Source: a virus. From it: a stretch of DNA of 64,000 bases. This document shows, piece by piece, positions 1 to 64,000 of the stretch (positions are counted from its first letter, which is position 1; every line of letters begins with the position of its first letter). The position numbers and the translations under genes are program-made. The notes under the pieces are model-generated. The model did no database searches. It was given only the letters and a program-made list of their open reading frames with translations, and was not told the origin of the DNA. The stretch lies in IMG/VR virus record IMGVR_UViG_3300028024_000008, positions 89-64,088 of that record; one strand, written 5' to 3'.

Positions 1-181
1 ACACGCTGGCCCACACGCTGGCCCGCACGCTGTCCCACACGCTGTCCCGCACGCTGTCCCCCACGCTGTCCCGCACGCTGTCCCCCACGCTGTCCCGCAC
101 GCTGTCCCCCACGCTGTCCCACACGCTGTCCCACACGCTGTCCCACACGCTGTCCCACACGCTGGCCCGCACGCTGTCCCC
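1..181. repeat. 12-bp coding tandem repeat (CACGCTG[T/G]CCC[A/G/C]), about 15 units, encoding (D/A)SV(W/R/G)
   Basis: Directly visible; no spacers; the same unit recurs at 63969-64000. Confidence 0.95.
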
Positions 182-433
182 TATTTCGACCTCGAGCTTC
201 TTGCGAAGCTCTCGGTCGGTCAGAATCGCGTACCAAATGGCACCAGCCATCGGTGAAGTGGAGAAAACTACCCTCGGCTTCGGCAGACCGGCAGCCTGAT
301 AGGCGAGCTCGATCGCTTTTTCCGCGCGGTCACGGTCCATCGGCTCTGTCGAAAGCCCGATCTGCGTCCATTTATCCGTCCAGACCGGCAAGAGTGCGGT
401 TTGTTCCGGTGTCAATTTTTCGATGCGAGCCAC
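1..433 (-). CDS. N-terminal part of DUF6745-like protein, running off the window start inside its repeat; absent from the ORF track
   Basis: GTG at 433 preceded by AGGAGG-like RBS. Manual translation MARIEKLTPEQTALLPVWTDKWTQIGLSTEPMDRDRAEKAIELAY...EIGDSVRASVWDSVWDSV..., open to base 1. The matching C-terminal part is at 63297-64000. Confidence 0.85.
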   Translation of the reverse strand, partial: MARIEKLTPEQTALLPVWTDKWTQIGLSTEPMDRDRAEKAIELAYQAAGLPKPRVVFSTSPMAGAIWYAILTDRELRKKLEVEIGDSVRASVWDSVWDSVWDSVWDSVGDSVRDSVGDSVRDSVGDSVRDSVWDSVRASVWASV

Positions 434-494
434 GATATCCTCCTGATAATCCGTGCGAGGACCGGCGCACCGGCCCTCTGACAGACCATCAGGA

Positions 495-830
495 TCAATC
501 GGCGACGTTGCGGATGGCCTGGGGCGAGTACTCCCGCTGGATCGTCACGTCGTAATGACCGGCGGGCAGCTGGATGGTCGCATGCTCTTCATGTTGCAGG
601 GCGGCGCCGGCCGGGTCGGCAATGCTGAGATAGGTCGCGCCGCCGTTGCCGCTATCACGGAACAGCTTGACCTTGGGATTGTGGATCGCATGGCTGTGGC
701 CGGTGACTTCACCATAGGCAAGGACAACGGCGCCCTTGTCCCGCGGCACTTCGGTGGCGACCGCGACCGGTTCGGCGCGCTCACGAATCAGCACGTCACC
801 CTGGCGGTAGAGCTTCAATTTCTTGGTCAT
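495..830 (-). CDS. Conserved phage protein (YRQGDVL...LAYGEVTGHSH), usual neighbour of DUF6745 genes
   Basis: Motifs in the ORF 495..866 translation; start chosen at MTKKLKL. Confidence 0.75.
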   Translation of the reverse strand: MTKKLKLYRQGDVLIRERAEPVAVATEVPRDKGAVVLAYGEVTGHSHAIHNPKVKLFRDSGNGGATYLSIADPAGAALQHEEHATIQLPAGHYDVTIQREYSPQAIRNVAD

Positions 831-862
831 GGTCATCTCCTCAAAAGATGGGTTGGGTGATC

Positions 863-2101
863 TCACATCACGCCGATCGAGACGGCGTGTTTCTTCAGTT
901 TCTCGAAGCGCTCGATGATCGGCTTGCTGGCCGGGTCATCAGCCTTGCGGAGGACAACCGTGAATCCTTCGTTGAAGGATTCGATGTTGTCGGAGGTCCA
1001 GATATCGTGCGGTTCCGGAAAGGTCGCGACGATGTTCTCCATCTTGTCGAGCCAGCCGGTGATGCTCGGAATCGTCTCGACGGTCGTCGTCCGGGGATCA
1101 TAGAAATCGAGGCCCTTGCCGCCCTCCGGCTGCTTTCCTTCGGCGGGGCTTTGGTGCTTTGCCGGCTCCCCGCTGCCGTCCGTGCCGGCCTCGGCGTTTG
1201 CGCCCTGCGAATCCGGACGCGCTTTATTCTTGTTTTTGTCCTCGTCTGGCCGGCCGTCGCCCTGATCGGCATCGGTGGCATCCTTACGGAATTGCGCCTG
1301 AGTCGGACGGTCGGGCGCCTGAGTCGGTGTGATCACCTCGACGCCGCCACCAAGATCGATGGTATGGCCTTCCATCTCGTCATTCGTCATCCAATCGCCG
1401 ACCTCTTCGGGGAATGCCGCGCGCAAGGCAGAGGCCTCGGCGACCTTCTCCAGCATGAAACTCGGCTTGCGGGACCATATGTCATTGGGCAGATCGGTCT
1501 TGCCCTGCCGGCCATAGCTCTCGACGAATTTCACCCGGGGGCCCGGATAGGCGCGGGGCGTGCCGGCGCGGTCGAGCCGATAGAGCGTCACCTCGCACCA
1601 GTCCGGCGCGATGACCTCGACAGTCTTTTCCGGCTGCTTGACCTTGTTGCCGTTTTCCCAGACCTCAGGAGAGCCCTTGAAGATGAATTTCTTGTCCGGG
1701 CCCCAGGTCGGCTTATCCTTGCCGGCATAATCTGCCGTCCGAAACGCGGTGGTGCGCAGCTCGCCGATGCCGGGCCAGACGGTATCGACCATGCGGCGCA
1801 GCTGGTTGGAGTAGATCGGTACGATATGGACGACGCGCTTGAAGGGGTCGAGCTTTCGCGCCCGGCAATAGCTGAGGGCCAGGAGGATGCTGTCAACCGA
1901 TGTCGCCAGCGGGTAGCAAGCATCGATCAGCGCCCGCCACATGCCTTCATTGATCTCCGGAAACTGCCGCTGCACCTCTGGATGCCAGGGCAGGCGAGGG
2001 GCCGGCAATGGCGCCAGCTGGCCCTTGCTCTGCGGCTCCTGCGCGAAGCCCTGGTCCTGCTGCTGCGGGCGTTCCTTGGTCTGTGTGTTCTGCTTAGCCA
2101 T
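863..2101 (-). CDS. bet: Phage single-strand annealing recombinase (Bet/RecT-like)
   Basis: LSYCRARKLDPFKRVVHIVP, GIGELRTTAFRT and MLEKVAEASALRAAFPEE motifs. Confidence 0.85.
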   Translation of the reverse strand: MAKQNTQTKERPQQQDQGFAQEPQSKGQLAPLPAPRLPWHPEVQRQFPEINEGMWRALIDACYPLATSVDSILLALSYCRARKLDPFKRVVHIVPIYSNQLRRMVDTVWPGIGELRTTAFRTADYAGKDKPTWGPDKKFIFKGSPEVWENGNKVKQPEKTVEVIAPDWCEVTLYRLDRAGTPRAYPGPRVKFVESYGRQGKTDLPNDIWSRKPSFMLEKVAEASALRAAFPEEVGDWMTNDEMEGHTIDLGGGVEVITPTQAPDRPTQAQFRKDATDADQGDGRPDEDKNKNKARPDSQGANAEAGTDGSGEPAKHQSPAEGKQPEGGKGLDFYDPRTTTVETIPSITGWLDKMENIVATFPEPHDIWTSDNIESFNEGFTVVLRKADDPASKPIIERFEKLKKHAVSIGVM

Positions 2102-2145
2102 GCTGGCTTTCCCCGGATGATGGATGGTGAAATATCGAACTGGCG

Positions 2146-2493
2146 TTAGGTGGTGGCGTCGGTCCTACGGAAGCCGCTGCAGCTGCCGTCACCTTCGATC
2201 ACGGCGACAATCGGGCCCCACCCTTTGTGAGGGCCTTCGCTGAAGATGCCGCAGAAGCCATTAATGACGCCGAGAAAACCGACGACGGGCTGGTTATCAG
2301 CGAAGTTCGCTTCATAGGCCCCGGGAGCGCTCTTGAGATCGCCCCAGATACCAGCCTGCACAGTCGGATGACCGAGGACGTCAAGGTTGCATGGCACCCT
2401 GGCTGCGACCAGCTTGCCCATGCCGACTGGATCGAGCTTGGCCAAGGTGTCCAGGAAGGTGACGAGGTCGTCCGTTGCGGGATGAATTGCCAT
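2146..2493 (-). CDS. Hypothetical phage protein
   Basis: 115-aa ORF tightly packed in the operon. Confidence 0.65.
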   Translation of the reverse strand: MAIHPATDDLVTFLDTLAKLDPVGMGKLVAARVPCNLDVLGHPTVQAGIWGDLKSAPGAYEANFADNQPVVGFLGVINGFCGIFSEGPHKGWGPIVAVIEGDGSCSGFRRTDATT

Positions 2494-2504
2494 CGTGAGA
2501 CTCC

Positions 2505-3713
2505 TTAGCGGACGACCGTATTGACGTCCTCGAAGATGATGACGCCGGCCAGTTCGCGGCCATCGGCGTCGACGTAAGAGCGGATCGCGCGCTCCAGCGC
2601 CGCCTGGTCGAAATGCTGCGCCAGCTTCAGGATGTCACCGCGCAATGCGGCCATATCGGTGATCTGGAAATCCCAGTCGGTGCGGAGAGATGCCGTGGCG
2701 CCGTGATCGCCGCGGACCTGGCCGAATTCATGGGGCTTCGCCTCGATGACGCGGGTTTCCTTGACGATCGCCGCCGTCTCGCGCTCAGAAGCCTGCACGA
2801 CGCGGGCGTCGGCCTTTTCGACCTTCTTGGCGCCGGCTTCTTCGGCCAATTTGATCCGGGCGGCATTCCGTTCTTCCTGCTCCAGGCGCTGGCGCTCCAG
2901 CCGGGTCTGTTCCTCGGCCGCCGCCAGCCGCTCGCGCTCAGCCTTCAGCCGATCGGCCTCGGCAGCTTTGCGCTGGCGCTCGGCAGCTTCCTCGGCTTCC
3001 TTGGCCGCCTTGACCGCGGCATCGCGCTTGCGGCCCGCCTCGGCGGCCTCCTCGATCGCTTTGCGGCGGTCTTCCTCGGCCCTGGCCCGGGCCTGCTCAG
3101 CCTCCTGCCGCTGGCGCTCGGCCGCTGCCGCCCGCTCCTTGGCCTCACGTTCCAATGCCTCGGCCTGGCGCTGGCGCTCCTCGGTCTCGCGGCGCTGCGC
3201 ATCGGCCTTTTCACGGGCTTCACGGGCGATGCGCTCGGCTTCCTCGCGCGCCGCCGCCGCTTTGGCTTCCTCTTCCTTGCGCAGCCGCTCGGCCTCTTCG
3301 CGCTTTTTACGGGCCTCTTCCTCGGCGAGTTTGCGCTTGCGGTCGGCCTCCTTCTCCTGAAAGACCTGCAGGCGGCTCTCGACCGTCTCCTTGTCCTTTT
3401 TCAAAAGATTGATCGGCTTCATGAAAAGGTTCTGCACGGCGGCGGCGGCGTTATCATGCGGCGCCTTCTCCGCGGCGCGGGTGGTGTTGAGATCCTTGAC
3501 GCCGTAACCGATCTGCTTGGCGAAATCGGCCGCCTTGCGGGCCGTCTCCTCGTCATCGATCGTCTCCGGCACCGCGCCCATGCCGGCATGCAGATCATTC
3601 GCCCGCTTGAACAGGAAATCGTGCTTTTCCTGCAGGTTGTCGACGATCTGCTGTTCAGCGGAAACGACGGCAATATTGGTGAGATCCGGGATCTCGGCGA
3701 CGGCAACGCTCAT
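2505..3713 (-). CDS. Coiled-coil protein next to the recombinase
   Basis: Long E/A/R/K-rich helical middle with globular ends; stop/start overlap with the upstream gene. Confidence 0.8.
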   Translation of the reverse strand: MSVAVAEIPDLTNIAVVSAEQQIVDNLQEKHDFLFKRANDLHAGMGAVPETIDDEETARKAADFAKQIGYGVKDLNTTRAAEKAPHDNAAAAVQNLFMKPINLLKKDKETVESRLQVFQEKEADRKRKLAEEEARKKREEAERLRKEEEAKAAAAREEAERIAREAREKADAQRRETEERQRQAEALEREAKERAAAAERQRQEAEQARARAEEDRRKAIEEAAEAGRKRDAAVKAAKEAEEAAERQRKAAEADRLKAERERLAAAEEQTRLERQRLEQEERNAARIKLAEEAGAKKVEKADARVVQASERETAAIVKETRVIEAKPHEFGQVRGDHGATASLRTDWDFQITDMAALRGDILKLAQHFDQAALERAIRSYVDADGRELAGVIIFEDVNTVVR

Positions 3714-4075
3714 TTACGTGAACCTCCAAAGATAGGCGGCATCTGCCGCAGGTCGACGGGTTTGCGGGGATTGGCTTCCGGCTCGTCGGGGGCATGCTTG
3801 GCAGCCCATTGCCGCAACGCGCAGCGCCAATTGTATTCGGCCTCCGGGGTCGGCTCGCCGGCACACCAGGGCCAGACCTTCTCGATCGGCACCTCTTCAT
3901 CGCCGAGCAGGGCATGAAAGGACGGCGACCGATCCAGCAGCTCGCCGGTGTCAGGGTCGCGCGACGGCCGGAACTCGATCTTCACCGGGACCCACGGGCC
4001 GCGCTTTATAAGGCGCATCTTGTAGAGCCCTGGCGTCGGCGTGCTGATATCGTGGGAATCGCGGAGATCAAGCAT
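3710..4075 (-). CDS. Hypothetical phage protein (PGLYKMRLIKRGPWVPVKI)
   Basis: Part of ORF 3710..4186; ATG 4075 overlaps the upstream stop. Confidence 0.65.
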   Translation of the reverse strand: MLDLRDSHDISTPTPGLYKMRLIKRGPWVPVKIEFRPSRDPDTGELLDRSPSFHALLGDEEVPIEKVWPWCAGEPTPEAEYNWRCALRQWAAKHAPDEPEANPRKPVDLRQMPPIFGGSRK

Positions 4076-4253
4076 TCCGTTTGCGCTTCCCAGAACGTTC
4101 GGCGGCGCGGCGGCTGGCCTCGGTCTCGGCGATGACCTGTTCGACACCTTCGCGGTAGATGCGGAAGTTGCCAAGATGTTGGTCACACCAGGCCATTTGC
4201 TTCGGGCCGAGACCGCGCGGCTTGCCGGCCGGCTTCAGGGCGACGGCTACCAT
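4068..4253 (-). CDS. Small hypothetical protein
   Basis: 3' part of ORF 4068..4385; tiles between neighbours. Confidence 0.45.
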   Translation of the reverse strand: MVAVALKPAGKPRGLGPKQMAWCDQHLGNFRIYREGVEQVIAETEASRRAAERSGKRKRNA

Positions 4254-4369
4254 GCCAGCACCCATGACCAGGCGATATAGACGCCGAGACCGGCGGCCAG
4301 GATGACGAATTGCGCAAGGCCGCCCCAGGTCAGGGCATGGGCTACTGCGTTGCGTGTATCGCGTTTCAA
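4247..4369 (-). CDS. 40-aa single-TM peptide (TTG start)
   Basis: Manual translation LKRDTRNAVAHALTWGGLAQFVILAAGLGVYIAWSWVLAW; TTGA overlap with the upstream stop; GGAG RBS. Confidence 0.5.
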   Translation of the reverse strand: MKRDTRNAVAHALTWGGLAQFVILAAGLGVYIAWSWVLAW

Positions 4370-4590
4370 GCTGCGTCTCCATCATTAGGGGCTGGACTGA
4401 AACGAATCGTCTCGCCTCGAAGGGCGAGGGCGTGCCGGCTGTTCTGCCGCAGGCGAAAGCTCGGGCCGATATCGACCAGGCGCCAGAGCTTCTCCTTGTG
4501 CTGGCGATGCGCGGTAAGCTCGACGATCGGCTGTGCCAGCTCGGAGCTGGCCTGCCAATAGGCGCGCGTCTTTTCCTCGAGATAGCTCAT
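4366..4590 (-). CDS. Hypothetical protein
   Basis: ATGA coupling on the upstream side. Confidence 0.55.
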   Translation of the reverse strand: MSYLEEKTRAYWQASSELAQPIVELTAHRQHKEKLWRLVDIGPSFRLRQNSRHALALRGETIRFSPAPNDGDAA

Positions 4591-4925
4591 GCGATCACCG
4601 TCGATGCGTCCCACTCGGCGCGGATGGCTTCGGCGACCATCTTCTCGGCGAGGCGCAGATCACCTCGCTCCATAGCCTCGAAATGCGCGGTGCCGTCGAG
4701 GCGATTGAAACGAGCGCGTTCGATCACGTCAGATGGACAATTCTGGCCAATGAGCACAAACCAATGATGGCCACCGAATTGGTCCTCCGCGCGCTTGATC
4801 GTGACAAGTGGCTCTACAATTGGCCTCACATGCATGATCGATGAGGCCCGCACGATCGACGGCGCAACGATCAGCCCAGCGGCCATGCGCAGCAACTGAC
4901 GGCGAGGAAGGACGAGACCGGTCAT
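4587..4925 (-). CDS. Hypothetical protein with RR-containing hydrophobic N-terminus (PRRQLLRMAAGLIVAPSIVRASSIM)
   Basis: ATGA coupling; N-terminus typical of alphaproteobacterial phage ORFs. Confidence 0.6.
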   Translation of the reverse strand: MTGLVLPRRQLLRMAAGLIVAPSIVRASSIMHVRPIVEPLVTIKRAEDQFGGHHWFVLIGQNCPSDVIERARFNRLDGTAHFEAMERGDLRLAEKMVAEAIRAEWDASTVIA

Positions 4926-5164
4926 ATGCCGGCACCCGCGTAGAGCGCCAAGGCGGGCGGCGTCATGCCGATGACAAAGCCCTCGGCATCGGTCTGATCG
5001 GCAAGATAGCTCCACCAGCTGCGGACCCGGATCGCCAGCTGGCGCTCGCCGCAGACGTCCTCGACGGCATGGACGACATAAAGACCCTGCGGCGTATGGC
5101 TGAAGCCCTCCGCCATCATGATCTGATCGCCGGGCGTCAGGTCTTCGAGCTTGATCTGCCGCAT
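4922..5164 (-). CDS. Small protein, paralog of 5166-5405
   Basis: IKLEDLTPGDQIMMAEGFS...YVVHAVE...LADQTDAEGFVIGM. Confidence 0.7.
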   Translation of the reverse strand: MRQIKLEDLTPGDQIMMAEGFSHTPQGLYVVHAVEDVCGERQLAIRVRSWWSYLADQTDAEGFVIGMTPPALALYAGAGI

Positions 5165-5165
5165 C

Positions 5166-5405
5166 TCAGTGCACCTGCATGCCGGCGGCACGCGTCAGGC
5201 CGATGAGATAGCCGTCATCGCCCTCCTGGCCAGCGAGGTCATGCCAGCCCGAGGCGCATTTGATGGCGTAATACGGCGTACCGTCGCGGCCTTCGACTTC
5301 ATAGACGGTATGAACGCCGCCTTCGATGCGGGTGAAGCCGTTATCGGCGACCAGCTGGTCGCCCGGCTTGAGATCATTGAGCTTGACGCGCGAGATAGTA
5401 CTCAT
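5166..5405 (-). CDS. Small protein, paralog of 4922-5164
   Basis: VKLNDLKPGDQLVADNGFT...HTVYEVE...LAGQEGDDGYLIGL. Confidence 0.7.
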   Translation of the reverse strand: MSTISRVKLNDLKPGDQLVADNGFTRIEGGVHTVYEVEGRDGTPYYAIKCASGWHDLAGQEGDDGYLIGLTRAAGMQVH

Positions 5406-5545
5406 CCGAACACCTCTCTTAGCAGTGCCAGCGCGCCGAACACGCTGACGAAGAAGGCCACCAGCAGCCAAAAGTAGAAGGGCGCCGCACTCGGCCGCGC
5501 GGCATTCTCATTGGCGGGTTTACGGACGCCGATCTCATCCATCAT
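5402..5545 (-). CDS. 47-aa single-TM peptide
   Basis: Manual translation MMDEIGVRKPANENAARPSAAPFYFWLLVAFFVSVFGALALLRGVFG; ATGA overlaps at both ends. Confidence 0.6.
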   Translation of the reverse strand: MMDEIGVRKPANENAARPSAAPFYFWLLVAFFVSVFGALALLREVFG

Positions 5546-5679
5546 CGACCGCCCAGCACGAAGATCTTCAAGGCGAGCCACGTCGCGTCGAGGAAGAACG
5601 ACCCGACCATGATGCGGAAGATGAAGGCGAGGCCGGGATTGTGGATCGGTGCCCAGAGCCAGTTGACAAGACGCAGCAT
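5542..5679 (-). CDS. 45-aa hydrophobic peptide
   Basis: Manual translation MLRLVNWLWAPIHNPGLAFIFRIMVGSFFLDATWLALKIFVLGGR; starts directly after the sigma factor stop. Confidence 0.55.
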   Translation of the reverse strand: MLRLVNWLWAPIHNPGLAFIFRIMVGSFFLDATWLALKIFVLGGR

Positions 5680-6165
5680 TCAGCAGCCCTCCGCCCAGGC
5701 CATCAAATCGCTGCGCGTGCGGGAAATGCGCGATCGCACGGTCCCGACCGGCACCTGTTGGATCTCAGCAATCGTCTCGTATTTCTCGCCCTCACCGGCC
5801 AGATAGAATGCGACACGGCGTTCCATGGGAAACCTGGCCGAGCCAGCCATAATCTCGCTGACGAAGACCGCATCTTCCTGCCGGGCCGGAGAGATGACGG
5901 CTGCTGGCGACAGATCCGGATCAAGTTGGACGGTCGGCCGACGCGCTGCCTTGCGGCTATCGTTGATGAAGCCGTTCTTCAGGATGACAAAGAGCCATGC
6001 AGCGAGGTTGGTCCCGGGCTTGAATGATTCCTCATGGCGGAGCGCCCGCTCGAGTGTGTCCTGCAGCAGATCCTCAGCGGCGGACCGGTTGCGGGTAAGC
6101 TTCATCGCCGCCGCGAACAGCATCGGCATGGCGGCGAGCAGCCCGTCGTTGAAGGGCGCGGTCAT
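5680..6165 (-). CDS. ECF-type RNA polymerase sigma factor (EcfG/SigT-like)
   Basis: Region 2 AEDLLQDTLERAL...FKPGTNLAAWLFVILKNGFIN; region 4 YETIAEIQQVPVGTVRSRISRTR. Confidence 0.9.
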   Translation of the reverse strand: MTAPFNDGLLAAMPMLFAAAMKLTRNRSAAEDLLQDTLERALRHEESFKPGTNLAAWLFVILKNGFINDSRKAARRPTVQLDPDLSPAAVISPARQEDAVFVSEIMAGSARFPMERRVAFYLAGEGEKYETIAEIQQVPVGTVRSRISRTRSDLMAWAEGC

Positions 6166-6557
6166 AGGCCACCCGCCCGCGCGGTGGCCCGCTGGATCTG
6201 CGAGAGCAGGGCGGGGATGCCTTCCTGCAGCGCGTTATCCTCGAAGCCGGAGATGAAGCTTTCTGCCGCCTGCAGCGCCCTCAGCATCTCCGCCTCGATC
6301 GGCCGATCGGCCTCCGTCACCGGTTCGGCGACGGCCTCGCGCAAGGTCTGCTCGGCCTCGGCGATGAAGGAAGCATTACTGGCACCGCCGATCTGCCGAA
6401 GCCGGTCGGTCAGGTTTTCGAGGGTGCGATAGAGCTGCTCGCCGTGGCCGCGAACGCGCCGCGCCAGCTCGGCATCCTTGGCGCGGGCTGCGATCATCTC
6501 GGCCTGCGGGATCTTGCCGTCATAGGAGGAATGGAGGCAGTCGACATAGCTGATCAT
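6162..6557 (-). CDS. Hypothetical protein
   Basis: ATGA-coupled ORF. Confidence 0.6.
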   Translation of the reverse strand: MISYVDCLHSSYDGKIPQAEMIAARAKDAELARRVRGHGEQLYRTLENLTDRLRQIGGASNASFIAEAEQTLREAVAEPVTEADRPIEAEMLRALQAAESFISGFEDNALQEGIPALLSQIQRATARAGGL

Positions 6558-6757
6558 GCAGCCACCTCGGGCTTGAGCGCCTGCGCGGTGACGACGGCAT
6601 CGCTCAGGATCTTGATAAGCTGCAGGGCATCCGGAACGTCGAGAAAGATCGTGAGATCTCGGCTAGCGGTAAGCTGGATGCGCGGCTCGCCCTGCCGGTT
6701 GAGATAGGTCTTCGCCTCGGTGATGCGCCCTTCGGCGCTCGTCATTGCGCTAATCAT
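6554..6757 (-). CDS. Hypothetical protein
   Basis: ATGA-coupled ORF. Confidence 0.55.
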   Translation of the reverse strand: MISAMTSAEGRITEAKTYLNRQGEPRIQLTASRDLTIFLDVPDALQLIKILSDAVVTAQALKPEVAA

Positions 6758-6981
6758 GCGACGGCTCCCGCGGCTTCGACCCGCGCCAGGCGCTGCGCCT
6801 CGAGCCGGCGCGCCGCTTCCAGGGCCCGCGGCAGCTCATGCAGCAGGTTGGCGGTCTCTTCGATGCTGAGATGAAGCGCGAAGTGCCCGAGGCTTTCGAG
6901 CGCGACGCTGGCCGGCGATTGGAGGATCTGGCTGGCCCGGGCCATGACCGGCCCCGTTGTCTGGGTGGTGCAAGTCGCCAT
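6754..6981 (-). CDS. First gene of the PL operon, hypothetical
   Basis: GGAGGG RBS upstream; ATGA-coupled downstream. Confidence 0.6.
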   Translation of the reverse strand: MATCTTQTTGPVMARASQILQSPASVALESLGHFALHLSIEETANLLHELPRALEAARRLEAQRLARVEAAGAVA

Positions 6982-7122
6982 TTTCCCGTTTCCCTCCCCC
7001 GTCCCTGTCCCCAGGGACCCCGGCGCGGGGGATGGACGCGCCGGGGCTGGGGACTTCAGTTCATGGTGACCTCGGGGGTAAGGCTGGTTTCCATGAAGCC
7101 GGCGCTTGACCGCCGGTGACCA

Positions 7123-7176
7123 ACAGTCGCGTCAAATCGCGATCCAGTCAAGCGAGAAATCGCGACATAACGCGAT
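7123..7176 (-). promoter_or_regulatory. PL promoter with two repressor operators (OL)
   Basis: Minus strand TTGACT(7151-7146)-17 bp-GACTGT(7128-7123); palindromes GTCGCG-N6-CGCGAT (7126-7143) and ATCGCG-N6-CGCGAT (7159-7176). Confidence 0.8.
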
Positions 7177-7350
7177 ATAGGGGAGGCGCGAGGCGGCCAA
7201 GGGACAGGAAACGGTGCTCAATTCCCTGTGATAAAAGGGGAATGGCGCGCGCCATCGGCGCGAAAAATTTTCGCCACTCGCGCCTTTTCGCGCTCAGAGA
7301 AGGGGAAATAGGCGGGACGGGGAGCTCAACTCTCTCTCCGCCCCGGCACC

Positions 7351-8319
7351 TCAAATCATGCGGAGATCGGTGATCTTATAGATGCCCACGACTTTCGCGC
7401 GGTCGATCTTGACAGATTGTTCGGGGTTCAATTGGAGCAATTCGACATAGGTGTCCGTCTTGCGGACGAATTGCTTCACGATGGCCAGATGATCCTGCAG
7501 CTCGACGACGACATCGTCGCCCGCTCGCGCCGGCAGCCTCGGATCAAGGATAACCGTCTCGCCAGGCCGAAACCTTGGCAGCATGCTTTCGAAGGCAACG
7601 AGCAAACCTGCCGCTTTCTCGACGCCGGCTAGGCGCGCTGGCCGTTCGACATACATGACAGGATTTTGATAATCGATCTCCGCACCGTCGAAACTGCCCT
7701 TCACCGAGCCGAAGACCGGCAGATCGTTGGTGGCCATGTCCACCTCTCTCGTCAGGGTTAGATCAAAGTCTCCCCTGCGCATAATATGCTGAAATATATC
7801 AGATTTTGACGAACTCCGTTCCATCGTATCCACATCCCCAAGATCTTGTTTGCGAAGATCAGAGGGCTCCAGGCCTAATAGACCGGCAAGTTTAATTCCC
7901 TCCTCTTCGGGTAGGACTGTGGACATGGAATTATTAATATATTCTCGCAAATAGGTTTCATGTCTCCCAATGCCGAGAGACAGGGTGTCGAGCTCGTAGC
8001 CGAGTGCCTCGGCTCGATCGGCGATCAATTTTCCTACGGCACTGGGCGGCATTGGCTGCGGCGCGCCATCGGCTGGCGCATCTTCGCCGAGCAATACATG
8101 CATCGGCACACCCTCGGACCTCGACAGCTTGTCATAGGTCTCCACCTGCATGCTCAGGGTTTTGCCCTTGAGGAAGTCCCGAACAGTCGACGCAGAGACC
8201 TTAGCCCGGACGCAAATAGCATTCTGGGAACCCCTTCCCGCCTTTCGCTGGACGGCGAAGAATTTCTTCAGGGCCAATCTGCGCTCTATCGCGCTAATTC
8301 CTCGATTCTTTTCGGGCAT
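7351..8319 (-). CDS. cI: CI-like repressor: two HTH domains plus C-terminal S24 peptidase
   Basis: LLVAFESMLPRFRPGETVILDP...GDDVVV...IVKQFV...VELLQLNP S24 signature; divergent from cro. Confidence 0.9.
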   Translation of the reverse strand: MPEKNRGISAIERRLALKKFFAVQRKAGRGSQNAICVRAKVSASTVRDFLKGKTLSMQVETYDKLSRSEGVPMHVLLGEDAPADGAPQPMPPSAVGKLIADRAEALGYELDTLSLGIGRHETYLREYINNSMSTVLPEEEGIKLAGLLGLEPSDLRKQDLGDVDTMERSSSKSDIFQHIMRRGDFDLTLTREVDMATNDLPVFGSVKGSFDGAEIDYQNPVMYVERPARLAGVEKAAGLLVAFESMLPRFRPGETVILDPRLPARAGDDVVVELQDHLAIVKQFVRKTDTYVELLQLNPEQSVKIDRAKVVGIYKITDLRMI

Positions 8320-8411
8320 GTCGCATTTTAACGTGGTTCGCGCTTTATCGCGTGCGCGAAGTAACGCGATTTAATTTGACAGCATCGCGATATGACGCGA
8401 TTATGCGGGTC
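8320..8411. promoter_or_regulatory. PRM/PR switch with three operators (OR)
   Basis: PR TTGACA(8376-8381)-17 bp-GATTAT(8399-8404); minus-strand TAAAAT at 8330-8325; operators at 8337-8354, 8353-8370 and 8384-8401 match ATCGCG-N6-CGCGAT. Confidence 0.8.
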
Positions 8412-8663
8412 ATGTTCATTGCCAAGTCCATTGAGAAGATCAGAGCGTTCCGTGTCAGCCGTGGCTGGACACTGAGCAAACTCGCTCGCGAAGCAGGACT
8501 TCGCGAGAGTTCCATTCGCGATCTCGACAGGGATAGCTGGAATCCCGAGAGCAAAACGCTGCGCAAGTTGGAGACGATCATTCCGTCGGACTTCCAGCCG
8601 TCTGCCGGCGAAGTCGCGATGGAGATCAGCGCTGTTTCTTCGTCGGAAGGGCCGGACCAATGA
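8412..8663 (+). CDS. cro: Cro-like HTH regulator
   Basis: IRAFRVSRGWTLSKLAREAGLRESSIRDL XRE-type HTH; position divergent from cI. Confidence 0.8.
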   Translation: MFIAKSIEKIRAFRVSRGWTLSKLAREAGLRESSIRDLDRDSWNPESKTLRKLETIIPSDFQPSAGEVAMEISAVSSSEGPDQ

Positions 8664-8877
8664 TCTCGTCGGCGGCGATGCGCATGTATTCACGTCCGCG
8701 CATCTCGTCGCTGGGCGCCCAGCCATTGCGAAATTGGAAGTTGTCGATTGAGTGCTCTACGCCCTGCGTGAAGGTCTTGGCAAATTTCGGGTTGCCATGG
8801 AAGGCATGGGCGAGAAGCTGCGTTAAGATGATCTGCGCCGCGAGGGCCTCAGCGCGCTCTTTGAATTTCCGCATCAT
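8626..8877 (-). CDS. Hypothetical protein antisense to the PR operon
   Basis: GGGAGAGG RBS before MMRKFKERAE; 83 aa. Confidence 0.5.
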   Translation of the reverse strand: MMRKFKERAEALAAQIILTQLLAHAFHGNPKFAKTFTQGVEHSIDNFQFRNGWAPSDEMRGREYMRIAADEIIGPALPTKKQR

Positions 8878-9105
8878 TTTCCTCTCCCTTCCGGCGGTTG
8901 CACTGCGAGCCCTGCTAGGCTCGCTCCCAAGCACCGCCGTTTTCCGAAGGGTGCTTTAATGGCTGCTTCAACAGTCATCCGCACCTCTATCGATCGGCAG
9001 GCGCTCCAACGCCGGCCGAATGCGCGTCCGCTTCGAGAACCGCGAGCCATTCCAAGACACCGAGCCCTCTCATCGCGTGAAAATCATGCGACGGAGAGAG
9101 CCGAA

Positions 9106-9486
9106 ATGTCCTACCCCAATACCGGGAAAGTTTTACCGAACCCGCGGCAATGCCGTGACGAGCATCGCGCCCGCATCGCTGCCGCGCTCCGGCTTGCGCT
9201 GCAGAGCGGCCACTGGACGAAAGAGCAGATCATCTCGACCGCTCATATCGACCGGAAGACACTCGACAACTGGCTGAACGGATATTGCGATCCGACCAGC
9301 TGGCGCATTGCCGAGGTCTCCAACCTGCTCGGTCCCTGGTTCTTCATGCACATCTTTGGCGGCGATGTTGGTCGCGCCATGTTTGACCGGTTGCAAGCGC
9401 GCGTTGCCGCAGCGCTCAGTCAGCAGAGCATGGAGGCGGACCTCCGCGAAATCGCCGCCCAGATCTTCGAGAGGAAGGTAGGGTAA
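9106..9486 (+). CDS. CII-position HTH protein
   Basis: WTKEQIISTAHIDRKTLDNWLNGYCDPTSWRIAEV HTH-like; position after cro. Confidence 0.6.
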   Translation: MSYPNTGKVLPNPRQCRDEHRARIAAALRLALQSGHWTKEQIISTAHIDRKTLDNWLNGYCDPTSWRIAEVSNLLGPWFFMHIFGGDVGRAMFDRLQARVAAALSQQSMEADLREIAAQIFERKVG

Positions 9487-10241
9487 TGACTCCTCTCGCT
9501 CATCGAATCACGAACGAACTGATGCTGCCAATAAAGCGGCGCACATTCGTCGACAACTGCGGGTTGCTCGGTAAGCTCGATGACATTCACTGCTTTGAAG
9601 TCACTCCAGTTCTTGGGGTTGCAGCTAACCTAGCATTCAAGGTTGAGGAAGCGAGACGCGACACGGTTGGCATCTGCGACGACTTGCTATTTCTGCCGGC
9701 CCCTCGGACCTGGGTGGAATTTGAATCGCATGGGGGGCGCGCCGGCTTCCTTCTAGAGCAGAAAGAGACTCATACCGAAGTGCGCGCCGCCTTTCAGCAT
9801 GATGATCGCTTTGAATCTGCTCCGCGCATCGATCACTTTTCGTCTCGGCCAATCGAGATGGATGCCTTTGGGTGGGGATTTGTCGCTGCAGTCCTGATGA
9901 TGATTAATAGGCCGAAGATTTTTGGCCGTCGCCAGCATGATCCGCATCGTGGTCTTGCGCGAAAGCTGTTGGCTGGCCGCAGCATCTGCGGTCGGTTTCC
10001 TCTCCGCGCCTGGACAGAAATCATCCTTGAAGTCACGCCTCCGCGCGATGCTTCGAATGATGAGCCGTCAGAGACGCAGTTAACGGGGCAGCGCGCTCTC
10101 CATTTCGTGCGCGCCCATCTCGGCATTCGATGGGGTCAGCTCGTTTTGATTTCAGCTTGTTGGCGAGGAGATGCCTCCCTTGGCATCCGCCAGAGCAGAT
10201 ACCTCGTCGTCCCACCGAAATCCATGGAGGCATCAGCATGA
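9486..10241 (+). CDS. Hypothetical phage protein
   Basis: 251-aa ORF with TAATG coupling. Confidence 0.7.
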   Translation: MTPLAHRITNELMLPIKRRTFVDNCGLLGKLDDIHCFEVTPVLGVAANLAFKVEEARRDTVGICDDLLFLPAPRTWVEFESHGGRAGFLLEQKETHTEVRAAFQHDDRFESAPRIDHFSSRPIEMDAFGWGFVAAVLMMINRPKIFGRRQHDPHRGLARKLLAGRSICGRFPLRAWTEIILEVTPPRDASNDEPSETQLTGQRALHFVRAHLGIRWGQLVLISACWRGDASLGIRQSRYLVVPPKSMEASA

Positions 10242-10475
10242 GCGGCAAACCGGGCTTTCTCCCGAGCATCCGGATTAAGATTCCCTTCACCTCCTGGGTC
10301 ATCACGCTCGCCGTGCCGGCCTGGATCAGCCGCATCTGATTTTCAGAAATCCAAGGGGGAAGCATCCGGTCCCCGACCATGATGCGGCGATGTGGTCTGA
10401 GGACCCAGCGCCACCGATGCCAAGCCGGTGGAAGGCCGGCAACCTTCTGTCAACCCATAGAAAGGAAAGCAGGAC

Positions 10476-10751
10476 ATGTCCTGGTCTTATAACAAAACCG
10501 GTCGCGCCTCGAAGCTGGCCGAGGTCGTGAAAGATGGCTTCGCTTCAACTGGTGACTGCCCGGCCGGCAGCGCGGAGGAAGCGGCGAAGAATGCGCTTGG
10601 CGACGTCGCAGCGGCGCTTTGCGGCAGCCTCGCCGGTGACAAGGTCTGCGTGATCGAGGCCAGCGGCTCTGCCTGGAACAACCAGGACGGCACGGCGAAC
10701 AGCCAGGCCTGCCAGTTCAAGTTCTCCACCGTCGGCGATTTCATCGAATAA
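10476..10751 (+). CDS. Hypothetical protein
   Basis: AGGA RBS; high-GC codon bias. Confidence 0.65.
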   Translation: MSWSYNKTGRASKLAEVVKDGFASTGDCPAGSAEEAAKNALGDVAAALCGSLAGDKVCVIEASGSAWNNQDGTANSQACQFKFSTVGDFIE

Positions 10752-10881
10752 CTGATCTTCGGGCGCGCGATCCGGCGGTCGATCGGCGGCCGACCGGGCA
10801 TACCAAGCAGCGATTGGGGCGCCCTGATTCATTTCCCGATCGCAGCAAGCCGCCGACCTATCCCTTTCTCAGGAGAGTCAT

Positions 10882-11550
10882 ATGGCCGCCAAACTGCCCA
10901 AGCCCAGGAGCAAGAAGTCCGCGACCACCACGCAACCGGAACCGGAAGCCAAATCCGCCAAGCCGACGGCTTCGGCCCAGCCGCCGGCGCCGAATGCGCT
11001 CAGCCCCAGCCAGATGAAGGAGTTCGCCAAGAAGGCAGTCCGGCTGGAGAAGAACTATCAGTCGACGCGTGAGCGCGCCCAAGCCGAGATCTCGAGCGAA
11101 CTCGGCATCTACCGCGCGCATCTGAAGGACTTCAAGAAGCAGGGTGGCAATCCGGACGATCTGACCTGGTACATCCAGATGCTGAAGCGCGACCCGGACG
11201 AGATCGCCCGCGAGACCAACCGGCGCAATGAACTGGCGAAGCTGATGGATCTGCCGCTCTTCGCCCATGTCGGCGTCATGAAGGACGGCCGCACCGTCGC
11301 CACGGCGATCGAGGACGCGAAGACTGGCCCTGCATCAACGATTGAGCAGATCGAGGCCGAGGGCTATGTCGCCGGCAAAGCGGCCAAGCCCATGTCGGTC
11401 TGCGAATATGCAGAAGAGACGCCCGAGCATGATGCATTTCTGGCGGGATGGAAGAAGGGCCAGGGCGAAAACGCTGGTGTCAAGGCGCTGCCGAATGGCG
11501 GCCGCAAGGCCAACGGCAAAAACGGTGCGGCGGGAGCGATGGCGCACTGA
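10882..11550 (+). CDS. GapR/DUF2312-like helical protein with C-terminal Rmf/CrpP-like motif
   Basis: Helical core AEISSELGIYRAHLKDFKKQG; tail AEGYVAGKAAKPMSVCEY...DAFLAGWKKG. Confidence 0.5.
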   Translation: MAAKLPKPRSKKSATTTQPEPEAKSAKPTASAQPPAPNALSPSQMKEFAKKAVRLEKNYQSTRERAQAEISSELGIYRAHLKDFKKQGGNPDDLTWYIQMLKRDPDEIARETNRRNELAKLMDLPLFAHVGVMKDGRTVATAIEDAKTGPASTIEQIEAEGYVAGKAAKPMSVCEYAEETPEHDAFLAGWKKGQGENAGVKALPNGGRKANGKNGAAGAMAH

Positions 11551-11552
11551 TC

Positions 11553-12059
11553 ATGACCGACCGCAGGCTGGCATTCCTTGACATCGCGAAGTCCGCTGGC
11601 TGGGCGACCTCCAACGGTCGCGCCGACGTGCTTTTCGGCGTCAAGGAATTCCCGCGCGGTCAGCTCGCGACGACTGGCCAGGTCTTCCGCCTCTACCGGC
11701 AATGGCTCAGCGACTTCATTGCCATACACAATCCCACCGATCTCGCCTTCGAAGCGCCGATGTTTGCCGGCAACGCGGGCGAGGTTGCCTATCTGCTGAT
11801 CGGCATGGCGGCGATCACCGAAGAGTTCTGCAACGAGCGAGGCATACCCTGCTATCAGCAGACACCTGACGAGATCCGCAAGCATCTGCTCGGCTTTGCC
11901 CGGGGCAATGACATCAAGAGCCATGTCGGCTTCAAGCTGCGCCAGCTCGGTTACGATGTGGCTGATCACAATGCCGCCGATGCCTTGGCCGGCCTCATCT
12001 ACATGCAGGACTGCTTTCTGCCGGAAACGGCCGCGATTCTCGCCGGAACGGCGCAATGA
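11553..12059 (+). CDS. RuvC-like Holliday junction resolvase
   Basis: LAFLDIAKSAGWA, DLAFEAP and DHNAADALAG acidic motifs. Confidence 0.8.
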   Translation: MTDRRLAFLDIAKSAGWATSNGRADVLFGVKEFPRGQLATTGQVFRLYRQWLSDFIAIHNPTDLAFEAPMFAGNAGEVAYLLIGMAAITEEFCNERGIPCYQQTPDEIRKHLLGFARGNDIKSHVGFKLRQLGYDVADHNAADALAGLIYMQDCFLPETAAILAGTAQ

Positions 12060-12262
12060 CGGCGGAACGCAACCCCGGCCCCGACTGCAGCCTCTTCGTC
12101 GGCGATCATGTCGTCCACATGGAAGGCTGGGAAGGCGCCGTCGAGGCGATCAGCATCCTCGCCGATGGTGCCATCGAGGTCAAAGTCTCCCGCGATACCG
12201 GCGGCACATGGACCGGGCTTCGCGGCTATCTGCAATTCGATGGCCGCAACAAAGCGGCATAG
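12056..12262 (+). CDS. Hypothetical protein
   Basis: ATGA-coupled. Confidence 0.55.
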   Translation: MTAERNPGPDCSLFVGDHVVHMEGWEGAVEAISILADGAIEVKVSRDTGGTWTGLRGYLQFDGRNKAA

Positions 12263-12270
12263 GGGGCGAT

Positions 12271-12576
12271 ATGTTCAAGAATATTCTACTGGGCGCCGCG
12301 ATGGCGATGGGCAGCTTCCTGCGCCTGCCGGCGACCCATCCGCACCATGATGACGGCCGGCATCGAGAGATCCCGGCGAGCCGTGTCCGGCGTCATTCAC
12401 GCCGCAGCAAGCAGGCGCTGAACCAGAAGCCGGTCTTCCTGCGCGATGAATGGACCATCATGGTGGCACGGCTGACCAACTGGCAGCGCAATCAATGGGC
12501 CCGCGCCGGCTATCCAGGTCTCGTCAAGCGCGATGTCACCAAGCTTCGTCTCTATGCGGATATGAGCCGTCGGTAA
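12271..12576 (+). CDS. Hypothetical protein
   Basis: GGGGG RBS before MFKNILLGAAM. Confidence 0.5.
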   Translation: MFKNILLGAAMAMGSFLRLPATHPHHDDGRHREIPASRVRRHSRRSKQALNQKPVFLRDEWTIMVARLTNWQRNQWARAGYPGLVKRDVTKLRLYADMSRR

Positions 12577-12599
12577 CAGATTGAGGGACAGGGGCAGAC

Positions 12600-13478
12600 A
12601 TGGGGCAAGCAGCGCGGGCGATCCAGGAACCGGTGACACAGCTTTCCCAGCTCGGTGAGCGGCCGCAGCTGGTCTGGCTGCCGATCGGCAAGCTCGAGAC
12701 CGATCCTTCCTATCAGCGCAGCATGGCCGGCCGCGTCAGCCAGAAGCTGATCCGTCACATTGCTCTCAATTTCACCTGGTCGCGCTTCCAGGTCCTGACC
12801 GTGACAGCGAAGCCAGGCGAGGGCTGGACCGTGCCGGGTTGGCTGATCATCGACGGCCAGCACAGGGCGGCGGCGGCGCTTCTCCGCGGCGACATCGCGG
12901 AATTGCCCTGCATCATCCTCGATCTGCCGGACCGGGCCGCCCAAGCGCAGGCCTTCGTCGCCCTGAACCGCGACCGGGTCGCCATCAACCGGCTGCAGAT
13001 GCATCATGCCGCCGCGGCGGCTGGTGATCCGGCTTCGATCCAGCTCAATGAGATCTGCGCCGCCGCCGGCATCGAGATCCCGCGCAACATCGTGCCGAAG
13101 GGGATCTTGAAAGCGCACCAGACCATGGCCGTCTCGACCCTGCAGCGCATCCTTCGCGAGCAGGGCGCCGAAACCATCCAGGGCGCCTTGAAGCTGACAC
13201 GTCTCGCCTGGCCGAGCCGACCGTGCCCGGCGGATCTGATCGATAGCATCGCTTTCTTCATCTCGAACCAGCACGGCGAGTTCGACCTCGATCATCTGCT
13301 GATGATCCTGAAGCTGAGAATGCCGGATTCCTGGCTCGAGATCAGCCGGCGCCGGAAATATGAGGATAACTGCAAGATCACCCGCGCCGTGACGCTGTCG
13401 ATCATGGCGACCTATAACGCCAAGGCTCCGGCGAATCTCGCGAAACTGAAGCTGGAGGTCGCCAATGCCGGCGCCTAG
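12600..13478 (+). CDS. ParB/Srx-like (DGQHR, DUF6551-like) protein
   Basis: LETDPSYQR and LIIDGQHRAAAA motifs. Confidence 0.75.
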   Translation: MGQAARAIQEPVTQLSQLGERPQLVWLPIGKLETDPSYQRSMAGRVSQKLIRHIALNFTWSRFQVLTVTAKPGEGWTVPGWLIIDGQHRAAAALLRGDIAELPCIILDLPDRAAQAQAFVALNRDRVAINRLQMHHAAAAAGDPASIQLNEICAAAGIEIPRNIVPKGILKAHQTMAVSTLQRILREQGAETIQGALKLTRLAWPSRPCPADLIDSIAFFISNQHGEFDLDHLLMILKLRMPDSWLEISRRRKYEDNCKITRAVTLSIMATYNAKAPANLAKLKLEVANAGA

Positions 13479-14634
13479 CAAGATGCCACCGATCAGCCGC
13501 GAAGAGGCCGAGTATCTCATCGCGCGGCACATCGCCGAGAAGGGTGTCACGCTTTGCAAGGCGGGCGTCGCCATCGGGGCGCCGGTGCATCAGCTGCAAG
13601 CCGACCCGGCAACGATGCTCAAGTTTCCGGATGGCGGGTCGCTGCCTTCGACCGGCGGTGGTGCACGCGCACAGATCAAGGAGATCGCGCGGCGGAAACA
13701 GGAATTCATCGAGATCAACACGTTGTCAGGCTTCAAACCCGGAACCGATGTCCCGCCAAAACCGGCGCCGCGGCCGGTCATGGTGACGATCCATGCCGCG
13801 AAGCCCCTGGCCAAGCCGACAGCTGCGGCGCTGCAGGCCGTGGCGCATGTTGCGGCGGCTGCCGATGGGGGGGGCATGCCAGCTAAGCGCGCCTATACCC
13901 AACATGAGGGGCCGAAACGCCGCTTCGAGAAGCATTTCAAGCCCGGCAAGCCGAACGTGCTGGCGCGTGATCATGCTGCCATCGTCAACGCCCATAGCTT
14001 CTTCCCATCGACCGTCAAGCCGGCCGCCGGCGAGTTCCAGCTGCTGAAATCCGGCGAACATCAGCGCAAGATCGGCAGCCATGTCGTCAAGGGCGACTGG
14101 GCGCAGATGCCGATCTTCACCCTGACGCTGGAGGAGCGCACGACCTGCCCGCGGTCCTGCGGTCATTGGCGCGACTGCTATGGCAACAACATGCATTGGT
14201 CGACGCGGATCTCGGCAGATGAAACCTTCCTGCCTAAGTTGGAGCGCGAGCTTGGCGCCTTGAACATGATCCACCGCGACGGCTTCGTCGTCCGGCTGCA
14301 TATCCTTGGTGACTTCTTCTCGGCCGATTACGCCAGGTTCTGGCAGCGCATGCTGGCGACACTCCGAGCCCTCAGGATCTTCGGCTATACCGCCCGAACC
14401 CCTTCCGATGCCATCGGCGTGGTCATCGATTCGATGAACCGGGAATCGCGCGGAAACTGCCTGATCCGCTTTTCCAATGGCGTCGCATATGTCCCCCGCA
14501 CGGTGACGATCGACAAGCCGGAGCAGGCCGGTGCGGCGATCATCTGCCCGGCGCAGACCGAGAAAACCGCCTGCTGCGGCACCTGCGCGCTATGTTGGTC
14601 GAGCGATAAACCAATCGCGTTCCTGAGGCATTGA
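13465..14634 (+). CDS. GP88-like Cys-rich (radical-SAM-like) protein with low-complexity N-terminus
   Basis: TCPRSCGHWRDCY, VRLHILGDF and CPAQ...CCGTCALCW motifs. Confidence 0.6.
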   Translation: MPAPSKMPPISREEAEYLIARHIAEKGVTLCKAGVAIGAPVHQLQADPATMLKFPDGGSLPSTGGGARAQIKEIARRKQEFIEINTLSGFKPGTDVPPKPAPRPVMVTIHAAKPLAKPTAAALQAVAHVAAAADGGGMPAKRAYTQHEGPKRRFEKHFKPGKPNVLARDHAAIVNAHSFFPSTVKPAAGEFQLLKSGEHQRKIGSHVVKGDWAQMPIFTLTLEERTTCPRSCGHWRDCYGNNMHWSTRISADETFLPKLERELGALNMIHRDGFVVRLHILGDFFSADYARFWQRMLATLRALRIFGYTARTPSDAIGVVIDSMNRESRGNCLIRFSNGVAYVPRTVTIDKPEQAGAAIICPAQTEKTACCGTCALCWSSDKPIAFLRH

Positions 14635-14635
14635 G

Positions 14636-15022
14636 ATGGGGATCGATCTTCACGCGCATATCAAGCGGCTGGCGGGCGAACTCGAAGAGGCGAAGCTCAG
14701 GATCCGTGAACTCGAGGACGCCCTCGGCGCCGGTTTTCAGGCACCGCTAGCCCTCGGCCTGACGAAACATGAGGGGCAGCTGCTCGGCCTTCTGGTCAAA
14801 CGCCAGGCCGTCATGCGTGAGATGGCGATGGCGGTCATGTATGGAGACGCCGCGCGGCAGCCGCAGGATGACCGCATTCTCGATGTCTATATCGCCAGGA
14901 TCCGCAAGAAGCTGGATCAGTTCGGTATCGAGATAAAAACCATGTGGGGCTCCGGCTGGGTGATCGAGCCTGAGCACAAGGCCAAGATCCATGCGCTCAC
15001 GGCCGATGAGGTGCCGGTATGA
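14636..15022 (+). CDS. Receiver-less OmpR/CtrA-type winged-helix regulator
   Basis: LTKHEGQLLGLL...ILDVYIARIRKKL...IKTMWGSGW. Confidence 0.85.
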   Translation: MGIDLHAHIKRLAGELEEAKLRIRELEDALGAGFQAPLALGLTKHEGQLLGLLVKRQAVMREMAMAVMYGDAARQPQDDRILDVYIARIRKKLDQFGIEIKTMWGSGWVIEPEHKAKIHALTADEVPV

Positions 15023-15591
15023 GAACCGACTGGCCCTTCGGCGAGCTGCAGATGTTTGGCTTCGATCTCGTGATGATCGATATCCCCTGGTCGTTCGAAA
15101 CCTGGAGCGATGCCGGCAAGCGGGAAAAATCGCCCGAAAGCCACTACGAGACGATGACTCTCGACGAGATCCGATCTTTGCCGGTCATGGATCTCTTTGG
15201 CCGGGACGGTCTTCTTTGGGCTTGGGCGACACACCCGATGATCGATCAGCAGATCGACATGGTGAAGCGTTGGGGCTTCAAGTTCGTAACCACCGGCGTT
15301 TGGGTGAAGCGGACACGGACTGGGAAGCTAGCCTTTGGCACCGGTTACCGCCTTCGCTGCGCCTCTGAACCCTTCATCATCGCCACCACCGGCAGTCCTG
15401 TTACCAGCAGGTCGATCCGCACCGTCATCGAAGGCCCGATCCGTGACCATAGCCGGAAGCCGGATGAGGCTTATAGAGAGGCTGAAAAGATGATGCCGAA
15501 CGCGCGCCGCGCGGACGTCTTTGCCCGCCAACGGCGTTCAGGGTGGGCAGCTTTTGGCAACGAAATCGACAAGTTTAAGGCCGTGGCGTAA
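15019..15591 (+). CDS. MT-A70 family adenine methyltransferase
   Basis: DLVMIDIPW, HYETMTLDEIRSLPV, LWAWAT, HSRKP and DVFARQRRSGWAAFGNE motifs. Confidence 0.9.
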   Translation: MRTDWPFGELQMFGFDLVMIDIPWSFETWSDAGKREKSPESHYETMTLDEIRSLPVMDLFGRDGLLWAWATHPMIDQQIDMVKRWGFKFVTTGVWVKRTRTGKLAFGTGYRLRCASEPFIIATTGSPVTSRSIRTVIEGPIRDHSRKPDEAYREAEKMMPNARRADVFARQRRSGWAAFGNEIDKFKAVA

Positions 15592-17081
15592 TGGGGAACA
15601 TGCCAGCCCCGCAGTCGCGTGAGATCGAATTTCCGCCAGACCTCTTCGTGCCGGAAGCCGAGATCGCCTTGCTTGCCGCGATCATGGCCGATAACTCGGT
15701 CATCTACCGCGTCAACGGCTGGCTGGAGCCGACATATTTTGGTGATCCGCTGCGGGCCCGTATCTTCGAGGCCATGCGCGCCATGGCGAAGGACAAGGCC
15801 AAGATCAACTCGGTGACCTTGCTGCCATACTTCGCGCAGGACCGCGCCTTCGCCGATTGGGAAGGCATGACGCCGCAGAAATATCTCGTCGATCTGGCGC
15901 AATCGGTTGTCAGCGTGATCAATGGCGAGGATTACGGCCGGCCGATCGTCGAGGCCTTTGTGCGCCGAAAACTGATGCGGCAGGCGGAAGAGCTGACCGA
16001 AAGTGCCATCAATGACCGCTTCGAAATGGATGGCGGCAGCTTCTCCCTGACGCCGGAACAGGCGACGGCCAAGATCATCGCCGACAATCGTCAGAAGCTG
16101 CTGGATCTCGAGGAGACGCTGCAGGGGCCGAAGGAAGCCGAGACCCTCGAATCTATCGGCGATAGAGCATTGCAGGCGATCGAGGCGTCATACCTTGCCA
16201 AGGCGCCAGTCGGTGGCATTCCGACCGGCTTGGTGGACCTCGATAAGAAACTCGGTGGCTTCTTTCCCGGCGAGCTCGTGATCGGTGGCGGCCGGCCCGG
16301 CATGGGCAAGACGGTCTTTGCCGCTACCTGCGCCTGGCGGGCGGCCTATGGCGGCATCCCGTCGGTCTTCTTCTCGAAGGAAATGTCGTCCGAGCAGCTG
16401 TTCCAGCGCATCCTCGCCATGGAGACCGGAATCGGCACCGAGAAGCAGCGGACCGGCAAGATCAGCGATCAGGAATTCAGCGACCTCATCGAAGCGAAAA
16501 GGCGTATCGGCGCCCTACCAATCCACATCATCGATGAGGCCCGTATCACGACATCGATGATCGAAGCAAAGGCCCGAGGCATCCTGAAGCCGGGAAAGCC
16601 CGGTATCGTCATCATCGACTATCTCCAGCTGATTACCGGCGAGGGCGGCTCCCGCAATGCCAACCGGGTCGAGGAGCTGACCAAAATCACCCGGGAGCTG
16701 AAGCTGATGGCAAAAAGTCTGCGCGCCCCCGTCCTGGCGCTTTCCCAGATCAATCGCGGGGTCGAGGGCCGAGATGACAAGCGGCCGCAGCTGGCCGATC
16801 TCCGCGAATCCGGATCGATCGAGCAGGATGCCGACCAGGTCCTGCTGTTCTACCGGGAGGAATATTACCTCGAACGGAATGAGCCGAGGCGCAAACCCGG
16901 GGAAGGCGACGCCTCCTTCAAGGAGCGCTGGAATGACCATCAGGCCGACATGGAGCGCTGCCGCGGCCTCGCCGAGATCATCGTCGGCAAACAGCGCTTC
17001 GGGTCGGGTGGTGCCGTCAAAGTGGCCTTCCTGGGTGAAGCGCAGCGGTTCGACGATTTGCAGCATGGGGGCTATGAGTGA
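15591..17081 (+). CDS. dnaB: Replicative DNA helicase (DnaB family)
   Basis: GGRPGMGKT, IIDYLQL, LSQINRGVEGRDDKRPQLADLRESGSIEQDAD. Confidence 0.95.
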   Translation: MGNMPAPQSREIEFPPDLFVPEAEIALLAAIMADNSVIYRVNGWLEPTYFGDPLRARIFEAMRAMAKDKAKINSVTLLPYFAQDRAFADWEGMTPQKYLVDLAQSVVSVINGEDYGRPIVEAFVRRKLMRQAEELTESAINDRFEMDGGSFSLTPEQATAKIIADNRQKLLDLEETLQGPKEAETLESIGDRALQAIEASYLAKAPVGGIPTGLVDLDKKLGGFFPGELVIGGGRPGMGKTVFAATCAWRAAYGGIPSVFFSKEMSSEQLFQRILAMETGIGTEKQRTGKISDQEFSDLIEAKRRIGALPIHIIDEARITTSMIEAKARGILKPGKPGIVIIDYLQLITGEGGSRNANRVEELTKITRELKLMAKSLRAPVLALSQINRGVEGRDDKRPQLADLRESGSIEQDADQVLLFYREEYYLERNEPRRKPGEGDASFKERWNDHQADMERCRGLAEIIVGKQRFGSGGAVKVAFLGEAQRFDDLQHGGYE

Positions 17082-18112
17082 CCGACCTTCCCGCACCTTT
17101 GACGAACGAAAGCCATGACGTCCGCAACCTGGATGGCTTCATGTTGAACGTCGAAAGATTGATGGCGAGCGAGCTGATGGCGCTCTCTTCCGGCGACGAG
17201 TTCAAGGCCGCAGTTGCACTTTGGTGCAGGGCTTGGAAACAAATTCCCGCAGGAAGTCTTCCAGATGATGATCGCGTCCTTGCTTCGTACTCAGGAGCTG
17301 GCAGGAAATGGAAAAAGGTTAAATCCATGGCTTTGCGCGGCTTTGTCAAATGCAATGACGGCCGCCTTTACCACCAGACGCTCTGCACCGATGTACTGCG
17401 AGCCTTTGAAAAGAAACAGGAAAGAAGGGATAGGACACAGGCAGCGACGGAAGCCAGGCGCCGCGCGGCCGAAGAACGGGAAGCATCGTCACGTCAACGC
17501 GACGACCAACGTAACGATATTCGTAACGACCATCGTAACGATGACCGTAACGTTCACGTAACGACCTCCCATAGACAGGACAGGACAGGACAGGACTATA
17601 AGAAAGAAAACAACCAGTCTGAAATTAAGACCCAGCCTAAGCCTGACACAGGGCCGGCGGGCGAGCCGCCGAAGGCTCGGGCTGAGCCGCTGCATGAGCG
17701 CTATCGGGAGGTTCAGGCCAGGGTCGAGGCGATCGCCGACAATCCGAAGCTGTTGGTCTTCGGTCGGATCGATCGTTGGCTGAAGGACGGCGCAGATCCT
17801 GAGGCCGACATCTACCCGACCATCGAGCGCCTCAAGGGGCGCTGGAGAGGCGGCAACCTCGAATTCTTCGACGGCGCCATCGCCGATTCGATCGCTGCCC
17901 GCAAGAAGCCGCTTCAGGCCGGAGCGGCATCATCCGCCGAACGCTCGGCTCAGCATCGAACGATCGCCGGGCCAGATGATTTCACCTGGGAGCTGCGCCT
18001 CGCGGCCTTTCGCACCAAAGGCACGTGGAATCCGCTCTGGGGCGCCAAACCCGATGAGCCAGGATGTCTAGCGCCGAAGCATCTGCTGGCGGGCAAAACC
18101 GATGCGGCGTGA
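17078..18112 (+). CDS. DUF1376/YdaU-like replication initiator
   Basis: FMLNVERLMASE...LWCRAWKQIPAGSLPDDDRVLA; central NDxR iteron-like repeats. Confidence 0.75.
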   Translation: MTDLPAPLTNESHDVRNLDGFMLNVERLMASELMALSSGDEFKAAVALWCRAWKQIPAGSLPDDDRVLASYSGAGRKWKKVKSMALRGFVKCNDGRLYHQTLCTDVLRAFEKKQERRDRTQAATEARRRAAEEREASSRQRDDQRNDIRNDHRNDDRNVHVTTSHRQDRTGQDYKKENNQSEIKTQPKPDTGPAGEPPKARAEPLHERYREVQARVEAIADNPKLLVFGRIDRWLKDGADPEADIYPTIERLKGRWRGGNLEFFDGAIADSIAARKKPLQAGAASSAERSAQHRTIAGPDDFTWELRLAAFRTKGTWNPLWGAKPDEPGCLAPKHLLAGKTDAA

Positions 18113-18296
18113 TCCGACGAGCCCATTGGGTGACTGGCAGAGCGATATCTGCACGCTCAGTCCGGAGCAGATCAAGGATTACCGGCGCCGCGCATTCCAT
18201 GCCGGTTTCTTCGATATCAAGCTCGATGACTACCGCCTGGCTGAAAGCGAGCGGCAGGTATTGATCAGCATCGGTCAACGCATTTGGGGGAGATGA
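18102..18296 (+). CDS. Hypothetical protein
   Basis: Overlapping start/stop tiling. Confidence 0.55.
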   Translation: MRRDPTSPLGDWQSDICTLSPEQIKDYRRRAFHAGFFDIKLDDYRLAESERQVLISIGQRIWGR

Positions 18297-18748
18297 TGAT
18301 CATGGCGAAACGCCGGCCAGAGCGGCAACCGGACGTCTGGGATGGCTGGGCCCCGACTGATGAGATGATCCTGCGTGCGGCCGCCAGCCGGCCTTTCTGG
18401 ACGTTCTGGGAGCGCGAGAAGGTCGAGAGCATCCAGGAGCTTTACGACGCCTTCACCATGCGCTGCTCGGCCCTGCTGGTGCGATCATTCGATCCGGCGC
18501 GGGTACAGCGGCGAGCTGCGCCATTCATGTCCCAGGCCGAGGAGGATATCTATGGCCGGCTGGTGCAATGGCTGCGCGATGTCCACGACGCCGGCCTCAA
18601 GCGCTATGTGCCAATGGTGCAGGGCGTGGTTGTTAACGAAGATCAATGTCCTGACGAGCACCTGTTCGGGCGCATTGTCAGCTTCCATGTGAAGATCCGG
18701 CAGGCTGAGCTTCAGCGGTATGGTATCCAGCGAAACAAGACGCGGTAG
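18284..18748 (+). CDS. Hypothetical protein in the Q (late regulator) position
   Basis: Last gene before the late promoter; function inferred from position only. Confidence 0.55.
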   Translation: MGEMMIMAKRRPERQPDVWDGWAPTDEMILRAAASRPFWTFWEREKVESIQELYDAFTMRCSALLVRSFDPARVQRRAAPFMSQAEEDIYGRLVQWLRDVHDAGLKRYVPMVQGVVVNEDQCPDEHLFGRIVSFHVKIRQAELQRYGIQRNKTR

Positions 18749-18757
18749 CACCAGATA

Positions 18758-18787
18758 TTGACAATCGATAGGGAACGGCCGTATATC
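18758..18787 (+). promoter_or_regulatory. Putative late promoter (pR'-like)
   Basis: TTGACA-18 bp-TATATC directly upstream of the packaging/head operon. Confidence 0.6.
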
Positions 18788-18837
18788 TTGTTTCGCGCTG
18801 GGCGAGCTGCGCCTAAATGCAGCCGCCGATCATCCAC

Positions 18838-18872
18838 AAAACCCCGAGCCCCATGGCCGGGGTTTTTGCTTT
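18838..18872 (+). terminator. Intrinsic terminator in the late leader (tR'-like)
   Basis: AAAACCCCG...CGGGGTTTT stem followed by a T-rich tail. Confidence 0.65.
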
Positions 18873-18884
18873 TCCGGAGATGGC

Positions 18885-19229
18885 ATGGCGAAGCGACGGC
18901 TGATCACCTTATCGAGTCGTGTCCAGCCGCTGCGTCAGCCGCTGCTGGCGCCGAAGCCGAAGCAACGCGACCCGTTCTATGGCAGCTCGGAATGGAAGAA
19001 GCTGATCGCCGAGATTGTCCAGGAGCGTGGCCGGCGCTGCCAAGCCAGTGGTTGTGGCCGGACGCATGACGCCGATGGTCGGCCGATCAGGGTGTTTGGG
19101 GACCACGATATCGAGCTCAAAGACGGCGGCGCGCCACTAGATCGCAGCAATATCAAGCTGTTATGCGGCAGCTGTCACACCCTGAAGACGAACGCAGCCC
19201 GCGCCGAACGCGCCGCCAAAGTCTGGTAA
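18885..19229 (+). CDS. Packaging-associated HNH endonuclease
   Basis: RCQ...C...DHDIELKDGGAPLDRSNIKLLCGSCHTLKT; upstream of terS. Confidence 0.9.
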   Translation: MAKRRLITLSSRVQPLRQPLLAPKPKQRDPFYGSSEWKKLIAEIVQERGRRCQASGCGRTHDADGRPIRVFGDHDIELKDGGAPLDRSNIKLLCGSCHTLKTNAARAERAAKVW

Positions 19230-19254
19230 GTGCAAGATTTCGAAGCAAAATCAA

Positions 19255-19335
19255 AGGGGTATGGGGGTTTGATTCTGCCGAACGGCTAGGGGCTGAGACC
19301 GCGTCGGTGGCACGTTCATAAAATTTTTTCCGGCG
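19255..19335. other. Candidate cos/packaging initiation region
   Basis: Noncoding gap between HNH and terS with G runs, GACCGCG and an A/T tract, as is typical of HK97-like cos phages; cut site not identifiable. Confidence 0.35.
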
Positions 19336-19387
19336 CCTGAGATTTCGGCGCGATTGCCCAAACCCCCAAAATAATCGAGCGACTTCA

Positions 19388-19840
19388 ATGACGCAGCCAA
19401 GGCGCAAGCGAGGCAGGCCAGCGTTCAAGCCGACCGCTGCGATGCGCCGGACGGTCGAGCGCATGATGGCCTGCGGCGACAGCAAGGACACGATTAGCCG
19501 AGCGATCGGCTGCAGCATCCCGACGCTGGAACAGCACTTCGAGAACGAGCTGAAAAACGGCTACGCGAAGAAGCGCCAGGAAGTGCTGAACATGATGTTC
19601 GAAGGTGCGCGTAAGGGCAATGCCGCGCTGATCAAGCGCCTCGAGGAGATGACCCGGGCGGCATTGCCCTTCGATGAGCCGGCTGCAGCAGCTGACAAGC
19701 CTGATGCCGCGGCGGCCGTTCCCCAGGGTGGTAAACCGAAGGGTAAGAAGGAACAGCAGCGGGCTGAAGCCCTGGCCGCCGGCGTCAATTCCGAATGGGG
19801 CGATGACCTGGCGCCGCTGCCGGGAACCCGGCCGAATTGA
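19388..19840 (+). CDS. terS: Terminase small subunit
   Basis: RGRPAFKPT N-terminus and HTH; coupled to terL. Confidence 0.8.
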   Translation: MTQPRRKRGRPAFKPTAAMRRTVERMMACGDSKDTISRAIGCSIPTLEQHFENELKNGYAKKRQEVLNMMFEGARKGNAALIKRLEEMTRAALPFDEPAAAADKPDAAAAVPQGGKPKGKKEQQRAEALAAGVNSEWGDDLAPLPGTRPN

Positions 19841-21549
19841 TCACCTGGACGACTGCTAGGCCTGACTGGGAACAGCGGATCATTGCCCGGGAAAGCCTTT
19901 TGCCGGACGGTCTGCCGATAGATCGGCACCGAGCAGCAAAGGCCCTTCGGATCTTCAAGCGGCTGAAGGTCTCCGATATCCCCGGGAAGCCGACGCTTGG
20001 CGAGTGCTGCCCGGAATGGATATTTGATCTCGTCTGGGTCGTCTTCGGTTGCTTCGACTCAGAACTGAAGCGCCAGCTGATCCGCCAGATCTTCGTGTTG
20101 ATCAGCAAGAAGAACGGCAAGAGCACGATCGCCGCCGGCATCATGATGACAGCGCTCATCATGAATGAGCGTGCGATGGGCGAATTCTTGATCCTGGCGC
20201 CGACCAAGGATGTCGCCGATAACAGTTTCGATCCCGCCTATGGGATGGTGATGGAGGACAGCGCACTTCTTGCGAGGTTCAAGCCCTCGAATGTAATGCG
20301 CGAGATCGTTAACCGGCTGGACGGATCGAAGTTGATCGTCAAGTCGGCCGATGCCGATGTCGTCGGCGGCACGAAGGCGACTGCGGTATTCATCGACGAG
20401 CTTTGGCTGTTCGGCAAGAAGCTGCAGGCAGCGAATATCCTGTCGGAGGCGACCGGCTCGCAGGCCTCGCGGCCGGAAGGCTTCGTCATCTATGCGACGA
20501 CGCAAAGCGACGAGCAGCCGGCGGGCGTCTTCAAGCAGAAGCTCAAATACTTCCGCGCCGTGCGCGATGGCAAGATCGATGATCCGACATCGTTGCCGCT
20601 GATCTATGAATATCCAGAGGCGATGGTCAAGGCGAAGGCCTATCAGGACCGGACAACCTGGTATATCCCAAATCCGAGCCTCGGGAAGTCTGTCGACGAA
20701 CAGTGGCTGATAACCACATTCGCGCAGAAACAGCAGGAAGGCCCGGGCGAGGCCAGCCTGTTCATTGCCAAGCATTTCAATGTCGAATCCGGCCTCGGGC
20801 TGAAATCCGACGATTGGGTCGGCGCGAACCATTGGGAAGCGGCGGCAGATGTTGCGCTCACGCTGGAAGAGCTGCTTGACCGCAGTGAGGTCGTAACGGC
20901 CGGGATCGATGGCGGCGGCCTTGATGATCTGCTCGGCCTGGCGATCCTGGGCAGGGAGCGCGACACGCGCCGCTGGCTGCTCTGGATCCATGCATGGGCT
21001 CACCCGACGGTTTTGGAGCGGCGGACCGATATCGCCACCAAACTGAAAGACTATGAGGAGAACGGCGACCTCACTCTGATCGAGGAGGTCGGTGAGGACA
21101 TCGAGGCACTGTGCCAGATACTGGACCGGGTCAATGATACCGGGCTGTTCCCAGAGAAGGACGGGATCGGCGTGGACCCGGCTGGGATCACCGAGATCGT
21201 CGATGCGCTGGAGTTGCGCGGCTTCTCTGCCGGCGGCGAGGGCGGCGAAGATGCCAACATCGTGGCGATCAGGCAGGGCTGGACGCTGACAATGACGATC
21301 AAGACCGTTGAACGGAAGCTCGCCGGCAAGAAGTTTGTTCACGGCGGGACACCGCTCATGAACTGGTGCGTCAGCAATGCCAAAGTTGTCCCGGCCGGCA
21401 ATGCGATCACGATCACGAAACAGGCGGCCGGCTCGGCGAAAATCGACCCGTTGATGGCGACCTTCGATGCCGCGGCATGCATGGCCAAGAATCCGGTGGC
21501 TGGCGGCCGCTTCATCTACAACGAGCGCGACGCAATCATCCTTGCTTGA
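19837..21549 (+). CDS. terL: Terminase large subunit
   Basis: Walker A ISKKNGKST, Walker B VFIDELW, nuclease GIDGGGLDDL and KIDPLMA. Confidence 0.95.
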   Translation: MITWTTARPDWEQRIIARESLLPDGLPIDRHRAAKALRIFKRLKVSDIPGKPTLGECCPEWIFDLVWVVFGCFDSELKRQLIRQIFVLISKKNGKSTIAAGIMMTALIMNERAMGEFLILAPTKDVADNSFDPAYGMVMEDSALLARFKPSNVMREIVNRLDGSKLIVKSADADVVGGTKATAVFIDELWLFGKKLQAANILSEATGSQASRPEGFVIYATTQSDEQPAGVFKQKLKYFRAVRDGKIDDPTSLPLIYEYPEAMVKAKAYQDRTTWYIPNPSLGKSVDEQWLITTFAQKQQEGPGEASLFIAKHFNVESGLGLKSDDWVGANHWEAAADVALTLEELLDRSEVVTAGIDGGGLDDLLGLAILGRERDTRRWLLWIHAWAHPTVLERRTDIATKLKDYEENGDLTLIEEVGEDIEALCQILDRVNDTGLFPEKDGIGVDPAGITEIVDALELRGFSAGGEGGEDANIVAIRQGWTLTMTIKTVERKLAGKKFVHGGTPLMNWCVSNAKVVPAGNAITITKQAAGSAKIDPLMATFDAAACMAKNPVAGGRFIYNERDAIILA

Positions 21550-21555
21550 GGCGAA

Positions 21556-22881
21556 ATGAGCTTCCTGAAACGACTGTTCAGCCGTGAAGCTGCAACGGGC
21601 GAGGGTGTCTCTGCGCCTGCGGCGAAGGCAGCGGCCGAGGGCGGTACATGGTCAGGTGGCACATTCTCGCTGCCGTCATTGGCCGGCTCGGTGCGGTCGC
21701 TGACCGGCGTCACCATGAACCAGGTGACGGCGCTGCAGGTCTCGACCGTCTTCGCCTGTGTTTCGATCCGGGCCGAGGATGTCGCGCGCTGCACAGCCAG
21801 GCTGTACCGACAGCTTCCGGATGGTGACAGGGCAGAGATCAGCCCGAAGCAGCATCCGATCGCCCTGTTGTTGAAGCGTCCGAACGATTTTCAGACCTGG
21901 TTCCAGTTTGTCGAACAGATGGAACTCAATTGTCTGCTGCATCAGAACGCCTATGCGGTGAAGCTCTATGACCGCCGCGGCAACATCGAAGAGGTGATCC
22001 CGATCAACCCGGCGCAGGTCATCATGATGGCCGGCCCGGATGGTCGCCTGATGTATAACGTCGCCCGGCTGGGCCTCTGGGAACAGGCGAAGCTGTCCGA
22101 TTACGGCGCGGTGATCGCCGCCGAGGACATCATCCATCTTCGCGGCCTGACCCTGAATACGTTGCTCGGCTATTCGCGGATCCAGCTGGCGCGGGAAGCG
22201 ATCGGCCTCGCCATGGCTCAGGAGCAGCAGGCGGCACGCTGGATCGGCAACGGCGCCCGGCCGTCCGGCATCCTGAAGACCGACAAGAGCTTGACGGATG
22301 AGGGCGCCAAGCGGCTCAAGAGCCTGTGGCAATCGCTGGTCGGCGGCCTCATCAATACCGGCTCGACGCCGGTGCTGGAGAACGGCCTCAGCTGGGAAAA
22401 GCTCGGCATGGATTCCGTCGACATGGAATTCGCCCAGTCCCGCAAGGATCAGATCCTGGAGATCTGCCGCTTCTTCCGGATGCCGCCGCACAAGGTCGGC
22501 ATGATGGATGGCGTCGCCAAGGCATCGCTTGCCCAGCAGGACCAGGATTACGTCAACAACACGATCATGCCGGATCTCGAGCGCTGGGAGACCAGCCTGG
22601 AGCGCACCTTTGATCTCGACCTTTCCGACTACGAGATCGATTTCGACGAGACGCAGCTCGCCCGGGCCGATGTGCAAACCCGCTACACCAACTATCGCAC
22701 CGGCATCATGAGCGGCTTCCTCAAGCAGAACGAGGCCCGCAAGGCCGAAAATCTCAAGCAGGACCCAGACGGCGACAAGTTGCTCGTTCCGTCGAGCATG
22801 GTGCCGCAGGGCAGCGACATCAATGGATCGGCCGATGATGGCGCCGGCCGGCCGCCCGCAGGTCAATCCGAGAAGGTGTGA
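21556..22881 (+). CDS. HK97-family portal protein
   Basis: GYSRIQLAREAIGL, NGARPSGIL, EICRFFRMPPHKVG. Confidence 0.95.
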   Translation: MSFLKRLFSREAATGEGVSAPAAKAAAEGGTWSGGTFSLPSLAGSVRSLTGVTMNQVTALQVSTVFACVSIRAEDVARCTARLYRQLPDGDRAEISPKQHPIALLLKRPNDFQTWFQFVEQMELNCLLHQNAYAVKLYDRRGNIEEVIPINPAQVIMMAGPDGRLMYNVARLGLWEQAKLSDYGAVIAAEDIIHLRGLTLNTLLGYSRIQLAREAIGLAMAQEQQAARWIGNGARPSGILKTDKSLTDEGAKRLKSLWQSLVGGLINTGSTPVLENGLSWEKLGMDSVDMEFAQSRKDQILEICRFFRMPPHKVGMMDGVAKASLAQQDQDYVNNTIMPDLERWETSLERTFDLDLSDYEIDFDETQLARADVQTRYTNYRTGIMSGFLKQNEARKAENLKQDPDGDKLLVPSSMVPQGSDINGSADDGAGRPPAGQSEKV

Positions 22882-22882
22882 C

Positions 22883-24166
22883 ATGAACAAGAAATTTGCC
22901 AATGCCGCCGTCGTGAAAAGCGACGGTCTCGGCGATCGCCAGATTCGTGTCCGTGCCTCGGATGCGACGGTCGATATGGTCGGCGATATCCTGATCCCGA
23001 AAGGCTGCTCGCTGCGCGGCAACACGCAGACGGTCAAGGTCTTCGCCGATCATGAATCGAAGATCGCCAATACGCTCGGCAGCGCCGAGGTCACGATCAC
23101 CGACAAGTCGGTCGATGCCGTCATCACCTTCCTGGAAAAGGGCATCAGCGATCTCGCCGATCTCGCCTGCAATCTCTACAAATCAGGCGTCCTGACCGAC
23201 GTCTCGGTTGGCTTCGATCCGGAGGAGGCGGAACCGCGCAAGGGCGGCGGCATCGTCTTCACCAAATGGAAACTCCTCGAGATCTCCTGTGTCGGCATCG
23301 GCTGCAACGACAACGCCGTGACGACCGCCAAATCGGCGGAATTCGATGGCGCGCGGTTCTGGCTGGAATCGGACGAGCATATGTCAATTGAGCAGACCGC
23401 CAGGGCCGGAGAAGTGCTCAAGGCGTGGCTTGCCGATCCGGCAACGCCGCTGGTGCTCGGGAAAGGTTTCCACCTGAAATCCACCATCGTCCAGAAGGCC
23501 GATGAAACCGATTGGCGTGTCGGCGCAGCGAGCGATCTCCCGCTTGGCGATGACGGCACCTGGGATGGACCGGCCGCCGCCAAGAAGATGCTGGATGATG
23601 CCGAAGGCGAAGACGGCAAGATCGATGCCACCAAGGCCAAACGCGGCTTCCTGGTCTATGACCTGAAGAACGCCGCAGAACGCGGCGGCTACAAGCTGCC
23701 TTTCGCCGAGCTCATCGACGGCGAGCTGAAGGCCATGCCAGGCGGTCTCCGCGCCGCGGCGTCCCGTCTTTCCGGTACCGACATCCCCGACGCAGCCAAG
23801 GAAAAGGCCCGGAGCGTCATCGACAGCTATGAGGCGAAGATGAAAAACGACAAGGCGATTGCCCGCATCAAAACGAAGCTCCTCGAGCGCCTCAAGACCA
23901 AGGGTCTCTATGACGTGGCCTATCTGGCGGAATGCCTGCAGACGCTGGGCTGGCTCCAGATGGGCGCCGAGGATGAGGCCGATTGGGAAGGCGATGATTC
24001 GCTCGTCCCCGGCATGCTCGCAAATGCGCTGCAGGCTTGTGCCGACGCCCTGGTTGCGATGGCGAAGGAAGAATCCGACGAGCTGCTGGCCGTCGCGCTC
24101 GGCAAAGCCCGGACGCAGGTTCGCACCAAGAACGCCATCACCAAACGGGCGAAACAGGTCGCCTGA
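22883..24166 (+). CDS. Prohead protease with extended C-terminal domains
   Basis: DMVGDILIPKG, FADHES, DVSVGF and LLEISCVGIGCN (S78-like); start at MNKKF. Confidence 0.85.
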   Translation: MNKKFANAAVVKSDGLGDRQIRVRASDATVDMVGDILIPKGCSLRGNTQTVKVFADHESKIANTLGSAEVTITDKSVDAVITFLEKGISDLADLACNLYKSGVLTDVSVGFDPEEAEPRKGGGIVFTKWKLLEISCVGIGCNDNAVTTAKSAEFDGARFWLESDEHMSIEQTARAGEVLKAWLADPATPLVLGKGFHLKSTIVQKADETDWRVGAASDLPLGDDGTWDGPAAAKKMLDDAEGEDGKIDATKAKRGFLVYDLKNAAERGGYKLPFAELIDGELKAMPGGLRAAASRLSGTDIPDAAKEKARSVIDSYEAKMKNDKAIARIKTKLLERLKTKGLYDVAYLAECLQTLGWLQMGAEDEADWEGDDSLVPGMLANALQACADALVAMAKEESDELLAVALGKARTQVRTKNAITKRAKQVA

Positions 24167-24258
24167 CTAATTCCGGCAGCCGCCGGGATTGCCCCTTCCG
24201 CCCTTGGGCAAGGCAGCGGCGACGCGATGTCGCCGCGTCCCCACTGAAGGAGCCTCTC

Positions 24259-25548
24259 ATGGCTAAAAACCGCGCAGAGCTGGTCGCCAAGCGCCTCCAG
24301 CTCTCCGATCGCATGAACGCGATCGCCGAGATGCCGGCGGCTGAAATGACGCCGGAAGTTACCAAGGAGTTCGACGATGCCGAGACCGAGATCAAGGGTC
24401 TCGATAAGGAAATCGACAAGCTGGATCGGGCATTCCAGGCCTCGGCCGCCAAGGCGATGCCGGTCGGCGGCGGCGCACAGCCGGCGGCGACTGTCCCGGC
24501 CCGCGCCAAGGAGAAGGATTATCCGGTCGGCCGCTATGTGAAATCCCTCTACGCCGGCGGCGGCAGCGTGCATCAGGCCGCGGACCATGCCAAGCGCACC
24601 TATGGTGATGACGACGTCGTCACCAAGGCGCTGAGCACCGCGGTTGCCGCCGATGGCGGTGCGCTCGTGCCGGAAGACTTCGCCGACCAGGTGATCGAGC
24701 TGCTGCGTCCGGCGACGGTGGTTCGTTCCAGCGGTGCCCTCACGGTGCCGATGCCGCGCGGTACCATGCGCATGCCGCGTCAGACCTCCGGTGTGACCGG
24801 CAGCTATGGTTCGGAAGGCGGTTCGCTGTCGGCCGAGCAGGCTCAGTTCGGCGATATCGTCGCGACGTTCAAGAAATTGCGCGTCCTGACGCCGATCTCG
24901 AATGATCTCCTGCGTTATGCCTCGCCGCAGACCGATCGCATCGTCCAGCAGGATATCGTCCTCGGCCTGGCCCGCACGGAAGACTTCGCCTTCCTGCGCG
25001 GTGACGGCACCCAGGATTATCCGGTCGGCCTGAAGACGATCGCCACCCGGGCCGGCAATACCGTCCCGAGCAACGGCACGCCGACCCTCGACACGGTCTC
25101 CGCGGAACTGAATAACGCGGTGCTGAAGCTGTCGCAGGCCAATATCCCGATGCTGGAGCCGGCCTGGTTCTTCCATCCCCGGACCGAGCTCTTCCTCAAG
25201 AACCTGAAGAACGCCAACGGGTTCTACGTCTACAAGGACGAGATGAGCGAAAACAAGACGCTGCTCGGCTATGCCTTCAAGAACACGACGGCGATCCCGG
25301 CCAATCTCGGCGTCGGCGGCGATGAATCGGAGATTTATTTCTCCGATATGGCGCAGATCATGATCTTCGACTCCCTCGCTCTCAGCCTCGCGATGTCGAC
25401 CGATGCCACCTATACGGCGGCGGATGGTTCCCAGCGCAACGCCTTCGAGCGCGACGAGACGCTGATGCGCGGTATCGCCGAGCATGACTTCCATGCCCGG
25501 CATGACACCGCTGTCGCCCTCATCACCGCCGTCAAGTGGAAGTTCTAA
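24259..25548 (+). CDS. HK97-fold major capsid protein
   Basis: Coiled-coil delta domain, DGGALVPEDF, EDFAFLRGDG, RDETLMRGIAEHDF; GAAGGAG RBS. Confidence 0.95.
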   Translation: MAKNRAELVAKRLQLSDRMNAIAEMPAAEMTPEVTKEFDDAETEIKGLDKEIDKLDRAFQASAAKAMPVGGGAQPAATVPARAKEKDYPVGRYVKSLYAGGGSVHQAADHAKRTYGDDDVVTKALSTAVAADGGALVPEDFADQVIELLRPATVVRSSGALTVPMPRGTMRMPRQTSGVTGSYGSEGGSLSAEQAQFGDIVATFKKLRVLTPISNDLLRYASPQTDRIVQQDIVLGLARTEDFAFLRGDGTQDYPVGLKTIATRAGNTVPSNGTPTLDTVSAELNNAVLKLSQANIPMLEPAWFFHPRTELFLKNLKNANGFYVYKDEMSENKTLLGYAFKNTTAIPANLGVGGDESEIYFSDMAQIMIFDSLALSLAMSTDATYTAADGSQRNAFERDETLMRGIAEHDFHARHDTAVALITAVKWKF

Positions 25549-25605
25549 CCGCCAGCTAACCGGATCGGGCGGTGAGAGCCGCCCATCCGAACAGAGGAGA
25601 TCATC

Positions 25606-26076
25606 ATGCAGCGGATTCTCGCTACCGATCCGGCGAGCGTGCTCAAGGCTGTCATTGCCAGCACGATCCAGGACGTCACCGCCGGCGCGACGCCGGATAA
25701 CCACAATGTCACCGGCCTCGCCATTGACCGCGAGACCATGCATTTGCCGCCGGCGGCAGTGCTGGCGGTTTATTTCGAGGCCGTGCTGGGCGCCGCCAAG
25801 ACGCTCGCCATCAAAAACGTCTCGATCCAGCACAGCGACGACGGCGCCACCAACTGGGCGACCTATCTGACCCTGACCGATCCCGGCGTTGTCGCCACCG
25901 GCCAGAGCGGCGGCTCGACCGAGCGCGGGCAGGTGCAGAACAGCGTCAACCTGTCCGGCGCCAAGCGTTGGGTCCGGACCATGTTCACGCCGGATCTCTC
26001 CGCGACCAATACCGACACCTGTGAGGTCATGAGTTCGCTCATCTTCACCGGCTTCGACACCATCCCGCACGCCTGA
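25606..26076 (+). CDS. Probable capsid decoration/accessory protein
   Basis: Strong GAGGAG RBS; beta-rich; directly after the capsid gene. Confidence 0.6.
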   Translation: MQRILATDPASVLKAVIASTIQDVTAGATPDNHNVTGLAIDRETMHLPPAAVLAVYFEAVLGAAKTLAIKNVSIQHSDDGATNWATYLTLTDPGVVATGQSGGSTERGQVQNSVNLSGAKRWVRTMFTPDLSATNTDTCEVMSSLIFTGFDTIPHA

Positions 26077-26132
26077 GGTGCGGCACCGGCCGGCGCCATC
26101 CCGGCGCCGGCATCTCTCTCCGGAGTTTCTCC

Positions 26133-26297
26133 ATGATCATCGAATTCCAGAAGACCGTTACGCCCTACGTGAAAGGTGACGTCGCCGATATCCGTGACGA
26201 TACGGCCAGGGGCCTGATCGAGAAGGGTGCCGCGAAGAGCTACCAGACCCGCGATGCCCGTCCCGCGGAGAACAAGCAGCGTCAATCCGGTCAGTAA
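26133..26297 (+). CDS. Small head-associated protein (54 aa)
   Basis: Manual translation MIIEFQKTVTPYVKGDVADIRDDTARGLIEKGAAKSY...; GGAG RBS. Confidence 0.65.
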   Translation: MIIEFQKTVTPYVKGDVADIRDDTARGLIEKGAAKSYQTRDARPAENKQRQSGQ

Positions 26298-26308
26298 GGT
26301 CCAGAACA

Positions 26309-26980
26309 ATGCGGGTCGTCAGCACGGTCCTGATAAAGGCAGGCAGTGCCGCGCTGACGACCTGGTCGGACGTCCAGCTTGAGCTCGGCCTGAAAGATGC
26401 CGATCGCGCCTGGACCGAGAAGGCAATCACCCGGGTGAGCGCGATCATCGCGCAATACTGCAACCGGGTGTTCGGCCTACAGGTCATCCAGGACGAGTTC
26501 ATCCCGGAAAACCAGCCTTTCGGCTGGCAATATCCGGACACGAAAGAGGATCTGAGGCTGAGTGCATGGCCGGTGCAGGGGGCGGCCTCGGTTGCCCTAC
26601 CGGACCGCACTTTATTGGATGGCGTCGACTATCGCCTTGACCCGAAGAGCGGCGAGCTGTTCCGGATCGATGAAGTCGGCCAGATCATCCCCTGGATCCC
26701 GCTCACGGTGACGGCGGTTTATGAGGCCGGCTACATCCTGCCGAATGACAGCGGTTATGTTGCCGGCGATGCCTCGGCGCTGCCGGCCGACATCCAGGAT
26801 GCCGCGATTTCGCTGGTGAGGGCCCGGTATTTCGCCCGTAAGCGCGATCCATTGCTGAAATCCGAGGACGTGCCGGATGTCGGCGCCGCGCAATATTGGA
26901 TCGGTTCCGTCGGCGACAAGCAGATGCCGAGCGACATCGCCTCAACCCTCGATAACTACCGTCCCGGCGTCATCGCATGA
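26309..26980 (+). CDS. Head-tail connector (adaptor)
   Basis: LTTWSDVQLEL, IAQYCNRVF and LPADIQDAAISLV. Confidence 0.8.
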   Translation: MRVVSTVLIKAGSAALTTWSDVQLELGLKDADRAWTEKAITRVSAIIAQYCNRVFGLQVIQDEFIPENQPFGWQYPDTKEDLRLSAWPVQGAASVALPDRTLLDGVDYRLDPKSGELFRIDEVGQIIPWIPLTVTAVYEAGYILPNDSGYVAGDASALPADIQDAAISLVRARYFARKRDPLLKSEDVPDVGAAQYWIGSVGDKQMPSDIASTLDNYRPGVIA

Positions 26981-27348
26981 GCCCGACCGAGGCGATCAGT
27001 ATGCTTGACCGGCAGCTGGCGAATAATGGCAAATCGGTTGCCATGAAGAAGCGCATCGGCGGCGGCCTGAGTGGCTTCGAACAGTATTTCTGCAAGGCGA
27101 TGCACCGCACCTGGACCAAGGGCCGCGGCAGCGATGAGCTCGCCGACGGCATCCAACAGCAGTTCACGCTCCTTGTTTTCTCGCCGACAGATATTCCGGC
27201 AGGGTTCGGGTCGCTTTCCGGCGGCCAGCCCTGGCCCGACGTCGGCGACATCGTCAGCGCCGATGGTCGCGACCGTGAGATAAAGGCCAGCAATCCGATC
27301 TTCATGGATGACGTGCTGGTCAGGATCAATTGTCAGCTGGTTGGCTGA
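26977..27348 (+). CDS. Head closure protein
   Basis: Position and size; WPDVGDIVSADG. Confidence 0.6.
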   Translation: MSPTEAISMLDRQLANNGKSVAMKKRIGGGLSGFEQYFCKAMHRTWTKGRGSDELADGIQQQFTLLVFSPTDIPAGFGSLSGGQPWPDVGDIVSADGRDREIKASNPIFMDDVLVRINCQLVG

Positions 27349-27351
27349 CGA

Positions 27352-28008
27352 ATGATCCATTCGACCGCGAAATGGTCGGGCTCCATGGCCCGGCCGGAGA
27401 CGGCCTGGCGCGCGGATCCGGTCTGGGCCGGCGAGATGGTCGTCTGTGTCGCCTCTGGGGCCAGCCTGATGCAGGCGGATATCGATCTCTGCCGCGGCCG
27501 CCGGGTGATCGCCGTCAATGATTGCTGGCGCCTGGCGCCCTGGGCGGACTGCCTATTCGCCGCCGATGCCTCCTGGTGGCAGGCCAAGGGCCCGAGGCCC
27601 GATGAATTCGCTGGCATGCGGGTGACAACGGACCGGACCAACCCGCCCGGCTGCAAAGTGATGCTCTGGAACCGGATGACGGGACTGGCCGCCGATCGGC
27701 GCTATCTCTGCACCGGTGCCAATTCCGGATACTCGGCCGTCAATCTGGCGGTTCATCTGAACAACGGTACCGCGCCGATCGTGCTGCTCGGTTACGACAT
27801 GACCGGGGAACACTTCTTCGGCCGGCATCCGGAACCGCTCCGCAACCCTGAGGAATCGCATTTCCGGCAATGGCGCGAGAACTTCGCGACGCTGGCGGAA
27901 GCCGCGGCCAAGCGGGACCGGCCAATTGAGATCATCAATGCAAGCCGGGAAACGGCGCTGACCTGTTTTCCGTGCATGCCGCTCGAGGAGGCGCTGCAAC
28001 TTCAATGA
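27352..28008 (+). CDS. Maf/MptE (DUF115)-like transferase, copy 1
   Basis: VASGASL, VIAVND, NSGYSAVNLA, IVLLGYDM and IINASRETAL motifs. Confidence 0.65.
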   Translation: MIHSTAKWSGSMARPETAWRADPVWAGEMVVCVASGASLMQADIDLCRGRRVIAVNDCWRLAPWADCLFAADASWWQAKGPRPDEFAGMRVTTDRTNPPGCKVMLWNRMTGLAADRRYLCTGANSGYSAVNLAVHLNNGTAPIVLLGYDMTGEHFFGRHPEPLRNPEESHFRQWRENFATLAEAAAKRDRPIEIINASRETALTCFPCMPLEEALQLQ

Positions 28009-28403
28009 TCAAGATCACAAGCGAAGGCGGGAACGGTTCTGGCACCAAGATCACGGATACAGAAACCGGCTATGAGATTAATCGCTGGGCCGCCGGTCTC
28101 GACGTTTCAATCAAGAGCGCAGATAGCCCAGTTACGGCGCTCGTTCAGCTGGCAATGGTTGAGCTCGACATAGAGGCCGAGCGGGTCCGTTATGCGCTCT
28201 ATGATCCTGACACCCACCAATTGCGCGAGATCGCTCAAATTGTCTTCGCAGACGGCAAGACGCTGGATTTCAGCGGCAATGGCGCGCCGAGGCCGTTGCA
28301 GGACATGAATTTCGACCATGCGGTGAAGACGCTGCATCACTCGATCCAGTTCCGCACTCAGGCTGCGATCGATGCTTGCTTCGATCGGGATGCCGGGGTC
28401 TGA
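28005..28403 (+). CDS. Hypothetical protein
   Basis: ATGA and TGATG coupling at both ends. Confidence 0.6.
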   Translation: MIKITSEGGNGSGTKITDTETGYEINRWAAGLDVSIKSADSPVTALVQLAMVELDIEAERVRYALYDPDTHQLREIAQIVFADGKTLDFSGNGAPRPLQDMNFDHAVKTLHHSIQFRTQAAIDACFDRDAGV

Positions 28404-29587
28404 TGCCCTATCCTGATGTGATCGGCGAATATGAGACGATCGAGGCATGCAAGACGCGCTCGATCGCAAGGTTCGGTGACGGCGAGTTCAATCTGGCGGT
28501 TGGGCGCAAATGTGTCAGCCAGGAGGCCGATGATCGGCTCGCTGCCGAGCTGCGGGCGATCCTGGCCGGCCCGACCGCCTGCATGGTCGGGATCCCGAAC
28601 ATCGCACAGAGCCCGCGCGCCATCTCCTGGCAGAAATACGCCGATGGCCCGGCCGGGCAGCTGCTCGGCAAGGGCCCGTTCTATTCGAGTTTCATCACCC
28701 GGCCGGACAACGCGCCGCATATCGACACCCCGGCCTACTGGGATGCGATGTGGTCGCTCTGGCGCGGCAAGGATATCACTCTCGTGCTCGGCGATCGCCG
28801 CTCGCTGCGCCCGGAGATGCTCGCGGATGCCGCGCGCCTGACGGTGATCGAGGATCTGCGGCCAGTCACCGAGGGCGGCTGGACCAAGCATGCCTATCGG
28901 CATGTCGGCGAGATCGAGGAGCGCATCGGCACGCCGGCCGGTACCGTCATCATGTGCCTCGGCGCGACGGCAACGGTTCTCGCCGAACGCCTGGCGCGCA
29001 AAGGTGTCCATGCCCTGGATCTCGGCCATGCCGGCATGTTCGCCCGCCATGCCGGCATCTATCGCTACAGCCAGGACGATCTCTGCTCGCCGGCCTACCG
29101 GCAAATGCTCGCTCTGGTCCGAAAGAATGTGAAGGGCTGGGGCGGCGATGGCGCCAAACATGCCGATGAGGTGCGACGCCTGGTCGCTGAGTTCGAGGCG
29201 GTGACCATCCTGGATTATGGATGCGGCGCCGGGAAACTGGCTGACGCAATGTCGCCCCAACGCGTGATGCAGTATGACGCCGGCATCGAGGGCAGGGCCG
29301 GCATGCCGAAGCCGGTCGACCTGGCGGTCTGCACGGATGTATTGGAGCATGTCGAGCTGGAAAAGCTGGATGCAGTTCTCGATCATCTCTTCCGGCTCGC
29401 AGGCAAGGCGCTCTATGTCGTGATTTCGACCCGGCCGGCGAAAGCGGTTCTGCCCGACGGCCGCAACGCCCATTTGATCGTGCAGCCCGGGCCCTGGTGG
29501 GTCGCCAAGTTCCAGGAGCAGGGCTGGAAGGGTCCTTACCGCATCGAAGATGACGGCAAGGAAGTCAGGCTCTGGTTCAAGAAATGA
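28403..29587 (+). CDS. GT-D fold (DUF1792-like) glycosyltransferase fused to a class I SAM methyltransferase
   Basis: N-term SIARFGDGEF...CLGATATVLA...ALDLGH; C-term ILDYGCGAG...CTDVLEHV. Confidence 0.8.
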   Translation: MPYPDVIGEYETIEACKTRSIARFGDGEFNLAVGRKCVSQEADDRLAAELRAILAGPTACMVGIPNIAQSPRAISWQKYADGPAGQLLGKGPFYSSFITRPDNAPHIDTPAYWDAMWSLWRGKDITLVLGDRRSLRPEMLADAARLTVIEDLRPVTEGGWTKHAYRHVGEIEERIGTPAGTVIMCLGATATVLAERLARKGVHALDLGHAGMFARHAGIYRYSQDDLCSPAYRQMLALVRKNVKGWGGDGAKHADEVRRLVAEFEAVTILDYGCGAGKLADAMSPQRVMQYDAGIEGRAGMPKPVDLAVCTDVLEHVELEKLDAVLDHLFRLAGKALYVVISTRPAKAVLPDGRNAHLIVQPGPWWVAKFQEQGWKGPYRIEDDGKEVRLWFKK

Positions 29588-30207
29588 TCAGCCGCGCCGA
29601 CTGGTCGCCAAAGGTCAGCGATGAAGCCTTCGCTTTCCTGGCGATCCAGCGCGGCCGACTGAACGATATCGTCGGCAACCGGCCGGCATGGCTCGAAGCC
29701 TATAAGGCGTCGCTGTTCGACTGGTATGAGAATGCGCTGCCGTACCTGCCGGAGACCTGCGGGTCGATCTGCGATATCGGCGGCGGGATGGGCGGTATCG
29801 ATGCGCTGCTGAGTCGGCATTACGGTGGCGTCGATGTCTTCATCCTCGACGGCGTCGCCGATCAGCCGGTTTTCGCGCAGACCAACCGACCGTTCAATGA
29901 CATGCGGGTAACGGCTCGATTTCTGGCGGCGAACGGCGTCGAGACCTTCGGTTATTTCCCGCCGGGTGCCCGCTCGACGGAAACCAGGTTCGATCTGATC
30001 CTGAGCACGCAGGCCTGGGGCTTCCATCTCCCACCGGCGGCCTATGCCGAATTCGCCCTCGATGGCTGGCGGACCGGTACCCGCATGATCATCGATCTGC
30101 GGCGCGGCCGCAGCGACTGGCGCCAAGGGCTGGAAGCGGATTTCGGTCGGGCCGAGATCATTTATCAGGACTGCAAGTTCGAAAGGCTGGTCTTCGGGCA
30201 TGCCTGA
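29584..30207 (+). CDS. Class I SAM-dependent methyltransferase
   Basis: ICDIGGGMGGID and FDLILSTQAWGFH. Confidence 0.75.
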   Translation: MISRADWSPKVSDEAFAFLAIQRGRLNDIVGNRPAWLEAYKASLFDWYENALPYLPETCGSICDIGGGMGGIDALLSRHYGGVDVFILDGVADQPVFAQTNRPFNDMRVTARFLAANGVETFGYFPPGARSTETRFDLILSTQAWGFHLPPAAYAEFALDGWRTGTRMIIDLRRGRSDWRQGLEADFGRAEIIYQDCKFERLVFGHA

Positions 30208-30796
30208 CGTGATCACGGTCCTGGCGGGCGGCTGGTCGGCTGGTCTGCTGGACCTCGCACGGCTGCCGGGCTTCGTGATCGGGGTCAATGACAGCGCCAT
30301 CCATGCGCGCTGCGACCATGTCGTCTCGATGGACCGGCTCTGGACCGAGCATCGGGCGGCGCATCTCGCCTTCTGCAATGTGCCGGCGCATATCCGCGGC
30401 GCGGCACTAAAGAACGTGAAGCCGTGGCCGGCGCTGCAGCGGTTCGATTGCGATCATAGGTCAGCCGTGTTCTCGGACGACCCCGGCATCCTGAACGGGA
30501 CGAATTCCGGGCTCTGTGCCTTCAATCTCGCCTACCAGATGCGGCCGAAGCAGATCTTCCTGGTCGGCTTCGATATGCAGCGCGGGCCGAATGGGGAAGG
30601 GCACTGGTTCCAGGATTACAGCTGGGCGCCAGGCGGGGCGACCAAACAGGGCAAATACAATGCCTGGGCAATGGAATTCCATTGCGCCGGCGGCAAATGC
30701 TCTGCGGCCGGAATCGAGGTTTTGAATATTGGTGAGCGGTCACTGATCGACGCTTTCCCGAAGATCAACAGCAAGGATTTCGGTCGTTACCAATGA
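30200..30796 (+). CDS. Maf/MptE (DUF115)-like transferase, copy 2
   Basis: VLAGGWS, VIGVNDS, NSGLCAFNLA and IFLVGFDM. Confidence 0.65.
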   Translation: MPDVITVLAGGWSAGLLDLARLPGFVIGVNDSAIHARCDHVVSMDRLWTEHRAAHLAFCNVPAHIRGAALKNVKPWPALQRFDCDHRSAVFSDDPGILNGTNSGLCAFNLAYQMRPKQIFLVGFDMQRGPNGEGHWFQDYSWAPGGATKQGKYNAWAMEFHCAGGKCSAAGIEVLNIGERSLIDAFPKINSKDFGRYQ

Positions 30797-31488
30797 GAGA
30801 TGTGACGTTCTGCCTCGCCTATTACCTGAATCGAGGCATGTTGCGGGAGCAATACCGCCAGCTCCGCGCGCTGCCCGCCGACCTGAAAGAACATCTTCGT
30901 CTCATCGTCGTCGATGACGGCTCGCCGGATCCGGCCTGGGCCGATGATCTCGGCTTCCCGATGCGTCTCTACCGGATGCAGAAGGACATCGCCTGGAACC
31001 AGGACGCCTGCCGCAACCTGGCGGTCAAGGAGGCCGAAACCGACTGGGTGCTGATGACGGATATGGATCATGTCGTTCCGGAGCAGACCTGGCGCCGCGT
31101 CGTCACCGGCAGCCTCGATCCGAACACCGCCTATCGCTTCGCCCGCGTCTCGATGCCGAAGCGCGACGCTTATAAGCCGCATCCCAACAGCTGGCTGATG
31201 ACGACAGCGGTCTTCGAGAAGGCCGGCGGCTATGACGAACGCTTCGCCGGCTATTACGGCACCGATGGTGACTTCGTCGGCCGGCTGAGCGCCCAGGCGC
31301 CGATCGAGCAGCTGAAGGAGCACATCATCCGCTACCCGCGCGAGGTCATTCCGGATGCCTCGACGACGACCCTGGCGCGGAAGTCGGAAGAGAACGGCGA
31401 GGCGATCAAGCGGATCAAGGCCGAGCGCAAGCTGGAAACCGATGGCCGCCCGAAGCGCTATCAGACGCCCTGGGAGCGCCTTGCCTGA
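30793..31488 (+). CDS. GT-A fold glycosyltransferase (GT2/GT7-like)
   Basis: IVVDDGS, ACRNLA, MTDMDH and GGYDERFAGYYGTDGDF. Confidence 0.85.
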   Translation: MRDVTFCLAYYLNRGMLREQYRQLRALPADLKEHLRLIVVDDGSPDPAWADDLGFPMRLYRMQKDIAWNQDACRNLAVKEAETDWVLMTDMDHVVPEQTWRRVVTGSLDPNTAYRFARVSMPKRDAYKPHPNSWLMTTAVFEKAGGYDERFAGYYGTDGDFVGRLSAQAPIEQLKEHIIRYPREVIPDASTTTLARKSEENGEAIKRIKAERKLETDGRPKRYQTPWERLA

Positions 31489-31490
31489 TC

Positions 31491-32198
31491 ATGCTGTCGA
31501 TCGTCTGCTTTAAATGGAAACCGAAGGGCGCCTATCGGTCGACCTTCGGGCCTCAGACCGTCAACATCCTGAAGCGCATGGTTGGCCGGCATTATGCCAA
31601 GCCGCACCGCGTGATCTGCGTCACCGATGACGCGCGCGATATCGATCCGGATGTCGAGATCGTGCCGCTCTGGGACGATTATGCCAACGTGCCGTCACCG
31701 CATGGTGCCGGCAATCCGAGCTGCTACCGCCGCCTGAAGGCCTACAGCAAGGAGGCGGCCGACTGGTTCGGCCCGCGCTTCGTGATCCTCGACCTGGACT
31801 GCGTCATCGTGCGCGACATGGTGCCGGTCTGGGACACGCCGACGGATTTCTGCATCTGGGGCGATACCAACCCGACGAGCCCGTATAACGGCTCGATGCA
31901 GCTGATGAATGCTGGCGCCAGGGCGCAGGTCTGGGAGACCTTCGATCCGATCGAAAGCCCGAAGCGGTCAAAGGCGATGGGGTATTTCGGGTCGGATCAG
32001 GGCTGGATCGCCGCCTGCCTCGGCCCGAACGAGAATAAATGGTCGACCGTCAACGGGGTCTATAGCTACCGCAATCACATAGCACGCGCCGGCGGCAAGT
32101 TGCCGGCGAACGCGCGGATCGCCTTTTTTCACGGTCAAACGGATCCATGGCATCCCCAGGCGCAAGCACTGGACTGGGTGAGGGAGCATTACCGCTGA
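31491..32198 (+). CDS. GT-A fold glycosyltransferase (GT8-like)
   Basis: VCFKW, VICVTDD, ILDLDCVI, GSDQGWI and FFHGQTDPW. Confidence 0.75.
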   Translation: MLSIVCFKWKPKGAYRSTFGPQTVNILKRMVGRHYAKPHRVICVTDDARDIDPDVEIVPLWDDYANVPSPHGAGNPSCYRRLKAYSKEAADWFGPRFVILDLDCVIVRDMVPVWDTPTDFCIWGDTNPTSPYNGSMQLMNAGARAQVWETFDPIESPKRSKAMGYFGSDQGWIAACLGPNENKWSTVNGVYSYRNHIARAGGKLPANARIAFFHGQTDPWHPQAQALDWVREHYR

Positions 32199-32905
32199 TG
32201 GCCGAAGATTTCAGCCGCATCGTCGATCTTGGCGCCGAGCTGCAGCGCGATCTCGCACAGTTGTTGCCGCAGGAAGTCAAGGAACTGCATATCACCTATG
32301 CCAAAGAGGTGAAGGCCTCGGAAATGTCGGCCAGCGGCTTCCGGCCGGCCGAAGTGCAGACCATCGTCGACGGCCGGACGCCGGCGGCAGAGGAACAGGT
32401 GCAGCCCTTCGGCATCATTGCTTACCGGTTCGGCTCGATCGTCGATGTGGCCTTCGAGGTCCGTGATCTGCTGATCGAGAAGTCGCCGAAGGGCGAAACC
32501 GGGCTCTATGCCTCAAGCTGGTTTGCCATCGTCAACGGCGAGCCGGTGGCCTGGGAGGCGCTCGAGCAGACCTGGAAGCCGGGCCAGGAGATCTGGATCA
32601 GCAACGACCAGCCGTATTCGCGCATCCTGGAGATGGGCGCTGATCCCAATGGGCCGCTGCGCGTCTTCAAGGTGCCGGCGCACACGACGCAGAAGATCCT
32701 GCCGGAGGCCCGCAGCCGATTCGGCAATCTGGTGCGCATCAATGACACCTTCATCGACCTGCATGGTCCCGGAACCGGAAAGGCCAAGCCAAGCCCGACG
32801 CATGGTAGCTCGGTCCCCTGGATCCTGCAGAATTCGCAGGGCCGCAAGGGCCGGCTGGCTGGCGACCCGATCAACTATCCTGCCGTGGTCATCACACCGC
32901 TATGA
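32198..32905 (+). CDS. Tail completion (neck) protein
   Basis: Position before the tail terminator; IWISNDQPYSRILEMG. Confidence 0.65.
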   Translation: MAEDFSRIVDLGAELQRDLAQLLPQEVKELHITYAKEVKASEMSASGFRPAEVQTIVDGRTPAAEEQVQPFGIIAYRFGSIVDVAFEVRDLLIEKSPKGETGLYASSWFAIVNGEPVAWEALEQTWKPGQEIWISNDQPYSRILEMGADPNGPLRVFKVPAHTTQKILPEARSRFGNLVRINDTFIDLHGPGTGKAKPSPTHGSSVPWILQNSQGRKGRLAGDPINYPAVVITPL

Positions 32906-33333
32906 ACATCATCGAAGCCCGCCAGGCCGTGAAGCAATACGTCACCGATCACTGGACGACGACGCCGGTCGTCTGGCCCAACCCGGCCCGGCCCGGAAAG
33001 GGACCGCCGAAGAAGATATCGGACATCGATCCACACTGGATCGCCCTCGAACTTCTCGACCTCAGGGCGGATACCGGCCTCGGTGAAGCCGGCAGCCGTT
33101 TCGCGCAGGATGACGGCCTCTTCATCATCAATGCCTTCGCGCCGGTGATGACCGAAGAAGACGCGATCTGGAACATCACCTTTCAGTTCAGCGAGATGTT
33201 CCGCGCGCTGAAACTCGATGGCTTGCAATTCATGTCGCCGCGCATTCAGCCATCGGCCACGAAGGCCAGCGATGACGGCGCTTGGTACGCCCTGACGGCG
33301 ACGGTGCCATTCATGCTCTTAGGTACCGTCTGA
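32902..33333 (+). CDS. Tail terminator protein
   Basis: TPVVWPN, DDGLFIINAFAP and WYALTATVPF. Confidence 0.7.
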   Translation: MNIIEARQAVKQYVTDHWTTTPVVWPNPARPGKGPPKKISDIDPHWIALELLDLRADTGLGEAGSRFAQDDGLFIINAFAPVMTEEDAIWNITFQFSEMFRALKLDGLQFMSPRIQPSATKASDDGAWYALTATVPFMLLGTV

Positions 33334-33413
33334 TAGACGGGCAGCCCTCATAGCCCTTGGGCAAGGCAGTGATCGAGGCGCCTCCGGGCGCCTTTTTCTT
33401 TATGGAGCCCCCT

Positions 33414-33878
33414 ATGACGACCACAACTCCGTTACCAGCCTCTGGTTCCAAGCTCTATATCGGCGGCATCGGCGCCCTCGATTCCGAAACCGGTTGGACC
33501 TTGATCGGCAACGTCATCACCATGGGTGAATACGGCGCCAAGGACGACACGATCGACTATGTCGATCTCGGCTCCGGCATCCATATCAAATTGAAGGGGC
33601 CGACCAATGCCGGCGCCATGGCCGCGACGCTTGCTAAGATCCCGAGCGACGCCGGGCAGGCGGCTCTTAAGGCCGCCTATGAGGACAAGGTCAATGACTA
33701 TAATTTCAAGGTTGAATGGCCGGACCGTCCGTCGCATAGCGGTGGCACGCCCTCGACTGAAAAGTTCAAGGGCAAGGTCATGGGCTACACGACCAATATC
33801 CAGAACGCGAACAGCGTCATCCAGGCCGGCGTCGCGATCGAGCTGAACAGCGTGCCGGAATTCATCCCGGCAGCCTGA
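33414..33878 (+). CDS. Major tail tube protein
   Basis: ASGSKLYIG, WTLIGNVITMGEYG and DAGQAALKAA. Confidence 0.85.
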   Translation: MTTTTPLPASGSKLYIGGIGALDSETGWTLIGNVITMGEYGAKDDTIDYVDLGSGIHIKLKGPTNAGAMAATLAKIPSDAGQAALKAAYEDKVNDYNFKVEWPDRPSHSGGTPSTEKFKGKVMGYTTNIQNANSVIQAGVAIELNSVPEFIPAA

Positions 33879-33899
33879 CACATAATCCCTTCTGACCCG

Positions 33900-33930
33900 A
33901 CCGCCGCAATCCCTGCGGCGGTTTTCTTTT
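33900..33930 (+). terminator. Intrinsic terminator after the tail tube gene
   Basis: ACCGCCGCA-atccc-TGCGGCGGT followed by TTTCTTTT. Confidence 0.7.
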
Positions 33931-33939
33931 GGAGCAACC

Positions 33940-34290
33940 ATGTCGAATTTGAATGACGGCGAAGTGCAGATTGTCCTCGGCGACGAAACCGTCACCCTGG
34001 AGCCGACGATCGAGGCCGTGAAATCACTCTCGCGGCTCTATGGCGGCCTGCAGGGTGCCCTGAAAGCCTGCAGCAACCAGGATATCGAGGCGCAGGCGGC
34101 GATCGTGCAGATCGGCGCCAATATCGAAGACAAGGCCGATATCAAGACGCTACCGCTGCGGATCTATAAGGCCGGCATGCTGAAGACGACGCCGCTGCTC
34201 AACGATTACATCCTGATGCTGATGAATGGCGGCAAGCCGCTGGTCGAGCAGACCGACAGCGGAAACGACGCGGGAAACTCACCTGGCTGA
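33940..34290 (+). CDS. Tail assembly chaperone (gpG-like)
   Basis: Between tail tube and tape measure genes; slippery site near its end. Confidence 0.8.
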   Translation: MSNLNDGEVQIVLGDETVTLEPTIEAVKSLSRLYGGLQGALKACSNQDIEAQAAIVQIGANIEDKADIKTLPLRIYKAGMLKTTPLLNDYILMLMNGGKPLVEQTDSGNDAGNSPG

Positions 34291-34529
34291 GCATTGAGGA
34301 CTACTGCGTCCACCTCTACGGCATCGCTAGAGGGGTGCTCGGCTTTAACGAACGCGAGGCAATGCGGACACCGATGCCTCGGATCGAAATCGCCCACAAG
34401 GCACGGCTCGATTTCGAGATCGACATCAATCCCATGATCAAGAAACCGGAAGCGTTTCCGATTCCGACGCAAACGCCGGAGGAGTTCTTCGCAATGCTGA
34501 GGCGCAGGAATAAGGCCAAGAATGGCTGA
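34272..34529 (+). CDS. -1 frameshift extension of the tail chaperone (gpGT-like)
   Basis: G GGA AAC heptamer at 34272-34278 in the correct phase; the -1 frame is open to 34529. Confidence 0.8.
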   Translation, partial: GKLTWLSIEDYCVHLYGIARGVLGFNEREAMRTPMPRIEIAHKARLDFEIDINPMIKKPEAFPIPTQTPEEFFAMLRRRNKAKNG

Positions 34530-37500
34530 CACCTATCAGAAGATCTATCAGGTCGTCATCGACGCCTCGAAGGCGAGGACGGGTGGCGCTGAGCTGGTCA
34601 ACGCCATCAACCAGATCATCCAGGCTGGCGGCCAGGCACAGACCGCGACGGCCAGCCTCTCCAGGCTGAGTGATCAGGTCGATGCGATTGCGCGCAGGGT
34701 GACGCCGGGGCTGCGGGATTCCCAGGCCTATGCGGCGTCACTGGCGCGGATCGGACAGCTTGCAGAGGCCAGCGGCAAGCCACTCTCGGACTACGCCGAC
34801 CTGATCGATCTCGTTACCCTGAAATACGACGCCAGCGCCCGCGCGGCCAAGGTCTTCCAGGATGCCAACAGTGCCGCGATTGCATCGCTGAGCCAGGTCA
34901 ATTTGGCCCAGCTCGCCGAGCAGCAGGCCAATCAATACCAATCGCTTCTGAATGATCGCATCCAGCTTGCCGGGTCGAACCGTGTATCGCAGACCAGCGG
35001 ATCGACCGAGGCGCCATTTGCGGCCGTTCCGACCGCCAATAACACCGCCCTCGCGGCGCTCTTGAAGCAGCAGGAAGAAGAGGAACAGCAACAAGCCGCC
35101 GCACAAGCTCGCCTTCAGGCCTTCACGGCGAAATATGAGCCGCTAACGGCCGCGACTCAGCGCTATACCGCCGCCGTCGCCGAACTCAAAGCGATGCGCA
35201 GTGCTGACGAGATCAGCGAGGAACGCTACACCGCAGCGCTCAAGATCGAACAGACGGCCCTCGATGCCGTGACGGCTGCCCAAGCGCGAGCCGCCAAGGG
35301 TGGCGGCTCGCTCTTCGGCCTCAATAATATCGGCCGCATGGAATTGCAGGCCTCGGCGATCAACTTCGTCCAGGGCATCTCCGCCGGCATCTCTCCCCTT
35401 CGCATGCTTCAAACCGAGGCGCCACAGGTCTTCGGCGCCTTTATCCAGGGCGGTTTGAAGGTCAGCGCCTCGATGATTGGCATGGGTGCTGCGATCACTG
35501 GCGCGGCGCTTGTGGTGGGCGGCATCGGATACGCTTTTGAAGCGGGTTCAAAGCAGGCCAACGCCTTTAACCAGGCGATGCGGCTGACGGCGGACTCGTC
35601 CGGCATGACGAGCACGCGCCTCGAACAGATCATCGCTTCGGCGCAGAAATTCAGCGATATCGGCGCCCTGTCTGCTCGCTCCGTCGCGACAGAGATGACG
35701 GCCAGCGGCAAGCTCAGCGCCGATGTCATCGAACGACTGACCGGCCTGACCGAGGATTATGCCAGGGCCACCGGCCAGACGGCTGAAAAAGCCGGTACCG
35801 AGCTGACCAAGCTCTTCAGCGACCCCAAACAGGGGATGCAGCAGCTTGACGATCAGTACAATCTCCTCGATCAGCAGCAGCGCCGTTATATCGAGCAGCT
35901 CATTGCTCAGGGCGATCGGACCGGGGCGCAGATCGCGCTCTCGGATGCCCTGGCTGGTCGCATCCACAACGTTGCCGACAATGTCGGGTATCTCGGGCAG
36001 GTCCTAAAAGAAGGTGGTCGTCTCTGGCAGGATTTCTGGAACGCCGCCGACAACATCGGGCGCCCGGAGACGACCGGGCAGAAGCTTGACGATCTGGATG
36101 CGAAGATCAAGAAGCTGCAGGCCGACCGGGATGCCCAGAGCCATGCATTGCTTGGGCAATTTCTGCCGTTCTCGGGTCAAAATCGCCTTCAGGACCTCAT
36201 CAATCAGCGCTCCATCGTCCAGGCTCAGCAGGCCGCCGAAGAGCAGAAGGCCCAGTCCGACGCCGCAGCAGCCCAGTTTAAGACGCTCACCAAGAACGTG
36301 GGCGACGCGGCAGAAAAATACGATACCTTCACCACCAAGCAGAAGGCGCTGACGCTCGAAGTCAGCAATTATGCCAATGCCCTGAGACAACTCTATGCGG
36401 TAGCGCCTCACGCAGGTCCGCAGGGCGCGGCTTCATCTGCCCGCGATCAGGCCATTCTCGATGCCCAGACAGCGCAGCGCTTTGCCGCCGCCGAACTGGC
36501 GGCGATGCGGACGCCACAGGATGAGGCCATTGCCCGGTCGAATATCGATAAGCAGGTAGCGGCCGCCGGTCCGATTGCCCGGGCGGCGCTGCAGGCGCGC
36601 CTGACCGCCGAAGATGCCGCCCGGCATAACGTGCAGATCCTGGCGCAGCCGAATGCCGAGGACCTGATCAAGCAGCAGGGCTCTTTGGCGGCCGAAAACG
36701 CGATCCGCCAGCAGACGACCGCTGTCCGTGACCAGAATGCCCAGCTCGATCTCAATGCCCGGCTGACCCTGGCCACCGGCGAAGCCTGGATGAAATCGGC
36801 CACCGAGGGCGCCATGGCCGCGGCGCGGCAGCAAGCCGCCGTCGAGGCGCTGACCCAGCCGATCAATGTCGGCGCCCGCACGCTGCAGATCCTCAACCAG
36901 CAGGTCAACGAAGCCGTCACCGCCGGCGCGCAGCAGGTCCGCTCGCTTGATGACCAGGTCGCGGCTCAGCAGCGCCTGGCCGCTGCCGCCAAGGACGGCC
37001 CGCTCGCTGAGCATCAGGCCGAGGTTACCAACCAGATTGCTGCGGCAACCAAGGACCTGAACGATAAGCTGCAATTGGCTTTTGCGACGAAAAACACGAA
37101 GGCAGCAGCCGACCTGCAGGCCGAAATAGCGGGGATTGCGCAGAGGACCAGAGATGCCGATGCCGCCGCGAAGGAATATGCCAACAACCATTGGCTGACC
37201 AACGCCGTGACGGACCAGGGCTATCAGAAGCAGCTCCTACAGGTCCAGCTCGCCAATGTCGGCGCAAACGATAACCAGCAGCAGAGAGCGTTGGCGATCG
37301 CTCAGGCGCAGATCGATCTCGTGAAGCAGCATATCGATCTTCAGAGCGAGCAGGCAAAGAACTACGTCCAGGGCGCCGCTGATCTCGCCGACTATAATGC
37401 CGAGCTGACCCGGCAGAAGGCGATCGCCTCCGAGCTACCGAATGCCTTCGACCAGGCCTTCGACCGGATCGGCCAGGCCGTTACCCAGTTCGCGGTGCAG

Positions 37501-38106
37501 GGCGGCAATGCCTTCCAGTCGCTGCAGAACGTCGGCAACGCGGTCCTGTCCGAGCTTTTCCAGGAAGCGCTCAAGCTGTCGGTCGTCAACCCGCTGAAAA
37601 ACTGGATGAACGGCGACAACGCACTGCCGACCTGGGATGCCGTCATGAATCGCGTGACACAGGGCAGCGGGTCAGGCCCCAGCGGCATGACCGCCAGCCA
37701 GGGCCGCATCGGCAGCGTGTCCGGAGCGGGTGATAGCGGCGGCTGGCTGTCCGGTATCGGCTCCTGGATTGGTTCGTTCTTCGCCGATGGTGGCGTCATG
37801 ACCTCGCGCGGCCGCCTGCCGCTCCGCGCCTATTCCACCGGCGGCGTCACATCGACGCCGCAGCTCGCCATGTTCGGCGAAGGCTCGACCCCGGAAGCCT
37901 ATGTCCCGGTTCCGTCCGGCCGCATCCCGGTCGAGATCCGCAACTTCCAGCCGGCGCAGGCCGCGAACAGCAACAGCGAGCGCCAGCTCGTTGTTCATTT
38001 CAACTTCCAGACCGCGGCCGCCGTGGACGCCTTCAACCGCAGCCCGTCTCAGCATGCCTATAAGGCTGCCCGCGCCCTGCAATCCTCTCTCGCAAGGAAC
38101 GGCTGA
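34522..38106 (+). CDS. Tape measure protein (lambda-type)
   Basis: 1194 aa, A/Q-rich helical; GISPLRMLQTEAPQV motif; C-term FADGGV...GEGSTPEAYVP. Confidence 0.92.
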   Translation: MADTYQKIYQVVIDASKARTGGAELVNAINQIIQAGGQAQTATASLSRLSDQVDAIARRVTPGLRDSQAYAASLARIGQLAEASGKPLSDYADLIDLVTLKYDASARAAKVFQDANSAAIASLSQVNLAQLAEQQANQYQSLLNDRIQLAGSNRVSQTSGSTEAPFAAVPTANNTALAALLKQQEEEEQQQAAAQARLQAFTAKYEPLTAATQRYTAAVAELKAMRSADEISEERYTAALKIEQTALDAVTAAQARAAKGGGSLFGLNNIGRMELQASAINFVQGISAGISPLRMLQTEAPQVFGAFIQGGLKVSASMIGMGAAITGAALVVGGIGYAFEAGSKQANAFNQAMRLTADSSGMTSTRLEQIIASAQKFSDIGALSARSVATEMTASGKLSADVIERLTGLTEDYARATGQTAEKAGTELTKLFSDPKQGMQQLDDQYNLLDQQQRRYIEQLIAQGDRTGAQIALSDALAGRIHNVADNVGYLGQVLKEGGRLWQDFWNAADNIGRPETTGQKLDDLDAKIKKLQADRDAQSHALLGQFLPFSGQNRLQDLINQRSIVQAQQAAEEQKAQSDAAAAQFKTLTKNVGDAAEKYDTFTTKQKALTLEVSNYANALRQLYAVAPHAGPQGAASSARDQAILDAQTAQRFAAAELAAMRTPQDEAIARSNIDKQVAAAGPIARAALQARLTAEDAARHNVQILAQPNAEDLIKQQGSLAAENAIRQQTTAVRDQNAQLDLNARLTLATGEAWMKSATEGAMAAARQQAAVEALTQPINVGARTLQILNQQVNEAVTAGAQQVRSLDDQVAAQQRLAAAAKDGPLAEHQAEVTNQIAAATKDLNDKLQLAFATKNTKAAADLQAEIAGIAQRTRDADAAAKEYANNHWLTNAVTDQGYQKQLLQVQLANVGANDNQQQRALAIAQAQIDLVKQHIDLQSEQAKNYVQGAADLADYNAELTRQKAIASELPNAFDQAFDRIGQAVTQFAVQGGNAFQSLQNVGNAVLSELFQEALKLSVVNPLKNWMNGDNALPTWDAVMNRVTQGSGSGPSGMTASQGRIGSVSGAGDSGGWLSGIGSWIGSFFADGGVMTSRGRLPLRAYSTGGVTSTPQLAMFGEGSTPEAYVPVPSGRIPVEIRNFQPAQAANSNSERQLVVHFNFQTAAAVDAFNRSPSQHAYKAARALQSSLARNG

Positions 38107-38726
38107 TGTCGGGGTTCGATGAGATCCGCATGCCGGCGAACCTGGCGGCCGGCGCCGTCGGCGGCCCCGGCTTCAGCACGACCGTGTTTCCGCTGAATTC
38201 CGGTTTCGAGAAGCGCAACCAGAATTGGGCGAAGTCGCGGTATCGCTGGACGCTGACCCACTGGATGAAAAGTGACGCCGACATCCTGGCGATGATCACG
38301 TTCTTCCAGCGGCGCGCCGGCAAGGCGAACGGCTTCCGTTTCCAGGATCTCGCCGATTATCAGGTCACCGCCTATCAGCAGTTCGCGACCGGTGATGGCG
38401 CCGCGACACAATTTCAGCTCAACAAGACCTATACCGATGCTCTCGGCTCCTATCAGCGCATCATCAAGAAGCCGGTCACCGGGACGCTCAGCATCAAGGC
38501 CGGCAGCTCGGTCATCACCGAAGGCGTCGGCTCCAGCCATTTCACCTGCGACTATACCACCGGCATCGTCACCATCGGCACGGCGCCGGCCTTGTCGACG
38601 GCGATCTATTGGACCGGCCAGTTCGATGTTCCGGTCCGGTTCGATACCGACCAGCTGGATATCAATTTCCATCTGTTGCGGATCGGTTCCGCCGAAGGCC
38701 TCGACATCGTGGAGCTGCGTCTGTGA
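38106..38726 (+). CDS. Distal tail protein (DUF2460, GTA-like)
   Basis: GGPGFST, GFEKRNQNW, GFRFQD and FDVPVRFDTD. Confidence 0.9.
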   Translation: MSGFDEIRMPANLAAGAVGGPGFSTTVFPLNSGFEKRNQNWAKSRYRWTLTHWMKSDADILAMITFFQRRAGKANGFRFQDLADYQVTAYQQFATGDGAATQFQLNKTYTDALGSYQRIIKKPVTGTLSIKAGSSVITEGVGSSHFTCDYTTGIVTIGTAPALSTAIYWTGQFDVPVRFDTDQLDINFHLLRIGSAEGLDIVELRL

Positions 38727-39838
38727 AGGCGACCACGGCGCCGATGGATACACATCTGGCCGGCGATCTCACCAAGATGACGCTGTGCTGTCAGGTCACC
38801 CGCAGGGACAACCAGGTCTTCCGCATGACGACGCATGATCAGGACGTCGAATATCCGGCCGGATCGGGCGTCATCTATTCATCGTCCTTCGGATCGATCC
38901 CGAACGCCGTCGATATCAGCACCGATTACTCGGTGGCGACCCAGAACTATTTCGGCTTCTGGGATGACGCCGAGGTCTCCGAAACCGACATGATCGTCGG
39001 CAAGTTCAACGGCGCCGATGTCCGGATCTTCCTGCTCAATTGGTCGGACACCTCGGCGACGATGGGGCAGATCAAGGAATTTCGCGGCAATTTCGGCCAG
39101 GCGTCGCTGACCAAACAAGGCTTCTTCCAGATCGAGCTCCGCTCGATGATGCAGAAGCTGCAGCAATTGCTCGGCAGCTATTACAGCCAGACCTGCCAGC
39201 ACAGCCTCGGCGACAGCAAGTGCCGGGTGCCGATCAAGCCGGACGACATCCTGCGCGATACCGATTATGTGCTCGGGCAGATCGTCAAGGTGCCGGATAT
39301 TGTGCCGGCGCCGGACAGCAGCGCCTATCATGACAGGATCTTCACCTGCACGACGCCGGGTCATACCGATGTCGTCGCGCCGCCCTATGACTATACCGTC
39401 GGCAATATGACGACCGACGGCACCGCCGTCTTCACCGCATCGGAAGCCTGGACCCGCGCCGGCACCGTGGCCGCCGGCACCCAGACGACCGCCGGCGACA
39501 AGCACAAATTCAATGTGACATTGACAGAGGCCCGCGCCGTCGATGGCTGGTTCGCGGCCGGGGCGTTGACCTGGGAGACCGGCAACAACGCCGATCTGCC
39601 GCCGATCGAAGTGAAAGGCTGGACGCAGACCGGCGCCATCATGCAGCTGCGCTACGCGACCCCGTTTGCCCCGCAGCCGGGTGACAAGTTCCGGGTCTAC
39701 AAGGGCTGCAACCTATTTCTCTCCGGGTGCAAGGGCTTCAACAACGTCATCAACCGCCTGGGGTTCGACAACATCCCCGGCGAAATCGCGATTCTCGGCT
39801 ACGGCATCGGTGACGGCAATGTCAGTGTCGGGACCTGA
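38723..39838 (+). CDS. Baseplate hub protein (DUF2163, GTA-like)
   Basis: TTHDQDV, CQHSLGDSKC, GWFAAGALTW and GCN...C...FNNVINRLGF; GTG start overlapping the upstream stop. Confidence 0.88.
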   Translation: MKATTAPMDTHLAGDLTKMTLCCQVTRRDNQVFRMTTHDQDVEYPAGSGVIYSSSFGSIPNAVDISTDYSVATQNYFGFWDDAEVSETDMIVGKFNGADVRIFLLNWSDTSATMGQIKEFRGNFGQASLTKQGFFQIELRSMMQKLQQLLGSYYSQTCQHSLGDSKCRVPIKPDDILRDTDYVLGQIVKVPDIVPAPDSSAYHDRIFTCTTPGHTDVVAPPYDYTVGNMTTDGTAVFTASEAWTRAGTVAAGTQTTAGDKHKFNVTLTEARAVDGWFAAGALTWETGNNADLPPIEVKGWTQTGAIMQLRYATPFAPQPGDKFRVYKGCNLFLSGCKGFNNVINRLGFDNIPGEIAILGYGIGDGNVSVGT

Positions 39839-40247
39839 GATCGCCGCCGCCGCCCGCAAATGGCTGGGCGTCAAATGGCGCCATCAGGGCAGGTCGGAAC
39901 GGGGCGTCGATTGCATCGGCATCGGCGCCTGTGTCGCCGCCGATCTCGGCTTCAAGATCGCAGACCGCACGAATTACGGCCGGGAGCCGATACCGGCCGA
40001 GATCGTCGCGGCCTTTCGCGCCAATGGCTTCAAAGAAGTCATTCCGAGGACCGCGCGGCAGATCGGCGACGTCCTCGTCTTTCGTGATGGCCGACATATC
40101 CGGCATGTCGGCATCCAGTCGGAGAAGCATGATGTCCCGCATTTGATCCATGCAACGGCCGGCCTCCGCCAGGTCGTCGAGGAACCGCTGACGCCGGATT
40201 GGATGGGGAAGCTGGTCTATGTCTTCAGGTTCCCCGGGGTCGATTGA
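39819..40247 (+). CDS. NlpC/P60 tail-associated peptidase
   Basis: ARKWLGVKWRHQGRSERGVDCIG and HVGI...LIHA. Confidence 0.9.
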   Translation: MSVSGPEIAAAARKWLGVKWRHQGRSERGVDCIGIGACVAADLGFKIADRTNYGREPIPAEIVAAFRANGFKEVIPRTARQIGDVLVFRDGRHIRHVGIQSEKHDVPHLIHATAGLRQVVEEPLTPDWMGKLVYVFRFPGVD

Positions 40248-40250
40248 AAT

Positions 40251-43200
40251 ATGGCACGTACCGCGATCGTCACCGGCGCCGGGCTGCTTGGCGCCGCGAT
40301 CGGCTCTGAGTTCGGGAGTCCAGGTCTCGGCTTCGCGCTGGGCAGCGCCGCCGGCTCAGTTGTTGCCAGTTTCGCCGTGCCGAGCGGGTCGCCGACAAAG
40401 GGTCCGCGCCTCACCGATCTCAAGGTTACGTCCTCGGCCTATGGCGCCTTCATTCCGATTGGCTACGGAACCGTCATTGTCGGCGGCAACATCATCTGGT
40501 CGACCGATCTCAAGGAACATAAGAAAAAGAGCAAGAGTGGCAAGGGCAGCAGCGATACCGCCAGCACGGTAATCAACTTCTATTACACCGCTTCTTTCGC
40601 CCTCGGTCTCGCCTATGGTCCGGCCGAGGATGTGCTTCGCATCTGGTTCGACGACAAGCTCTATTTCGATAAGACCGGCACCGGTCCTGTCATCAGGAAG
40701 GGCGGCTTAAGCTTCCGCTTCTATCCGGGCGATGACAGCCAATTGCCGGACCCGTCGATCGTCGCGGCGCTCGGTGAAGAGAATACGCCGGCCTGGCGGG
40801 GGCTTGCTTACATCGTCTTCGATGAACTCGATCTGAGCCCATTCGCCAACCGGATCCCCTCGATCAAGGTCGAACTCACCTACAATGCGATCCCGACTTT
40901 TCCCTATACGCCACTGACAATTCCTTCGGGTGCGCCGGCGCCGGTAGGAAATTTTCTCGCTGTGGATATCAACCGCAACGTTGCCTACACGATGTCCTCT
41001 GGCGGCGGTTATCTGGAGCGCATCAACCTCGATACGATGATGCTGGATTTCTGGAAAGATTCCAACGTCGTCAATTTCATTGGAAATGGCTTCGCAAAGG
41101 CAACATTGGGTATCGGCCTCGATGGCTATGTTTATGGCTCGGATGGTACGGCGTCGAATGACACCCCACTATTAAAAGTCAACCCCGAGACGCTGACGGA
41201 AATCTTTGAGGCCCGTTACGGTGAAGACGCCGCTTTTGACGGCTATCCCGCGAATGTTACAGGTACAGCGCATGATATCGCCTCGGTCCAGAATTTCGGC
41301 GTCAATGCTGTAAATACCTATGCGATTGTCATCAGCCAGTTCGCGGCGACCGGATATGTCGGCGTCTTTACCGTCAATGGCGGCCCATCCACTGCCGAGG
41401 ACATCACCGCTGGCTCCCTGCCGATCTCGTTGGCGGGCTGGTCACAAGGCACACCGGGCGAAGGTCCTGCGTCCTATATGGTTGGGGCGACTGACCTCTC
41501 CAGTGTTGGTGCGATCGATACCGTCGAATCCTGGGCCTATGCCTATGGCATGCTGGACAATGGCAAAATCGTCAGGGTCATCATCGCCGGCTATCCGCTG
41601 TTTCAGGATACAGAAGGTGGTGGTACTGAGGCCTTGGCGAAAGGCTGCGCGATCGATTATTTCGATCCGCTTGAACTGGACGACCTCTCCGTCGCCATCG
41701 GGAAATCCGCCGGATACTATTTTGCCTATAACAACATCGGCACCGGCTGGTGGGATCAGACCGATGATACAATCATCTTTACCTGCCGGTTGAACAAGTC
41801 GGTCGGCGGTTCCGATGTCCTGCTCGTGAAATATCGGCCGGATAAGCAGAATCTTCTCGACCCGATCAATACCGTTGTTTGGGCAATGATCGTACCCAGT
41901 GACCTGTTCACCGGGTCGACCCATGGGACAAAGCTGATCGGCAACCGCCTCGCTTACATGCTGGGGAGCACGGTCTATCAGTTCGATACCAATACCGGCG
42001 CGATGACAACCCAGGTCTGGCCGATCGCTGCGACCGATGGCAGCTTTCCACAGGTCTATGATACCGATTCCGACAGTCTTCTCGTCTTCATCACCGGACA
42101 CAATTGGACCCGGATTTATCTCAACCGCGGCACCGGTGACGGTACGACGGATGGCACCATTGTCGCCGATCTCTGCAGCCGCGTCGGTTACGGCCCAGGT
42201 GACATCGATGTCTCGCAGCTGACAGATCCGGTATACGGCTTCCTGGTCAGCAACCAGTCGGCGATAAAGGACAATATCCTGGCGCTCGGCCAGGCGTTCT
42301 TTTTTGATGCCGTCGAGAGCGATTACAAGATCAAGTTTGTGAAGCGCGGCGGATCGTCAGTCGTGACGATCCCGCAAGACGACATGATGTGGCTTGGTAA
42401 CAATGGTTCCGACAAAAATCCGCAGTTCATGTCGGATGATGACACGCAGGACGTCGATCTGCCGTTTGCCGTTTCCGTCGCGTTCCTGAACAAGGATCAG
42501 CAGGATCAGCAAGGCAGCATGGAATATCGCCGCATCGACGCGCCGGACGCGACGATGGGCTCGCAGAACCGGACAACGGCGCAGCTGCCGATCGTGATGA
42601 CCGGGACCGATGCCTTGAAGATCGCGGAACAGGCGCTCGATGCCGCCTGGGGCAGCCGGCGTCGCTACGGCCATATGCTGCCGCCGAAATATCTGAAATA
42701 TGACGGCACCGATGTCGTCACCTTCTCCTATTCGGACGCAACATCGACCCTGGCTCGGATCATTCAGCTCGGCACCGGTGCCGATTTCTCGCTTGATGTC
42801 ACCAGCGCTTCCGAAGACCCGACCGTTTATGGCGGCACGCTTGTCGCCGACAATGCGAACTACCCGGCGCAGGTCATCGCCGGGCCTGCGGTCGGCAAGC
42901 TGTTCGTCCTCAATATCCCGCTGCCACGCGATGTGGACGATACCGGTGGCGTTGGATCACGGGTCTATCTGGCGACCTCCGGGTATGGCGCCGCAACGAA
43001 CCCAGGCCGTGTCATCATGCGGAGCTATGATCAAGGCGTCACCTGGGACGAAGTGACCCGGACCTATCTCGATGCGACCTGGGGCAGCTGCATCACGGCG
43101 CTTCCCGACACGACACATCCATTCGCCTGGAACGATGATTATAGCCTCACGATCCAACTGACCGATCCCGGCAACGAAGCCCTGGCGAGCGTCACGGACG

Positions 43201-44534
43201 ATCAGGTTTATGCTGGCAGCAACGTCGCCGCCATCATCAAATCCAACGGTGAGGCCGAGATCATCCAATTCGGCACTGTCACCGTGAACACGGATGGCAG
43301 CTACACGCTGTCGCATTTCCTGCGCGGCCGGCGCGGGACCGAAGTCAATACGGCCGGCCATGCGATCGGCGACTATTTCCTGCTGCTTGATGCGAATGAG
43401 ATGACGTCGGTCGTCGTGCCGCTGAACGACATCGGTCGGTCCGTCATGTGGAAAGTCGTGACGGCCGGCCAGGTGGCGGCCGATGTGGACGGATTCACAC
43501 GGATCACGACAGGAGCCGACCTTAAGCCTTACGCCGTCGATCATATCGCCGTCGCCGCATCCGGGTCGGACCTCAATCTCACCTGGGTACGCCGCACCCG
43601 TCTCGGCGGCGGCCTCTTCGACGGCACCGGCACAGTGCCGCTGTCGGAGACCTCGGAAGCTTATGAGATAGATATTCTCTCCGGCCCGGGCGGCATCGTA
43701 AAGCGGACCCTATCTGGCCTGACATCGCCGGCGGCGACCTATACCGGCGCGCAGATCCTGGCGGATTTCGGCACATCCATCAGCAGCCTGACGCTGAAAA
43801 TCTATCAGCTGAGCGGCATCGTCGGGCGTGGCTTTGCCAAGGAAACGACACTTGCCGTTACCGGCCTGCCGAGCTTGTCGCCAACCGCTGTTCCAGCGAT
43901 TCCAACTGGTTTGGCATCTGCGTCTTCGGCGGGACAGAACGCGCTTAGCTGGAACGCGAATGTGTTGGGCGATTATGTCACCGCCTATCACCTCTATCGG
44001 GCCGCAGGAACCGGCGCCGCCTTCGCTGATGCTAGCCTGATCTGGTCAGGTAGTTCTAATTCCTATGTTGATGGCGGATTGTCGGTCGGCCAGAAGAACA
44101 CCTATTTTCTGACCGCGACAAACGCGATCGGGACGTCCTTAAATACGGCGGGTCTCGACACGACTGCCGGCGTCATCGTCAAGGATCTTCGGATCGTCGG
44201 CGGCACTCCTGGTGTCAAGCCAACGGGCCTGCAAGAACTCCTGTTGATGGTGATGCTCTCCGGCGATGCGTTGCCGAAGGACCTCATCCATAACGGCGTC
44301 AATAGCAAGATCAGCTGCGAAGTCGCGCCGACCGCCAATTACACGATCACGCTGAAGAAGAATGGTTCGACCATCGGAACCGGCACGATATTGGCTGGTC
44401 ACACGACCGGGACATGGACGTTTACCTCGGCCGTCACTTTCGCCGATGGCGATCTCTTCACCATCACGGCGCCGGCATCTGACGCGACCATGTCCGGTCT
44501 CGCTTTGACGATCCTCGGCTCCCGCACGACCTGA
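40251..44534 (+). CDS. Central tail/host-specificity protein (GTA megatron-like) with FN3-like C-terminus
   Basis: GPRLTDLKVTSSAYGAFIP, PAWRGLAYIVF, LRGRRGTE and LTWVRRTR. Confidence 0.88.
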   Translation: MARTAIVTGAGLLGAAIGSEFGSPGLGFALGSAAGSVVASFAVPSGSPTKGPRLTDLKVTSSAYGAFIPIGYGTVIVGGNIIWSTDLKEHKKKSKSGKGSSDTASTVINFYYTASFALGLAYGPAEDVLRIWFDDKLYFDKTGTGPVIRKGGLSFRFYPGDDSQLPDPSIVAALGEENTPAWRGLAYIVFDELDLSPFANRIPSIKVELTYNAIPTFPYTPLTIPSGAPAPVGNFLAVDINRNVAYTMSSGGGYLERINLDTMMLDFWKDSNVVNFIGNGFAKATLGIGLDGYVYGSDGTASNDTPLLKVNPETLTEIFEARYGEDAAFDGYPANVTGTAHDIASVQNFGVNAVNTYAIVISQFAATGYVGVFTVNGGPSTAEDITAGSLPISLAGWSQGTPGEGPASYMVGATDLSSVGAIDTVESWAYAYGMLDNGKIVRVIIAGYPLFQDTEGGGTEALAKGCAIDYFDPLELDDLSVAIGKSAGYYFAYNNIGTGWWDQTDDTIIFTCRLNKSVGGSDVLLVKYRPDKQNLLDPINTVVWAMIVPSDLFTGSTHGTKLIGNRLAYMLGSTVYQFDTNTGAMTTQVWPIAATDGSFPQVYDTDSDSLLVFITGHNWTRIYLNRGTGDGTTDGTIVADLCSRVGYGPGDIDVSQLTDPVYGFLVSNQSAIKDNILALGQAFFFDAVESDYKIKFVKRGGSSVVTIPQDDMMWLGNNGSDKNPQFMSDDDTQDVDLPFAVSVAFLNKDQQDQQGSMEYRRIDAPDATMGSQNRTTAQLPIVMTGTDALKIAEQALDAAWGSRRRYGHMLPPKYLKYDGTDVVTFSYSDATSTLARIIQLGTGADFSLDVTSASEDPTVYGGTLVADNANYPAQVIAGPAVGKLFVLNIPLPRDVDDTGGVGSRVYLATSGYGAATNPGRVIMRSYDQGVTWDEVTRTYLDATWGSCITALPDTTHPFAWNDDYSLTIQLTDPGNEALASVTDDQVYAGSNVAAIIKSNGEAEIIQFGTVTVNTDGSYTLSHFLRGRRGTEVNTAGHAIGDYFLLLDANEMTSVVVPLNDIGRSVMWKVVTAGQVAADVDGFTRITTGADLKPYAVDHIAVAASGSDLNLTWVRRTRLGGGLFDGTGTVPLSETSEAYEIDILSGPGGIVKRTLSGLTSPAATYTGAQILADFGTSISSLTLKIYQLSGIVGRGFAKETTLAVTGLPSLSPTAVPAIPTGLASASSAGQNALSWNANVLGDYVTAYHLYRAAGTGAAFADASLIWSGSSNSYVDGGLSVGQKNTYFLTATNAIGTSLNTAGLDTTAGVIVKDLRIVGGTPGVKPTGLQELLLMVMLSGDALPKDLIHNGVNSKISCEVAPTANYTITLKKNGSTIGTGTILAGHTTGTWTFTSAVTFADGDLFTITAPASDATMSGLALTILGSRTT

Positions 44535-44581
44535 ACCATCTCACATCGGCGCGAGAAGCGCCGCCGAAAGGCCTTAACGCG

Positions 44582-46102
44582 ATGGCACTCATCATCCGCG
44601 ATAGTTTCGCGCCATATGCTTCTATCACTGATGCCGGCCTGTCTTATTGGGACGTAGTAAATTCATCCCTCACCTTGTCATCGGCGACAACGCGGTTCGG
44701 TGAGGGGCAGTCTATACGTTCCGCCTCTGGTGGAACCGCTGGCGTCATGTTGCAAAAGGCGATGACATCGAACCAGCAGACGATCTTCGCTGCCTTCGCC
44801 TTCATCTGGAATGCAGCATTTTCCGGGACGAACGAGGTCATCGGCGTCCAATATCTCGATGGTGCGACGGCACAGGTAACTATCTGCCTTAGGTCAGACG
44901 GTGCCGTTGTAGTGCGGCGCGGCGGCAATGCCGGGACCGTGGTTCAGACCTTTACTGGTGTCTTTTCGGCAAACGCTTGGACGCATATCCAGATCAAGAC
45001 CGTGATCGACGGATCTGCTGGCGAGGTGCATATCCGGCTCAACGGCAATTCGTCGGACGACTTCGCGGCAACTGGGCTCAACATCAAATCCTCGGCGAAT
45101 AGTTATGGGAATGTTGTTGTCTTAAATCAGACCGTTCTGAATGGCACGACCAGCGTTGTCTTCTGCCAGCACCTCGCTTTCTTCGACAGTTCGGGAAGTG
45201 CCCCATGGAACAACTGGGTCGGTGATATCCGCGCCAATATCATCCGCCCCTCGGCCGATACAGCACAGAAGCAATTCGCCCCGAGCCCGGCGACTTCAAC
45301 CAACTTCGGCGAACAGACACAGGTCAGCACCAATACGCTAGCCATCACTGCCGGGCAGATCCGTGTTGCCAGGATCATCACGACTCCGGTCGGCGGCACG
45401 CTCGGCAAGGCAACGGCAAATTTCAACGCCGCGATGACCGGCAATGCCAAGATTGCTCTCTATGACAGCGATGGTGCCGCTGGTGTTCCCGGAACGCTCA
45501 TAGCAACGTCTAACCAGGTCACCAATCCCATCATCGGGACGAACGATTTCACGTTCTCATCGCCACCACTTCTCAGAATCGCGCATCAGTATTACCTCGC
45601 GATCCTCACGGATACGAACTGCACGTTGAAGGGCGCCACCGGCTCTTCAACGACCTATATCCAGACACAGGCTTATGCGTCAGGATTCCCGGCGACTATG
45701 ACGCCAGCCGGCAGTACCGCAACCGATCCTGTCCTGTTCGGCACGATCACGGCGACGAATTCCGGCTGCGTCCAGGAACTCACCGAAGACGGAACGACGA
45801 CCTATGTCTTCGACAGCACGGTCGGTCACTACGACCTCTATGATTTCGATGATCTCGCCGCCACCCCGGCCTCAATCCTGGGTCTTTCGCTGCGTGGTTT
45901 TGTCTCGAAATCGGACTCCGGTGCCAGGTCTGGTGCCCTCACCATGAAATCGGGGGCGACCAGCCAGGACAGCGCGACTGCTGTTCTGTCAACCACGATG
46001 TCAAATCTCGTGATGGTACAGGATACTGACCCGAATACCGGGGTGGCCTGGACCTCTGCCGCGATCAACGCCCTGCAGGCCGGACTTAAAGTCGCCGCCT
46101 GA
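44582..46102 (+). CDS. Putative tail fibre/receptor-binding protein with lectin-like beta-sandwich
   Basis: S/T/G-rich beta protein; WTHIQIK...IDGSAGEVHIRLNG; C-term DPNTGVAWT. Confidence 0.7.
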   Translation: MALIIRDSFAPYASITDAGLSYWDVVNSSLTLSSATTRFGEGQSIRSASGGTAGVMLQKAMTSNQQTIFAAFAFIWNAAFSGTNEVIGVQYLDGATAQVTICLRSDGAVVVRRGGNAGTVVQTFTGVFSANAWTHIQIKTVIDGSAGEVHIRLNGNSSDDFAATGLNIKSSANSYGNVVVLNQTVLNGTTSVVFCQHLAFFDSSGSAPWNNWVGDIRANIIRPSADTAQKQFAPSPATSTNFGEQTQVSTNTLAITAGQIRVARIITTPVGGTLGKATANFNAAMTGNAKIALYDSDGAAGVPGTLIATSNQVTNPIIGTNDFTFSSPPLLRIAHQYYLAILTDTNCTLKGATGSSTTYIQTQAYASGFPATMTPAGSTATDPVLFGTITATNSGCVQELTEDGTTTYVFDSTVGHYDLYDFDDLAATPASILGLSLRGFVSKSDSGARSGALTMKSGATSQDSATAVLSTTMSNLVMVQDTDPNTGVAWTSAAINALQAGLKVAA

Positions 46103-46353
46103 TGACCGACTTCCGCACAACTGAGATTTTTGCCGAGGTCTGGTCTCTCGCGACACCCGCATATCAGGCGACGGAGATCGTCGGTGAAGTCTGGTCGGTG
46201 ATGACGCCGGCTATGCAACTGACGGACTTCTTCATTGAGCTATGGGCCCCGACCGCGACGGCCGGAACACGGTATCAGGCCGGTTTCTTGGGGATCGAGG
46301 TCTGGACCATGACCGCAACAAACACCGCACCATTCTTCTTCGTGATCACATAG
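46102..46353 (+). CDS. Small protein with four internal E(V/L)W repeats
   Basis: TGATG coupling; repeats visible in the translation. Confidence 0.6.
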   Translation: MTDFRTTEIFAEVWSLATPAYQATEIVGEVWSVMTPAMQLTDFFIELWAPTATAGTRYQAGFLGIEVWTMTATNTAPFFFVIT

Positions 46354-46363
46354 GCAGGTCAGT

Positions 46364-47062
46364 ATGCCCATCTCATATAGTCCGATCCTGGCAATTCCCC
46401 ACGTATCCGAGTCTCAGAATGACAAGGAAGTGCCGATCAACGGCGGGATCGATCTTCTCGAAGCGGCGCTCTGCGATACGCTGGACGTCGACGTCACATC
46501 AGCCAACCAGACGGTTACCGATGACAACTATCGGCAGCATATGCGCTTCCGGATCATCGGTGCGACGACGGCTGGCCGGGCGGTGATCCTCGGCAATAAT
46601 CCGATCAAGCGCCTGGTCATTCTTCGATCGTCAGCATCGAATACGCAACCGGTCTTGATCGAGCGTGGCTCGACAACGATCACGCTCTACCCAGGGCAGA
46701 CGATATTCGTCTATACCAACGGCACGGCGAATGGTCTCGATCGCATGGACGTTCCGGGGAAGGTGATGCCGTATTCGGTCGCCGGCAATCATCTCATCCT
46801 GTCAGGCGACGCCGGCGCCTATATCTTCTGCACGGCCAGCACGCCGAGCGCGATGATTATCGCCTCGAACCAGGATTCGCCGATGGATATCGGCACGCGC
46901 ATCTGGTTCATGCAGAAGGGGACCGGCCAGATATCCCTCGCTGCCGGTACAGGCGTGACGATCCTGACAGCGCGCAGTCTGACATCGCGGGCGCAATATT
47001 CTGAAATCCGCATCACCAAGATCGATACCGATACATGGCTCGCCAGCGGCGACCTGACCTGA
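46364..47062 (+). CDS. DUF2793-like tail fibre protein
   Basis: SPILAIPHVSESQNDKEVPINGGIDLLE N-terminus; C-term KIDTDTWLASGDL. Confidence 0.7.
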   Translation: MPISYSPILAIPHVSESQNDKEVPINGGIDLLEAALCDTLDVDVTSANQTVTDDNYRQHMRFRIIGATTAGRAVILGNNPIKRLVILRSSASNTQPVLIERGSTTITLYPGQTIFVYTNGTANGLDRMDVPGKVMPYSVAGNHLILSGDAGAYIFCTASTPSAMIIASNQDSPMDIGTRIWFMQKGTGQISLAAGTGVTILTARSLTSRAQYSEIRITKIDTDTWLASGDLT

Positions 47063-47086
47063 TGCCTGCCAAATAGTCGCTCTCGG

Positions 47087-47108
47087 CCGCCGTCGGGCGG
47101 TTTTTTTA
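47087..47108 (+). terminator. Intrinsic terminator after the tail genes
   Basis: CCGCC-gtcg-GGCGG followed by T7. Confidence 0.7.
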
Positions 47109-47127
47109 TGCCTGGAGGGGAAAAAGA

Positions 47128-47361
47128 ATGGATCACCTGAGCATCAGGACCGAAGCAACCTTGGGGGCGGGTCTGATGACGACGCCCTTTTGGGTTTCGC
47201 TGCTGAACAACATCGGCTGGGTCGCCAGCATCATCGCCGCGGTGTGCGGCGCCATCGTCGGCATCCATGCCGTCTGGCGGATCTGGAGCAATCGCAAAAA
47301 GCCGGATACGACAGCGGCCAAAAAGGCCGACGAAGACGACCTCGATATTCTCGCTCCATGA
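47128..47361 (+). CDS. Small membrane protein (holin/antiholin candidate)
   Basis: GGAGGGG RBS; hydrophobic helices and charged tail. Confidence 0.6.
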   Translation: MDHLSIRTEATLGAGLMTTPFWVSLLNNIGWVASIIAAVCGAIVGIHAVWRIWSNRKKPDTTAAKKADEDDLDILAP

Positions 47362-47375
47362 ACAGGAGATCATCC

Positions 47376-47732
47376 ATGAGGATCTTGATCGCGGCGGCTT
47401 CGGCCGCCTTTTTGCTGCTCTGCGCGGCCGCCAGAGCCGATCCGGCGCCAGCCTGCATTCCGCTGCAAGCCGTCGTCATGCATATCGCGGCCAACAACCC
47501 CAGGCAACACTTCACACTGATCATCGCGTCACCAGCGGAAGCAGCACTTCTGGTGCCCTATCTCGCCAAGAGAGCCGGTCATCCGGAAATGAAGGGCGAT
47601 GACGTCGCCGCCTTAAGGGCCGATGGCGATCCCGGCAACTGGTACGCCATGGTCCTTTATCACGGCTGCGTCGAGATCGGCATGGCGGTGTCAATCGACG
47701 ATCTTCAATCGGTGCTTGGCCGCGGCACCTGA
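47376..47732 (+). CDS. Secreted hypothetical protein
   Basis: Signal peptide MRILIAAASAAFLLLCAAARA; AGGAG RBS. Confidence 0.65.
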   Translation: MRILIAAASAAFLLLCAAARADPAPACIPLQAVVMHIAANNPRQHFTLIIASPAEAALLVPYLAKRAGHPEMKGDDVAALRADGDPGNWYAMVLYHGCVEIGMAVSIDDLQSVLGRGT

Positions 47733-47768
47733 TAACGACCCCATCAACCAGCCTGAAAGGCAAGCATC

Positions 47769-48128
47769 ATGCTGAAAAGCCTGCTCACCCTCGAAAATCT
47801 CTGGAAGGGCCTCGGCCATATCACCCGCTGGGTCCTGATCCCGTTCCTGGTCCTGGCTGCGGTAATCGCCGGAGCGCTCATCATCAATGCCGACAGCATT
47901 GGTCTCGGCATCAAGAACACTGTCGCGGCGGCACTCTTCGTCTTTATGGCCGTGACGACGCTCTGGCTGTGCTCACGCTGGCTGGACTGGCTCTCCGAAA
48001 CGAGGTTTAAAAAAGATGTCGCTCCACTTCTCAAGCAGAACACTCTGGCTCTGGCTATCTATTACACTGGCCGCTGGATTGGCCTCGCCTTCCTGGTCGG
48101 CACAGTTTACGCCACGGTACGATTCTGA
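47769..48128 (+). CDS. Holin candidate (3 TM)
   Basis: Three hydrophobic segments; directly before the endolysin. Confidence 0.7.
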   Translation: MLKSLLTLENLWKGLGHITRWVLIPFLVLAAVIAGALIINADSIGLGIKNTVAAALFVFMAVTTLWLCSRWLDWLSETRFKKDVAPLLKQNTLALAIYYTGRWIGLAFLVGTVYATVRF

Positions 48129-48609
48129 CATCCGCGGTGCGGTCGCTCAGTTCTGGCCTGAAGGGCCGGATTGGACCTGGTGGAAGGCGCAGCTCTACCA
48201 GGAAAGCCGCCTGGACCCGCAAGCAATGTCTCCGGTGGGCGCAAGGGGGCTGGCGCAGACGATGCCAGCTACATGGGCAGAAATAACGCGCCAGCTGCAC
48301 TGGGGCAATGTCAGCCCGCATTCGCCGCGCCATTCGATCTATGGTGGTGCCTTCTATATGCGGCGGATGCAGCTCGCCTGGACCTTCAAGCGCACGATCG
48401 AGGAGCGCCAGAAGCTGGCCCAGGCAAGCTACAACGCCGGCACCGGCCACATCATCGAAGCCCAGGACGCCTGCCATGGCGCCTTGGCCTGGGATGAAAT
48501 CAAGGCCTGCCTGGCGCAGATCACCGGCGCCGCCAATGCCCAGCAGACCATCGACTACGTGACGCGGATCGCCGACTGGCGCCGGCAGATCCTCAGCACG
48601 CCGCACTGA
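48016..48609 (+). CDS. Lytic transglycosylase (SLT) endolysin with signal-peptide-like N-terminus
   Basis: KAQLYQESRLDPQAMSPVGARGLAQTMPATW and ASYNAGTG. Confidence 0.88.
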   Translation: MSLHFSSRTLWLWLSITLAAGLASPSWSAQFTPRYDSDIRGAVAQFWPEGPDWTWWKAQLYQESRLDPQAMSPVGARGLAQTMPATWAEITRQLHWGNVSPHSPRHSIYGGAFYMRRMQLAWTFKRTIEERQKLAQASYNAGTGHIIEAQDACHGALAWDEIKACLAQITGAANAQQTIDYVTRIADWRRQILSTPH

Positions 48610-48675
48610 TCACAGCCTGAATTTCCGATCCTTCAACCGCGCCGCCTGAACGGCAGCAGAGAGCGGAGCTTTGTC

Positions 48676-49446
48676 ATGGACAGACTTAAAAGCAATATCG
48701 GCCGGCGTTACGACTGGATCCCGGACCTGCCGGATCACCGCGATGATGTCTATCAGGTGAAGCGCCGTCTAGCGCTGCCGACGAAGGTCGATCTCTCGGC
48801 GAAATGCTCGCCGGTCGAGGATCAAGGCGATCTCGGCAGCTGCACCGCCAATGCGCTCGCCGGCGCCCTCGAATTTCTCGAGGATGTCGACGGCACGCCG
48901 TTCAAGGATATTAGCCGGCTCTTCATCTATTACGGCGAGCGGGCGATCGAGCATACCATCAACCAGGATAGCGGCGCGCAGATCCGCGACGGCGTCAAGT
49001 TCTTGCACCAGATCGGCGTCTGCTCTGAAGATCTCTGGCCCTATGTCATCGCCAAGTTCAAGCAGCGGCCGCCGGCAGCCGCCTATGCCGATGCCAGCGG
49101 CCGCAAGATCACCAGCTATAGCCGCGTCATCGGCATCAATGCGCTGCGGGCCTGCCTGGCGGCCGGCTTCCCGGTCGTGTTCGGCTTCACGGTCTATGAC
49201 GGCTTCGAGAGCGATGCCGTCGCCAGGACCGGCAAGCTGAACATGCCGAAACCGACGGAACGGGCGCTGGGCGGCCATGCCGTGCTGGCGGTCGGCTATG
49301 ACGACGGGACCAAGCGGGTGAAGGTCAGGAACAGCTGGGGCGCTGGCTGGGGCCTGAAGGGCTATTTCACGATGCCCTACGACTATATCGGCAATCCGCA
49401 GCTCGCCGACGATTTCTGGACCATCCGCGCCGGGAGCCAGCTGTGA
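48676..49446 (+). CDS. Papain-family (C1A, xylellain-like) cysteine peptidase
   Basis: DQGDLGSCTANA, GGHAVLAVGY and VRNSWGAGWG catalytic motifs. Confidence 0.92.
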   Translation: MDRLKSNIGRRYDWIPDLPDHRDDVYQVKRRLALPTKVDLSAKCSPVEDQGDLGSCTANALAGALEFLEDVDGTPFKDISRLFIYYGERAIEHTINQDSGAQIRDGVKFLHQIGVCSEDLWPYVIAKFKQRPPAAAYADASGRKITSYSRVIGINALRACLAAGFPVVFGFTVYDGFESDAVARTGKLNMPKPTERALGGHAVLAVGYDDGTKRVKVRNSWGAGWGLKGYFTMPYDYIGNPQLADDFWTIRAGSQL

Positions 49447-49916
49447 CCGGCCTCGTCAAGACCGGGCTCGCTTCTGTCACCGGTGGCACGTCGGTCTGGC
49501 TGCCTTGGGCGATCGCTGGTCTCATCATCGCCGGTCTCGGCGGTGCCGTCTGGGTGCAGACCTCGCGCCTGCATGCCGCCGAAACGGAAACCACCTCAGC
49601 CAAGCATGATCTCGGCATCGCGCAGTCGGATGTCACCCGCTGGACGGCTCATAGCAGCGAGCAGGATGCCGAGATCGCCAGCCTGAACAAGCAGCTCGCC
49701 CAGCGCGTCGCCGATGCTGCTGCCGCTGACCAGGCCGCCCAGGCGAATGCCGATGCCCAAGCGGCGGCCGTCGCCAATCTCCAGATCCAACTGAAACGAT
49801 TGAAGGAGCAGGCTCATGCGCATCCCGACCAGGTGCGGCCTCTTGGCCCTATTGTTCTTGACGTCCTGCGCAGCGGGCAAGCCGGAACCACTCCCGCCGC
49901 TCCCGGCAGGCACTAA
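49443..49916 (+). CDS. Inner-membrane spanin (Rz-like)
   Basis: N-terminal TM followed by coiled coil. Confidence 0.8.
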   Translation: MTGLVKTGLASVTGGTSVWLPWAIAGLIIAGLGGAVWVQTSRLHAAETETTSAKHDLGIAQSDVTRWTAHSSEQDAEIASLNKQLAQRVADAAAADQAAQANADAQAAAVANLQIQLKRLKEQAHAHPDQVRPLGPIVLDVLRSGQAGTTPAAPGRH

Positions 49917-50106
49917 GACCGTCTACGTCTATAAGCCGCTTCCCGACGAGCTGCGCCGGCCCTGCCCGAAGGTCGACTATGATCCGGCCGAGGTCGTCAA
50001 TGACGTCGATCTTGCCGGATTGTGGAAGCGCGAGCAGGCGAGGGGCGACTGCAACGAAGGCAAGCTGAACGCGATCGATAAGCTTTATCGGGGAGCACCG
50101 GAATGA
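49816..50106 (+). CDS. Outer-membrane spanin lipoprotein (Rz1-like)
   Basis: Lipobox LTSC, Pro-rich, overlaps the Rz 3' end in another frame. Confidence 0.8.
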   Translation: MRIPTRCGLLALLFLTSCAAGKPEPLPPLPAGTKTVYVYKPLPDELRRPCPKVDYDPAEVVNDVDLAGLWKREQARGDCNEGKLNAIDKLYRGAPE

Positions 50107-50216
50107 TCCGCGTCATTGCGCTTGCGGCCGCCCTGGCGCTCGCCGGCTGCGCAGCGCTGCTGGTCCGGCATCAGGATCACGGCTTCTCCCTCAAGATCCT
50201 GACCATCCATATATGA
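50103..50216 (+). CDS. 37-aa lipoprotein, absent from the ORF track
   Basis: Manual translation MIRVIALAAALALAGCAALLVRHQDHGFSLKILTIHI; LAGC lipobox; ATGA overlaps at both ends. Confidence 0.6.
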   Translation: MIRVIALAAALALAGCAALLVRHQDHGFSLKILTIHI

Positions 50217-50482
50217 CCGACGCGGTGAAACCCTCGGTGGGCGACGATTGCCATAACTGCAGAGGCGGCCGGCTCTACTACGATGGCGGCCTGGTGCGTG
50301 GCGTATCGCATCTGGCTTGCTTCGCCTGCGGCTGGCGCCCGGAAGCCGTCCAGGCCGGGCGGATGCCGCCGCGTGAGACCTTCTGGCTGACGGCCGAGGC
50401 TCGCGGGGTCAGCCGGGCGCAATTCGACCTGGAATGGGACGAATATCAGCGCTCAAAGCTGCCAAGCGTTAACCATTCCTAG
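50213..50482 (+). CDS. Hypothetical Zn-ribbon protein
   Basis: CHNC and CFACGW. Confidence 0.55.
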   Translation: MTDAVKPSVGDDCHNCRGGRLYYDGGLVRGVSHLACFACGWRPEAVQAGRMPPRETFWLTAEARGVSRAQFDLEWDEYQRSKLPSVNHS

Positions 50483-50539
50483 GTGGATTTTCCGATTGAG
50501 ACTTTGCTGCTATTCTATCCGCCTGGATAGGAGAACATC

Positions 50540-51619
50540 CTGCAGCGCAATTTCGGCCTCGACCTGATGCGAGCCGCCGCCATCCTCATGGTGGTGACGG
50601 TCCATGCGCCGAAGACATTCCCTGGCGAGCAGATTCCCTCCATGTTGAGCGTCGATCTGTTCTTCGCGCTGAGCGGCTTCCTGATTGCCCAGATGATGGT
50701 CGAGCGGTTCGATGGCATCTCGACTTGGCCGGCATTGCGGGCTTTCATGCTGAACCGCTGGCTGCGGATCTTCCCGCTCTATTACCTGACCCTCGCCGCT
50801 TTCCTCGTCTATGCCGCCCTGCGATATCCGCCGAGCTGGACCGGCGGATCGTTCGTGGCACCCTGGCAGTTCGTTTTCTTTCTATCGGACCTGACCGCCG
50901 GCCGGCCCAATGACCATGGCTATTTCTCCTTTTTCCTTGTCTCGTGGTCGCTGTCGATCGAGGAGCTGTTCTATTTCGGCTGCCCGCTGGTGGCGCTGCT
51001 GACCGGCCGGTGGCGCCGATCGCCGATATTCTGGATCTGCCTTGGCGCCGCAGTCATCGTCGCGACCATTTTGGCGCGGCTCTGGGTATATCTGCAGGTC
51101 GACGACGGATCCCTGACCGAGGATAGCGCCTATCGCCGCGCGACGTTCCTCCGGGCGGATGTCTTTGTCTATGGGGCGGCGATCTATTGGCTCTGCCAGC
51201 GGGGATTCTTTACCCGCCGGAATGCGCTGCTGGTCGCGGCCATCGGCCTTGTGACCTTGCTGTGGTGCGCCGTTCATTATATCGCCGCGCCGGACGGCTT
51301 TTTCAGCAAGATCTGGCTGCTGTCCCTGGTGCCGATGGCCTGCGCCATGCTGATCCCGGCGGCGATGATGCTGCCGGCGCCGAATGTGATCGGCGGCCTG
51401 ATCCGGCTGCTCAGCACGCGGACATATGCGCTCTATCTCACCCACATGCTGGTGCCGGCCGTCTGGTTCATCTTCGTGGCGATCACGCCGACAAACTATC
51501 TCTGGTCGCTGGCGATCTCATTCCTTCTCGCCAATCTCCTGCATATCGCCTTGGAGCGGCCGTTCATGCAGTTGCGCCCAATGGATGCATCACATAAGGT
51601 TCCCGCCCTGGCAGAATGA
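50540..51619 (+). CDS. Acyltransferase-3 (OafA-like) membrane O-acyltransferase; lysogenic conversion moron
   Basis: GLDLMRAAAILMVVTVH, VDLFFALSGFLI, RWLRIFPLYY, SWSLSIEELFY and TYALYLTH; start inferred at CTG 50540. Confidence 0.9.
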   Translation: MQRNFGLDLMRAAAILMVVTVHAPKTFPGEQIPSMLSVDLFFALSGFLIAQMMVERFDGISTWPALRAFMLNRWLRIFPLYYLTLAAFLVYAALRYPPSWTGGSFVAPWQFVFFLSDLTAGRPNDHGYFSFFLVSWSLSIEELFYFGCPLVALLTGRWRRSPIFWICLGAAVIVATILARLWVYLQVDDGSLTEDSAYRRATFLRADVFVYGAAIYWLCQRGFFTRRNALLVAAIGLVTLLWCAVHYIAAPDGFFSKIWLLSLVPMACAMLIPAAMMLPAPNVIGGLIRLLSTRTYALYLTHMLVPAVWFIFVAITPTNYLWSLAISFLLANLLHIALERPFMQLRPMDASHKVPALAE

Positions 51620-51628
51620 GGATGTGGG

Positions 51629-51796
51629 ATGACAACGGGGCAAACGATTCTGCTTGCCGGTCTGGCGGCGACTATTGTGACTGTTGCTGTCCTCAGGATG
51701 GATAGCAGCAAAACCACCAATAAGGCGATGTGTCAGGCAATTGCGGCGGCTGGCGCCGATCCTGCTAGGCAGTCTACAATCACCTGTCAGCCCTGA
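51629..51796 (+). CDS. 55-aa membrane-anchored protein
   Basis: Manual translation: N-terminal TM and two Cys. Confidence 0.45.
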   Translation: MTTGQTILLAGLAATIVTVAVLRMDSSKTTNKAMCQAIAAAGADPARQSTITCQP

Positions 51797-51802
51797 TCCC
51801 GC

Positions 51803-52048
51803 TCACGCTTTGCTGTCCGGTCGTTCGTTCCTCACCGGCAGGTCATAGCTGATGGAATGGGCCTTGAGCGGTTCGCCGCGGCGGATGATCCAGTTCGATG
51901 CCTCGATATGGTCTGCTAGCCAGCCGGCCAATATCTCGGGGTCGATCTGGTGCGCGCGTCGTTTGGCTGGGCTCAAGCGCTTCTGCAGTTCCATCCTGAG
52001 ATCAAAAGCCAGCGCCTTTTTGATCTCTGCCGACATCTTTTCGCCCAT
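51803..52048 (-). CDS. Hypothetical protein
   Basis: GGGGGAAG RBS. Confidence 0.5.
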   Translation of the reverse strand: MGEKMSAEIKKALAFDLRMELQKRLSPAKRRAHQIDPEILAGWLADHIEASNWIIRRGEPLKAHSISYDLPVRNERPDSKA

Positions 52049-52122
52049 GGCTTCCCCCGCTGAAATGTTCGCATATCGTTCTCATGTGGCAGGTAGGAGT
52101 CAAGACCGCTCGCGGCCTCGAA

Positions 52123-52320
52123 AAGGTGCGACAATGGGCTGAGGAAAAGGTGCGGAATGCTGGGACATTCGCCGACTGTCGCACTCTCGCTAAGCGGCTG
52201 ATTTTCTTCAATTGTGGCATGCCGTCCCTGGGCACCATCGCATTTCCAAGCATTTGAAAACGCTTCACTTTGTGCCGGCTTTTGTCGCACCTTTCGTGAA
52301 CTGCGCTTCAGGTGCGACAA
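52123..52320. other. attP: core CCGTCCCTGGGCACCA (52222-52237, a tRNA 3' end) flanked by integrase arm-type repeats AGGTGCGACAA
   Basis: Repeats at 52123-52134, 52147-52157, 52177-52185 (inverted), 52282-52293 (inverted) and 52310-52320; adjacent to the integrase 3' end. Confidence 0.8.
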
Positions 52321-53416
52321 TCTCGTTCTCTTTTGGTGCCTCGCGGCTGAGATATTTCATGCCGCTGGCGGCCAGCTTATTGCGGTTCGCCTTGCGGGTA
52401 TAGACCGCTGCTTGCTTCGGGCTTTCCCAGCCATAGATCGCCATCAGCTGGTATTCGGTAGCGCCGTTGTTCGCCGCGATCGTGGCGCCCGCCTTGCGCA
52501 ATCCATGCGCCGAGCAGCCGATCAGTCCCGCAAGGCGGCATTGCCTGCCGAACCAGTTGCCGAAGCCACCATGTGAGTAGGCCTTGCCGTGGTCGGTGAC
52601 GAGATAGGTCAGATGATTATTCGGCGTCGCGTCGAGCACTTGCTGCAGCTCAGGCAGCACCGGAATGAAGCGCTCCTTCAGCACCCGCTTGCGACCCTTC
52701 CATTCTCTGAAATGGAGGACGGGACCGCAATATTCTTCCATCTCGATATGTTTTGCCATTTGCCGCCCGAGCTTGATGACGTCTGACCGCCGCACGCCGG
52801 TAAAGAGCAATAGAGCCATCGCCAGGCGCGGCTTGGTTCCGATCGGCCAGCGCTTCTCGAACTGTGCGATCTCCTCAAGAGTCCAGGTATGGAACCCCTC
52901 GGGATTGTTGCTTTCCAGATAAGGCACGTCGGCCGCCGGGTTGGCCTCGGCGTATTCCATGGCGATTGCCCATTTGAAGACCTGCCGCAGCGCCTTGATG
53001 AAGCTGTTCGCCGCCTCTGGCCGGCTCGACATGGCGTCACGGTCCTGGCGTAGGTTCCGGGCCCGGAGTGGCTTGAAGGGCAGGTGGCCGTCTCGCTGGC
53101 TGAATTTCTCCAGGATCAGCTTCCGGGCATGCTGTGTCGCCGGCTCGAGGGTCTTGAATTCGGCGCTCTTGTAATACTCGGTCAGCAGCCACGCCAGGGT
53201 GCCACTGGCGGGCGCCAGGGCTTTCTTGGGCAATCCAAGGCCATTGGCGGCCCGGAACTCCAGCGCCTGCAGGCCGTCCTTGTAGCTCTGAAGGAAGGCG
53301 GTTGTGCCTGGCGCGCCCTTGACCCGGATCCGCTTGCCATGGCGCCTGACATACCATTTCTCGTTCCCGTGCCGATCGGTCTCATGGGAGAGATAGGGAA
53401 GGTCGATCTGGGTCAT
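52265..53416 (-). CDS. int: Tyrosine integrase
   Basis: FTGVRRSD, SAHGLRKAGAT and YGWES...AVY catalytic residues. Confidence 0.95.
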   Translation of the reverse strand: MTQIDLPYLSHETDRHGNEKWYVRRHGKRIRVKGAPGTTAFLQSYKDGLQALEFRAANGLGLPKKALAPASGTLAWLLTEYYKSAEFKTLEPATQHARKLILEKFSQRDGHLPFKPLRARNLRQDRDAMSSRPEAANSFIKALRQVFKWAIAMEYAEANPAADVPYLESNNPEGFHTWTLEEIAQFEKRWPIGTKPRLAMALLLFTGVRRSDVIKLGRQMAKHIEMEEYCGPVLHFREWKGRKRVLKERFIPVLPELQQVLDATPNNHLTYLVTDHGKAYSHGGFGNWFGRQCRLAGLIGCSAHGLRKAGATIAANNGATEYQLMAIYGWESPKQAAVYTRKANRNKLAASGMKYLSREAPKENEIVAPEAQFTKGATKAGTK

Positions 53417-53664
53417 CGCTTGTCCCAAGGGTTTTCCTCCTCGGAAGTTGGCAACGCGGAAAAGGCGGCGTCAAGGGCCAGCCGATCCCATATGACGCGA
53501 GTGTTAACCTTTTTGGCCTCCGGCATCCGGCCGTCTTTAACCATTTCATCGAAGAGGCTGGGCGAGACGCCGATATAGGCCGCCGCCTCGACGCGGGAAA
53601 GACCGCGGGGCGGGCAGGAGGCCGGCAGGATGTCAGCGCGGCGGCGCGGCGCCTCGACGTTCAC
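53413..53664 (-). CDS. xis: Excisionase (AlpA/MerR-like HTH)
   Basis: RGLSRVEAAAYIGVSPSLFDEMVKDGRMP; coupled to int. Confidence 0.85.
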   Translation of the reverse strand: MNVEAPRRRADILPASCPPRGLSRVEAAAYIGVSPSLFDEMVKDGRMPEAKKVNTRVIWDRLALDAAFSALPTSEEENPWDKR

Positions 53665-53957
53665 TATTGGGGCATCCTTCTCGGTTTCCTATGCAGGTCC
53701 TGTGGAGGATCGCGGTGCATTACCGCTCTTTTCATGTCGGGTCGCACCCGGCTGACATAGAGATGGACGCCATCAGCCTCTGGCAGTCCGTCCTCAGGCA
53801 TCAGGTAGTGAACCTGGTTAATTATCCAGATAACGCCACGGAGCTCTGAATCAGGCAGGCCAGTGAACTCGATCAGTTCGCCGACGCGAGGCACTACAGG
53901 GCTTTCCGATTGCGCGAAGCTCTCTTCTTCGTCTCTGTCAAAAAAATATAGATGCAT
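53664..53957 (-). CDS. Hypothetical protein
   Basis: VVPRVGELIEF; tiling with neighbours. Confidence 0.55.
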   Translation of the reverse strand: MHLYFFDRDEEESFAQSESPVVPRVGELIEFTGLPDSELRGVIWIINQVHYLMPEDGLPEADGVHLYVSRVRPDMKRAVMHRDPPQDLHRKPRRMPQ

Positions 53958-53978
53958 CTTGCTGCTCCGTCGCCGTCT

Positions 53979-54551
53979 TCAGGGCACCGCCCCGGTCGCC
54001 ATTTGCTTCGGTGGTGCGCACCGGTCCTCCTTCGGCGCCGTTTGGGCATAATGGCGGAGCGCCCGAATGATCAGATCATCGTGCGCGACCAGTAGGGCGT
54101 CGGTCACTTCCCTGTCGTCATAGTTCGAGGCCTTCATCCGCTCGATCTCGGCGATTACCCGGTGAGCCTCGGTGAACGTCTTCGGCAGCACACAAGGTGC
54201 GTCAGTCATGGGGTGACGGTCTTCGGCGGTATACTTCTTCTTAGCCAAGCTGGCGGGGTCGAGGGCGCGGATCTGATCGGCTAACACTGGATAGGCGCCC
54301 TGTATCCCGATCGCCGCCATCTCCAGCCCTTCGCGCAGGCAACGTTGGAAGGATGCCTCACTCTTCGCCGAATAATGTACGGGGCCTACCTTGAATGCAT
54401 CCCGCTCCTCGGTCATCGCCTCGATAAACGCATCTCTTTCATCAATCATTCTAAGCATAAATGCCGCCAAACTCTCGCCGGCCAACTCTGTAACCTTGAA
54501 ATCTTGAGTGACCATCTTTCTAATGTCAGCCAGTCTTTCTTCGTCCGTCAT
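53979..54551 (-). CDS. Hypothetical protein
   Basis: ATGA-coupled. Confidence 0.6.
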   Translation of the reverse strand: MTDEERLADIRKMVTQDFKVTELAGESLAAFMLRMIDERDAFIEAMTEERDAFKVGPVHYSAKSEASFQRCLREGLEMAAIGIQGAYPVLADQIRALDPASLAKKKYTAEDRHPMTDAPCVLPKTFTEAHRVIAEIERMKASNYDDREVTDALLVAHDDLIIRALRHYAQTAPKEDRCAPPKQMATGAVP

Positions 54552-54814
54552 GGCTTCACATCCGATTCAGAGAACAGCGTGTCGCAGATGATATCGGCTA
54601 TATTCACCGCCATCGCTTCCACCGGAAACTCTGGCGCGGCTTGGAGCATGGCGCGATAGGAGACGATCTCACCAACAATGACGTTAGCCTCCGGCCGCGT
54701 CATTGTTAGATGCTGCCGCGCCTCCCATCCGGCGTCCTGCATCTCTTCCGTCGCGCTCTCCGGCACCATGGCCCAGCGCGATCCGTCGATGGGGTTGATT
54801 AGGTAGGTTGGCAT
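54548..54814 (-). CDS. Hypothetical protein
   Basis: TAATG-coupled start MPTYL. Confidence 0.6.
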   Translation of the reverse strand: MPTYLINPIDGSRWAMVPESATEEMQDAGWEARQHLTMTRPEANVIVGEIVSYRAMLQAAPEFPVEAMAVNIADIICDTLFSESDVKP

Positions 54815-54975
54815 TATTGCATCCTCCAAACGACGCGCCCATTTATGTCTTCAACGCGCAATGTACCAGGATTGCATTCAGCAATTGCTTTGGCATCTTG
54901 GTCGTCTTTTAGTTCCACGGGATACCAACCGATGTCTCGAAAGAAGATGTAAACCGTCATTTCCGTATCTTCCAT
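54814..54975 (-). CDS. 53-aa hypothetical protein, absent from the ORF track
   Basis: Manual translation MEDTEMTVYIFFRDIGWYPVELKDD...; exactly fills the gap with overlaps at both ends. Confidence 0.55.
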   Translation of the reverse strand: MEDTEMTVYIFFRDIGWYPVELKDDQDAKAIAECNPGTLRVEDINGRVVWRMQ

Positions 54976-55634
54976 CACTCCCCTCGCGCGGCTTCGGCGG
55001 AGAGGAAGGCAGATATTTTCAGATCCAACGTTGCGTCACCGCCGCTGTCTTCATTCAGGATCGCTGGCGATTCGCCTTTGACCAAGTGATACAGTTCCTC
55101 CAGCAACTCCCGCGCCTCGTCGGGCTGTGTGGCGCGGAGGGCCGTCTGTGCATTAGAGATAGCGCCAAGCGCGCGATTACGGGCGCGCTCCATCATCAAT
55201 TCGGGTATTCGCTCGTCACCTGCTTCGTCATCATCCGCCGCCGCGACCGGCTGCGCTGCGCCGAAGGGGTCCACCCCAATATTGTCAGGCTTTGTTCGAA
55301 AGGCGTGCAGGATCTCGCTGGCAGATCGCCGCGATCCGCCAATGAGATCAGTTACCGCGTAATCGATCAGCTTCAATAATGCCGCTTCTGTCGGCGTCGC
55401 GAGGATCGGTTGCCATCCGCAGGTCGGGCATTGGCAGAGATCGGCATCAGGCGAGGTCGAATGCGCAAGGGCGGCTCGAGCCTTCCACGCTTCAACAGCT
55501 ATTCCATCATCTTTATCGTAGCACCAACCTAGCTCATAGGCTTTGGTTTCTGCACGCATGGGTGTTGCCCCATAAGGCTCGGGACGCTTTAATCCCCATG
55601 CGACAAATGCCTCCCGCTCGCGATCCGTGGTCAA
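54975..55634 (-). CDS. Hypothetical mosaic phage protein
   Basis: 219-aa ORF; AWKARAAL motif. Confidence 0.6.
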   Translation of the reverse strand: MTTDREREAFVAWGLKRPEPYGATPMRAETKAYELGWCYDKDDGIAVEAWKARAALAHSTSPDADLCQCPTCGWQPILATPTEAALLKLIDYAVTDLIGGSRRSASEILHAFRTKPDNIGVDPFGAAQPVAAADDDEAGDERIPELMMERARNRALGAISNAQTALRATQPDEARELLEELYHLVKGESPAILNEDSGGDATLDLKISAFLSAEAARGE

Positions 55635-56377
55635 GGCTTAGGCTCCCCGCAGCAAATAGTTTTGGAGGTCGGTAATTCGCCGAAATGTAGACGAGCTTTA
55701 TCTTGATCGAAGAACGCTTCGCCGCAGTGGAAACACACCCACGGCAGCCCAAACGGCATCGTATAAGTATCACCACCGCCATATTGAGGTATGCGATCTT
55801 GACGCGATAGACGAGCGCCAAGCCTACCCGTCAACCGCTCAATCTCCGCCTCCTTCTCGGCAAGCTGGCGGCGCAATTCGGTGATCTCTAAAGCCGTATC
55901 AACTATCTTACGTGTGTCAGCGACGACTTTGTCAGGGTCTTCACCGTTCGCAACCAAATCAGCACGCAACTCGTCTTCCGACATCTGCATGATTTTATCG
56001 ACTTCGGCATATTCTTGCAGACGCGCATTCTCTTCCTGCAACCGCTTCACTTCCTCGATCAGCGGCTTGGCTGCGCGGTCAAGACGTTCAATCTCAGCAA
56101 TGATCAGCGCGGCAGCGCGAACGAGATCGCGACGTCGGTCTTTTGGTTTCCACCACCTCCGACCCCAAGGCCATAACATCGACGGCTTGAATGTTTGGCG
56201 TTCCATCGGGTTATTTGGCCTCGGCTTTTCCATCATATAGCCGAGGGCATAGCAGGCTGCGGCCCTGGCCATCTCGCCGTGTGCGTGCTCATCATCATGT
56301 TCTGGCGTCCAGCCCTCGACGCTGATCTGTCGCTGGCGTTCGGCAATCACATCAGCGATGGCGCTAGTTTCTTTCAT
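55631..56377 (-). CDS. Conserved phage protein (AERQRQISVEGWTPEHDD...RRDLVRAAALIIAEIERLDR)
   Basis: Recognisable widespread phage motif. Confidence 0.75.
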   Translation of the reverse strand: MKETSAIADVIAERQRQISVEGWTPEHDDEHAHGEMARAAACYALGYMMEKPRPNNPMERQTFKPSMLWPWGRRWWKPKDRRRDLVRAAALIIAEIERLDRAAKPLIEEVKRLQEENARLQEYAEVDKIMQMSEDELRADLVANGEDPDKVVADTRKIVDTALEITELRRQLAEKEAEIERLTGRLGARLSRQDRIPQYGGGDTYTMPFGLPWVCFHCGEAFFDQDKARLHFGELPTSKTICCGEPKP

Positions 56378-56748
56378 TGCCCTTGCCCCTGTGCGTTGAA
56401 AGTGGCGAGGATTTGATCCTCAGTTGGATCTGGCTCTTCGCCTGCATAATGCAGACAATAGTCAAGCGTGAACCTAATCAAAGCGCAGTCCCGCGCCTCA
56501 TCTGAGGCCTTTGCGGTGACAGTGCTTAGGGCGTCACGCATTGGTTTCATTTCGTCCCAAGTTTCTTTACAGGCGCCAGATAATTTCGTGGTTCGCCCCT
56601 TCTGCTCGGCGCGGGCGTAGGCGAGGGCTGCAGAGAAGCCGGCAAGAAATGCGTCTTCAGGCACAAGCGGCTGGCGGCAGATCGCACGCCAATCGTTCCA
56701 CCTTTTCCACTCAAACGCAGCCCGGTCTTGCTCTGTGATTGGGGTCAT
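56374..56748 (-). CDS. Hypothetical protein
   Basis: ATGA-coupled. Confidence 0.55.
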   Translation of the reverse strand: MTPITEQDRAAFEWKRWNDWRAICRQPLVPEDAFLAGFSAALAYARAEQKGRTTKLSGACKETWDEMKPMRDALSTVTAKASDEARDCALIRFTLDYCLHYAGEEPDPTEDQILATFNAQGQGQ

Positions 56749-56963
56749 GGCTGAAGCCCTCCGTTACAACACAGAGACGCCAGCCGCTTTGCCTTCATAT
56801 TTGCCAGGATAACGAGCGCCTGCGCCACAAAGTCCGCTTGATCACGCTCCGCATGAAGCTGTCGGTCATAGGTTTCCTGCATAACCTGGGTTATTACTGT
56901 GGCCTCTGCATTGAGTTCATTGGCAAGAGCGAGCAAGCTATCTGGCGTTGTGTGATCGGTCAT
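56745..56963 (-). CDS. Hypothetical protein
   Basis: ATGA-coupled start MTDHTT. Confidence 0.5.
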   Translation of the reverse strand: MTDHTTPDSLLALANELNAEATVITQVMQETYDRQLHAERDQADFVAQALVILANMKAKRLASLCCNGGLQP

Positions 56964-57115
56964 GATTGCACCCACATGAGATGATGCCATAAATACCAAA
57001 TCGCCCATCCTGCTCCGCCGATGATCGCAACGGCGGCAAGAATGATTCCGACGATTGCCCAAAACATCATCGCTGCTATCGCCGGGCCTAATTGCCGTCC
57101 AAAACTGCTATCCAT
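56960..57115 (-). CDS. Small TM protein
   Basis: MMFWAIVGIILAAVAIIGGAGWAIWYLW. Confidence 0.55.
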   Translation of the reverse strand: MDSSFGRQLGPAIAAMMFWAIVGIILAAVAIIGGAGWAIWYLWHHLMWVQS

Positions 57116-57488
57116 TGCGAACATACTCCCCATAGCCGACGCGCCGAATTGCATTGCGCCGGGCCAAATATGAAAAGGCGTTATAGACGTGCTTACGCTT
57201 GGTGGCATCGCCCTCACTGTTCACTTGGCGCATGAAGTCAGCGACGCGGATTGTCCCGTCGCATTGGCTGATGAAATCACGGGCCTTCATGGCGATGTCA
57301 GTCAACGCCATGCCGTCTAGAGAAGGAGCCCTTAATCGTTTAATCTCGTCATCCTGCCGCATCACCATCGCCAGCAGAGCCTCAATAGCCTTGGCCGCTT
57401 CATTGATACACGGCACCCAATCACGTTGGCGCAGGAACTTTACCAGTCGCTCCAATTCTTCGATCTCTTGCGCGGTGAGGCCGGTCAT
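57108..57488 (-). CDS. Hypothetical protein with winged-helix-like C-terminus
   Basis: VYNAFSYLARRNAIRRVGYGEY. Confidence 0.55.
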   Translation of the reverse strand: MTGLTAQEIEELERLVKFLRQRDWVPCINEAAKAIEALLAMVMRQDDEIKRLRAPSLDGMALTDIAMKARDFISQCDGTIRVADFMRQVNSEGDATKRKHVYNAFSYLARRNAIRRVGYGEYVRNG

Positions 57489-57784
57489 GATTGCACACCT
57501 GTTAAAAGATAGTCGGTCGTGACGTTCAAATACTTGGCGATTTTGACCAAGCTGTCGAAGCCGATGCTGTTAGATTTGTTGTTGACCAGGCGCCATGCAA
57601 CACCGTGCGAGATATCGCATTCGACCTCTAGCGCCTTGATAGTAAGGCCGCGCTCAGAGAGCAATCTTGCGACACGTCCGCCTGGGGTATCAGGAAATGA
57701 CGCCGATATCCCTTCGCCGCAGTGCGGGCATCTCATCGTCTCAACTCCCTGCGCAGCTGCGCTGCTTGGCGTCGTTTCAGGCAT
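57485..57784 (-). CDS. XRE-family HTH regulator with N-terminal CPHCG
   Basis: LLSERGLTIKALEVEC...LVKIAKYLNVTTDYLL. Confidence 0.8.
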   Translation of the reverse strand: MPETTPSSAAAQGVETMRCPHCGEGISASFPDTPGGRVARLLSERGLTIKALEVECDISHGVAWRLVNNKSNSIGFDSLVKIAKYLNVTTDYLLTGVQS

Positions 57785-57884
57785 TCCGCCTCAGTGTCGT
57801 ATCCGCACGCCTCACGCCAGATCAGCCATGCCAGATAGCCGCTGTTGAGCAGTAGATACGGCAGGCCGATGGCGAGAGAGGGGA

Positions 57885-58163
57885 TCATCCGATGCCTCCT
57901 GCTCGCTCAATCGCCTGTATGCGGATACGCTCCCAGGCATGGTCCGCAATCATCTGGCACCGCTCCAAAGTTTCACCTTGAACGCCACGCTTGATGAGGC
58001 GATTGGCGCGGCTGTACCTTTTCCGATGATGAGCATCGCCGAGCCGCCAATGCTTCCAGCAGATGATGCGGGTCCCTTCCTCGTACTTCGCCTTTGGAGC
58101 GGTACGGCGGCAGAACGGCACCTCGCAGGCGATGCGGTCGGGCTTGGTCATGGAAACAGCCAA
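57885..58163 (-). CDS. Hypothetical Cys/His protein
   Basis: CEVPFC and ICWKHW. Confidence 0.6.
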   Translation of the reverse strand: MAVSMTKPDRIACEVPFCRRTAPKAKYEEGTRIICWKHWRLGDAHHRKRYSRANRLIKRGVQGETLERCQMIADHAWERIRIQAIERAGGIG

Positions 58164-59851
58164 TCTGCTGCTTTGACCGTCCCGCGCCCGCTGGGCTCGA
58201 TCAACCCATAGGCGGCAACGGCCGACATATAGACCCCGGCCGTGCTGGCAGTCGGCGACAGCCCAACACTTTCAGCAACGGCATCCCGGCGGATATCCTT
58301 CGGCCAGGCACGATAGATGACATCGAAGACACGCTGCTCCTGAGCGCCTAAAAGACCGCGCGCCATTTGATAGAGATCTTCGCGCGTCGTCGCCGTCGGC
58401 ATGTTTGCCGCCTTCAGCCCTGCCGGCGTCAGCGCGATCTTGCCGGGCGATGTTTCGAGCAGTCCTGCTTTGACCAGCTGCGAGACGTAGACGCCGAAGG
58501 TGGAAGCCTTCGGACTATAGCCGGCAACGACACAGGCCCTATCACGGTCGGCTGGATCCTGGCCGATCTTGCGCCACCAGGCGACTGCGTCGAGGACGCG
58601 CTGCTGTGCCGGCGTGATGCCTTCGCTGGGAGGATTGGAGCGGACGACGGGACTCGAACCCGCGACACTCGGCTTGGAAGGCCGATGCTCTACCGACTGA
58701 GCTGCGTCCGCTTTGTGAGTTGGCACCTTCATCGGCGATGGTGCGCCGCGACGCTCTCCTGGCACCACATGGTTGCCATCATAGTAATCGAGATGCCCAC
58801 GGACCCGCTTCAGGAGTTCGTCCCACCCGCCAACATATCCCTCGTTATAAGCGCCAAGGCGCATGGCATCGATCTCGGCCTGAGATATGGATGGCACCGA
58901 TACCTGTGCCGGCGCAGCCTTCAACTGCTTCTCCAGCTCGGCAACGCGTCGCCGCAATGCGACCGGATCATCTGCCTCAGCCGCCTTCACGGCATCACCG
59001 ATCAATGCCCGCAGCTTCTCAGGATCGACCTGAGCGGTCTTGACCTCATGCCGATGATCGTCATCGGTCGGGGTGGCGCTGTTGTCATAGGTCGTGATGC
59101 GCGGGAACTTGACGAGATCGGCGATATTGGCCTCCCCGGATATCACCCAGCCTTCACCGGTCTTGAGGCCGGCCAGCGAGCGGGAGACCTTCTCGGCAAC
59201 GTCCTTGGCGACGTTTCCCCGCAGCCATTCCTTGACCGGCGTCTGATCGGCCGGCAGCGTCAGCCGGTGCGCGATAAGCGTCTCGCAGCTGCCGAGCACG
59301 GCATTGTGCAGCGATTGGGTCCGCTGCGTCACCACCACCAGGCGAATGCCCTTCGACCGGCCGGCAGTTGCCAGCTTCTTCGCGAAGTGGATGGTCAGGT
59401 TCTCGCCGCCGAAGCCCGCCCGTTCTTTCGGGGCGAATTCGTGCGCCTCCTCGATGACCAGGTAGAGGATACCGCGCATCTTCCGCAACAGGGCCGGTGC
59501 GAATTCCGTGAAGAAGGTCTGCAGGCCGCCCGGCTTGAAATCGGCCATGTCGATGATACTCAGCGGCAGGTCACCACCGGCCACCAGCTCGCCGATCGGC
59601 TTGCCCGCCGTCTCCTGGATCTGCACATGGCCGTGCGGGCCGCCCAGGATCTGGAATGGCAGGCCTGGGCGCTTGCCGTCGGCGCTTGACGTCAGGCCCC
59701 ACCAGTCGGACTTGATCGGGTCCAGAATGCACACCCGGGCGCCCTGGGCCACGACATGCTCGACCAGCAGCTTGGCGGTCGAGGTCTTGCCCGAGCCAGT
59801 CTTCCCGACCACAGCAGTATGCTGGCCGATGATCTCCTTGAAGATCTTCAT
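58148..59851 (-). CDS. HerA/FtsK-superfamily (DUF87-like) ATPase with C-terminal winged-helix-like domains
   Basis: Walker A VGKTGSGKT, Walker B LVIEEAHEFAP, GRSKGIRLVVVTQR. Confidence 0.88.
   Translation of the reverse strand: MKIFKEIIGQHTAVVGKTGSGKTSTAKLLVEHVVAQGARVCILDPIKSDWWGLTSSADGKRPGLPFQILGGPHGHVQIQETAGKPIGELVAGGDLPLSIIDMADFKPGGLQTFFTEFAPALLRKMRGILYLVIEEAHEFAPKERAGFGGENLTIHFAKKLATAGRSKGIRLVVVTQRTQSLHNAVLGSCETLIAHRLTLPADQTPVKEWLRGNVAKDVAEKVSRSLAGLKTGEGWVISGEANIADLVKFPRITTYDNSATPTDDDHRHEVKTAQVDPEKLRALIGDAVKAAEADDPVALRRRVAELEKQLKAAPAQVSVPSISQAEIDAMRLGAYNEGYVGGWDELLKRVRGHLDYYDGNHVVPGERRGAPSPMKVPTHKADAAQSVEHRPSKPSVAGSSPVVRSNPPSEGITPAQQRVLDAVAWWRKIGQDPADRDRACVVAGYSPKASTFGVYVSQLVKAGLLETSPGKIALTPAGLKAANMPTATTREDLYQMARGLLGAQEQRVFDVIYRAWPKDIRRDAVAESVGLSPTASTAGVYMSAVAAYGLIEPSGRGTVKAADWLFP
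58636..58711 (-). tRNA. tRNA-Gly(UCC), 76 nt with encoded CCA, nested inside the ATPase CDS
   Basis: GCGGACG CA GCTC AGTCGGTA GAGC A TCGGC CTTCCAA GCCGA GTGTC GCGGG TTCGAGT CCCGT CGTCCGC T CCA: all four stems pair (one G-U), discriminator U73; the one noted deviation is C at position 8. Confidence 0.88.
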
Positions 59852-60150
59852 CCGTTCCCCTTTGTCGGCATGTACCGTGCCTCGAATTCCTTGATGAAGC
59901 CGTCCAGCTCGGCCTGGATCAGCGCCAGGCGGTTGAGATCGCCATCGGTGGCGTCGTCGCCATCATCGAGCGTGCGCAACAGCGTCGCGAAGACATGCTG
60001 GGCGCCAGCAAAGAAGGCGGTCCGCATCTCTGCGAGCTGGATGGCGGGCGCGTCGGTCGGGATCGTCATCACGCGCAGGCTGTGCCAGCCGGCCTCAATC
60101 AGCTTGCCGCTATTGGCAAGCTCGCGTTCCAGTTCTTCAATCTGGCTCAT
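59848..60150 (-). CDS. Hypothetical conserved phage protein
   Basis: QLAEMRTAFFAGAQHVF. Confidence 0.65.
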   Translation of the reverse strand: MSQIEELERELANSGKLIEAGWHSLRVMTIPTDAPAIQLAEMRTAFFAGAQHVFATLLRTLDDGDDATDGDLNRLALIQAELDGFIKEFEARYMPTKGNG

Positions 60151-60545
60151 GCAGCCTCCTGTAAGCCGGCTCGTTCCCGGCGATCTTCCAGCCGCGCGAG
60201 TGTCTCCAATCGCACAGCAATCGACTGATGCAGGCGGCCAAGACGACGGCCGATCTCCATATTGTTGACGCCCTGCTTGGCGAGAGCGAGAAGCTCGGCA
60301 TCTTCCTCCGGACTGAACCGGCGGATCGTCCGGTCCCGGCATTTTATGACGGGCTTGCCCCGATAGGCCGGGGCGACAATCGCGGGCGGTCTCCCCTCGA
60401 CCTCGATCACATAATGCCGGCAGGCATATTCGACTGTCGAATGAGAGCGGCCGATCTTCCGACCGATCCGCTCATAGGACCAGCCTCGGCCGCGCAGCTC
60501 TTCGATGGCGGCGATCTCTGCTTCGCTCAGTCGTTTGCGTGTCAT
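60147..60545 (-). CDS. Tandem HTH (Myb/GcrA-like) protein
   Basis: GWSYERIGRKIGRSHSTV and FSPEEDAELL...EIGRRLGR. Confidence 0.7.
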   Translation of the reverse strand: MTRKRLSEAEIAAIEELRGRGWSYERIGRKIGRSHSTVEYACRHYVIEVEGRPPAIVAPAYRGKPVIKCRDRTIRRFSPEEDAELLALAKQGVNNMEIGRRLGRLHQSIAVRLETLARLEDRRERAGLQEAA

Positions 60546-60859
60546 GCCCGCTTCTCCCGCTGAGCCATTCTGACCGCCTGGCGGCCGATCTCGGTAATGA
60601 ACCACTCGGCCGAATAGTCGCTGTCATTGACCCAGGTAAAGAGTCCGATGCCGGCCACACTGCGCCGAGCTTCACGCCGCACCAGGCCGCGCCAGTAAAG
60701 AGCACGGATGACCCGCATCGGGTACAGATGGCCGATAGGATTTCGCTTCGGCCGCCGGCCGGTGCGCGGGTCTGCCGAGCTGAGGCAGAGCAGCATCGCG
60801 TCGCTAAGCTGCAGGTCGACCTTGCCGCCGGCGGGGAAGGGGATGATTTGGGCTGTCAT
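60542..60859 (-). CDS. Hypothetical protein
   Basis: ATGA-coupled. Confidence 0.55.
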   Translation of the reverse strand: MTAQIIPFPAGGKVDLQLSDAMLLCLSSADPRTGRRPKRNPIGHLYPMRVIRALYWRGLVRREARRSVAGIGLFTWVNDSDYSAEWFITEIGRQAVRMAQREKRA

Positions 60860-61290
60860 TGCTTTGCCATCCTGTCATAGAGAACGACATTCGCCGTCGC
60901 AGCGAGATTCATGCACGCTGCAGTGGGGATGGAGATCAAGTCCCGGCATCGTTCGGTTAAATGTCGCGGCAAGGAGCCGTCCTCCGGCCCGAAAATATAG
61001 AAGGCCCGTTCCGGGTGACGATATCGAAAGAGCGAGCGTGCTGAAGGATCGATCTCGACGGCAACCGGAACGCAATCGTGTGGCAATGCGCCAAGCAGAT
61101 CGGCGACATGAAGTGTCGGTATATGCCGCCGGGCATCGGTTGTGTCCGAGGCCTGCCTGCGGTATCGGTGTCCCTGGATGACGATCAGGGATGCGCTATA
61201 GCAAAAGGCCGCGCGCATCACGCCACCGACATTGTGGTCAGTCTTCGGATTGAAAAGGCCGATTGCGGCGAAACCACGGCCACGCATCAT
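60856..61290 (-). CDS. SPOUT (TrmH/TrmL-like) RNA 2'-O-methyltransferase
   Basis: PKTDHNVGGVMRAA, FGPEDGSL and ISIP...MNLAATANVVLYDR. Confidence 0.85.
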   Translation of the reverse strand: MMRGRGFAAIGLFNPKTDHNVGGVMRAAFCYSASLIVIQGHRYRRQASDTTDARRHIPTLHVADLLGALPHDCVPVAVEIDPSARSLFRYRHPERAFYIFGPEDGSLPRHLTERCRDLISIPTAACMNLAATANVVLYDRMAKQ

Positions 61291-61622
61291 GCGATCTCCA
61301 TCGAAAGCTGGCCGCGCTTCCTGTCGCGCGTGCGCCTGGCATTGGTTTGATGATGATGGTGGTCATAGGCGAGATGGCACTTCTGGCACATCGCCTTTAG
61401 GTTATCGTCACCGCAGTTCTCCGGCGTATGATCGAGATGTGCTACTGTCAGCACGACGGTCTTGCCGGTGATCGGATGCGGTTTGCCGTGCTCGGCCGTG
61501 CAGCGCGTGTCTCCGACCGTTTGCTCACAGCGGCCGCCGGCTCGATCGAAGCGGATGCGATGGCTGATCTGCTTCCAGTCCTTCGGATAGCGCTTGCGAT
61601 TCTCGAGGCGGATCGGCATCAC
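61287..61622 (-). CDS. HNH endonuclease-like protein
   Basis: RCE...LTVAHLDHTPENC...NLKAMCQKCHLAYD. Confidence 0.8.
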   Translation of the reverse strand: MMPIRLENRKRYPKDWKQISHRIRFDRAGGRCEQTVGDTRCTAEHGKPHPITGKTVVLTVAHLDHTPENCGDDNLKAMCQKCHLAYDHHHHQTNARRTRDRKRGQLSMEIA

Positions 61623-62356
61623 GCCGGCTCCTTCATCTGATCGATGTTGGTCTTGTGGACAGTGAAGCTCAGGGCAACGACATCGGGGTTAGCGTCCCAG
61701 GATTCGGGGCCGTGTAGATGGCGCCACAAGCGGGCGAAGACCAAGCCGGCTGAGACGCCATCGGCGCAGCGCAATTCAACCTCCGGTAAACCTGGGACAT
61801 AGGTGCATAACAGGTTACCGGATGGCTCGTTCTTTACGACGCCTTCAGCGATGGCATCCGCCTCGCTGATATCCTGCAGCCGCTCTATCTTGGTGGCGGT
61901 CACGACCAGGGTCAGGCGGCTGGCCCAGCGTGGCATGTGGATAGGCGGCACGAGTTTGCCGCCGGTCAGATCCGGATCGTCTGATCGATAGGCGAGCAGG
62001 TTCCACCAATTGCCGAACGCTTCCGACTCTCTATCGTGATTCGACGTGACAACGCGCAGATCGTGATCAGCCTCGTAATGGATGCAGTGGTCAAAGTCCT
62101 CATCTTCGACCGCCTTCACTGTCTCTCGCACCCAAAGCCGATCGCCGGGCTGCACCTTCTGCCAGGGCGATAGTTTAGGCGCGTCACAAGTCGGGCAGAC
62201 ATCATAGCCGTGCCGGCATTCGATGGCCGGTTCGCACTTAGCTGCCGCGATAGCCACTCGTGAAGATTTCCACGCCAGCCGCCTGGTCATGGTCTTGCGC
62301 CCGTCCAGCAGAGCGCGCACCATGGGGCCGCTGAAGATGACGGGGATATCGGTCAT
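61619..62356 (-). CDS. ASCH/PUA-like domain protein
   Basis: IFSGPMVRALLDGRKTMTRR, GDRLWVRET and IHMPRWASRLTL. Confidence 0.7.
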   Translation of the reverse strand: MTDIPVIFSGPMVRALLDGRKTMTRRLAWKSSRVAIAAAKCEPAIECRHGYDVCPTCDAPKLSPWQKVQPGDRLWVRETVKAVEDEDFDHCIHYEADHDLRVVTSNHDRESEAFGNWWNLLAYRSDDPDLTGGKLVPPIHMPRWASRLTLVVTATKIERLQDISEADAIAEGVVKNEPSGNLLCTYVPGLPEVELRCADGVSAGLVFARLWRHLHGPESWDANPDVVALSFTVHKTNIDQMKEPA

Positions 62357-62835
62357 TCGATGTACCCGCGCTTGGCGATGTCCTTCAGCTGCCGCGCAAG
62401 CTGTGTCACTTCGGCTTGGACATAAGCATCATCGCGATAGACATCATCGCGAAAGGCTGCCCAGCCGCATCTGGCGTCGCTGGCTGGCGTTTGATCGCCG
62501 GCGTGCGCACAATCGAAGCCGAGCCACCAAATGCGATGAGGGCGGCCAGCCTCGGGGACATGGCATATGCCAAATTCACCAGCATCCTCTCGGCAGAACG
62601 CCGCGAAAGTCAGTCCGCCATGCGCATCAACCGGCACATCGTCATAGTCCTTCCCGAAGGAGGGATGACCTTCCGAGACACCGACATAGCCGCACCAGAC
62701 GCCAGAATGGTTGCGGACCATGAGACAGTCCAGGTTTGTGGCCTCATCCACCCATTGGCGCTTGTCGGGTTCATCGAGCCATGGACCATGCCCCCAGGCC
62801 TTCTTGTCGAGCTCAGAATTGTAAAGGGCCTTCAT
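62353..62835 (-). CDS. Conserved hypothetical phage protein
   Basis: WCGYVGV, HGGLTF and WWLGFDCAH. Confidence 0.7.
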   Translation of the reverse strand: MKALYNSELDKKAWGHGPWLDEPDKRQWVDEATNLDCLMVRNHSGVWCGYVGVSEGHPSFGKDYDDVPVDAHGGLTFAAFCREDAGEFGICHVPEAGRPHRIWWLGFDCAHAGDQTPASDARCGWAAFRDDVYRDDAYVQAEVTQLARQLKDIAKRGYIE

Positions 62836-62843
62836 ATCGCCTC

Positions 62844-63002
62844 CTATTTCCTCGCCGCTTCTGACAGGATCTCGATTGCTCTTTGCGGGTCGTCATCATC
62901 GATCGCGTTGATCGCGCGGCCGATGGCGAGACGCATCCGATGGTTTTCGAAGAGCAGGGCGGCCTTATCGACCGCCGCCACTGCCCAGGCAAAGAAGCGC
63001 AT
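62844..63002 (-). CDS. 52-aa hypothetical protein
   Basis: Manual translation MRFFAWAVAAVDKAALLFENHRMRLAIG...; fills the gap between neighbours. Confidence 0.5.
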   Translation of the reverse strand: MRFFAWAVAAVDKAALLFENHRMRLAIGRAINAIDDDDPQRAIEILSEAARK

Positions 63003-63007
63003 GATCG

Positions 63008-63295
63008 TCAAAGCTTCGCCCGCTTCCGGGCTTCTGCCCTGATTGCCAGAAGAAACTCGGCATGGCTTTCGATCAGCTGCTGCAGGCCGGAGAGACCGAG
63101 GAGCGGATCCTTATTGTTGAGATCCACAAGATGGATCGCTATGTTCGCGGCGAACAGACTGACAATGGCCATGACATCGCCGCCACCCTGCAGCTTGTGC
63201 CGATCGAAGACTGGCCACGCCGCCTCGGAAAGCTCATTGGCGATTGCCATCAGCTGGGACGTCTTCTCGCGATGCTGTCGGTCGGTCATTTCCAT
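63008..63295 (-). CDS. Hypothetical protein
   Basis: 95-aa ORF directly after the DUF6745 stop. Confidence 0.6.
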   Translation of the reverse strand: MEMTDRQHREKTSQLMAIANELSEAAWPVFDRHKLQGGGDVMAIVSLFAANIAIHLVDLNNKDPLLGLSGLQQLIESHAEFLLAIRAEARKRAKL

Positions 63296-63296
63296 C

Positions 63297-64000
63297 TCAG
63301 GTCTCGATCTGCGGATAATACTGCTTGCCGGTCAGCCCGAATGTGCTGGCGATGGCGTTACGTGCCGTAAGCTTCTGCGGATCGCCGAATTGCTGATCTG
63401 CGAGCAGGGGCCGGCATTCCGGATGGACGCGGAGCGTGTAACGCTTCCAGCTGCCATCTGGCTCAGGCGTCGAATTGATGACATGGACCATGACGAGCGG
63501 CTCATCATCGCGGACATTCTTGCGATAGAGCGTGCCGACGCCTTCTTCGTGATCGAGGATCTCGGCACTGCCGGCGAGTAGGTATTTGTCGAAGCCGAAG
63601 CGCTCCATCATGACGCGCCGGACCTCGGCGTTCTGCTCGGCATCGATCAGGTCGACCGTGATGCGCTCCGGATGCAGGATGATCCAGTCCGGAACGCGGA
63701 CGCCGTGCCAGGAATAGACGCCCCAGCCATCACGATATTCGATCGCGGCGCGGTCTTCGCAATGGAGCCGGCCTTGATCATCGCGCGCCAGGTGGCGCGG
63801 CCGATCGGTTACGAGACAGACTTTCTCCATCGGCCAGAACCAGCCGGCCGACTGCGTCAGCTCGATCAGGCCGACAAGACGCTCGGTCTGCTGGACCAGG
63901 GCGCAATTCTGGCGGAAAAAGTCATAGAAACCGGTCCAGTTGCCATCGTGTTGGCCGTAACCGGCCGCCCGCACGCTGGCCCCCACGCTGTCCCACACGC
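63297..64000 (-). CDS. C-terminal part of the DUF6745-like protein (continuation of 433->1)
   Basis: SVWDSVGASVRAAGYGQHDGNW...GRLHCEDRAAIEYRDGWGVYSWHGV...NAEVRRVMMERFG. Confidence 0.85.
   Translation of the reverse strand, partial: VWDSVGASVRAAGYGQHDGNWTGFYDFFRQNCALVQQTERLVGLIELTQSAGWFWPMEKVCLVTDRPRHLARDDQGRLHCEDRAAIEYRDGWGVYSWHGVRVPDWIILHPERITVDLIDAEQNAEVRRVMMERFGFDKYLLAGSAEILDHEEGVGTLYRKNVRDDEPLVMVHVINSTPEPDGSWKRYTLRVHPECRPLLADQQFGDPQKLTARNAIASTFGLTGKQYYPQIET

Follow-up and report, generated by a model that had tools for sequence, protein, structure and literature searches.

A seven-gene, translationally coupled cassette (27352-32198; + strand, as are all genes described here), which encodes six enzymes and one orphan ORF, is embedded in the late operon of a siphophage, between the adaptor/head-closure genes and the tail-completion/terminator genes of the window (the whole 64,000-nucleotide stretch analysed). 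On the basis of sequence, fold and synteny, we think it somewhat probable that the cassette acts late, in the cytoplasm, and O-glycosylates virion proteins, attaching a glycan that is methylated. A methyl-capped glycan on the virion is the best-supported reading because the head-tail position is kept in hundreds of phages, because the GT-D and methyltransferase domains are found both fused and split, because all three unusual enzyme classes of the cassette act in cytoplasmic protein O-glycosylation elsewhere, and because the record lacks DNA-hypermodification genes. We found no paper describing such a cassette, and smaller versions of it have gone unrecognised in the classic phages P1 and D3.

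Position and wiring of the cassette

The ends of the cassette are exact, 27352 being the ATG of g1 and 32198 the final base of the g7 stop codon. Upstream are a gp6-like head-tail adaptor, Ad1 (26309..26980; phrog_442 'head-tail adaptor', E 8e-23), and a probable head-closure or head-tail joining protein of 123 residues, Hc (26977..27348), which had no match in Pfam and PHROG searches and was assigned from an Atlas structure search as a lead only (TM 0.61-0.79 to clusters with Phage_attach, Phage_H_T_join_3 and Minor_capsid_1, and TM 0.67-0.79 for the likeness to head-tail-joining/head-completion proteins). Downstream are a neck/tail-completion-like protein (32198..32905; phrog_16336, E 1e-30, with a weak match to phrog_169 'tail completion or Neck1', E 7e-4) and the tail terminator (32902..33333; phrog_179, E 2e-8). 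The initial annotation had placed the enzymes between head-closure and tail-completion genes, which agrees with these flanks, the head-closure protein by the Atlas lead only; its start for the downstream neck gene (32147) must be corrected to 32198, and its count of six enzymes was right but overlooked a seventh ORF, g2 (28005-28403). Two candidate acceptor proteins are encoded nearby: the major capsid protein (MCP, 24256..25548; phrog_10, E 6.6e-54), whose translation suggests an ATG start at 24256 inside a longer TTG ORF beginning at 24037, and the major tail protein (33357..33878; phrog_158, E 9.4e-21).

Reading of the DNA bore out the proposed coupling by start/stop overlaps. ATGA overlaps join Ad1/Hc, g1/g2, g3/g4 and g5/g6, TGATG overlaps join g2/g3 and g7/neck gene, g4 and g5 overlap by 8 nt, and gaps of 2-3 nt separate Hc/g1 and g6/g7; the start/stop overlaps span 26977 to 32902, from the adaptor to the terminator gene. 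Promoter-like or terminator-like sites were absent from the + strand within 27352-32198, and terminator-like hairpins were located at 33375-33394 and 33899-33923.

Enzymes encoded by the cassette

The six predicted soluble enzymes keep catalytic-type motifs, and none has a TM-like segment (maximum Kyte-Doolittle 19-residue mean <1.6 each), as had been noted initially. The first gene, g1 (27352..28008), encodes a minimal Maf/sialyltransferase-like enzyme of 218 residues (phrog_4603, E 2e-45). Its AlphaFold2 model (pLDDT 93.6) had the Maf glycosyltransferase 5mu5 as the top Foldseek match (prob 1.00), with a VIA Z of 15.3 (196 residues aligned, rmsd 3.6, identity 11%); the next VIA matches were MptE HPPK (Z 11.1) and the sialyltransferases Cst-I/ST3Gal (Z 9.1). 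The g1 family comprises more than 1600 proteins, and Pfam PF01973 was matched by 33 of 40 sampled homologues (E up to 0.01), while g1 itself did not reach the PF01973 threshold and the match of g5 was below the cut-off. The second Maf-like enzyme, g5 (30200..30796; 198 residues), matched phrog_4603 (E 7e-18), phrog_2111 (E 1.4e-5) and, weakly, a Pfam MptE-like family (E 0.017), and is 22% identical to g1 (alignment A1). The prediction of two Maf/DUF115-like transferases was thus supported. Both proteins lack the flanking (N- and C-terminal) domains of full-length Maf, g1 spanning only residues 233-513 of the 632-residue 5mu5, that is, the central domain. The missing domains, and the kinases (MptE) that the PF01973 fold also takes in, count against the protein-glycosylation reading.

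The product of g3 (28403..29587; 394 residues) joins a GT-D (DUF1792) glycosyltransferase and a class I SAM methyltransferase in one protein, as first proposed. Both Pfam domains scored above their cut-offs of 27 bits (GT-D, 57.8 bits, E 1.8e-15, residues 30-219 of the long ORF; Methyltransf_23, 36.2 bits, E 6.2e-9), and the solved DUF1792 structures 4pfx/4phr/5v4a were matched at E 1.7e-12 to 7e-12, in alignments that include the RFGDGE (DXE) motif; the score against the equivalog TIGR03728 was 65.5 bits, far under its cut-off of 290.75. Of 38 related loci, 13 encode the two domains as a fusion and some others encode them as separate genes, a link of the Rosetta-stone type, and the fusion speaks for a coupling of methylation to the synthesis of the glycan. 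A second methyltransferase had been called at g4 (29584..30207; 207 residues), which is better described as a divergent, probable SAM methyltransferase: its Methyltransf_23 match is below the cut-off (18.9 bits against 27, E 1.4e-3) and its homologues gave scattered weak methyltransferase matches, but D64, G68, G71 and D89/G90, in a motif I of the form DIGxGxGG followed by LLDG, are invariant across 14 homologues.

The assignment of g6 (30793..31488; 231 residues), previously described as GT2/7-like, to the GT2 family (GT-A) was confirmed by matches to PF10111 (39.9 bits, E 4.6e-10) and PF00535 (32.9 bits, E 7.4e-8), both exceeding the cut-off, and the sequence shows DD and DMD motifs; the best hit of a PDB sequence search, the flagellin O-GlcNAc transferase GmaR (E 0.04), was not significant. 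The GT8-like call for g7 (31491..32198; 235 residues; phrog_1962, E 6.6e-16), the most conserved gene of the cassette, also stood. The AlphaFold2 model (pLDDT 94.5) has an LgtC/glycogenin-like GT8 fold (VIA Z: LgtC 17.7, Gat1 16.8, glycogenin 16.0, GlyE 15.3, all GT8), and D101-x-D103 and H214 are invariant among 35 homologues. It also counts against protein glycosylation that LPS/polysaccharide enzymes belong to the GT2 and GT8 families as well, LgtC ranking first among the fold matches of g7.

The remaining ORF, g2 (28005..28403; 132 residues), is an orphan, with no match in Pfam, PHROGs, NCBIfam or a phage tblastn search and an Atlas score of only 0.76. It is an insertion relative to the closest phage, the 88%-identical L003, from which it is missing as a clean indel of about 400 bp; it was present in none of 38 related cassettes, and its GC3 is 0.68, against 0.77-0.83 in the neighbouring genes.

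Distribution and reduced versions in cultured phages

The module is widespread and mobile, and it also occurs in reduced form in P1, D3, 'Tetraselmis viridis virus S20' and phiCbK-like phages. Homologues of g7 number 1683, and relatives of this GT8 gene are encoded by at least 335 viral contigs of IMG/VR. In the synteny survey that the initial annotation had called for, we examined 38 fetched loci, each with 6 kb or more of upstream flank. In every one of the 38 the GT8 gene is accompanied by Maf-like genes, placed between head and tail genes and sharing the strand of those structural genes that were detected; GT2 was found in 34, the GT-D domain in 25 and the g3-type methyltransferase in 24, and the strand of g7 is common to all 421 BLAST matches. 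In these loci the cassette is always downstream of the portal/MCP genes and upstream of the neck, tail-tube and tape-measure genes, although its position among the neck genes varies (mostly before Ad1, split around Ad1 in L005 and D3, and after Hc here). At least three unrelated head-gene backbones carry it. The median identity of the cassette enzymes (36-58%) is far above that of TerL, portal and MCP (23-30%), and the neck and tail proteins of related loci are mostly undetectable by similarity. Variant cassettes add FkbM, Methyltransf_24 and Methyltransf_12 enzymes and a radical SAM/SPASM protein. Since the closest GT8 homologue (92%) comes from a Dongiaceae-binned contig and a Bradyrhizobium contig, interpreted as a prophage, holds a complete cassette, a proteobacterial host (an alphaproteobacterium) is plausible for the viral contig.

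Islands in cultured phages share families (phrog_4603, phrog_2111, phrog_1962) and a late/structural context with the cassette. The P1/P7 island pmgO-pmgP-(ppp)-pmgQ (hdmB-D) has, in P1, only two Maf-like genes (pmgO, phrog_4603; pmgP, phrog_2111) and a GT8-like gene (pmgQ, phrog_1962; BLASTP E 2e-11 to g7), and lies there in a late operon outside the neck. The island of Pseudomonas D3/PAJU2 (orf7 and orf12-orf13) has, in D3, one Maf-like gene, one gene of no assigned family and one methyltransferase. 'Tetraselmis viridis virus S20/SI1' carries nearly the entire cassette, including GT-D and methyltransferase (TVGG_00041-00049; identity 55% for g7, 44% for g6 and 40% for g3), and in phiCbK-like Caulobacter phages the island is sited after the tail genes, unlike here. 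We found no function reported in the literature for the P1, D3, S20 or phiCbK-like islands. In P1, pmgO, pmgP and pmgQ were scored as non-essential by CRISPRi knock-down (PMC10695390), and likewise in a deletion survey as cited in a table of that paper; among the pmg proteins discussed in PMC9024508, PmgC and PmgG are reported as detected in the virion proteome. Together these data fit accessory enzymes rather than structural parts.

Proposed function and comparison with known systems

The cassette would act as a late-expressed cytoplasmic pathway that puts a short O-methylated oligosaccharide on one or more virion proteins, the candidates being the major capsid, tail tube and a neck/decoration protein. 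It contains no sugar-nucleotide synthesis gene, and no NeuB, CMP-sugar synthetase or thymidylate-synthase-like gene was found across the 64-kb record; because the phage encodes no donor synthesis, the enzymes would draw on nucleotide sugars of the host. One glycosyltransferase may place the first sugar on Ser/Thr of a structural protein, either assembled or still being assembled, and the others lengthen the chain, the Maf-like enzymes would attach a CMP-activated ulosonic sugar, and the methyltransferases would O-methylate the glycan. CMP-Kdo is a donor expected to be common to the hosts of P1, D3 and the present phage. For three enzyme classes of the cassette, the nearest characterised relatives are cytoplasmic protein glycosyltransferases: Maf (flagellin), the GT-D enzyme dGT1 (4pfx) and, for GT8, GlyE (serine-rich adhesins), glycogenin and Gat1. 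Against the proposal, the MCP, the 156-residue post-capsid protein and the tail tube have no conspicuous S/T-rich tail or repeat, a TTTTP stretch at the tail-tube N-terminus being the sole acceptor hint, nor does any one small virion protein or type of tail tube accompany the cassette across all backbones. The benefit is likely accessory (particle shielding, stability or surface interactions), and the cassette is probably not needed for assembly, because the P1 homologues are dispensable for plaque formation.

There is a small chance that the enzymes act late on a non-virion target (flagellin/pilin, or a soluble or lipid-linked small molecule), or that the methyltransferases modify virion proteins directly while the glycosyltransferases are otherwise employed. 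Maf relatives do act on flagellin, and the MptE/TPK-like fold relatives of g1 are kinases, but the N- and C-terminal domains of Maf, which have been proposed as flagellin-binding, are missing from g1 and g5. In a mycobacteriophage, a host enzyme is reported to methylate a tail protein, a modification important for infectivity (PMC13445384); here, however, the fusion and fission of GT-D and methyltransferase link methylation to glycan synthesis, and a host-protein target would hardly account for the strict linkage to the morphogenesis module in phages of many hosts.

We give marginally less weight still to modification of a host envelope glycan (LPS core, O-antigen, or capsule/EPS intermediates, at the cytoplasmic face), whether for masking receptors against trapping of progeny on debris or for excluding other phages. 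LgtC, the best fold match of g7, is an LOS galactosyltransferase, GT8 and GT2 hold many LPS/polysaccharide enzymes, the cassette enzymes are soluble as LPS-core glycosyltransferases are, and temperate phages are known to change host serotype (PMC12619734). However, the genes have no promoter or terminator of their own and are translationally coupled within the late structural operon, and would therefore be expressed minutes before lysis and not in the lysogen. The cassette also includes no flippase, polymerase, acyltransferase or membrane protein, its head-tail position is kept across unrelated backbones and hosts with differing envelopes, and the GT-D and Maf relatives are protein glycosyltransferases. 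Glycosylation and methylation of phage DNA (base hypermodification) against restriction is very improbable: DNA-glycosylating phage glycosyltransferases are well known (PMC13326640; PMC12619734), but known clusters combine a hydroxylase/hydroxymethylase-type enzyme, dCTPase, nucleotide kinase and GT-B-matching glycosyltransferases between DNA polymerase and rIIA rather than in a structural operon (PMC13326640), whereas no thymidylate-synthase-like hydroxylase or hydroxymethylase is encoded in the record, the cassette enzymes have GT-A, GT-D and Maf-like folds, and deletion of the P1 homologues left antirestriction activity unchanged (PMC9024508).

The preferred reading, virion glycosylation, has parallels in several systems. 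The Maf flagellin nonulosonic-acid glycosyltransferase of Magnetospirillum magneticum (5mu5), a cytoplasmic protein O-glycosyltransferase, has the sialyltransferase-like nucleotide-sugar fold of g1, whereas g1 and g5, of only 198-218 residues, correspond to its central domain. Glycosylation of streptococcal serine-rich-repeat adhesins (dGT1/GalT1, 4pfx; GlyE, 5gvv) is a stepwise cytoplasmic build-up of glycan on protein and involves a GT-D enzyme with the RFGDGE metal-binding motif of g3 and also a GT8 fold; here there is no serine-rich-repeat substrate or accessory Sec system, and GT-D is fused to a methyltransferase. PBCV-1 A064R, which has glycosyltransferase domains and a methyltransferase domain, acts in chlorovirus capsid glycosylation and is a cytoplasmic viral fusion comparable to that of g3, with a methylated glycan on the major capsid protein. 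PBCV-1 is a eukaryotic giant virus with N-linked capsid glycans, and the glycosyltransferase domain of this capsid-glycan enzyme (also written A64R) is related to g7 by fold alone (2p6w, VIA Z 11.5). Virion glycosylation by phage glycosyltransferases is established in mycobacteriophages (Che8 gp110, Corndog gp38, Myrna; Freeman et al. 2023, as summarised in PMC12363180 and PMC12619734), where, according to these summaries, the enzymes are dispensable, take their donors from the host and modify capsid and tail-tube subunits of the phage that encodes them. A tblastn search with g6 and g7 gave no mycobacteriophage match at E up to 1e-3. The likeness is in phage-encoded glycosyltransferases that decorate the phage's own particle, which is predicted here, probably in Proteobacteria rather than Actinobacteria, for a cassette that combines Maf-like, GT-D, GT8 and GT2 enzymes with at least two methyltransferases and is wired into the neck genes.

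Gene content of the cassette and its place in the late operon

The record is a 64.3-kb IMG/VR viral contig of the linear class with an estimated completeness of 75%, and nearly all of it is included in the window (GC content ~61%). A classical siphophage late operon lies on the + strand at 19.8-38.1 kb of the window and encodes, in this order, the large terminase, the portal, a protease/scaffold, an HK97-type major capsid protein, a 156-aa protein (25606-26076), a gp6-like adaptor, a 123-aa head-tail-joining-like protein (a lead from the Atlas structure search), the cassette, a neck/tail-completion-like protein, the tail terminator, the major tail protein (33357-33878), a chaperone and the tape measure. 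The initial annotation had described the cassette as six glycosylation and methylation enzymes at 27352-32198, embedded in the late neck operon and free of transmembrane (TM) segments. The feature is real and its coordinates were exact; six enzymes were indeed recovered, but the region has seven ORFs in all (g1 to g7), since one ORF, g2, had been missed. The embedding was also borne out, as all junctions from the adaptor to the tail terminator are ATGA or TGATG overlaps, one 8-nt overlap or gaps of 2-3 nt. A consensus scan of the + strand detected no promoter-like or terminator-like sites inside the cassette, and the nearest + strand hairpins are located on either side of the tail-tube gene. 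No TM-like segment was found in any of the enzymes, and no NeuB, CMP-sugar synthetase or thymidylate-synthase-like gene was found in the record. From this wiring, the lack of TM segments and the lack of donor-synthesis genes, the cassette enzymes should therefore be soluble, made together with the virion proteins and reliant on nucleotide sugars of the host.

Two further features of the operon were observed. The hairpins flanking the major tail protein gene are GC-rich and followed by T-runs (33375-33394 and 33899-33923, +), and the latter looks like the attenuator that commonly follows a high-copy tail-tube gene. In the region 22823-25548, the capsid ORF (+) reaches upstream to a TTG at 24037, which gives a 130-nt overlap with the end of the gene for a 447-aa protease/scaffold-like protein; the capsid start is probably the ATG at 24256 (MAKNRAEL...). 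The PHROGs matched by the 447-aa protein include 'head maturation protease' as well as 'major head protein'.

The enzyme classes proposed initially (Maf-like, GT-D plus methyltransferase, GT2 and GT8) were confirmed by Pfam, PHROG or fold comparison, with g4 remaining under the Pfam cut-off. The two Maf-like proteins, g1 (27352-28008, +; 218 aa) and g5 (30200-30796, +; 198 aa), both belong to PHROG 4603 (E = 2e-45 and 7e-18, respectively), which is annotated as 'alpha-2,3-sialyltransferase'. Because searches of the PDB with sequences and profiles gave nothing significant for g1 and g7, fold searches were needed for these two proteins. The AlphaFold2 model of g1 (pLDDT 93.6) was closest in fold to the central domain of Maf, which glycosylates flagellin (5mu5_A; Foldseek probability 1.00, VIA Z 15.3, 196 residues), and the alignment to residues 233-513 of this structure places the sialyltransferase-like nucleotide-sugar-binding domain in the model. 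Fold matches to archaeal MptE (Z 11.1) and to two sialyltransferases, Cst-I and ST3Gal (Z 9.1), were clearly lower. Only the central part of the 632-aa full-length Maf is aligned, and both g1 and g5 are devoid of its N- and C-terminal helical domains. The Pfam family PF01973 (MptE-like, formerly DUF115/MAF_flag10; gathering score 34.6 bits) was not matched by g1 and was matched by g5 under the gathering score (15.3 bits, E = 0.017); among 40 sampled members of the g1 family, 33 matched it at E <=0.01 (best, 1.3e-6). By these scores, g1 and g5 are distant relatives of PF01973 and not curated members.

The g3 product (28403-29587, +) is a GT-D domain (PF08759, DUF1792; 57.8 bits, cut-off 27) fused to a class I SAM-dependent methyltransferase. 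Its RFGDGE sequence, with the DXE metal-binding motif, aligned identically to streptococcal 4pfx/4phr (E = 1.7e-12), and the C-terminal domain matched Methyltransf_23 (36.2 bits, cut-off 27) and has motif I as LDYGCGAG. Its score against TIGR03728, the equivalog of the SP_1767-type accessory glycosyltransferase, was 65.5 bits compared with a cut-off of 290.75, which places g3 in the same superfamily but not among the orthologues. The g4 product (29584-30207, +) scored 18.9 bits against the class I methyltransferase Pfam, under the cut-off of 27. The glycines of its motif I and the acidic residue after strand 2 were invariant in 14 homologues, which themselves gave scattered weak methyltransferase matches (best, 4.9e-5), and we consider g4 a putative, divergent methyltransferase-like protein.

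The last two genes encode glycosyltransferases. The g6 product (30793-31488, +) is a GT2 enzyme (PF10111, 39.9 bits, cut-off 27.3; PF00535, 32.9 bits, cut-off 23.3) with the sequences VVDDG and TDMDH, the DxD motif being present. No Pfam match (PF01501) was obtained for g7 (31491-32198, +), and the best hit of its profile in the PDB was Gat1 (6mw5) over the DxD region, with an E-value of 0.11. Its AlphaFold2 model (pLDDT 94.5) has a GT-A fold closest to GT8, with VIA Z scores to six GT8 structures of 17.7 (LgtC), 16.8 (Gat1), 16.0 (glycogenin), 15.8, 15.7 and 15.3 (GlyE) covering residues 1-235; the score to the PBCV-1 capsid-glycan glycosyltransferase A64R was 11.5. The DxD motif and C-terminal His of GT8 (LgtC/glycogenin family) are both present, and D101, D103, H214, G215, D218 and P219 were invariant, and W220 nearly so, in 35 homologues.

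The remaining ORF, g2 (28005-28403, +; 132 aa), is joined to g1 and g3 by ATGA and TGATG overlaps. No family and no phage homologue was found for it, its Atlas model was poor (pTM 0.30), its GC3 (0.68) was below that of its neighbours, and it forms a clean ~400-bp insertion relative to an 88%-identical phage. It was present in none of 38 related cassettes and is outside the conserved cassette; g2 may be a passenger gene of recent acquisition.

Distribution of the cassette among phages

A search with g3 alone retrieved only a close relative. With g7, 1683 database homologues were obtained at E <=1e-5, many of them 60-69% identical, and a relative of g7 is encoded on at least 335 IMG/VR contigs. 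The following counts refer to 79 fetched loci, with the near-identical relative left out. Among the 38 loci with at least 6 kb of upstream sequence, a Maf-like gene was present in all 38, GT2 in 34, GT-D in 25 and the g3-type methyltransferase in 24; the two domains of g3 were fused in 13 and the g4 type was found in 11. All 421 BLAST matches to the cassette and head genes were on the same strand. The recurrent gene order was Maf, GT-D (with or without the methyltransferase), methyltransferase, Maf, GT2 and GT8, and GT8 was normally last, followed directly by small neck genes and then by the tail tube, chaperones and the tape measure. At least three unrelated head-gene backbones carry the cassette. 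In most loci it is located upstream of the gp6-like adaptor and here after the head-closure gene, and it is split around the adaptor in one fetched locus (L005) and in Pseudomonas phage D3.

The median identity to the window was 58% for g7, 46% for g6, 44% for g3 and 38% for g1, and 23-30% for the terminase, portal, protease and capsid. Among the fetched loci, relatives of the adaptor, head-closure, neck, terminator and chaperone proteins were found in the near-identical phage only, and relatives of the tail tube and tape measure in one locus each. Therefore, the cassette has been either exchanged between phage lineages or constrained far more than the particle.

Variant cassettes additionally contain FkbM, Methyltransf_24 and Methyltransf_12 methyltransferases and a radical SAM/SPASM enzyme. 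The radical SAM/SPASM gene of locus L035 (5794-7326, +; Pfam E = 5e-14 and 3e-6) lies amid glycosyl- and methyltransferase genes and may indicate additional chemistry, for example C-methylation or modification of a sugar or peptide. One group of cassette-bearing phages (L020, L035, L012 and L057, at about 800-4800) has an unusual head-gene order, in which an ORF of 630-680 aa resembling a protease-capsid fusion is ahead of the portal gene.

The full cassette was also found in genome contigs of Bradyrhizobium sp. JYMT SZCCT0428 and a Steroidobacteraceae MAG. GT2 and GT8 pairs adjoin portal genes in a Sphingopyxis flava contig and Cellvibrionaceae MAG contigs; the pair in a Sphingomonas sp. Root720 contig and the GT8 gene in a Sphingobium jiangsuense contig had no detected portal. 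We read these contigs as containing prophages. The contig with the closest homologue of g7 (92%) was binned to the alphaproteobacterial family Dongiaceae.

Several cultured phages have related genes. 'Tetraselmis viridis virus S20/SI1' (Caudoviricetes) has nearly the whole cassette between the capsid region and the head-closure gene. The recorded host of S20 (NC_020840.1) is a green alga, and terminase, portal, tape-measure and tail genes are present; from its class, these phage genes and a cassette of bacterial phages, S20 presumably infects a bacterium that came from the algal culture. Phage D3 has its Maf-like gene, orf7, between those for the capsid and the adaptor, and orf12 and the methyltransferase gene orf13 between the head-closure and gp10-like genes. 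In phiCbK-like Caulobacter phages, a Maf-like gene, a methyltransferase gene and four genes of no known function are downstream of the tail genes.

In coliphage P1, pmgO belongs to phrog_4603, pmgP to phrog_2111 with a weaker match to phrog_4603, and PmgQ to phrog_1962, the family of g7 (BLASTP to g7, E = 2e-11). The three genes share an operon with a late promoter, in which the Ser/Thr phosphatase gene ppp interrupts them (NC_005856.1, 79592-82150), and by sequence comparison they form a reduced cassette in a model phage. A CRISPRi knock-down study found pmgO, pmgP and pmgQ to be non-essential, and, in its table, refers to the P1 deletion survey as having reached that conclusion too (PMC10695390). 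In that survey, 24 of the 29 knock-outs had no plaquing or antirestriction defect, and, of the pmg proteins discussed there, PmgC and PmgG were the ones reported as detected in virions (PMC9024508). Thus, from their non-essentiality and the virion proteome, the P1 homologues behave as accessory enzymes and not as structural proteins.

Possible targets of the enzymes

Flagellin is the substrate of Maf, and serine-rich adhesins are those of GT-D and of GlyE, a GT8 enzyme; GT8 also includes glycogenin and Gat1. Because these relatives are cytoplasmic protein glycosyltransferases, and because the linkage to the morphogenesis operon is strict, ancient and maintained across hosts with different envelopes, we favour the glycosylation of virion proteins. 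According to the best-supported reading, which is plausible, virion proteins would be O-glycosylated with a methylated oligosaccharide in the cytoplasm, late in infection, and the fusion and fission of GT-D and methyltransferase domains ties the methylation to glycan synthesis. Which enzyme starts the chain, which protein accepts it, which sugars it holds and where the methyl groups go are inferred steps of this pathway. In the hosts of P1 and D3, no universal CMP-activated sugar other than CMP-Kdo is known, and therefore Kdo is a reasonable guess for the sugar used by the Maf-like enzymes.

Modification of the host envelope is possible on family grounds, as LgtC is the top fold match of g7. 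Late, coupled expression speaks against it, as do the lack of membrane components and a position of the cassette that is conserved across hosts. A host protein or a small molecule may also be the target. Glycosylation of phage DNA is unlikely, since no pyrimidine hydroxylase or hydroxymethylase and no match to PF00303 (thymidylate-synthase fold) was found in the record, the cassette is in the structural operon and not in the replication region, the known clusters have other enzyme sets and are in the replication region (PMC13326640), and most pmg/upf deletions of P1 had no antirestriction effect (PMC9024508).

Regarding the acceptor on the virion, no small virion protein was found to travel with the cassette across all backbones. 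The 156-aa protein after the capsid was present in the near-identical relative alone, and the small ORFs that precede the first Maf gene fell into backbone-specific groups with no universal partner. The tail-tube proteins of the fetched loci were linked in a chain by weak BLAST similarity, for which there was no control set, and were highly divergent in alignment; Maf-like genes are also present in P1 and in jumbo phages such as XacN1 and Eowyn, phages with contractile tails, known or assumed. Co-inheritance of a single tail-tube family with the cassette was accordingly not established.

A broader form of virion-protein glycosylation, which we consider rather improbable, would extend to tailed phages of Gram-negative hosts, P1 and D3 among them: the phage would specify an O-linked glycan that covers its particle and is capped by methyl groups and by an acidic ulosonic sugar, either Kdo or a nonulosonate resembling sialic acid, which the minimal Maf-like enzymes attach. 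The cassette would then move as a unit between lineages, diversify like a serotype locus and tune the surface chemistry of the particle, for escape from host or environmental binding or for surface adhesion.

Significance and comparison with known systems

If virion proteins are the target, glycosylation of the particle would be common among phages of Proteobacteria, given the hundreds of environmental contigs and the presumed prophages of Bradyrhizobium and sphingomonads, and a function would be provided for the long-standing 'putative morphogenetic' genes pmgO, pmgP and pmgQ of P1 and for orf7, orf12 and orf13 of D3. The enzyme set would be unrelated to that of mycobacteriophages, borrowed from protein glycosylation of the flagellin and adhesin types and supplemented with extensive methylation. 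The interest lies in this breadth and in the direct testability in the standard laboratory phages P1 and D3. Whether particles are glycosylated also matters for how stable phages are, how they adsorb, how immunogenic they are in therapy and how extra density in cryo-EM maps should be read.

Among established systems, the closest is the virion glycosylation of mycobacteriophages (Che8, Corndog and Myrna), described in PMC12363180 and PMC12619734. In the searchable part of the literature, virion glycosylation is demonstrated in mycobacteriophages only, where it alters antibody recognition, and no account there was found of this cassette or of glycosylated virions among phages that infect Gram-negative bacteria. 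In a tblastn search of 50,697 phage records, g6 and g7 matched no mycobacteriophage at E <=1e-3, and because of this the likeness to the mycobacteriophage system is functional only, analogous and not homologous at that sensitivity. For a fusion of glycosyltransferase and methyltransferase acting on a capsid glycan, the nearest analogue is A064R of PBCV-1, which joins glycosyltransferase domains to a methyltransferase. It is plausible that the present cassette is a variant of phage virion glycosylation, which is itself known.

Follow-up and report, generated by a model that had tools for sequence, protein, structure and literature searches.

The window, a 64,000-nucleotide stretch of viral DNA (IMG/VR record IMGVR_UViG_3300028024_000008), carries on its minus strand a coupled gene chain in which a complete tRNA-Gly(UCC) gene lies inside the ORF of a P-loop ATPase (Table 1). 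The initial annotation grouped five elements of this region, namely the nested tRNA, a SPOUT methyltransferase, an ASCH-like protein, an HNH protein and a HerA-like ATPase, into an RNA-directed module. All five are present on the minus strand where it placed them (ORF list, ARAGORN and Rfam); the four protein family assignments hold in Pfam, PHROGs, motif and structure searches, and the tRNA is recovered inside the ATPase ORF by both ARAGORN and Rfam. Its picture of an operon linked by overlaps stands insofar as all nine junctions from the 160-aa gene to the 51-aa gene are 4-bp stop/start overlaps, but three genes between the SPOUT and ATPase genes (105 aa, 132-aa helix-turn-helix and 100 aa) had gone unlisted and the chain extends past both ends of the annotated interval. 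Since such overlaps also occur outside the five genes, they do not set those genes apart. The region is the ordinary early operon of a temperate phage of 64 kb, a mosaic whose genes are shuffled independently. In a public DNA sequencing run from soil, probably that of the source sample, one contig covers the tRNA together with its two flanks without a single difference, which argues against an assembly chimera. None of the sequencing runs listed as carrying the sequence is of RNA.

Table 1. Features of the coupled gene chain and the nearby integrase gene, in order of transcription.
Feature	Positions	Strand	Basis
160-aa gene, first of the nine-junction chain	62353..62835	-	ORF list
ASCH-like protein (phrog_874), 245 aa	61619..62356	-	PHROGs, structural search, alignment
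Small HNH endonuclease (phrog_1571), 111 aa	61287..61622	-	PHROGs E 8e-34
Minimal SpoU-class SPOUT methyltransferase, 144 aa	60856..61290	-	Pfam SpoU 60.6 bits
105-aa protein, no known family	60542..60859	-	Pfam, PHROGs
132-aa helix-turn-helix protein	60147..60545	-	Pfam HTH_38
100-aa protein, no known family	59848..60150	-	82% identical in sister phage L001
DUF87/HerA-like P-loop ATPase, 567 aa	58148..59851	-	Pfam DUF87 above cut-off, AF2, Foldseek
tRNA-Gly(UCC), 76 nt, inside ATPase ORF	58636..58711	-	ARAGORN, Rfam RF00005, fold, frame
51-aa gene, last of the nine-junction chain	57733..57888	-	ORF list
Tyrosine integrase, downstream	52265..53413	-	Pfam; 96% identical to L148 integrase

The five genes are not inherited as a unit. 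Of 91 other full-length ATPase loci, a single one (L015) has the SPOUT gene nearby, and it combines SPOUT and ATPase without a tRNA; the HNH and ASCH-like genes lie near 3 and 11 of the 91, respectively. In the other direction, neither the ATPase nor the HNH of this phage occurs at any of 99 viral SPOUT loci. SPOUT is likewise absent from all 15 other tRNA-bearing loci in the available DNA, several of them short, including a 94%-complete provirus, and in sister phage L001 the tRNA is kept while the 2 kb with SPOUT and HNH is replaced by ~140 bp. The co-occurrence check proposed with the initial annotation thus went against the module, and we rejected it as an inherited unit. That the SPOUT enzyme methylates and protects the nested tRNA, with the ASCH protein, HNH and ATPase forming one anti-defence unit, is accordingly quite improbable, although the catalytic motifs of SPOUT and ASCH are intact, ASCH proteins strip ac4C from tRNA (10.64898/2026.02.27.708502), and G18 and C32, which TrmH- and TrmJ-type enzymes target, are present in the nested tRNA. 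Some SPOUT genes do adjoin tRNA genes, as set out below, but at 89 of the 99 loci the available flanks contain no tRNA.

The SPOUT protein is a predicted SpoU-class 2'-O-methyltransferase with three motifs intact. N20, R26, E103 and N128 are invariant in the alignment and, matched by motif position to TrmH residues 35, 41, 124, 150 and 152 (Asn, Arg, Glu, Ser and Asn), the set differs in that Cys replaces Ser150. It shares the SpoU fold and motifs with TrmL, TrmH and TrmJ and has the minimal size of TrmL, but it falls far under the curated cut-offs and has no extension domains. The score against the TrmL model TIGR00185 (27.3 bits, cut-off 190.6) rules out a TrmL orthologue. TrmL requires A35 and i6A37 in its substrate (PMC4615657), so the TrmL-type methylation of wobble position 34 suggested earlier is unlikely for an anticodon, UCC, that does not have A35. 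A tRNA substrate for the enzyme is plausible, because members of this family adjoin tRNA genes above chance, a weak link overall: a tRNA adjoins SPOUT in 5 of 99 viral loci, one of them within a 21-tRNA array, and the other four fall among nine tRNA-bearing non-array loci (expected 0.35, p ~2e-4). Two of these four tRNAs (Gln in L169 and Arg-UCU in L191) lie in frame inside the SPOUT C-terminal tail. The control, in which 0 of 20 ASCH-like loci had an adjacent tRNA, is too small a sample to establish SPOUT specificity for the adjacency. In two cultured phages that carry SPOUT relatives, no tRNA is annotated within 4 kb.

The ASCH-like protein contains a GxKxxTxR motif (K21, T24 and R26) and E78, which are invariant in 17 homologs, and a structural search matched it to PH0355 (Z 10.8, rmsd 2.5, 105 aligned) and E. 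coli YqfB (Z 9.9, rmsd 2.3, 101 aligned). The catalytic residues of YqfB are a Lys-Thr-Glu triad with an Arg (PMC6972931). Motif and fold point to an ASCH protein with a YqfB-type catalytic set, the equivalence of E78 being by position rather than by superposition.

The ATPase that houses the tRNA has a predicted layout (AF2) of an ATPase domain (~1–250), long helices (~277–359), a disordered linker (361–404, pLDDT <50) and two C-terminal helix-helix-helix-strand-strand repeats, which appear to be winged helices; the tRNA is located within the disordered linker. Its best Foldseek match is an archaeal HerA (E 4e-10, TM 0.34), and it scores far below the cut-offs of the NCBIfam HerA equivalogs (47–56 bits against 800–970). 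Like HerA in the HerA-NurA, Sir2-HerA and DUF4297-HerA systems, the closest solved fold, it has a DUF87 P-loop core, but the model begins at the P-loop strand without the N-terminal barrel and adds the C-terminal linker and winged-helix-like repeats. No conserved nuclease or effector partner was found across the 91 loci, as HNH is infrequent there and the immediate neighbours vary by locus. Cultured phages yielded one distant relative of the ATPase, and literature searches, mostly outside subscription papers, turned up neither this ATPase family nor phage tRNAs placed mid-gene.

The nested tRNA gene is complete. It is encoded on the sense strand, in frame, by ATPase codons 381–406, mid-gene and ~160 codons ahead of the ATPase stop, and its anticodon is read as one Ser codon. 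The Rfam RF00005 score is 68.9 bits against a cut-off of 29 (E 6e-13), the cloverleaf is the minimum-energy fold with 21 of 21 pairs formed, and the conserved D- and T-loop bases are present. The sequence includes an encoded CCA end, U73, G1-C72, C2-G71, G3-C70, C35 and C36, which fits the glycine identity set. A protein search with the tRNA-coded peptide by itself gave no match. The phage probably does supply a tRNA, which is the part of the initial annotation's inference that survives.

The same linker holds a tRNA in at least 16 of 329 ATPase family members (~5%), every one confirmed by ARAGORN in DNA; the count is a lower bound because for proteins without DNA the absence of a tRNA was judged with a peptide profile blind to Gln-type bodies. 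All 12 predictions of tRNA presence made from protein sequence held in DNA. Six different tRNAs (anticodons) among Gly, Arg, Lys, Trp and Gln types occupy the slot, with nine Gly and four Arg copies, and near-identical ATPases can carry different ones (P0030 Gly, P0040 Arg-CCG). In all 16 carriers the tRNA is on the sense strand with its T arm in one codon phase, and 15 encode CCA. The linker is no longer with a tRNA (median 130 aa) than without (136 aa). DNA pattern scans for further nested copies returned only L001 and two free-standing tRNA-Gly genes. The solid feature of this locus is a complete, in-frame tRNA gene in the ATPase linker, in a slot whose occupant can be swapped. The carriers sit in ten places on the ATPase tree, implying ten changes, and an AU test rejected a single clade, so that vertical descent from one origin fails; repeated gain or exchange between phages may account for the patchiness.

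Such patchiness, together with a few imperfect copies (two broken pairs in L001, two acceptor-stem mismatches in L148 and an altered T loop in L152), is what would be expected if tRNA DNA were occasionally captured by recombination, tolerated only in a permissive linker and left to decay. This neutral account is improbable given the constraint on the tRNA itself. Fourfold-degenerate sites inside it are identical to L001 at 14 of 14 positions (against 63% elsewhere in the gene, p 0.001) and to L002 at 16 of 16 (56%, p 1e-4), whereas the linker beside it is unalignable between sister phages. The tRNA ends are exact, with DNA similarity to L001 and L148 resuming exactly at tRNA base 1, and when 93 loci were searched with a tRNA model, no linker contained a partly decayed copy. 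Across the 16 tRNAs, pairing is kept in 97% of stem cells, and for 11 of the 21 pairs both partners vary; part of this covariation is inherited from the differing tRNA types rather than produced by selection in place. The high tRNA identity between distant carriers could likewise reflect recent transfer as well as selection.

A cloverleaf might also serve mainly as a cis-acting signal or decoy for which decoding is irrelevant, either because RNase P cutting limits the ATPase and uncouples the downstream genes or because the RNA soaks up a host tRNA nuclease. The six anticodons in one slot, the broken pairs and odd discriminator bases of several copies (position 73 is U or C in three of the four Arg copies) and the lack of codon enrichment are compatible with this. 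We nevertheless regard it as unlikely. U73 occurs in nine of nine Gly copies, A20 in all four Arg copies and no others, and G73 in the Trp and Gln copies; these are tRNA identity elements, which in the slot mostly track the anticodon, and pure cutting would not need them. About 95% of the family, moreover, does without such a signal, from which it also follows that the nested tRNA is dispensable.

Integration offers a further explanation, in which the phage inserts through a short core into a host tRNA-Gly(UCC) and the nested copy replaces the disrupted gene, as in tRNA-dependent lysogeny (PMC10865867). The phage is temperate, and the 8-mer TTCCAAGC, matching the anticodon loop, occurs at 52244–52251, 14–21 nt past the integrase stop. 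However, this 8-mer appears four times in the window against 2.2 expected, and four Gly-UCC carriers have other tRNAs at the integrase (intact Val in L002, 3' halves read as Val in L004 and L156, and a 5' half of Pro-UGG in L001). The L148 integrase is 96% identical to that of this phage (221 aa compared), yet L148 nests Arg-UCU. With integrase-side tRNAs that differ, the nested tRNA as an att site was rejected for the four relatives and is unlikely in this phage, and the lysogeny explanation as a whole is highly improbable. The one host assembly examined for a missing Gly-UCC gave only 36 tRNA matches, 30 of them inspected, too few to be informative.

We give a probability of roughly 0.6 to the reading that a functional tRNA is cut out of the early mRNA by host RNase P, the slot thereby giving the phage an extra or replacement tRNA. 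The analysis shows position, frame, recurrence, isotype swapping and DNA-level constraint; expression, processing, charging and benefit are inferred. Counting against this reading are the imperfect copies noted above and the lack of a tRNA in ~95% of the family. The variable, disordered linker would act as a slot for one tRNA gene, transcribed within the early mRNA; no internal promoter was found for the tRNA in this phage, and none is conserved across the 16 carriers. At position -1, just ahead of the tRNA, 11 of the 16 have A or U (30% background, p 0.001). Ribosomes passing through the tRNA would read it as ~25 linker residues. Where it folds instead, RNase P would cut at its first base and 3' nucleases would trim to the encoded CCA. 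This would free a usable tRNA-Gly(UCC), and the ATPase message left behind would have neither a stop codon nor the codons for the winged helices, so that each transcript would yield full ATPase or tRNA, not both. In-frame placement may survive because all junctions are 4-bp overlaps, and a tRNA placed between genes would disrupt the coupled translation. What the phage gains would most likely be additional or substitute tRNA while it infects, for instance where a defence cuts tRNAs. Codon compensation has no support, because GGA accounts for only ~9% of the Gly codons counted over a rough set of the phage's ORFs, which includes some wrong-frame calls. A more speculative extension, which we hold tentatively and think rather doubtful, is that the slot is a translation-sensing reserve: ribosome-covered mRNA would keep the cloverleaf unfolded while ATPase is made, and when defence or starvation stalls translation the bare mRNA would fold, RNase P would free the tRNA and ATPase synthesis would fall. 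Phages could retune such a reserve by anticodon swap, and minimal SPOUT enzymes may armour the tRNAs.

We found one published bacterial precedent for a whole tRNA inside a protein gene, itself bioinformatic only. In Alphaproteobacteria selC (tRNA-Sec) is nested in the selB ORF, for which the same either/or RNase P model was proposed (Mukai 2021, PMC8124441). Both cases place a whole sense-strand tRNA in frame in an ORF of a coupled operon, here in 16 carriers. However, selC forms a C-terminal tail, is the protein's own ligand and is always Sec, whereas the phage tRNA sits mid-gene between folded domains, six tRNAs have been swapped in one slot, the tree shows some ten gains or losses, and tRNA and protein have no evident tie. 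In the temperate mycobacteriophage Fionnbharth, tRNA-Lys overlaps gene 37 and tRNA-dependent lysogeny works experimentally (PMC10865867). That tRNA also overlaps coding sequence, but it is antisense to the gene, has a promoter of its own, overlaps at the 3' end only and matches the att tRNA; the tRNA described here is sense and internal, and in relatives the att tRNA is a different one. Phage tRNAs counter the tRNA-cleaving defences retron-Eco7 and PrrC (PMC11555353) and PARIS (PMC11464382). These examples suggest how a lone accessory tRNA whose anticodon can change might plausibly benefit a phage. To our knowledge, the counter-tRNAs of those systems are free-standing genes.

Annotation practice tends to drop tRNAs lying inside genes, so phage tRNA counts may be too low. 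The ATPase family offers natural pairs, near-identical ATPases with different tRNAs or none, which make testable whether one mRNA segment can serve in turn as code or pre-tRNA and why temperate phages carry single tRNAs. A side result is a large viral methyltransferase family (6532 SPOUT homologs, many in viral contigs) whose members sometimes adjoin or contain tRNA genes. Two further SPOUT homologs (P0285 and P0316) have tRNA-like N-terminal peptides, as judged from protein sequence.

The slot for a nested tRNA in the ATPase gene is real, although the RNA-directed module of ATPase, tRNA, SPOUT, HNH and ASCH-like genes in which the initial annotation placed it is not supported. The tRNA forms ATPase codons 381–406 and overlaps a stretch of predicted disorder (361–404; pLDDT <50), flanked in the predicted structure by a helical region on one side and two winged-helix-like repeats on the other. 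ATPase homologs were scanned for the peptide that a tRNA encodes in the nested frame, and 12/12 candidates examined in DNA were tRNA genes. Together with direct finds in loci, 16 of the 329 family members carry a tRNA (Gly-UCC 9, Arg-CCG 3, Arg-UCU 1, Lys-UUU 1, Trp-CCA 1 and Gln-UUG 1), and the rate among loci collected regardless of tRNA is 4/89. All 16 are sense-strand copies within the linker and share one codon phase of the T arm; 15 encode CCA. One alternative frame contains stops in 12/13 nested copies, and the other is open in 11/13 and used by none. Linkers bearing a tRNA are not longer than tRNA-free ones. In three loci that bear a tRNA (L003, L004 and L151), the ATPase has a small PP-binding (acyl-carrier) gene beside it or close by.

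Silent-site identity is a stronger sign of RNA-level selection than stem pairing. Silent sites inside the tRNA are identical to those of the sister phage L001 (14/14) and the relative L002 (16/16), against 63% and 56% in the rest of the gene. In the stems, 97% of cells pair and 11/21 pairs are changed on both sides, and this covariation partly predates nesting. The linker immediately upstream is unalignable, and DNA similarity resumes at tRNA base 1. Identity rules assign U73 to tRNA-Gly, A20 to tRNA-Arg and G73 to tRNA-Trp and tRNA-Gln; identity elements mostly track the anticodon, with U73 in 9/9 Gly copies, A20 in 4/4 Arg copies and no other, and G73 in the Trp and Gln copies. Of the 16 nested tRNAs, 11 have A or U at base -1, compared with 30% of nearby third positions, and RNase P cleavage is influenced by the -1 base, G+1 and CCA (PMC13449736). 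Counting against such selection, the copies of L001, L148 and L152 are defective in places and the discriminators of three Arg copies are unusual, so some copies may be in decay.

We favor, with a probability of roughly 0.6, a functional tRNA that is excised from the transcript. No internal promoter is evident in this phage and none is conserved across carriers, so the tRNA would have to derive from the early mRNA. After a cut at tRNA base 1, the message for the ATPase core would lack a stop codon and would be parted from the winged-helix codons and the genes downstream, so that each transcript would yield either the full ATPase or the tRNA; the same either/or outcome was proposed by Mukai for selB/selC (PMC8124441). 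In an operon without intergenic space, the disordered linker would accommodate 76 nt without disrupting translational coupling. The likely gain would be a spare tRNA during infection, and tRNA-cutting defences can be defeated by phage tRNAs (PMC11555353). GGA codons are not enriched in this phage. The in-frame layout is already known from selB, whereas the phage slot differs in being mid-gene and swappable, which is the new element here; our literature search found no account of this ATPase family, nor of phage genes that hold swappable tRNAs in mid-gene position.

Judged from sequence, the slot is refilled or remodelled, since the near-identical ATPases P0030 (Gly) and P0040 (Arg-CCG) hold different tRNAs. 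In an ATPase tree made without the linker, carriers require ten changes and a single carrier clade is rejected. In a comparison with 67 free tRNAs, no nested tRNA other than the Gln copy is closer to a free one than to its best match among the nested copies, a pattern that fits exchange among these phages. The apparent chimeras of L153 and L152 suggest remodelling in place. The word shared by the distant carriers L149 and L151, whose bases after CCA are also similar, could mark a cassette common to both or be a -10-like element. The L001 ATPase insertion, which we read as a putative intein, had no Pfam intein match at E 0.001.

An attachment-site role for the nested tRNA is rejected for four relatives and unlikely in this phage, as the tRNA lies 5 kb from the integrase and the integrase tRNAs of relatives differ. 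The tRNA sequence adjoining the integrase is of Val or Pro type in four further carriers of Gly-UCC, and L148 has an integrase 96% identical to that of the window, yet an Arg tRNA in the slot; tRNA-dependent lysogeny (PMC10865867) thus does not fit. Past the integrase lies an anticodon-like 8-mer whose occurrence is within chance expectation.

The gene positions and families assigned initially were all confirmed, the latter by domain, motif and fold matches. All junctions from 62835 to 57733 are 4-bp stop/start overlaps; however, three extra genes separate SPOUT from the ATPase, and the chain runs past both sides. The SPOUT protein scores 60.6 bits against Pfam SpoU with N20, R26, E103 and N128 invariant, and 27 bits against the TrmL model, below its cut-off of 190.6. 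The ASCH-type fold (Z 10.8 to PH0355, 9.9 to YqfB) retains K21, T24, R26 and one Glu, the set required by YqfB. The HNH protein belongs to phrog_1571. The ATPase core is of the DUF87 type and its closest fold is HerA, but the protein scores far under every HerA equivalog cut-off.

Co-occurrence does not support the module. Of 91 further non-redundant loci with a full-length ATPase, 1 has SPOUT nearby, 3 have the phrog_1571 HNH and 11 the ASCH-like gene; among 99 viral SPOUT loci the counts are 0 for the ATPase, 0 for HNH and 7 for the ASCH-like gene. The sole other locus with both ATPase and SPOUT (L015) has no tRNA. L001 aligns with the window up to 62268 and resumes at 60257, with ~140 bp replacing the intervening 2 kb (most of ASCH, HNH and SPOUT), and retains the tRNA. 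A SPOUT gene was found neither in the L001 record (67% complete) nor in the L007 provirus (94% complete).

In-frame tRNA nesting also occurs in a second gene family, as the selB layout is seen in the SPOUT genes of L169 and L191. Viral SPOUT loci have nearby tRNA genes in 10/99 cases, and the tRNA lies ≤120 nt from SPOUT in 4/9 non-array cases (0.35 expected, with a small control set). Such adjacency and read-through favor tRNA as the family's substrate. This adjacency elsewhere does not tie the SPOUT of the window to its tRNA, and TrmL-type wobble methylation does not suit a UCC anticodon (PMC4615657). Additionally, the L285 SPOUT gene lies inside a 21-tRNA array, a tRNA-Phe ends ~40 nt before the L204 SPOUT match, and the SPOUT homologs P0285 and P0316 have apparently tRNA-like N-terminal peptides.

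Features of the window and of related loci
Sequence	Position	Strand	Feature
Window	15019-15591		MT-A70 methyltransferase
Window	30793-31488		Family 2 glycosyltransferase, among genes after terminase region
Window	48676-49446		Papain-family cysteine protease, close to lysis region
Window	50567-51619		Acyl_transf_3 acyltransferase, adjoining integrase end
Window	58148-59851	-	ATPase, 567 aa
Window	58636-58711	-	Nested tRNA-Gly(UCC)
Window	60856-61290	-	SPOUT
Window	61287-61622	-	HNH
Window	61619-62356	-	ASCH-like, 245 aa
Window	63297-64000 and across record ends		DUF6745 gene, following 12-bp tandem repeats that encode a unit of four residues
L001	1063-1401		ASCH N-terminus fused in frame to HTH C-terminus; window has 2 kb extra DNA there
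L001	1700-4402		ATPase with ~330-aa insertion right after Walker B, beginning with Cys and ending with Asn before Cys
L149	1700-1720		AT-rich word of 11 nt that stops 6 nt ahead of tRNA-Arg(CCG)
L151	3008-3028		Same word, 6 nt before tRNA-Lys(UUU)
L152	9258-9333		Gly copy with stem type found in an Arg-CCG copy
L153	1231-1306		Trp copy with acceptor stem nearly that of the window's Gly tRNA
L169	8001-8519		SPOUT frame reading through whole tRNA-Gln(UUG) as C-terminal tail before stop
L191	1016-1549		SPOUT frame reading through whole tRNA-Arg(UCU) as C-terminal tail before stop

The window covers nearly all of a 64,349-bp virus record encoding terminase, a tyrosine integrase and one tRNA, and its DNA is present in one public soil DNA run. 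The closest named ATPase relatives are Bradyrhizobium proteins (55–57%), which suggests an alphaproteobacterial host. Both record ends lie within the 12-bp tandem repeats, which points to a circular genome that was opened at this site. The glycosyltransferase and acyltransferase possibly modify the virion or host surface.

Follow-up and report, generated by a model that had tools for sequence, protein, structure and literature searches.

A complete tRNA gene is nested in a HerA-type ATPase gene, in sense orientation and in frame with the protein; the ATPase gene is itself a member of the leftward early operon of a temperate phage. Our preferred reading, to which we give a probability of about 60%, is that a working phage tRNA gene lives inside early-gene coding sequence, with the same 76 bases also serving as linker codons. 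As judged from comparison with homologous genes, selection preserves this DNA in two capacities, as a tRNA and as readable protein code. The features on which the analysis turns are given below, with coordinates in the window, by which we mean the whole 64-kb stretch of DNA that was analyzed.

58636–58711 (−): complete tRNA-Gly(UCC), 76 nt, with encoded CCA (ARAGORN and Rfam RF00005; frame offset 0)
58148–59851 (−): host gene P0001, 567 aa (open reading frame and translation; Pfam DUF87; AlphaFold2; Foldseek)
59102–59851 (−): HerA-type P-loop ATPase domain, approximately residues 1–250, with the Walker A motif GKTGSGKT (Pfam, Foldseek, model)
58775–59023 (−): long helices, probably a coiled coil, residues 277–359 (secondary structure of the model)
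58613–58786 (−): hypervariable, predicted disordered interdomain linker that holds the tRNA, residues 356–413 (pLDDT and homolog alignment)
58430–58612 (−): winged-helix-like repeat 1, residues 414–474 (model pLDDT 78–93, conserved AWW motif, dN/dS)
58169–58384 (−): winged-helix-like repeat 2, residues 490–561 (model, homologs, dN/dS)

A tRNA-Gly(UCC) in Frame with an ATPase Gene

A preliminary description of this DNA had reported a complete cloverleaf tRNA-Gly(UCC) with an encoded CCA, nested in frame on the sense strand without stops and changed only at U8 (to C), and had called for a tRNA-scan score. These points are borne out. ARAGORN finds a single tRNA in the 64-kb window, a tRNA-Gly with the anticodon tcc, at 58636–58711(−). 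The Rfam model RF00005 matches 58639–58711(−) with 68.9 bits and an E value of 6.3e-13, where the gathering score is 29; the match spans the full model (1–71) with 0 non-standard pairs flagged, and with a cloverleaf score above the gathering threshold the tRNA falls into class I elongators of RF00005. The bacterial GlyRS identity set consists of G1-C72, C2-G71, G3-C70, U73, C35, and C36, and it is complete in the window tRNA, which shows the three acceptor pairs, U73, the anticodon UCC, and the encoded CCA. The tertiary-fold bases A14, G18 G19, U33, G53 U54 U55 C56, A58, and C61 are present as well, with U8 replaced by C. U8 is near-universal in tRNAs, and T occupies this position in all ten relatives described below; C8 may impair the window copy.

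The open reading frame at 58148–59851(−) runs through the tRNA with a frame offset of 0. The first base of codon 381 is tRNA base 1, and the tRNA covers the codons for residues 381–405 together with the first base of codon 406. This stretch reads as ADAAQSVEHRPSKPSVAGSSPVVRS, the peptide of the linker region is ADAAQSVEHRPSKPSVAGSSPVVR, and the bases just before G1 are ACTCACAAA.

The Host Gene and Its Protein

The N-terminus of the 567-aa protein matches Pfam DUF87/HerA with 39.6 bits (cut-off 23.2), and HerA_C is matched with 25.9 bits (cut-off 22). Foldseek pairs the AlphaFold2 model with HerA 4d2i (E 3.5e-11) and with STIV2 B204 (TM ~0.7 by target), and with a P-loop domain of HerA-like sequence and fold the protein is a HerA/FtsK-type ATPase. 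It is not the terminase of the phage, which has a canonical TerL at 19837–21549. The model contains helices at residues 277–359, a disordered stretch at 356–406 with pLDDT 28–47, and two helix-turn-helix-plus-hairpin repeats at 414–474 and 490–561, the first of which carries an AWW motif conserved among homologs. The earlier proposal that the tRNA encodes the linker between the HerA-like ATPase/coiled coil and the winged-helix region thus agrees with Pfam, Foldseek, and AlphaFold2. There are more than 1000 full-length homologs of this protein, and across the family the linker varies strongly in length and sequence and is unalignable between homologs. Since the linker is predicted to be disordered and tolerates many sequences, its codons leave room for a second use: the 76 bases can be read as a filler peptide and also folded as a tRNA.

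Between 57800 and 60400 we found no promoter-like or terminator-like site, which fits co-transcription of the tRNA with the operon. The linker contains no origin-like iterons, only short two-copy repeats. A link between the tRNA and a SpoU methylase encoded upstream, which is a real enzyme, was rejected because the distributions do not match: the methylase is missing at all nine other tRNA-bearing loci whose upstream DNA extends for 1.5 kb or more, and it adjoins one tRNA-less homolog. GGA makes up 8.9% of the Gly codons of the phage, with 11.2% in early-strand genes and 7.6% in late-strand genes. A search for relatives among sequenced phages matched only the tRNA itself, at ~80% to a Pseudomonas phage tRNA-Gly.

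The C-terminal part of the protein is under strong selection, with dN/dS of 0.06–0.16 at dS near 1; for repeat 1, dN/dS is 0.06–0.10 against the homologs L006 and L004. In the 50 codons after the tRNA there is no in-frame ATG, GTG, or TTG in the window gene or in the homologs L070 and L151. Strong protein selection downstream and the lack of a separate start in these three genes indicate, at the level of sequence, that the tRNA segment must be translated.

tRNAs Recur in the Linker of the ATPase Family

Counting the window gene, a full tRNA occupies the same linker in 11 distinct homologous genes: Gly-UCC in six, Arg-CCG in two, and Arg-UCU, Lys-UUU, and Gln-UUG in one each. In all 11 it has the sense orientation and is in frame, and the reading frame is continuous across it at 12/12 loci (11 distinct genes), even though 76 nt do not make up a whole number of codons. 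By the Rfam model the tRNAs of the relatives score 59.7–76.7 bits, on a level with the 66.9 bits of an authentic host tRNA-Val. U34 is the first base in four of the five anticodons (UCC, UCU, UUU, and UUG), and these we take to be of the xm5U34 class in E. coli. We note that none of these phage records has yielded a tRNA other than the nested one, and the same is true of the 64-kb window.

Genes with a tRNA make up about 5–10% of the ATPase family, and about 90% of its members have none. The linker tolerates the insert: it is predicted to be disordered, it is hypervariable, and the median protein length is 575 aa with a tRNA and 573 aa without. In the integrated prophages L003 and L150 (contigs of 175–330 kb) the tRNA is kept and the gene is intact. 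On a tree of the ATPase domain, the tRNA-bearing genes need 7 changes, at least 4 of which are forced by well-supported branches, and this tree does not support a single origin of the nested tRNAs. Repeated insertion and transfer of the linker by recombination both fit, and since the gene is a mosaic, the count of 7 changes cannot separate the two.

Selection on the tRNA

Among the Gly-type copies the tRNA is 80–95% identical, while identity in the 120 nt upstream is 48–59%, at the aligner's floor. Between L003 and L006, identity is 67% in the ATPase, 55% upstream of the tRNA, 95% in the tRNA, 52% downstream of it, and 53% in the C-terminus. Similarity begins at G1 and stops at A76. In several pairs no other segment of the gene is as well conserved as the tRNA, and both flanks are at background identity.

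The cloverleaf is conserved together with the sequence. Paired bases fill 96.7% of cells, compared with 37–52% in slid controls, and 11 of the 21 pairs have changed on both sides; 0/500 shuffles reach this. Part of the covariation stems from the comparison of different tRNA species rather than from in-place change. These pair counts take the ten 76-nt copies only; the 74-nt tRNA-Gln, which was mis-registered in the alignment, was left out. Among the Gly-type copies themselves, anticodon-stem pairs change in a compensatory way. All ten 76-nt copies share G18, U33, G53, U55, C56, A58, C61, and the CCA, while G19 and U54 are each kept in 9/10. The inspection of homologs for conservation and compensatory stem changes that the preliminary description had proposed is thus positive across the 11 genes. 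As far as these comparisons indicate, the nucleotide sequence of the tRNA is being held in place, whereas the flanks are free to drift.

Alternative Explanations

A neutral passenger or relic, meaning a tRNA gene that entered a tolerant linker at a recombination seam, has no present use in this phage, and has simply not yet decayed, would explain C8 in the window copy and the stem mismatches in L006 (C11-A24, A29-C41), L005 (A3-C70, A5-C68), L070 (U7-C66), and L152 (C11-A24, together with G54). Probable decayed tRNAs are present in the linkers of three tRNA-less homologs (L087, L018, and L116), which suggests that selection is intermittent. The gene is also a mosaic whose three parts have different histories: in the window gene the N-terminus is closest to L003 (87% DNA identity) and the C-terminus to L006 and L004 (75–82%), which points to a crossover in or near the linker. 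We nevertheless consider a relic unlikely. A neutral insert in a hypervariable linker should be gone at dS of about 1, yet the tRNA stands out between flanks at background, the anticodon stem changes in a compensatory way among Gly-type copies, and every copy still scores 60–77 bits. The earlier suggestion of a recently captured relic fails for the family on this island of conservation; it may apply to the window copy, with its C8. The idea that a host tRNA was the recent source, through capture or gene conversion, is weakened by the best host-like tRNA matches, in the prophage-bearing MAG and four Bradyrhizobium/Reyranella genomes, which are 79–82% identical. The crossover in or near the linker could also mark the tRNA as a recombination site, either an att-like integrase target or a homology patch for the exchange of ATPase and DNA-binding modules, and tRNA genes are commonly targeted by integrases. 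This we regard as very improbable. When the whole virus record was queried with the tRNA and its flanks, no second partial copy was found, the best other match being 14 nt and at chance level; the integrase, at 52265–53428, is more than 5 kb from the tRNA, and no tRNA fragment was seen beside it in the region read. The L003 prophage abuts an intact tRNA-Val(GAC) of 66.9 bits, not a tRNA-Gly, and its own gene and nested tRNA-Gly are whole. With the tRNA complete, the integrase distant, no second copy, and the gene intact in L003 and L150, a role as att site was rejected, and the secondary recombination site offered earlier as an alternative did not hold up. Both flanks of the tRNA have diverged, so crossovers did not fall at its edges, and linker hypervariability and swaps of the C-terminal module also occur in tRNA-less members. 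Tested in the L003 prophage, tRNA-dependent lysogeny was likewise rejected there, because the prophage end adjoins the intact tRNA-Val.

The preliminary description had further proposed that tRNA processing acts as a switch. Its either/or outcome per transcript stands as a fair inference: RNA cut by RNase P cannot give full-length protein, and processing of the tRNA would, by geometry, force this choice. Nested tRNAs recur in the ATPase family, and the same model has been proposed for selC in selB (PMC8124441). A purposeful switch, in which the tRNA would be mainly cis-regulatory and its folding and cleavage by RNase P would set the level of full-length ATPase, seems improbable to us. About 90% of the family works without a tRNA, copies decay in some lineages, and since different members hold Gly, Arg, Lys, or Gln tRNAs, nothing links one particular tRNA to the protein in the way that SelB is paired with tRNA-Sec. 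A cleavage signal alone would need no identity elements, anticodon loop, or CCA, yet the whole mature tRNA is conserved. A related argument bears on an mRNA structural element that would act without tRNA release, for example by pausing ribosomes between domains or by stabilizing the transcript. The strong conserved structure does lie exactly at the domain boundary, but a ribosome-pausing structure could do without an anticodon loop, T-loop, discriminator base, or CCA, whereas the loop bases and CCA are kept and the slot is filled by different complete tRNA species; we think such an element highly unlikely.

Proposed Mechanism

If a working tRNA gene lies within the early coding sequence, as we prefer, it would have no promoter of its own and, on infection or induction, would be produced as part of the leftward early transcript. 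RNase P would cut at G1, and 3' nucleases would trim the product to the encoded CCA. A transcript cut in this way would lose full-length ATPase, and tRNA and protein would compete for RNA as a by-product, not necessarily as a switch. The likely job of the tRNA would be that of other phage tRNAs: supplementing the tRNAs that read rare codons ending in A, or making up for host tRNAs lost to anticodon nucleases. The tRNAs in the slot appear to be remodelled or swapped in situ, and sometimes to decay. Going further, the linker might be a standing slot for tRNA cassettes, in which working tRNAs would replace one another or change anticodon on the spot (from Gly-UCC to Arg-UCU, with a gain of A20; Arg-CCG versus Lys-UUU with shared flanks), be released from the early mRNA by RNase P, and act as spare decoders against host anticodon nucleases, with the ATPase dose tuned by message loss. 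We offer this extension tentatively, with the odds well against it.

Comparison with Known Systems

The closest published case is selC (tRNA-Sec), which is nested in the selB open reading frame of Alphaproteobacteria and whose processing has been proposed to leave a non-stop mRNA, so that tRNA and protein would be alternatives (Mukai 2021, Int J Mol Sci 22:4605, PMC8124441). In both systems an entire sense-strand tRNA lies in a protein reading frame and is translated, and the frame is uninterrupted at 12/12 of our loci (11 distinct genes); in selB/selC, too, CCA is often encoded and remnant tRNAs occur in some lineages, and both cases rest on bioinformatics. The selB/selC tRNA is a C-terminal extension, is always tRNA-Sec, and is a physical partner of the host protein. 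The phage tRNA, in contrast, is mid-gene between two folded domains, where read-through is needed for a conserved domain, and it is an ordinary elongator tRNA of varying identity with no evident tie to its protein, in a phage host. A functional partnership of the selB/selC type and a C-terminal position are thus both absent, as the identity varies, most homologs have no tRNA, and the position is mid-gene.

In the mycobacteriophage Fionnbharth (subcluster K4), a tRNA-Lys overlaps the 3' end of gene 37 and lysogeny is tRNA-dependent (PMC10865867). There, as here, the tRNA of a temperate phage overlaps a coding gene and the protein is lengthened by tRNA-encoded residues. The overlap in Fionnbharth is at the 3' end and adds 18 residues, and its tRNA is needed since integration destroys a host tRNA of the same type, whereas L003 lies beside an intact tRNA-Val with no disrupted tRNA-Gly.

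In the parts of the literature drawn on here, phage tRNAs are credited with codon compensation and with escape from tRNA-cleaving defences (PMC10264068, PMC11464382, PMC11555353). Like ordinary phage tRNAs, the nested ones are canonical, the anticodons in the slot mostly read A-ending codons that are rare in GC-rich genomes, and the slot includes types attacked by known anticodon nucleases, such as Lys-UUU. Ordinary phage tRNAs lie between genes and are often clustered, whereas the nested ones lie inside a translated frame, singly per record. A further parallel is the O gene of phage lambda, in which the origin of replication lies inside the linker-coding part. Both are cases of double use, with a cis-acting element in the flexible-linker codons of an early DNA-binding protein; the lambda element differs in being a DNA site with iterons, which the window linker does not have, rather than an RNA gene.

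Implications

With selC in selB as the one bacterial example in print, our results add ordinary elongator tRNAs, phages, and a mid-gene position, in which ribosomes have to pass through the tRNA before they reach a conserved domain. tRNA calls inside open reading frames are usually deemed errors by gene finders and curators, and one of the two features is deleted; here both are under selection, so such loci are probably under-annotated and phage tRNA counts too low. The arrangement provides a natural system for the competition of translation and tRNA processing on one RNA molecule, and the slot, with its changing anticodons (Gly, Arg, Lys, and Gln), is one of the few places where the turnover of tRNA identity can be followed at a single genomic site. 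If the linker is indeed a standing slot for tRNA cassettes, protein-coding linkers would be a general, overlooked home for phage tRNA genes.

A tRNA Nested in a Phage ATPase Gene

The window belongs to a temperate phage, with terminase, repressor, and integrase all present, and its source IMG/VR record is 64.3 kb long and rated 75% complete.

Genes of the window
7351-8319, (-), S24-type repressor
19837-21549, (+), canonical large terminase
52265-53428, (-), tyrosine integrase
58148-59851, (-), ATPase ORF, 567 aa

ARAGORN finds a sole tRNA in the 64 kb, a tRNA-Gly with anticodon tcc at 58636-58711(-). It matches the Rfam tRNA model end to end (68.9 bits, gathering score 29, E 6.3e-13), and no non-standard pairs are flagged in that match. 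The complete tRNA-Gly(UCC) claimed in the preliminary description is thereby borne out, and the C8, A-rich leader, and encoded CCA that it reported are all present in the bases. The tRNA is canonical, with G1-C72, C2-G71, G3-C70, U73, UCC, and the encoded CCA, and ACTCACAAA lies directly 5' of G1. Position 8, where U is near-universal, is C; because of this substitution, the activity of the window copy is less certain than that of the copies in the homologous loci L003 or L150.

The 567-aa ORF is the only long frame crossing the tRNA. Codon 381 starts at tRNA base 1, and the translation agrees with the in-frame peptide described earlier. The N-terminal 250 residues form a HerA/FtsK-type P-loop ATPase (Pfam DUF87, 39.6 bits, cut-off 23.2), with Foldseek matches to HerA (4d2i, E 3.5e-11) and the STIV2 B204 NTPase. 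In an AlphaFold2 model that draws on 19 homologs, residues 277-359 form long helices, residues 356-406 are an unstructured stretch (pLDDT 28-47) that includes the tRNA-encoded residues 381-405, and two confident helix-turn-helix-plus-hairpin repeats lie at 414-474 and 490-561. This matches the claimed placement of the tRNA in a linker between the HerA-like ATPase/coiled coil and a C-terminal winged-helix region.

The gene is part of the leftward early operon, where genes are tightly packed, and its start overlaps the stop of the preceding gene; no promoter-like or terminator-like sites were found within 57800-60400. Two small HTH proteins of the operon flank it, and a DUF6745 protein has a homolog in the same operon of L003. 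A minimal 144-aa SpoU/SPOUT RNA 2'-O-methyltransferase (Pfam PF00588, 60.6 bits) is encoded ∼1 kb upstream in the operon that holds the nested tRNA. Of the other tRNA-bearing loci, the nine whose upstream DNA is long enough lack this enzyme, and it adjoins one tRNA-less homolog (L017 = L084 = L130, 43% identity); no tie to the nested tRNA was found.

Other early operon genes of the window
57485-57784, (-), small HTH protein, Cro/C1-type HTH_26, E 1e-7
60147-60605, (-), small HTH protein, HTH_38, E 4e-13
60856-61290, (-), SpoU/SPOUT RNA 2'-O-methyltransferase
63297-63998, (-), DUF6745 protein

Relatives Carrying tRNAs

The window protein has more than 1000 full-length homologs, most of them found in soil metagenomes or in genomes of Bradyrhizobium and its relatives. 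Their alignment conserves the ATPase and the C-terminal repeats, with a linker hypervariable in sequence and length. The odd linker peptide of the window (ADVAQ..VEHRPSKPNVAGSNPVVRS), which is the tRNA read in this frame, recurs in the four closest homologs. We fetched the DNA for these four and for 150 other loci and ran ARAGORN, which places a complete tRNA inside the homologous linker of eleven distinct genes.

Nested tRNAs by type, with the loci that carry them
Gly-UCC: window, L003 (= L055, L071), L006 (= L141), L070, L150, L152 (= L153)
Arg-UCU: L005
Arg-CCG: L004, L151
Lys-UUU: L154
Gln-UUG: L009

All eleven are on the sense strand and within a long open frame. Ten share the codon phase of the window, and the 74-nt Gln copy is in another. 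Their Rfam scores are 59.7-76.7 bits, compared with 66.9 for a bona fide tRNA-Val of a host included in that search. Unbiased scans of collections put the tRNA-bearing share of genes at ∼4-5%, and the protein list puts it at 9 of 121; the figure of 11/98 is an overestimate because six of the eleven genes were fetched by peptide signature. The frame of L006 that holds the ATPase and nested tRNA (L006:1498-4284) spans 928 codons stop to stop, and its protein appears to have a long N-terminal extension.

Some tRNA-less relatives have ordinary intergenic tRNAs near the gene, so this phage group also holds tRNAs in the usual way. Another (L054 = L073) has, ∼1.8 kb downstream, a tmRNA gene of the permuted two-piece type (tag ANDNTFAGADRVAA), a possible marker of where that prophage integrated.

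RNA genes near tRNA-less homologs
L078:6105-6406, (-), Ser/Thr/His tRNA cluster
L015:549-621, (+), Thr-CGU tRNA
L086:6010-6082, (+), Met-CAU tRNA
L054:6545-6941, (-), permuted two-piece tmRNA gene

Selection on the tRNA and on the Protein

The window and L003 are 85-90% identical at the DNA level across the ATPase domain and 30-45% over the 250 nt preceding the tRNA; identity climbs to 93% in the tRNA and drops after it. When the Gly-type copies are compared in all pairs, identity is 80-95% in the tRNA versus 48-59% for the 120 nt upstream, which is the aligner floor; G1 and A76 are the start and end of similarity. L003 and L006 are 95% identical in the tRNA and 67% in the ATPase domain. Over ten copies, 96.7% of cloverleaf cells are paired, and 11 of the 21 pairs have changed on both sides; none of 500 shuffles reached the observed pairing, and slid controls were 37-52% paired. 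Anticodon stems within the Gly type read TCGGC/GCCGA, TCTGC/GCAGA, TCACG/CGTGA, and GCGGG/CCCGC. The ten 76-nt copies are invariant at C13, A14, G18, A21, U33, A38, G53, U55, C56, G57, A58, C61, and CCA, with G19 and U54 each in nine. The homologs thus show both the compensatory stem changes and the conservation for which the preliminary description had proposed looking. These results indicate that, in the family, the nested tRNA is selected as an RNA. When the alignment of close Gly-type copies was read by eye, changes showed no third-codon-position excess, which means that conservation does not act on the peptide.

Strong selection at the protein level acts on the C-terminal repeats that follow the tRNA (dN/dS 0.06-0.16 at dS ∼0.7-1.2). 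No in-frame ATG, GTG, or TTG occurs in the 50 codons after the tRNA in the window, L070, or L151; the domain can therefore come only from ribosomes that have passed across the tRNA. Every nested case keeps an unbroken frame, even though neither tRNA length (76 or 74) is divisible by three. These sequence comparisons place the nested tRNA within a translated frame. Median protein length is 575 aa with the tRNA versus 573 aa without, so the tRNA replaces linker rather than adding to it.

Origin and History of the Nested tRNA

Several other readings of the arrangement were rejected. The secondary recombination site offered earlier as an alternative does not hold as an attachment site: any second copy in the virus record is at most 14 nt, the integrase is >5 kb away, integrated prophages on 175-kb and 330-kb contigs carry the gene and its tRNA undamaged, and L003 has at its end an intact tRNA-Val(GAC) next to the integrase. 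This same L003 end argues against tRNA-dependent lysogeny (PMC10865867). A fresh host copy is not indicated, the best matches being 79-82% identical (the MAG with the L055 prophage and four Bradyrhizobium/Reyranella genomes), nor is an assembly artefact, as the arrangement recurs in independent assemblies from ENA, Logan, JGI, IMG/VR, and NCBI.

On an ATPase-domain tree of 113 distinct rows, the window, L003, L005, L006, and L070 form one small tRNA-bearing clade, and the other six tRNA-bearing genes are singletons dispersed among tRNA-less kin; L006 is a very long branch. By parsimony, 7 changes are needed, and well-supported branches force no fewer than 4 of these. The window gene is a three-part mosaic, its ATPase closest to L003 (87% DNA identity), its tRNA also shared with L003, and its C-terminal winged-helix pair closest to L006 (82%) and L004 (75%). 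In roughly one family member in five, the coiled coil is followed by a C-terminal module of a different, unrelated kind. Because of this mosaicism, spread by recombination and repeated insertion are not separable.

The L005 tRNA (L005:1642-1717) is close to the Gly-UCC type, but with UCC changed to UCU and with A20, an arginine identity element, in its D-loop. The two changes are coherent with a shift to arginine identity and hint at remodelling within the slot; the acceptor stem has two A-C mismatches. L151:1721-1796 (Arg-CCG) and L154:3029-3104 (Lys-UUU) have flanking codons in common (..LTYK[AS][ST] before, NG.. after) and related acceptor stems with different anticodon arms, which suggests exchange or in-place remodelling of the arm. 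The Gln copy, a typical tRNA-Gln, is plainly a separate acquisition. The nested tRNAs also show decay, with one or two stem mismatches each in L006, L005, L070, and L152. A model built from the nested tRNAs gives weak sense-strand matches (13-15.6 bits) in the linkers of three tRNA-less genes.

Weak matches to the nested-tRNA model
L087:1514-1591, (+)
L018:1368-1432, (+)
L116:3883-3930, (+)

In these, an acceptor stem, NCCA, and portions of the arms survive, and the L087 match aligns with the L004 tRNA along its length. They are probably decayed nested tRNAs, although GC-rich composition may inflate such weak matches.

Proposed Working and Benefit

The nested tRNA would be transcribed within the early leftward message, since it lacks its own promoter and is always oriented like the operon. 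It would fold while no ribosome covers the segment, be released by RNase P, and be trimmed at the 3' side to the encoded CCA. A cut transcript could not give full-length ATPase, its 5' piece being a non-stop message, so tRNA and protein would be alternatives for each RNA molecule, the same either/or model that Mukai put forward for selC in selB (PMC8124441). To this extent the choice between ATPase and tRNA proposed in the preliminary description would follow from the logic of cleavage. We see no evidence that a trade-off between tRNA and ATPase is the purpose; most family members have no tRNA, and the tRNA species varies.

By analogy with other phage tRNAs, the benefit is likely codon supply or escape from tRNA-cleaving defences (PMC10264068, PMC11464382, PMC11555353). 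Four of the five nested types have U-starting anticodons, which read A-ending codons, and these are rare in the window phage (GGA 8.9% of Gly, AGA 4.3% of Arg, AAA 26.7% of Lys, CAA 19.2% of Gln). The E. coli tRNAs with UCC, UCU, UUU, and UUG carry xm5U34, a class targeted by several anticodon nucleases. We regard this pointer to anticodon-nuclease escape as a lead, not a result.

In a full-text search, the only bacterial nested-tRNA case was the selB/selC paper, which claims to be the first to describe a tRNA inside a bacterial ORF (PMC8124441); in mycobacteriophage Fionnbharth, a tRNA has a 3'-end overlap with a gene (PMC10865867). Unlike selB/selC, the nested tRNAs here lie mid-gene between domains of a phage protein, are ordinary elongator tRNAs of several identities in one slot, and have no functional tie to the protein. 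Nesting of tRNAs in genes may be a general phenomenon.
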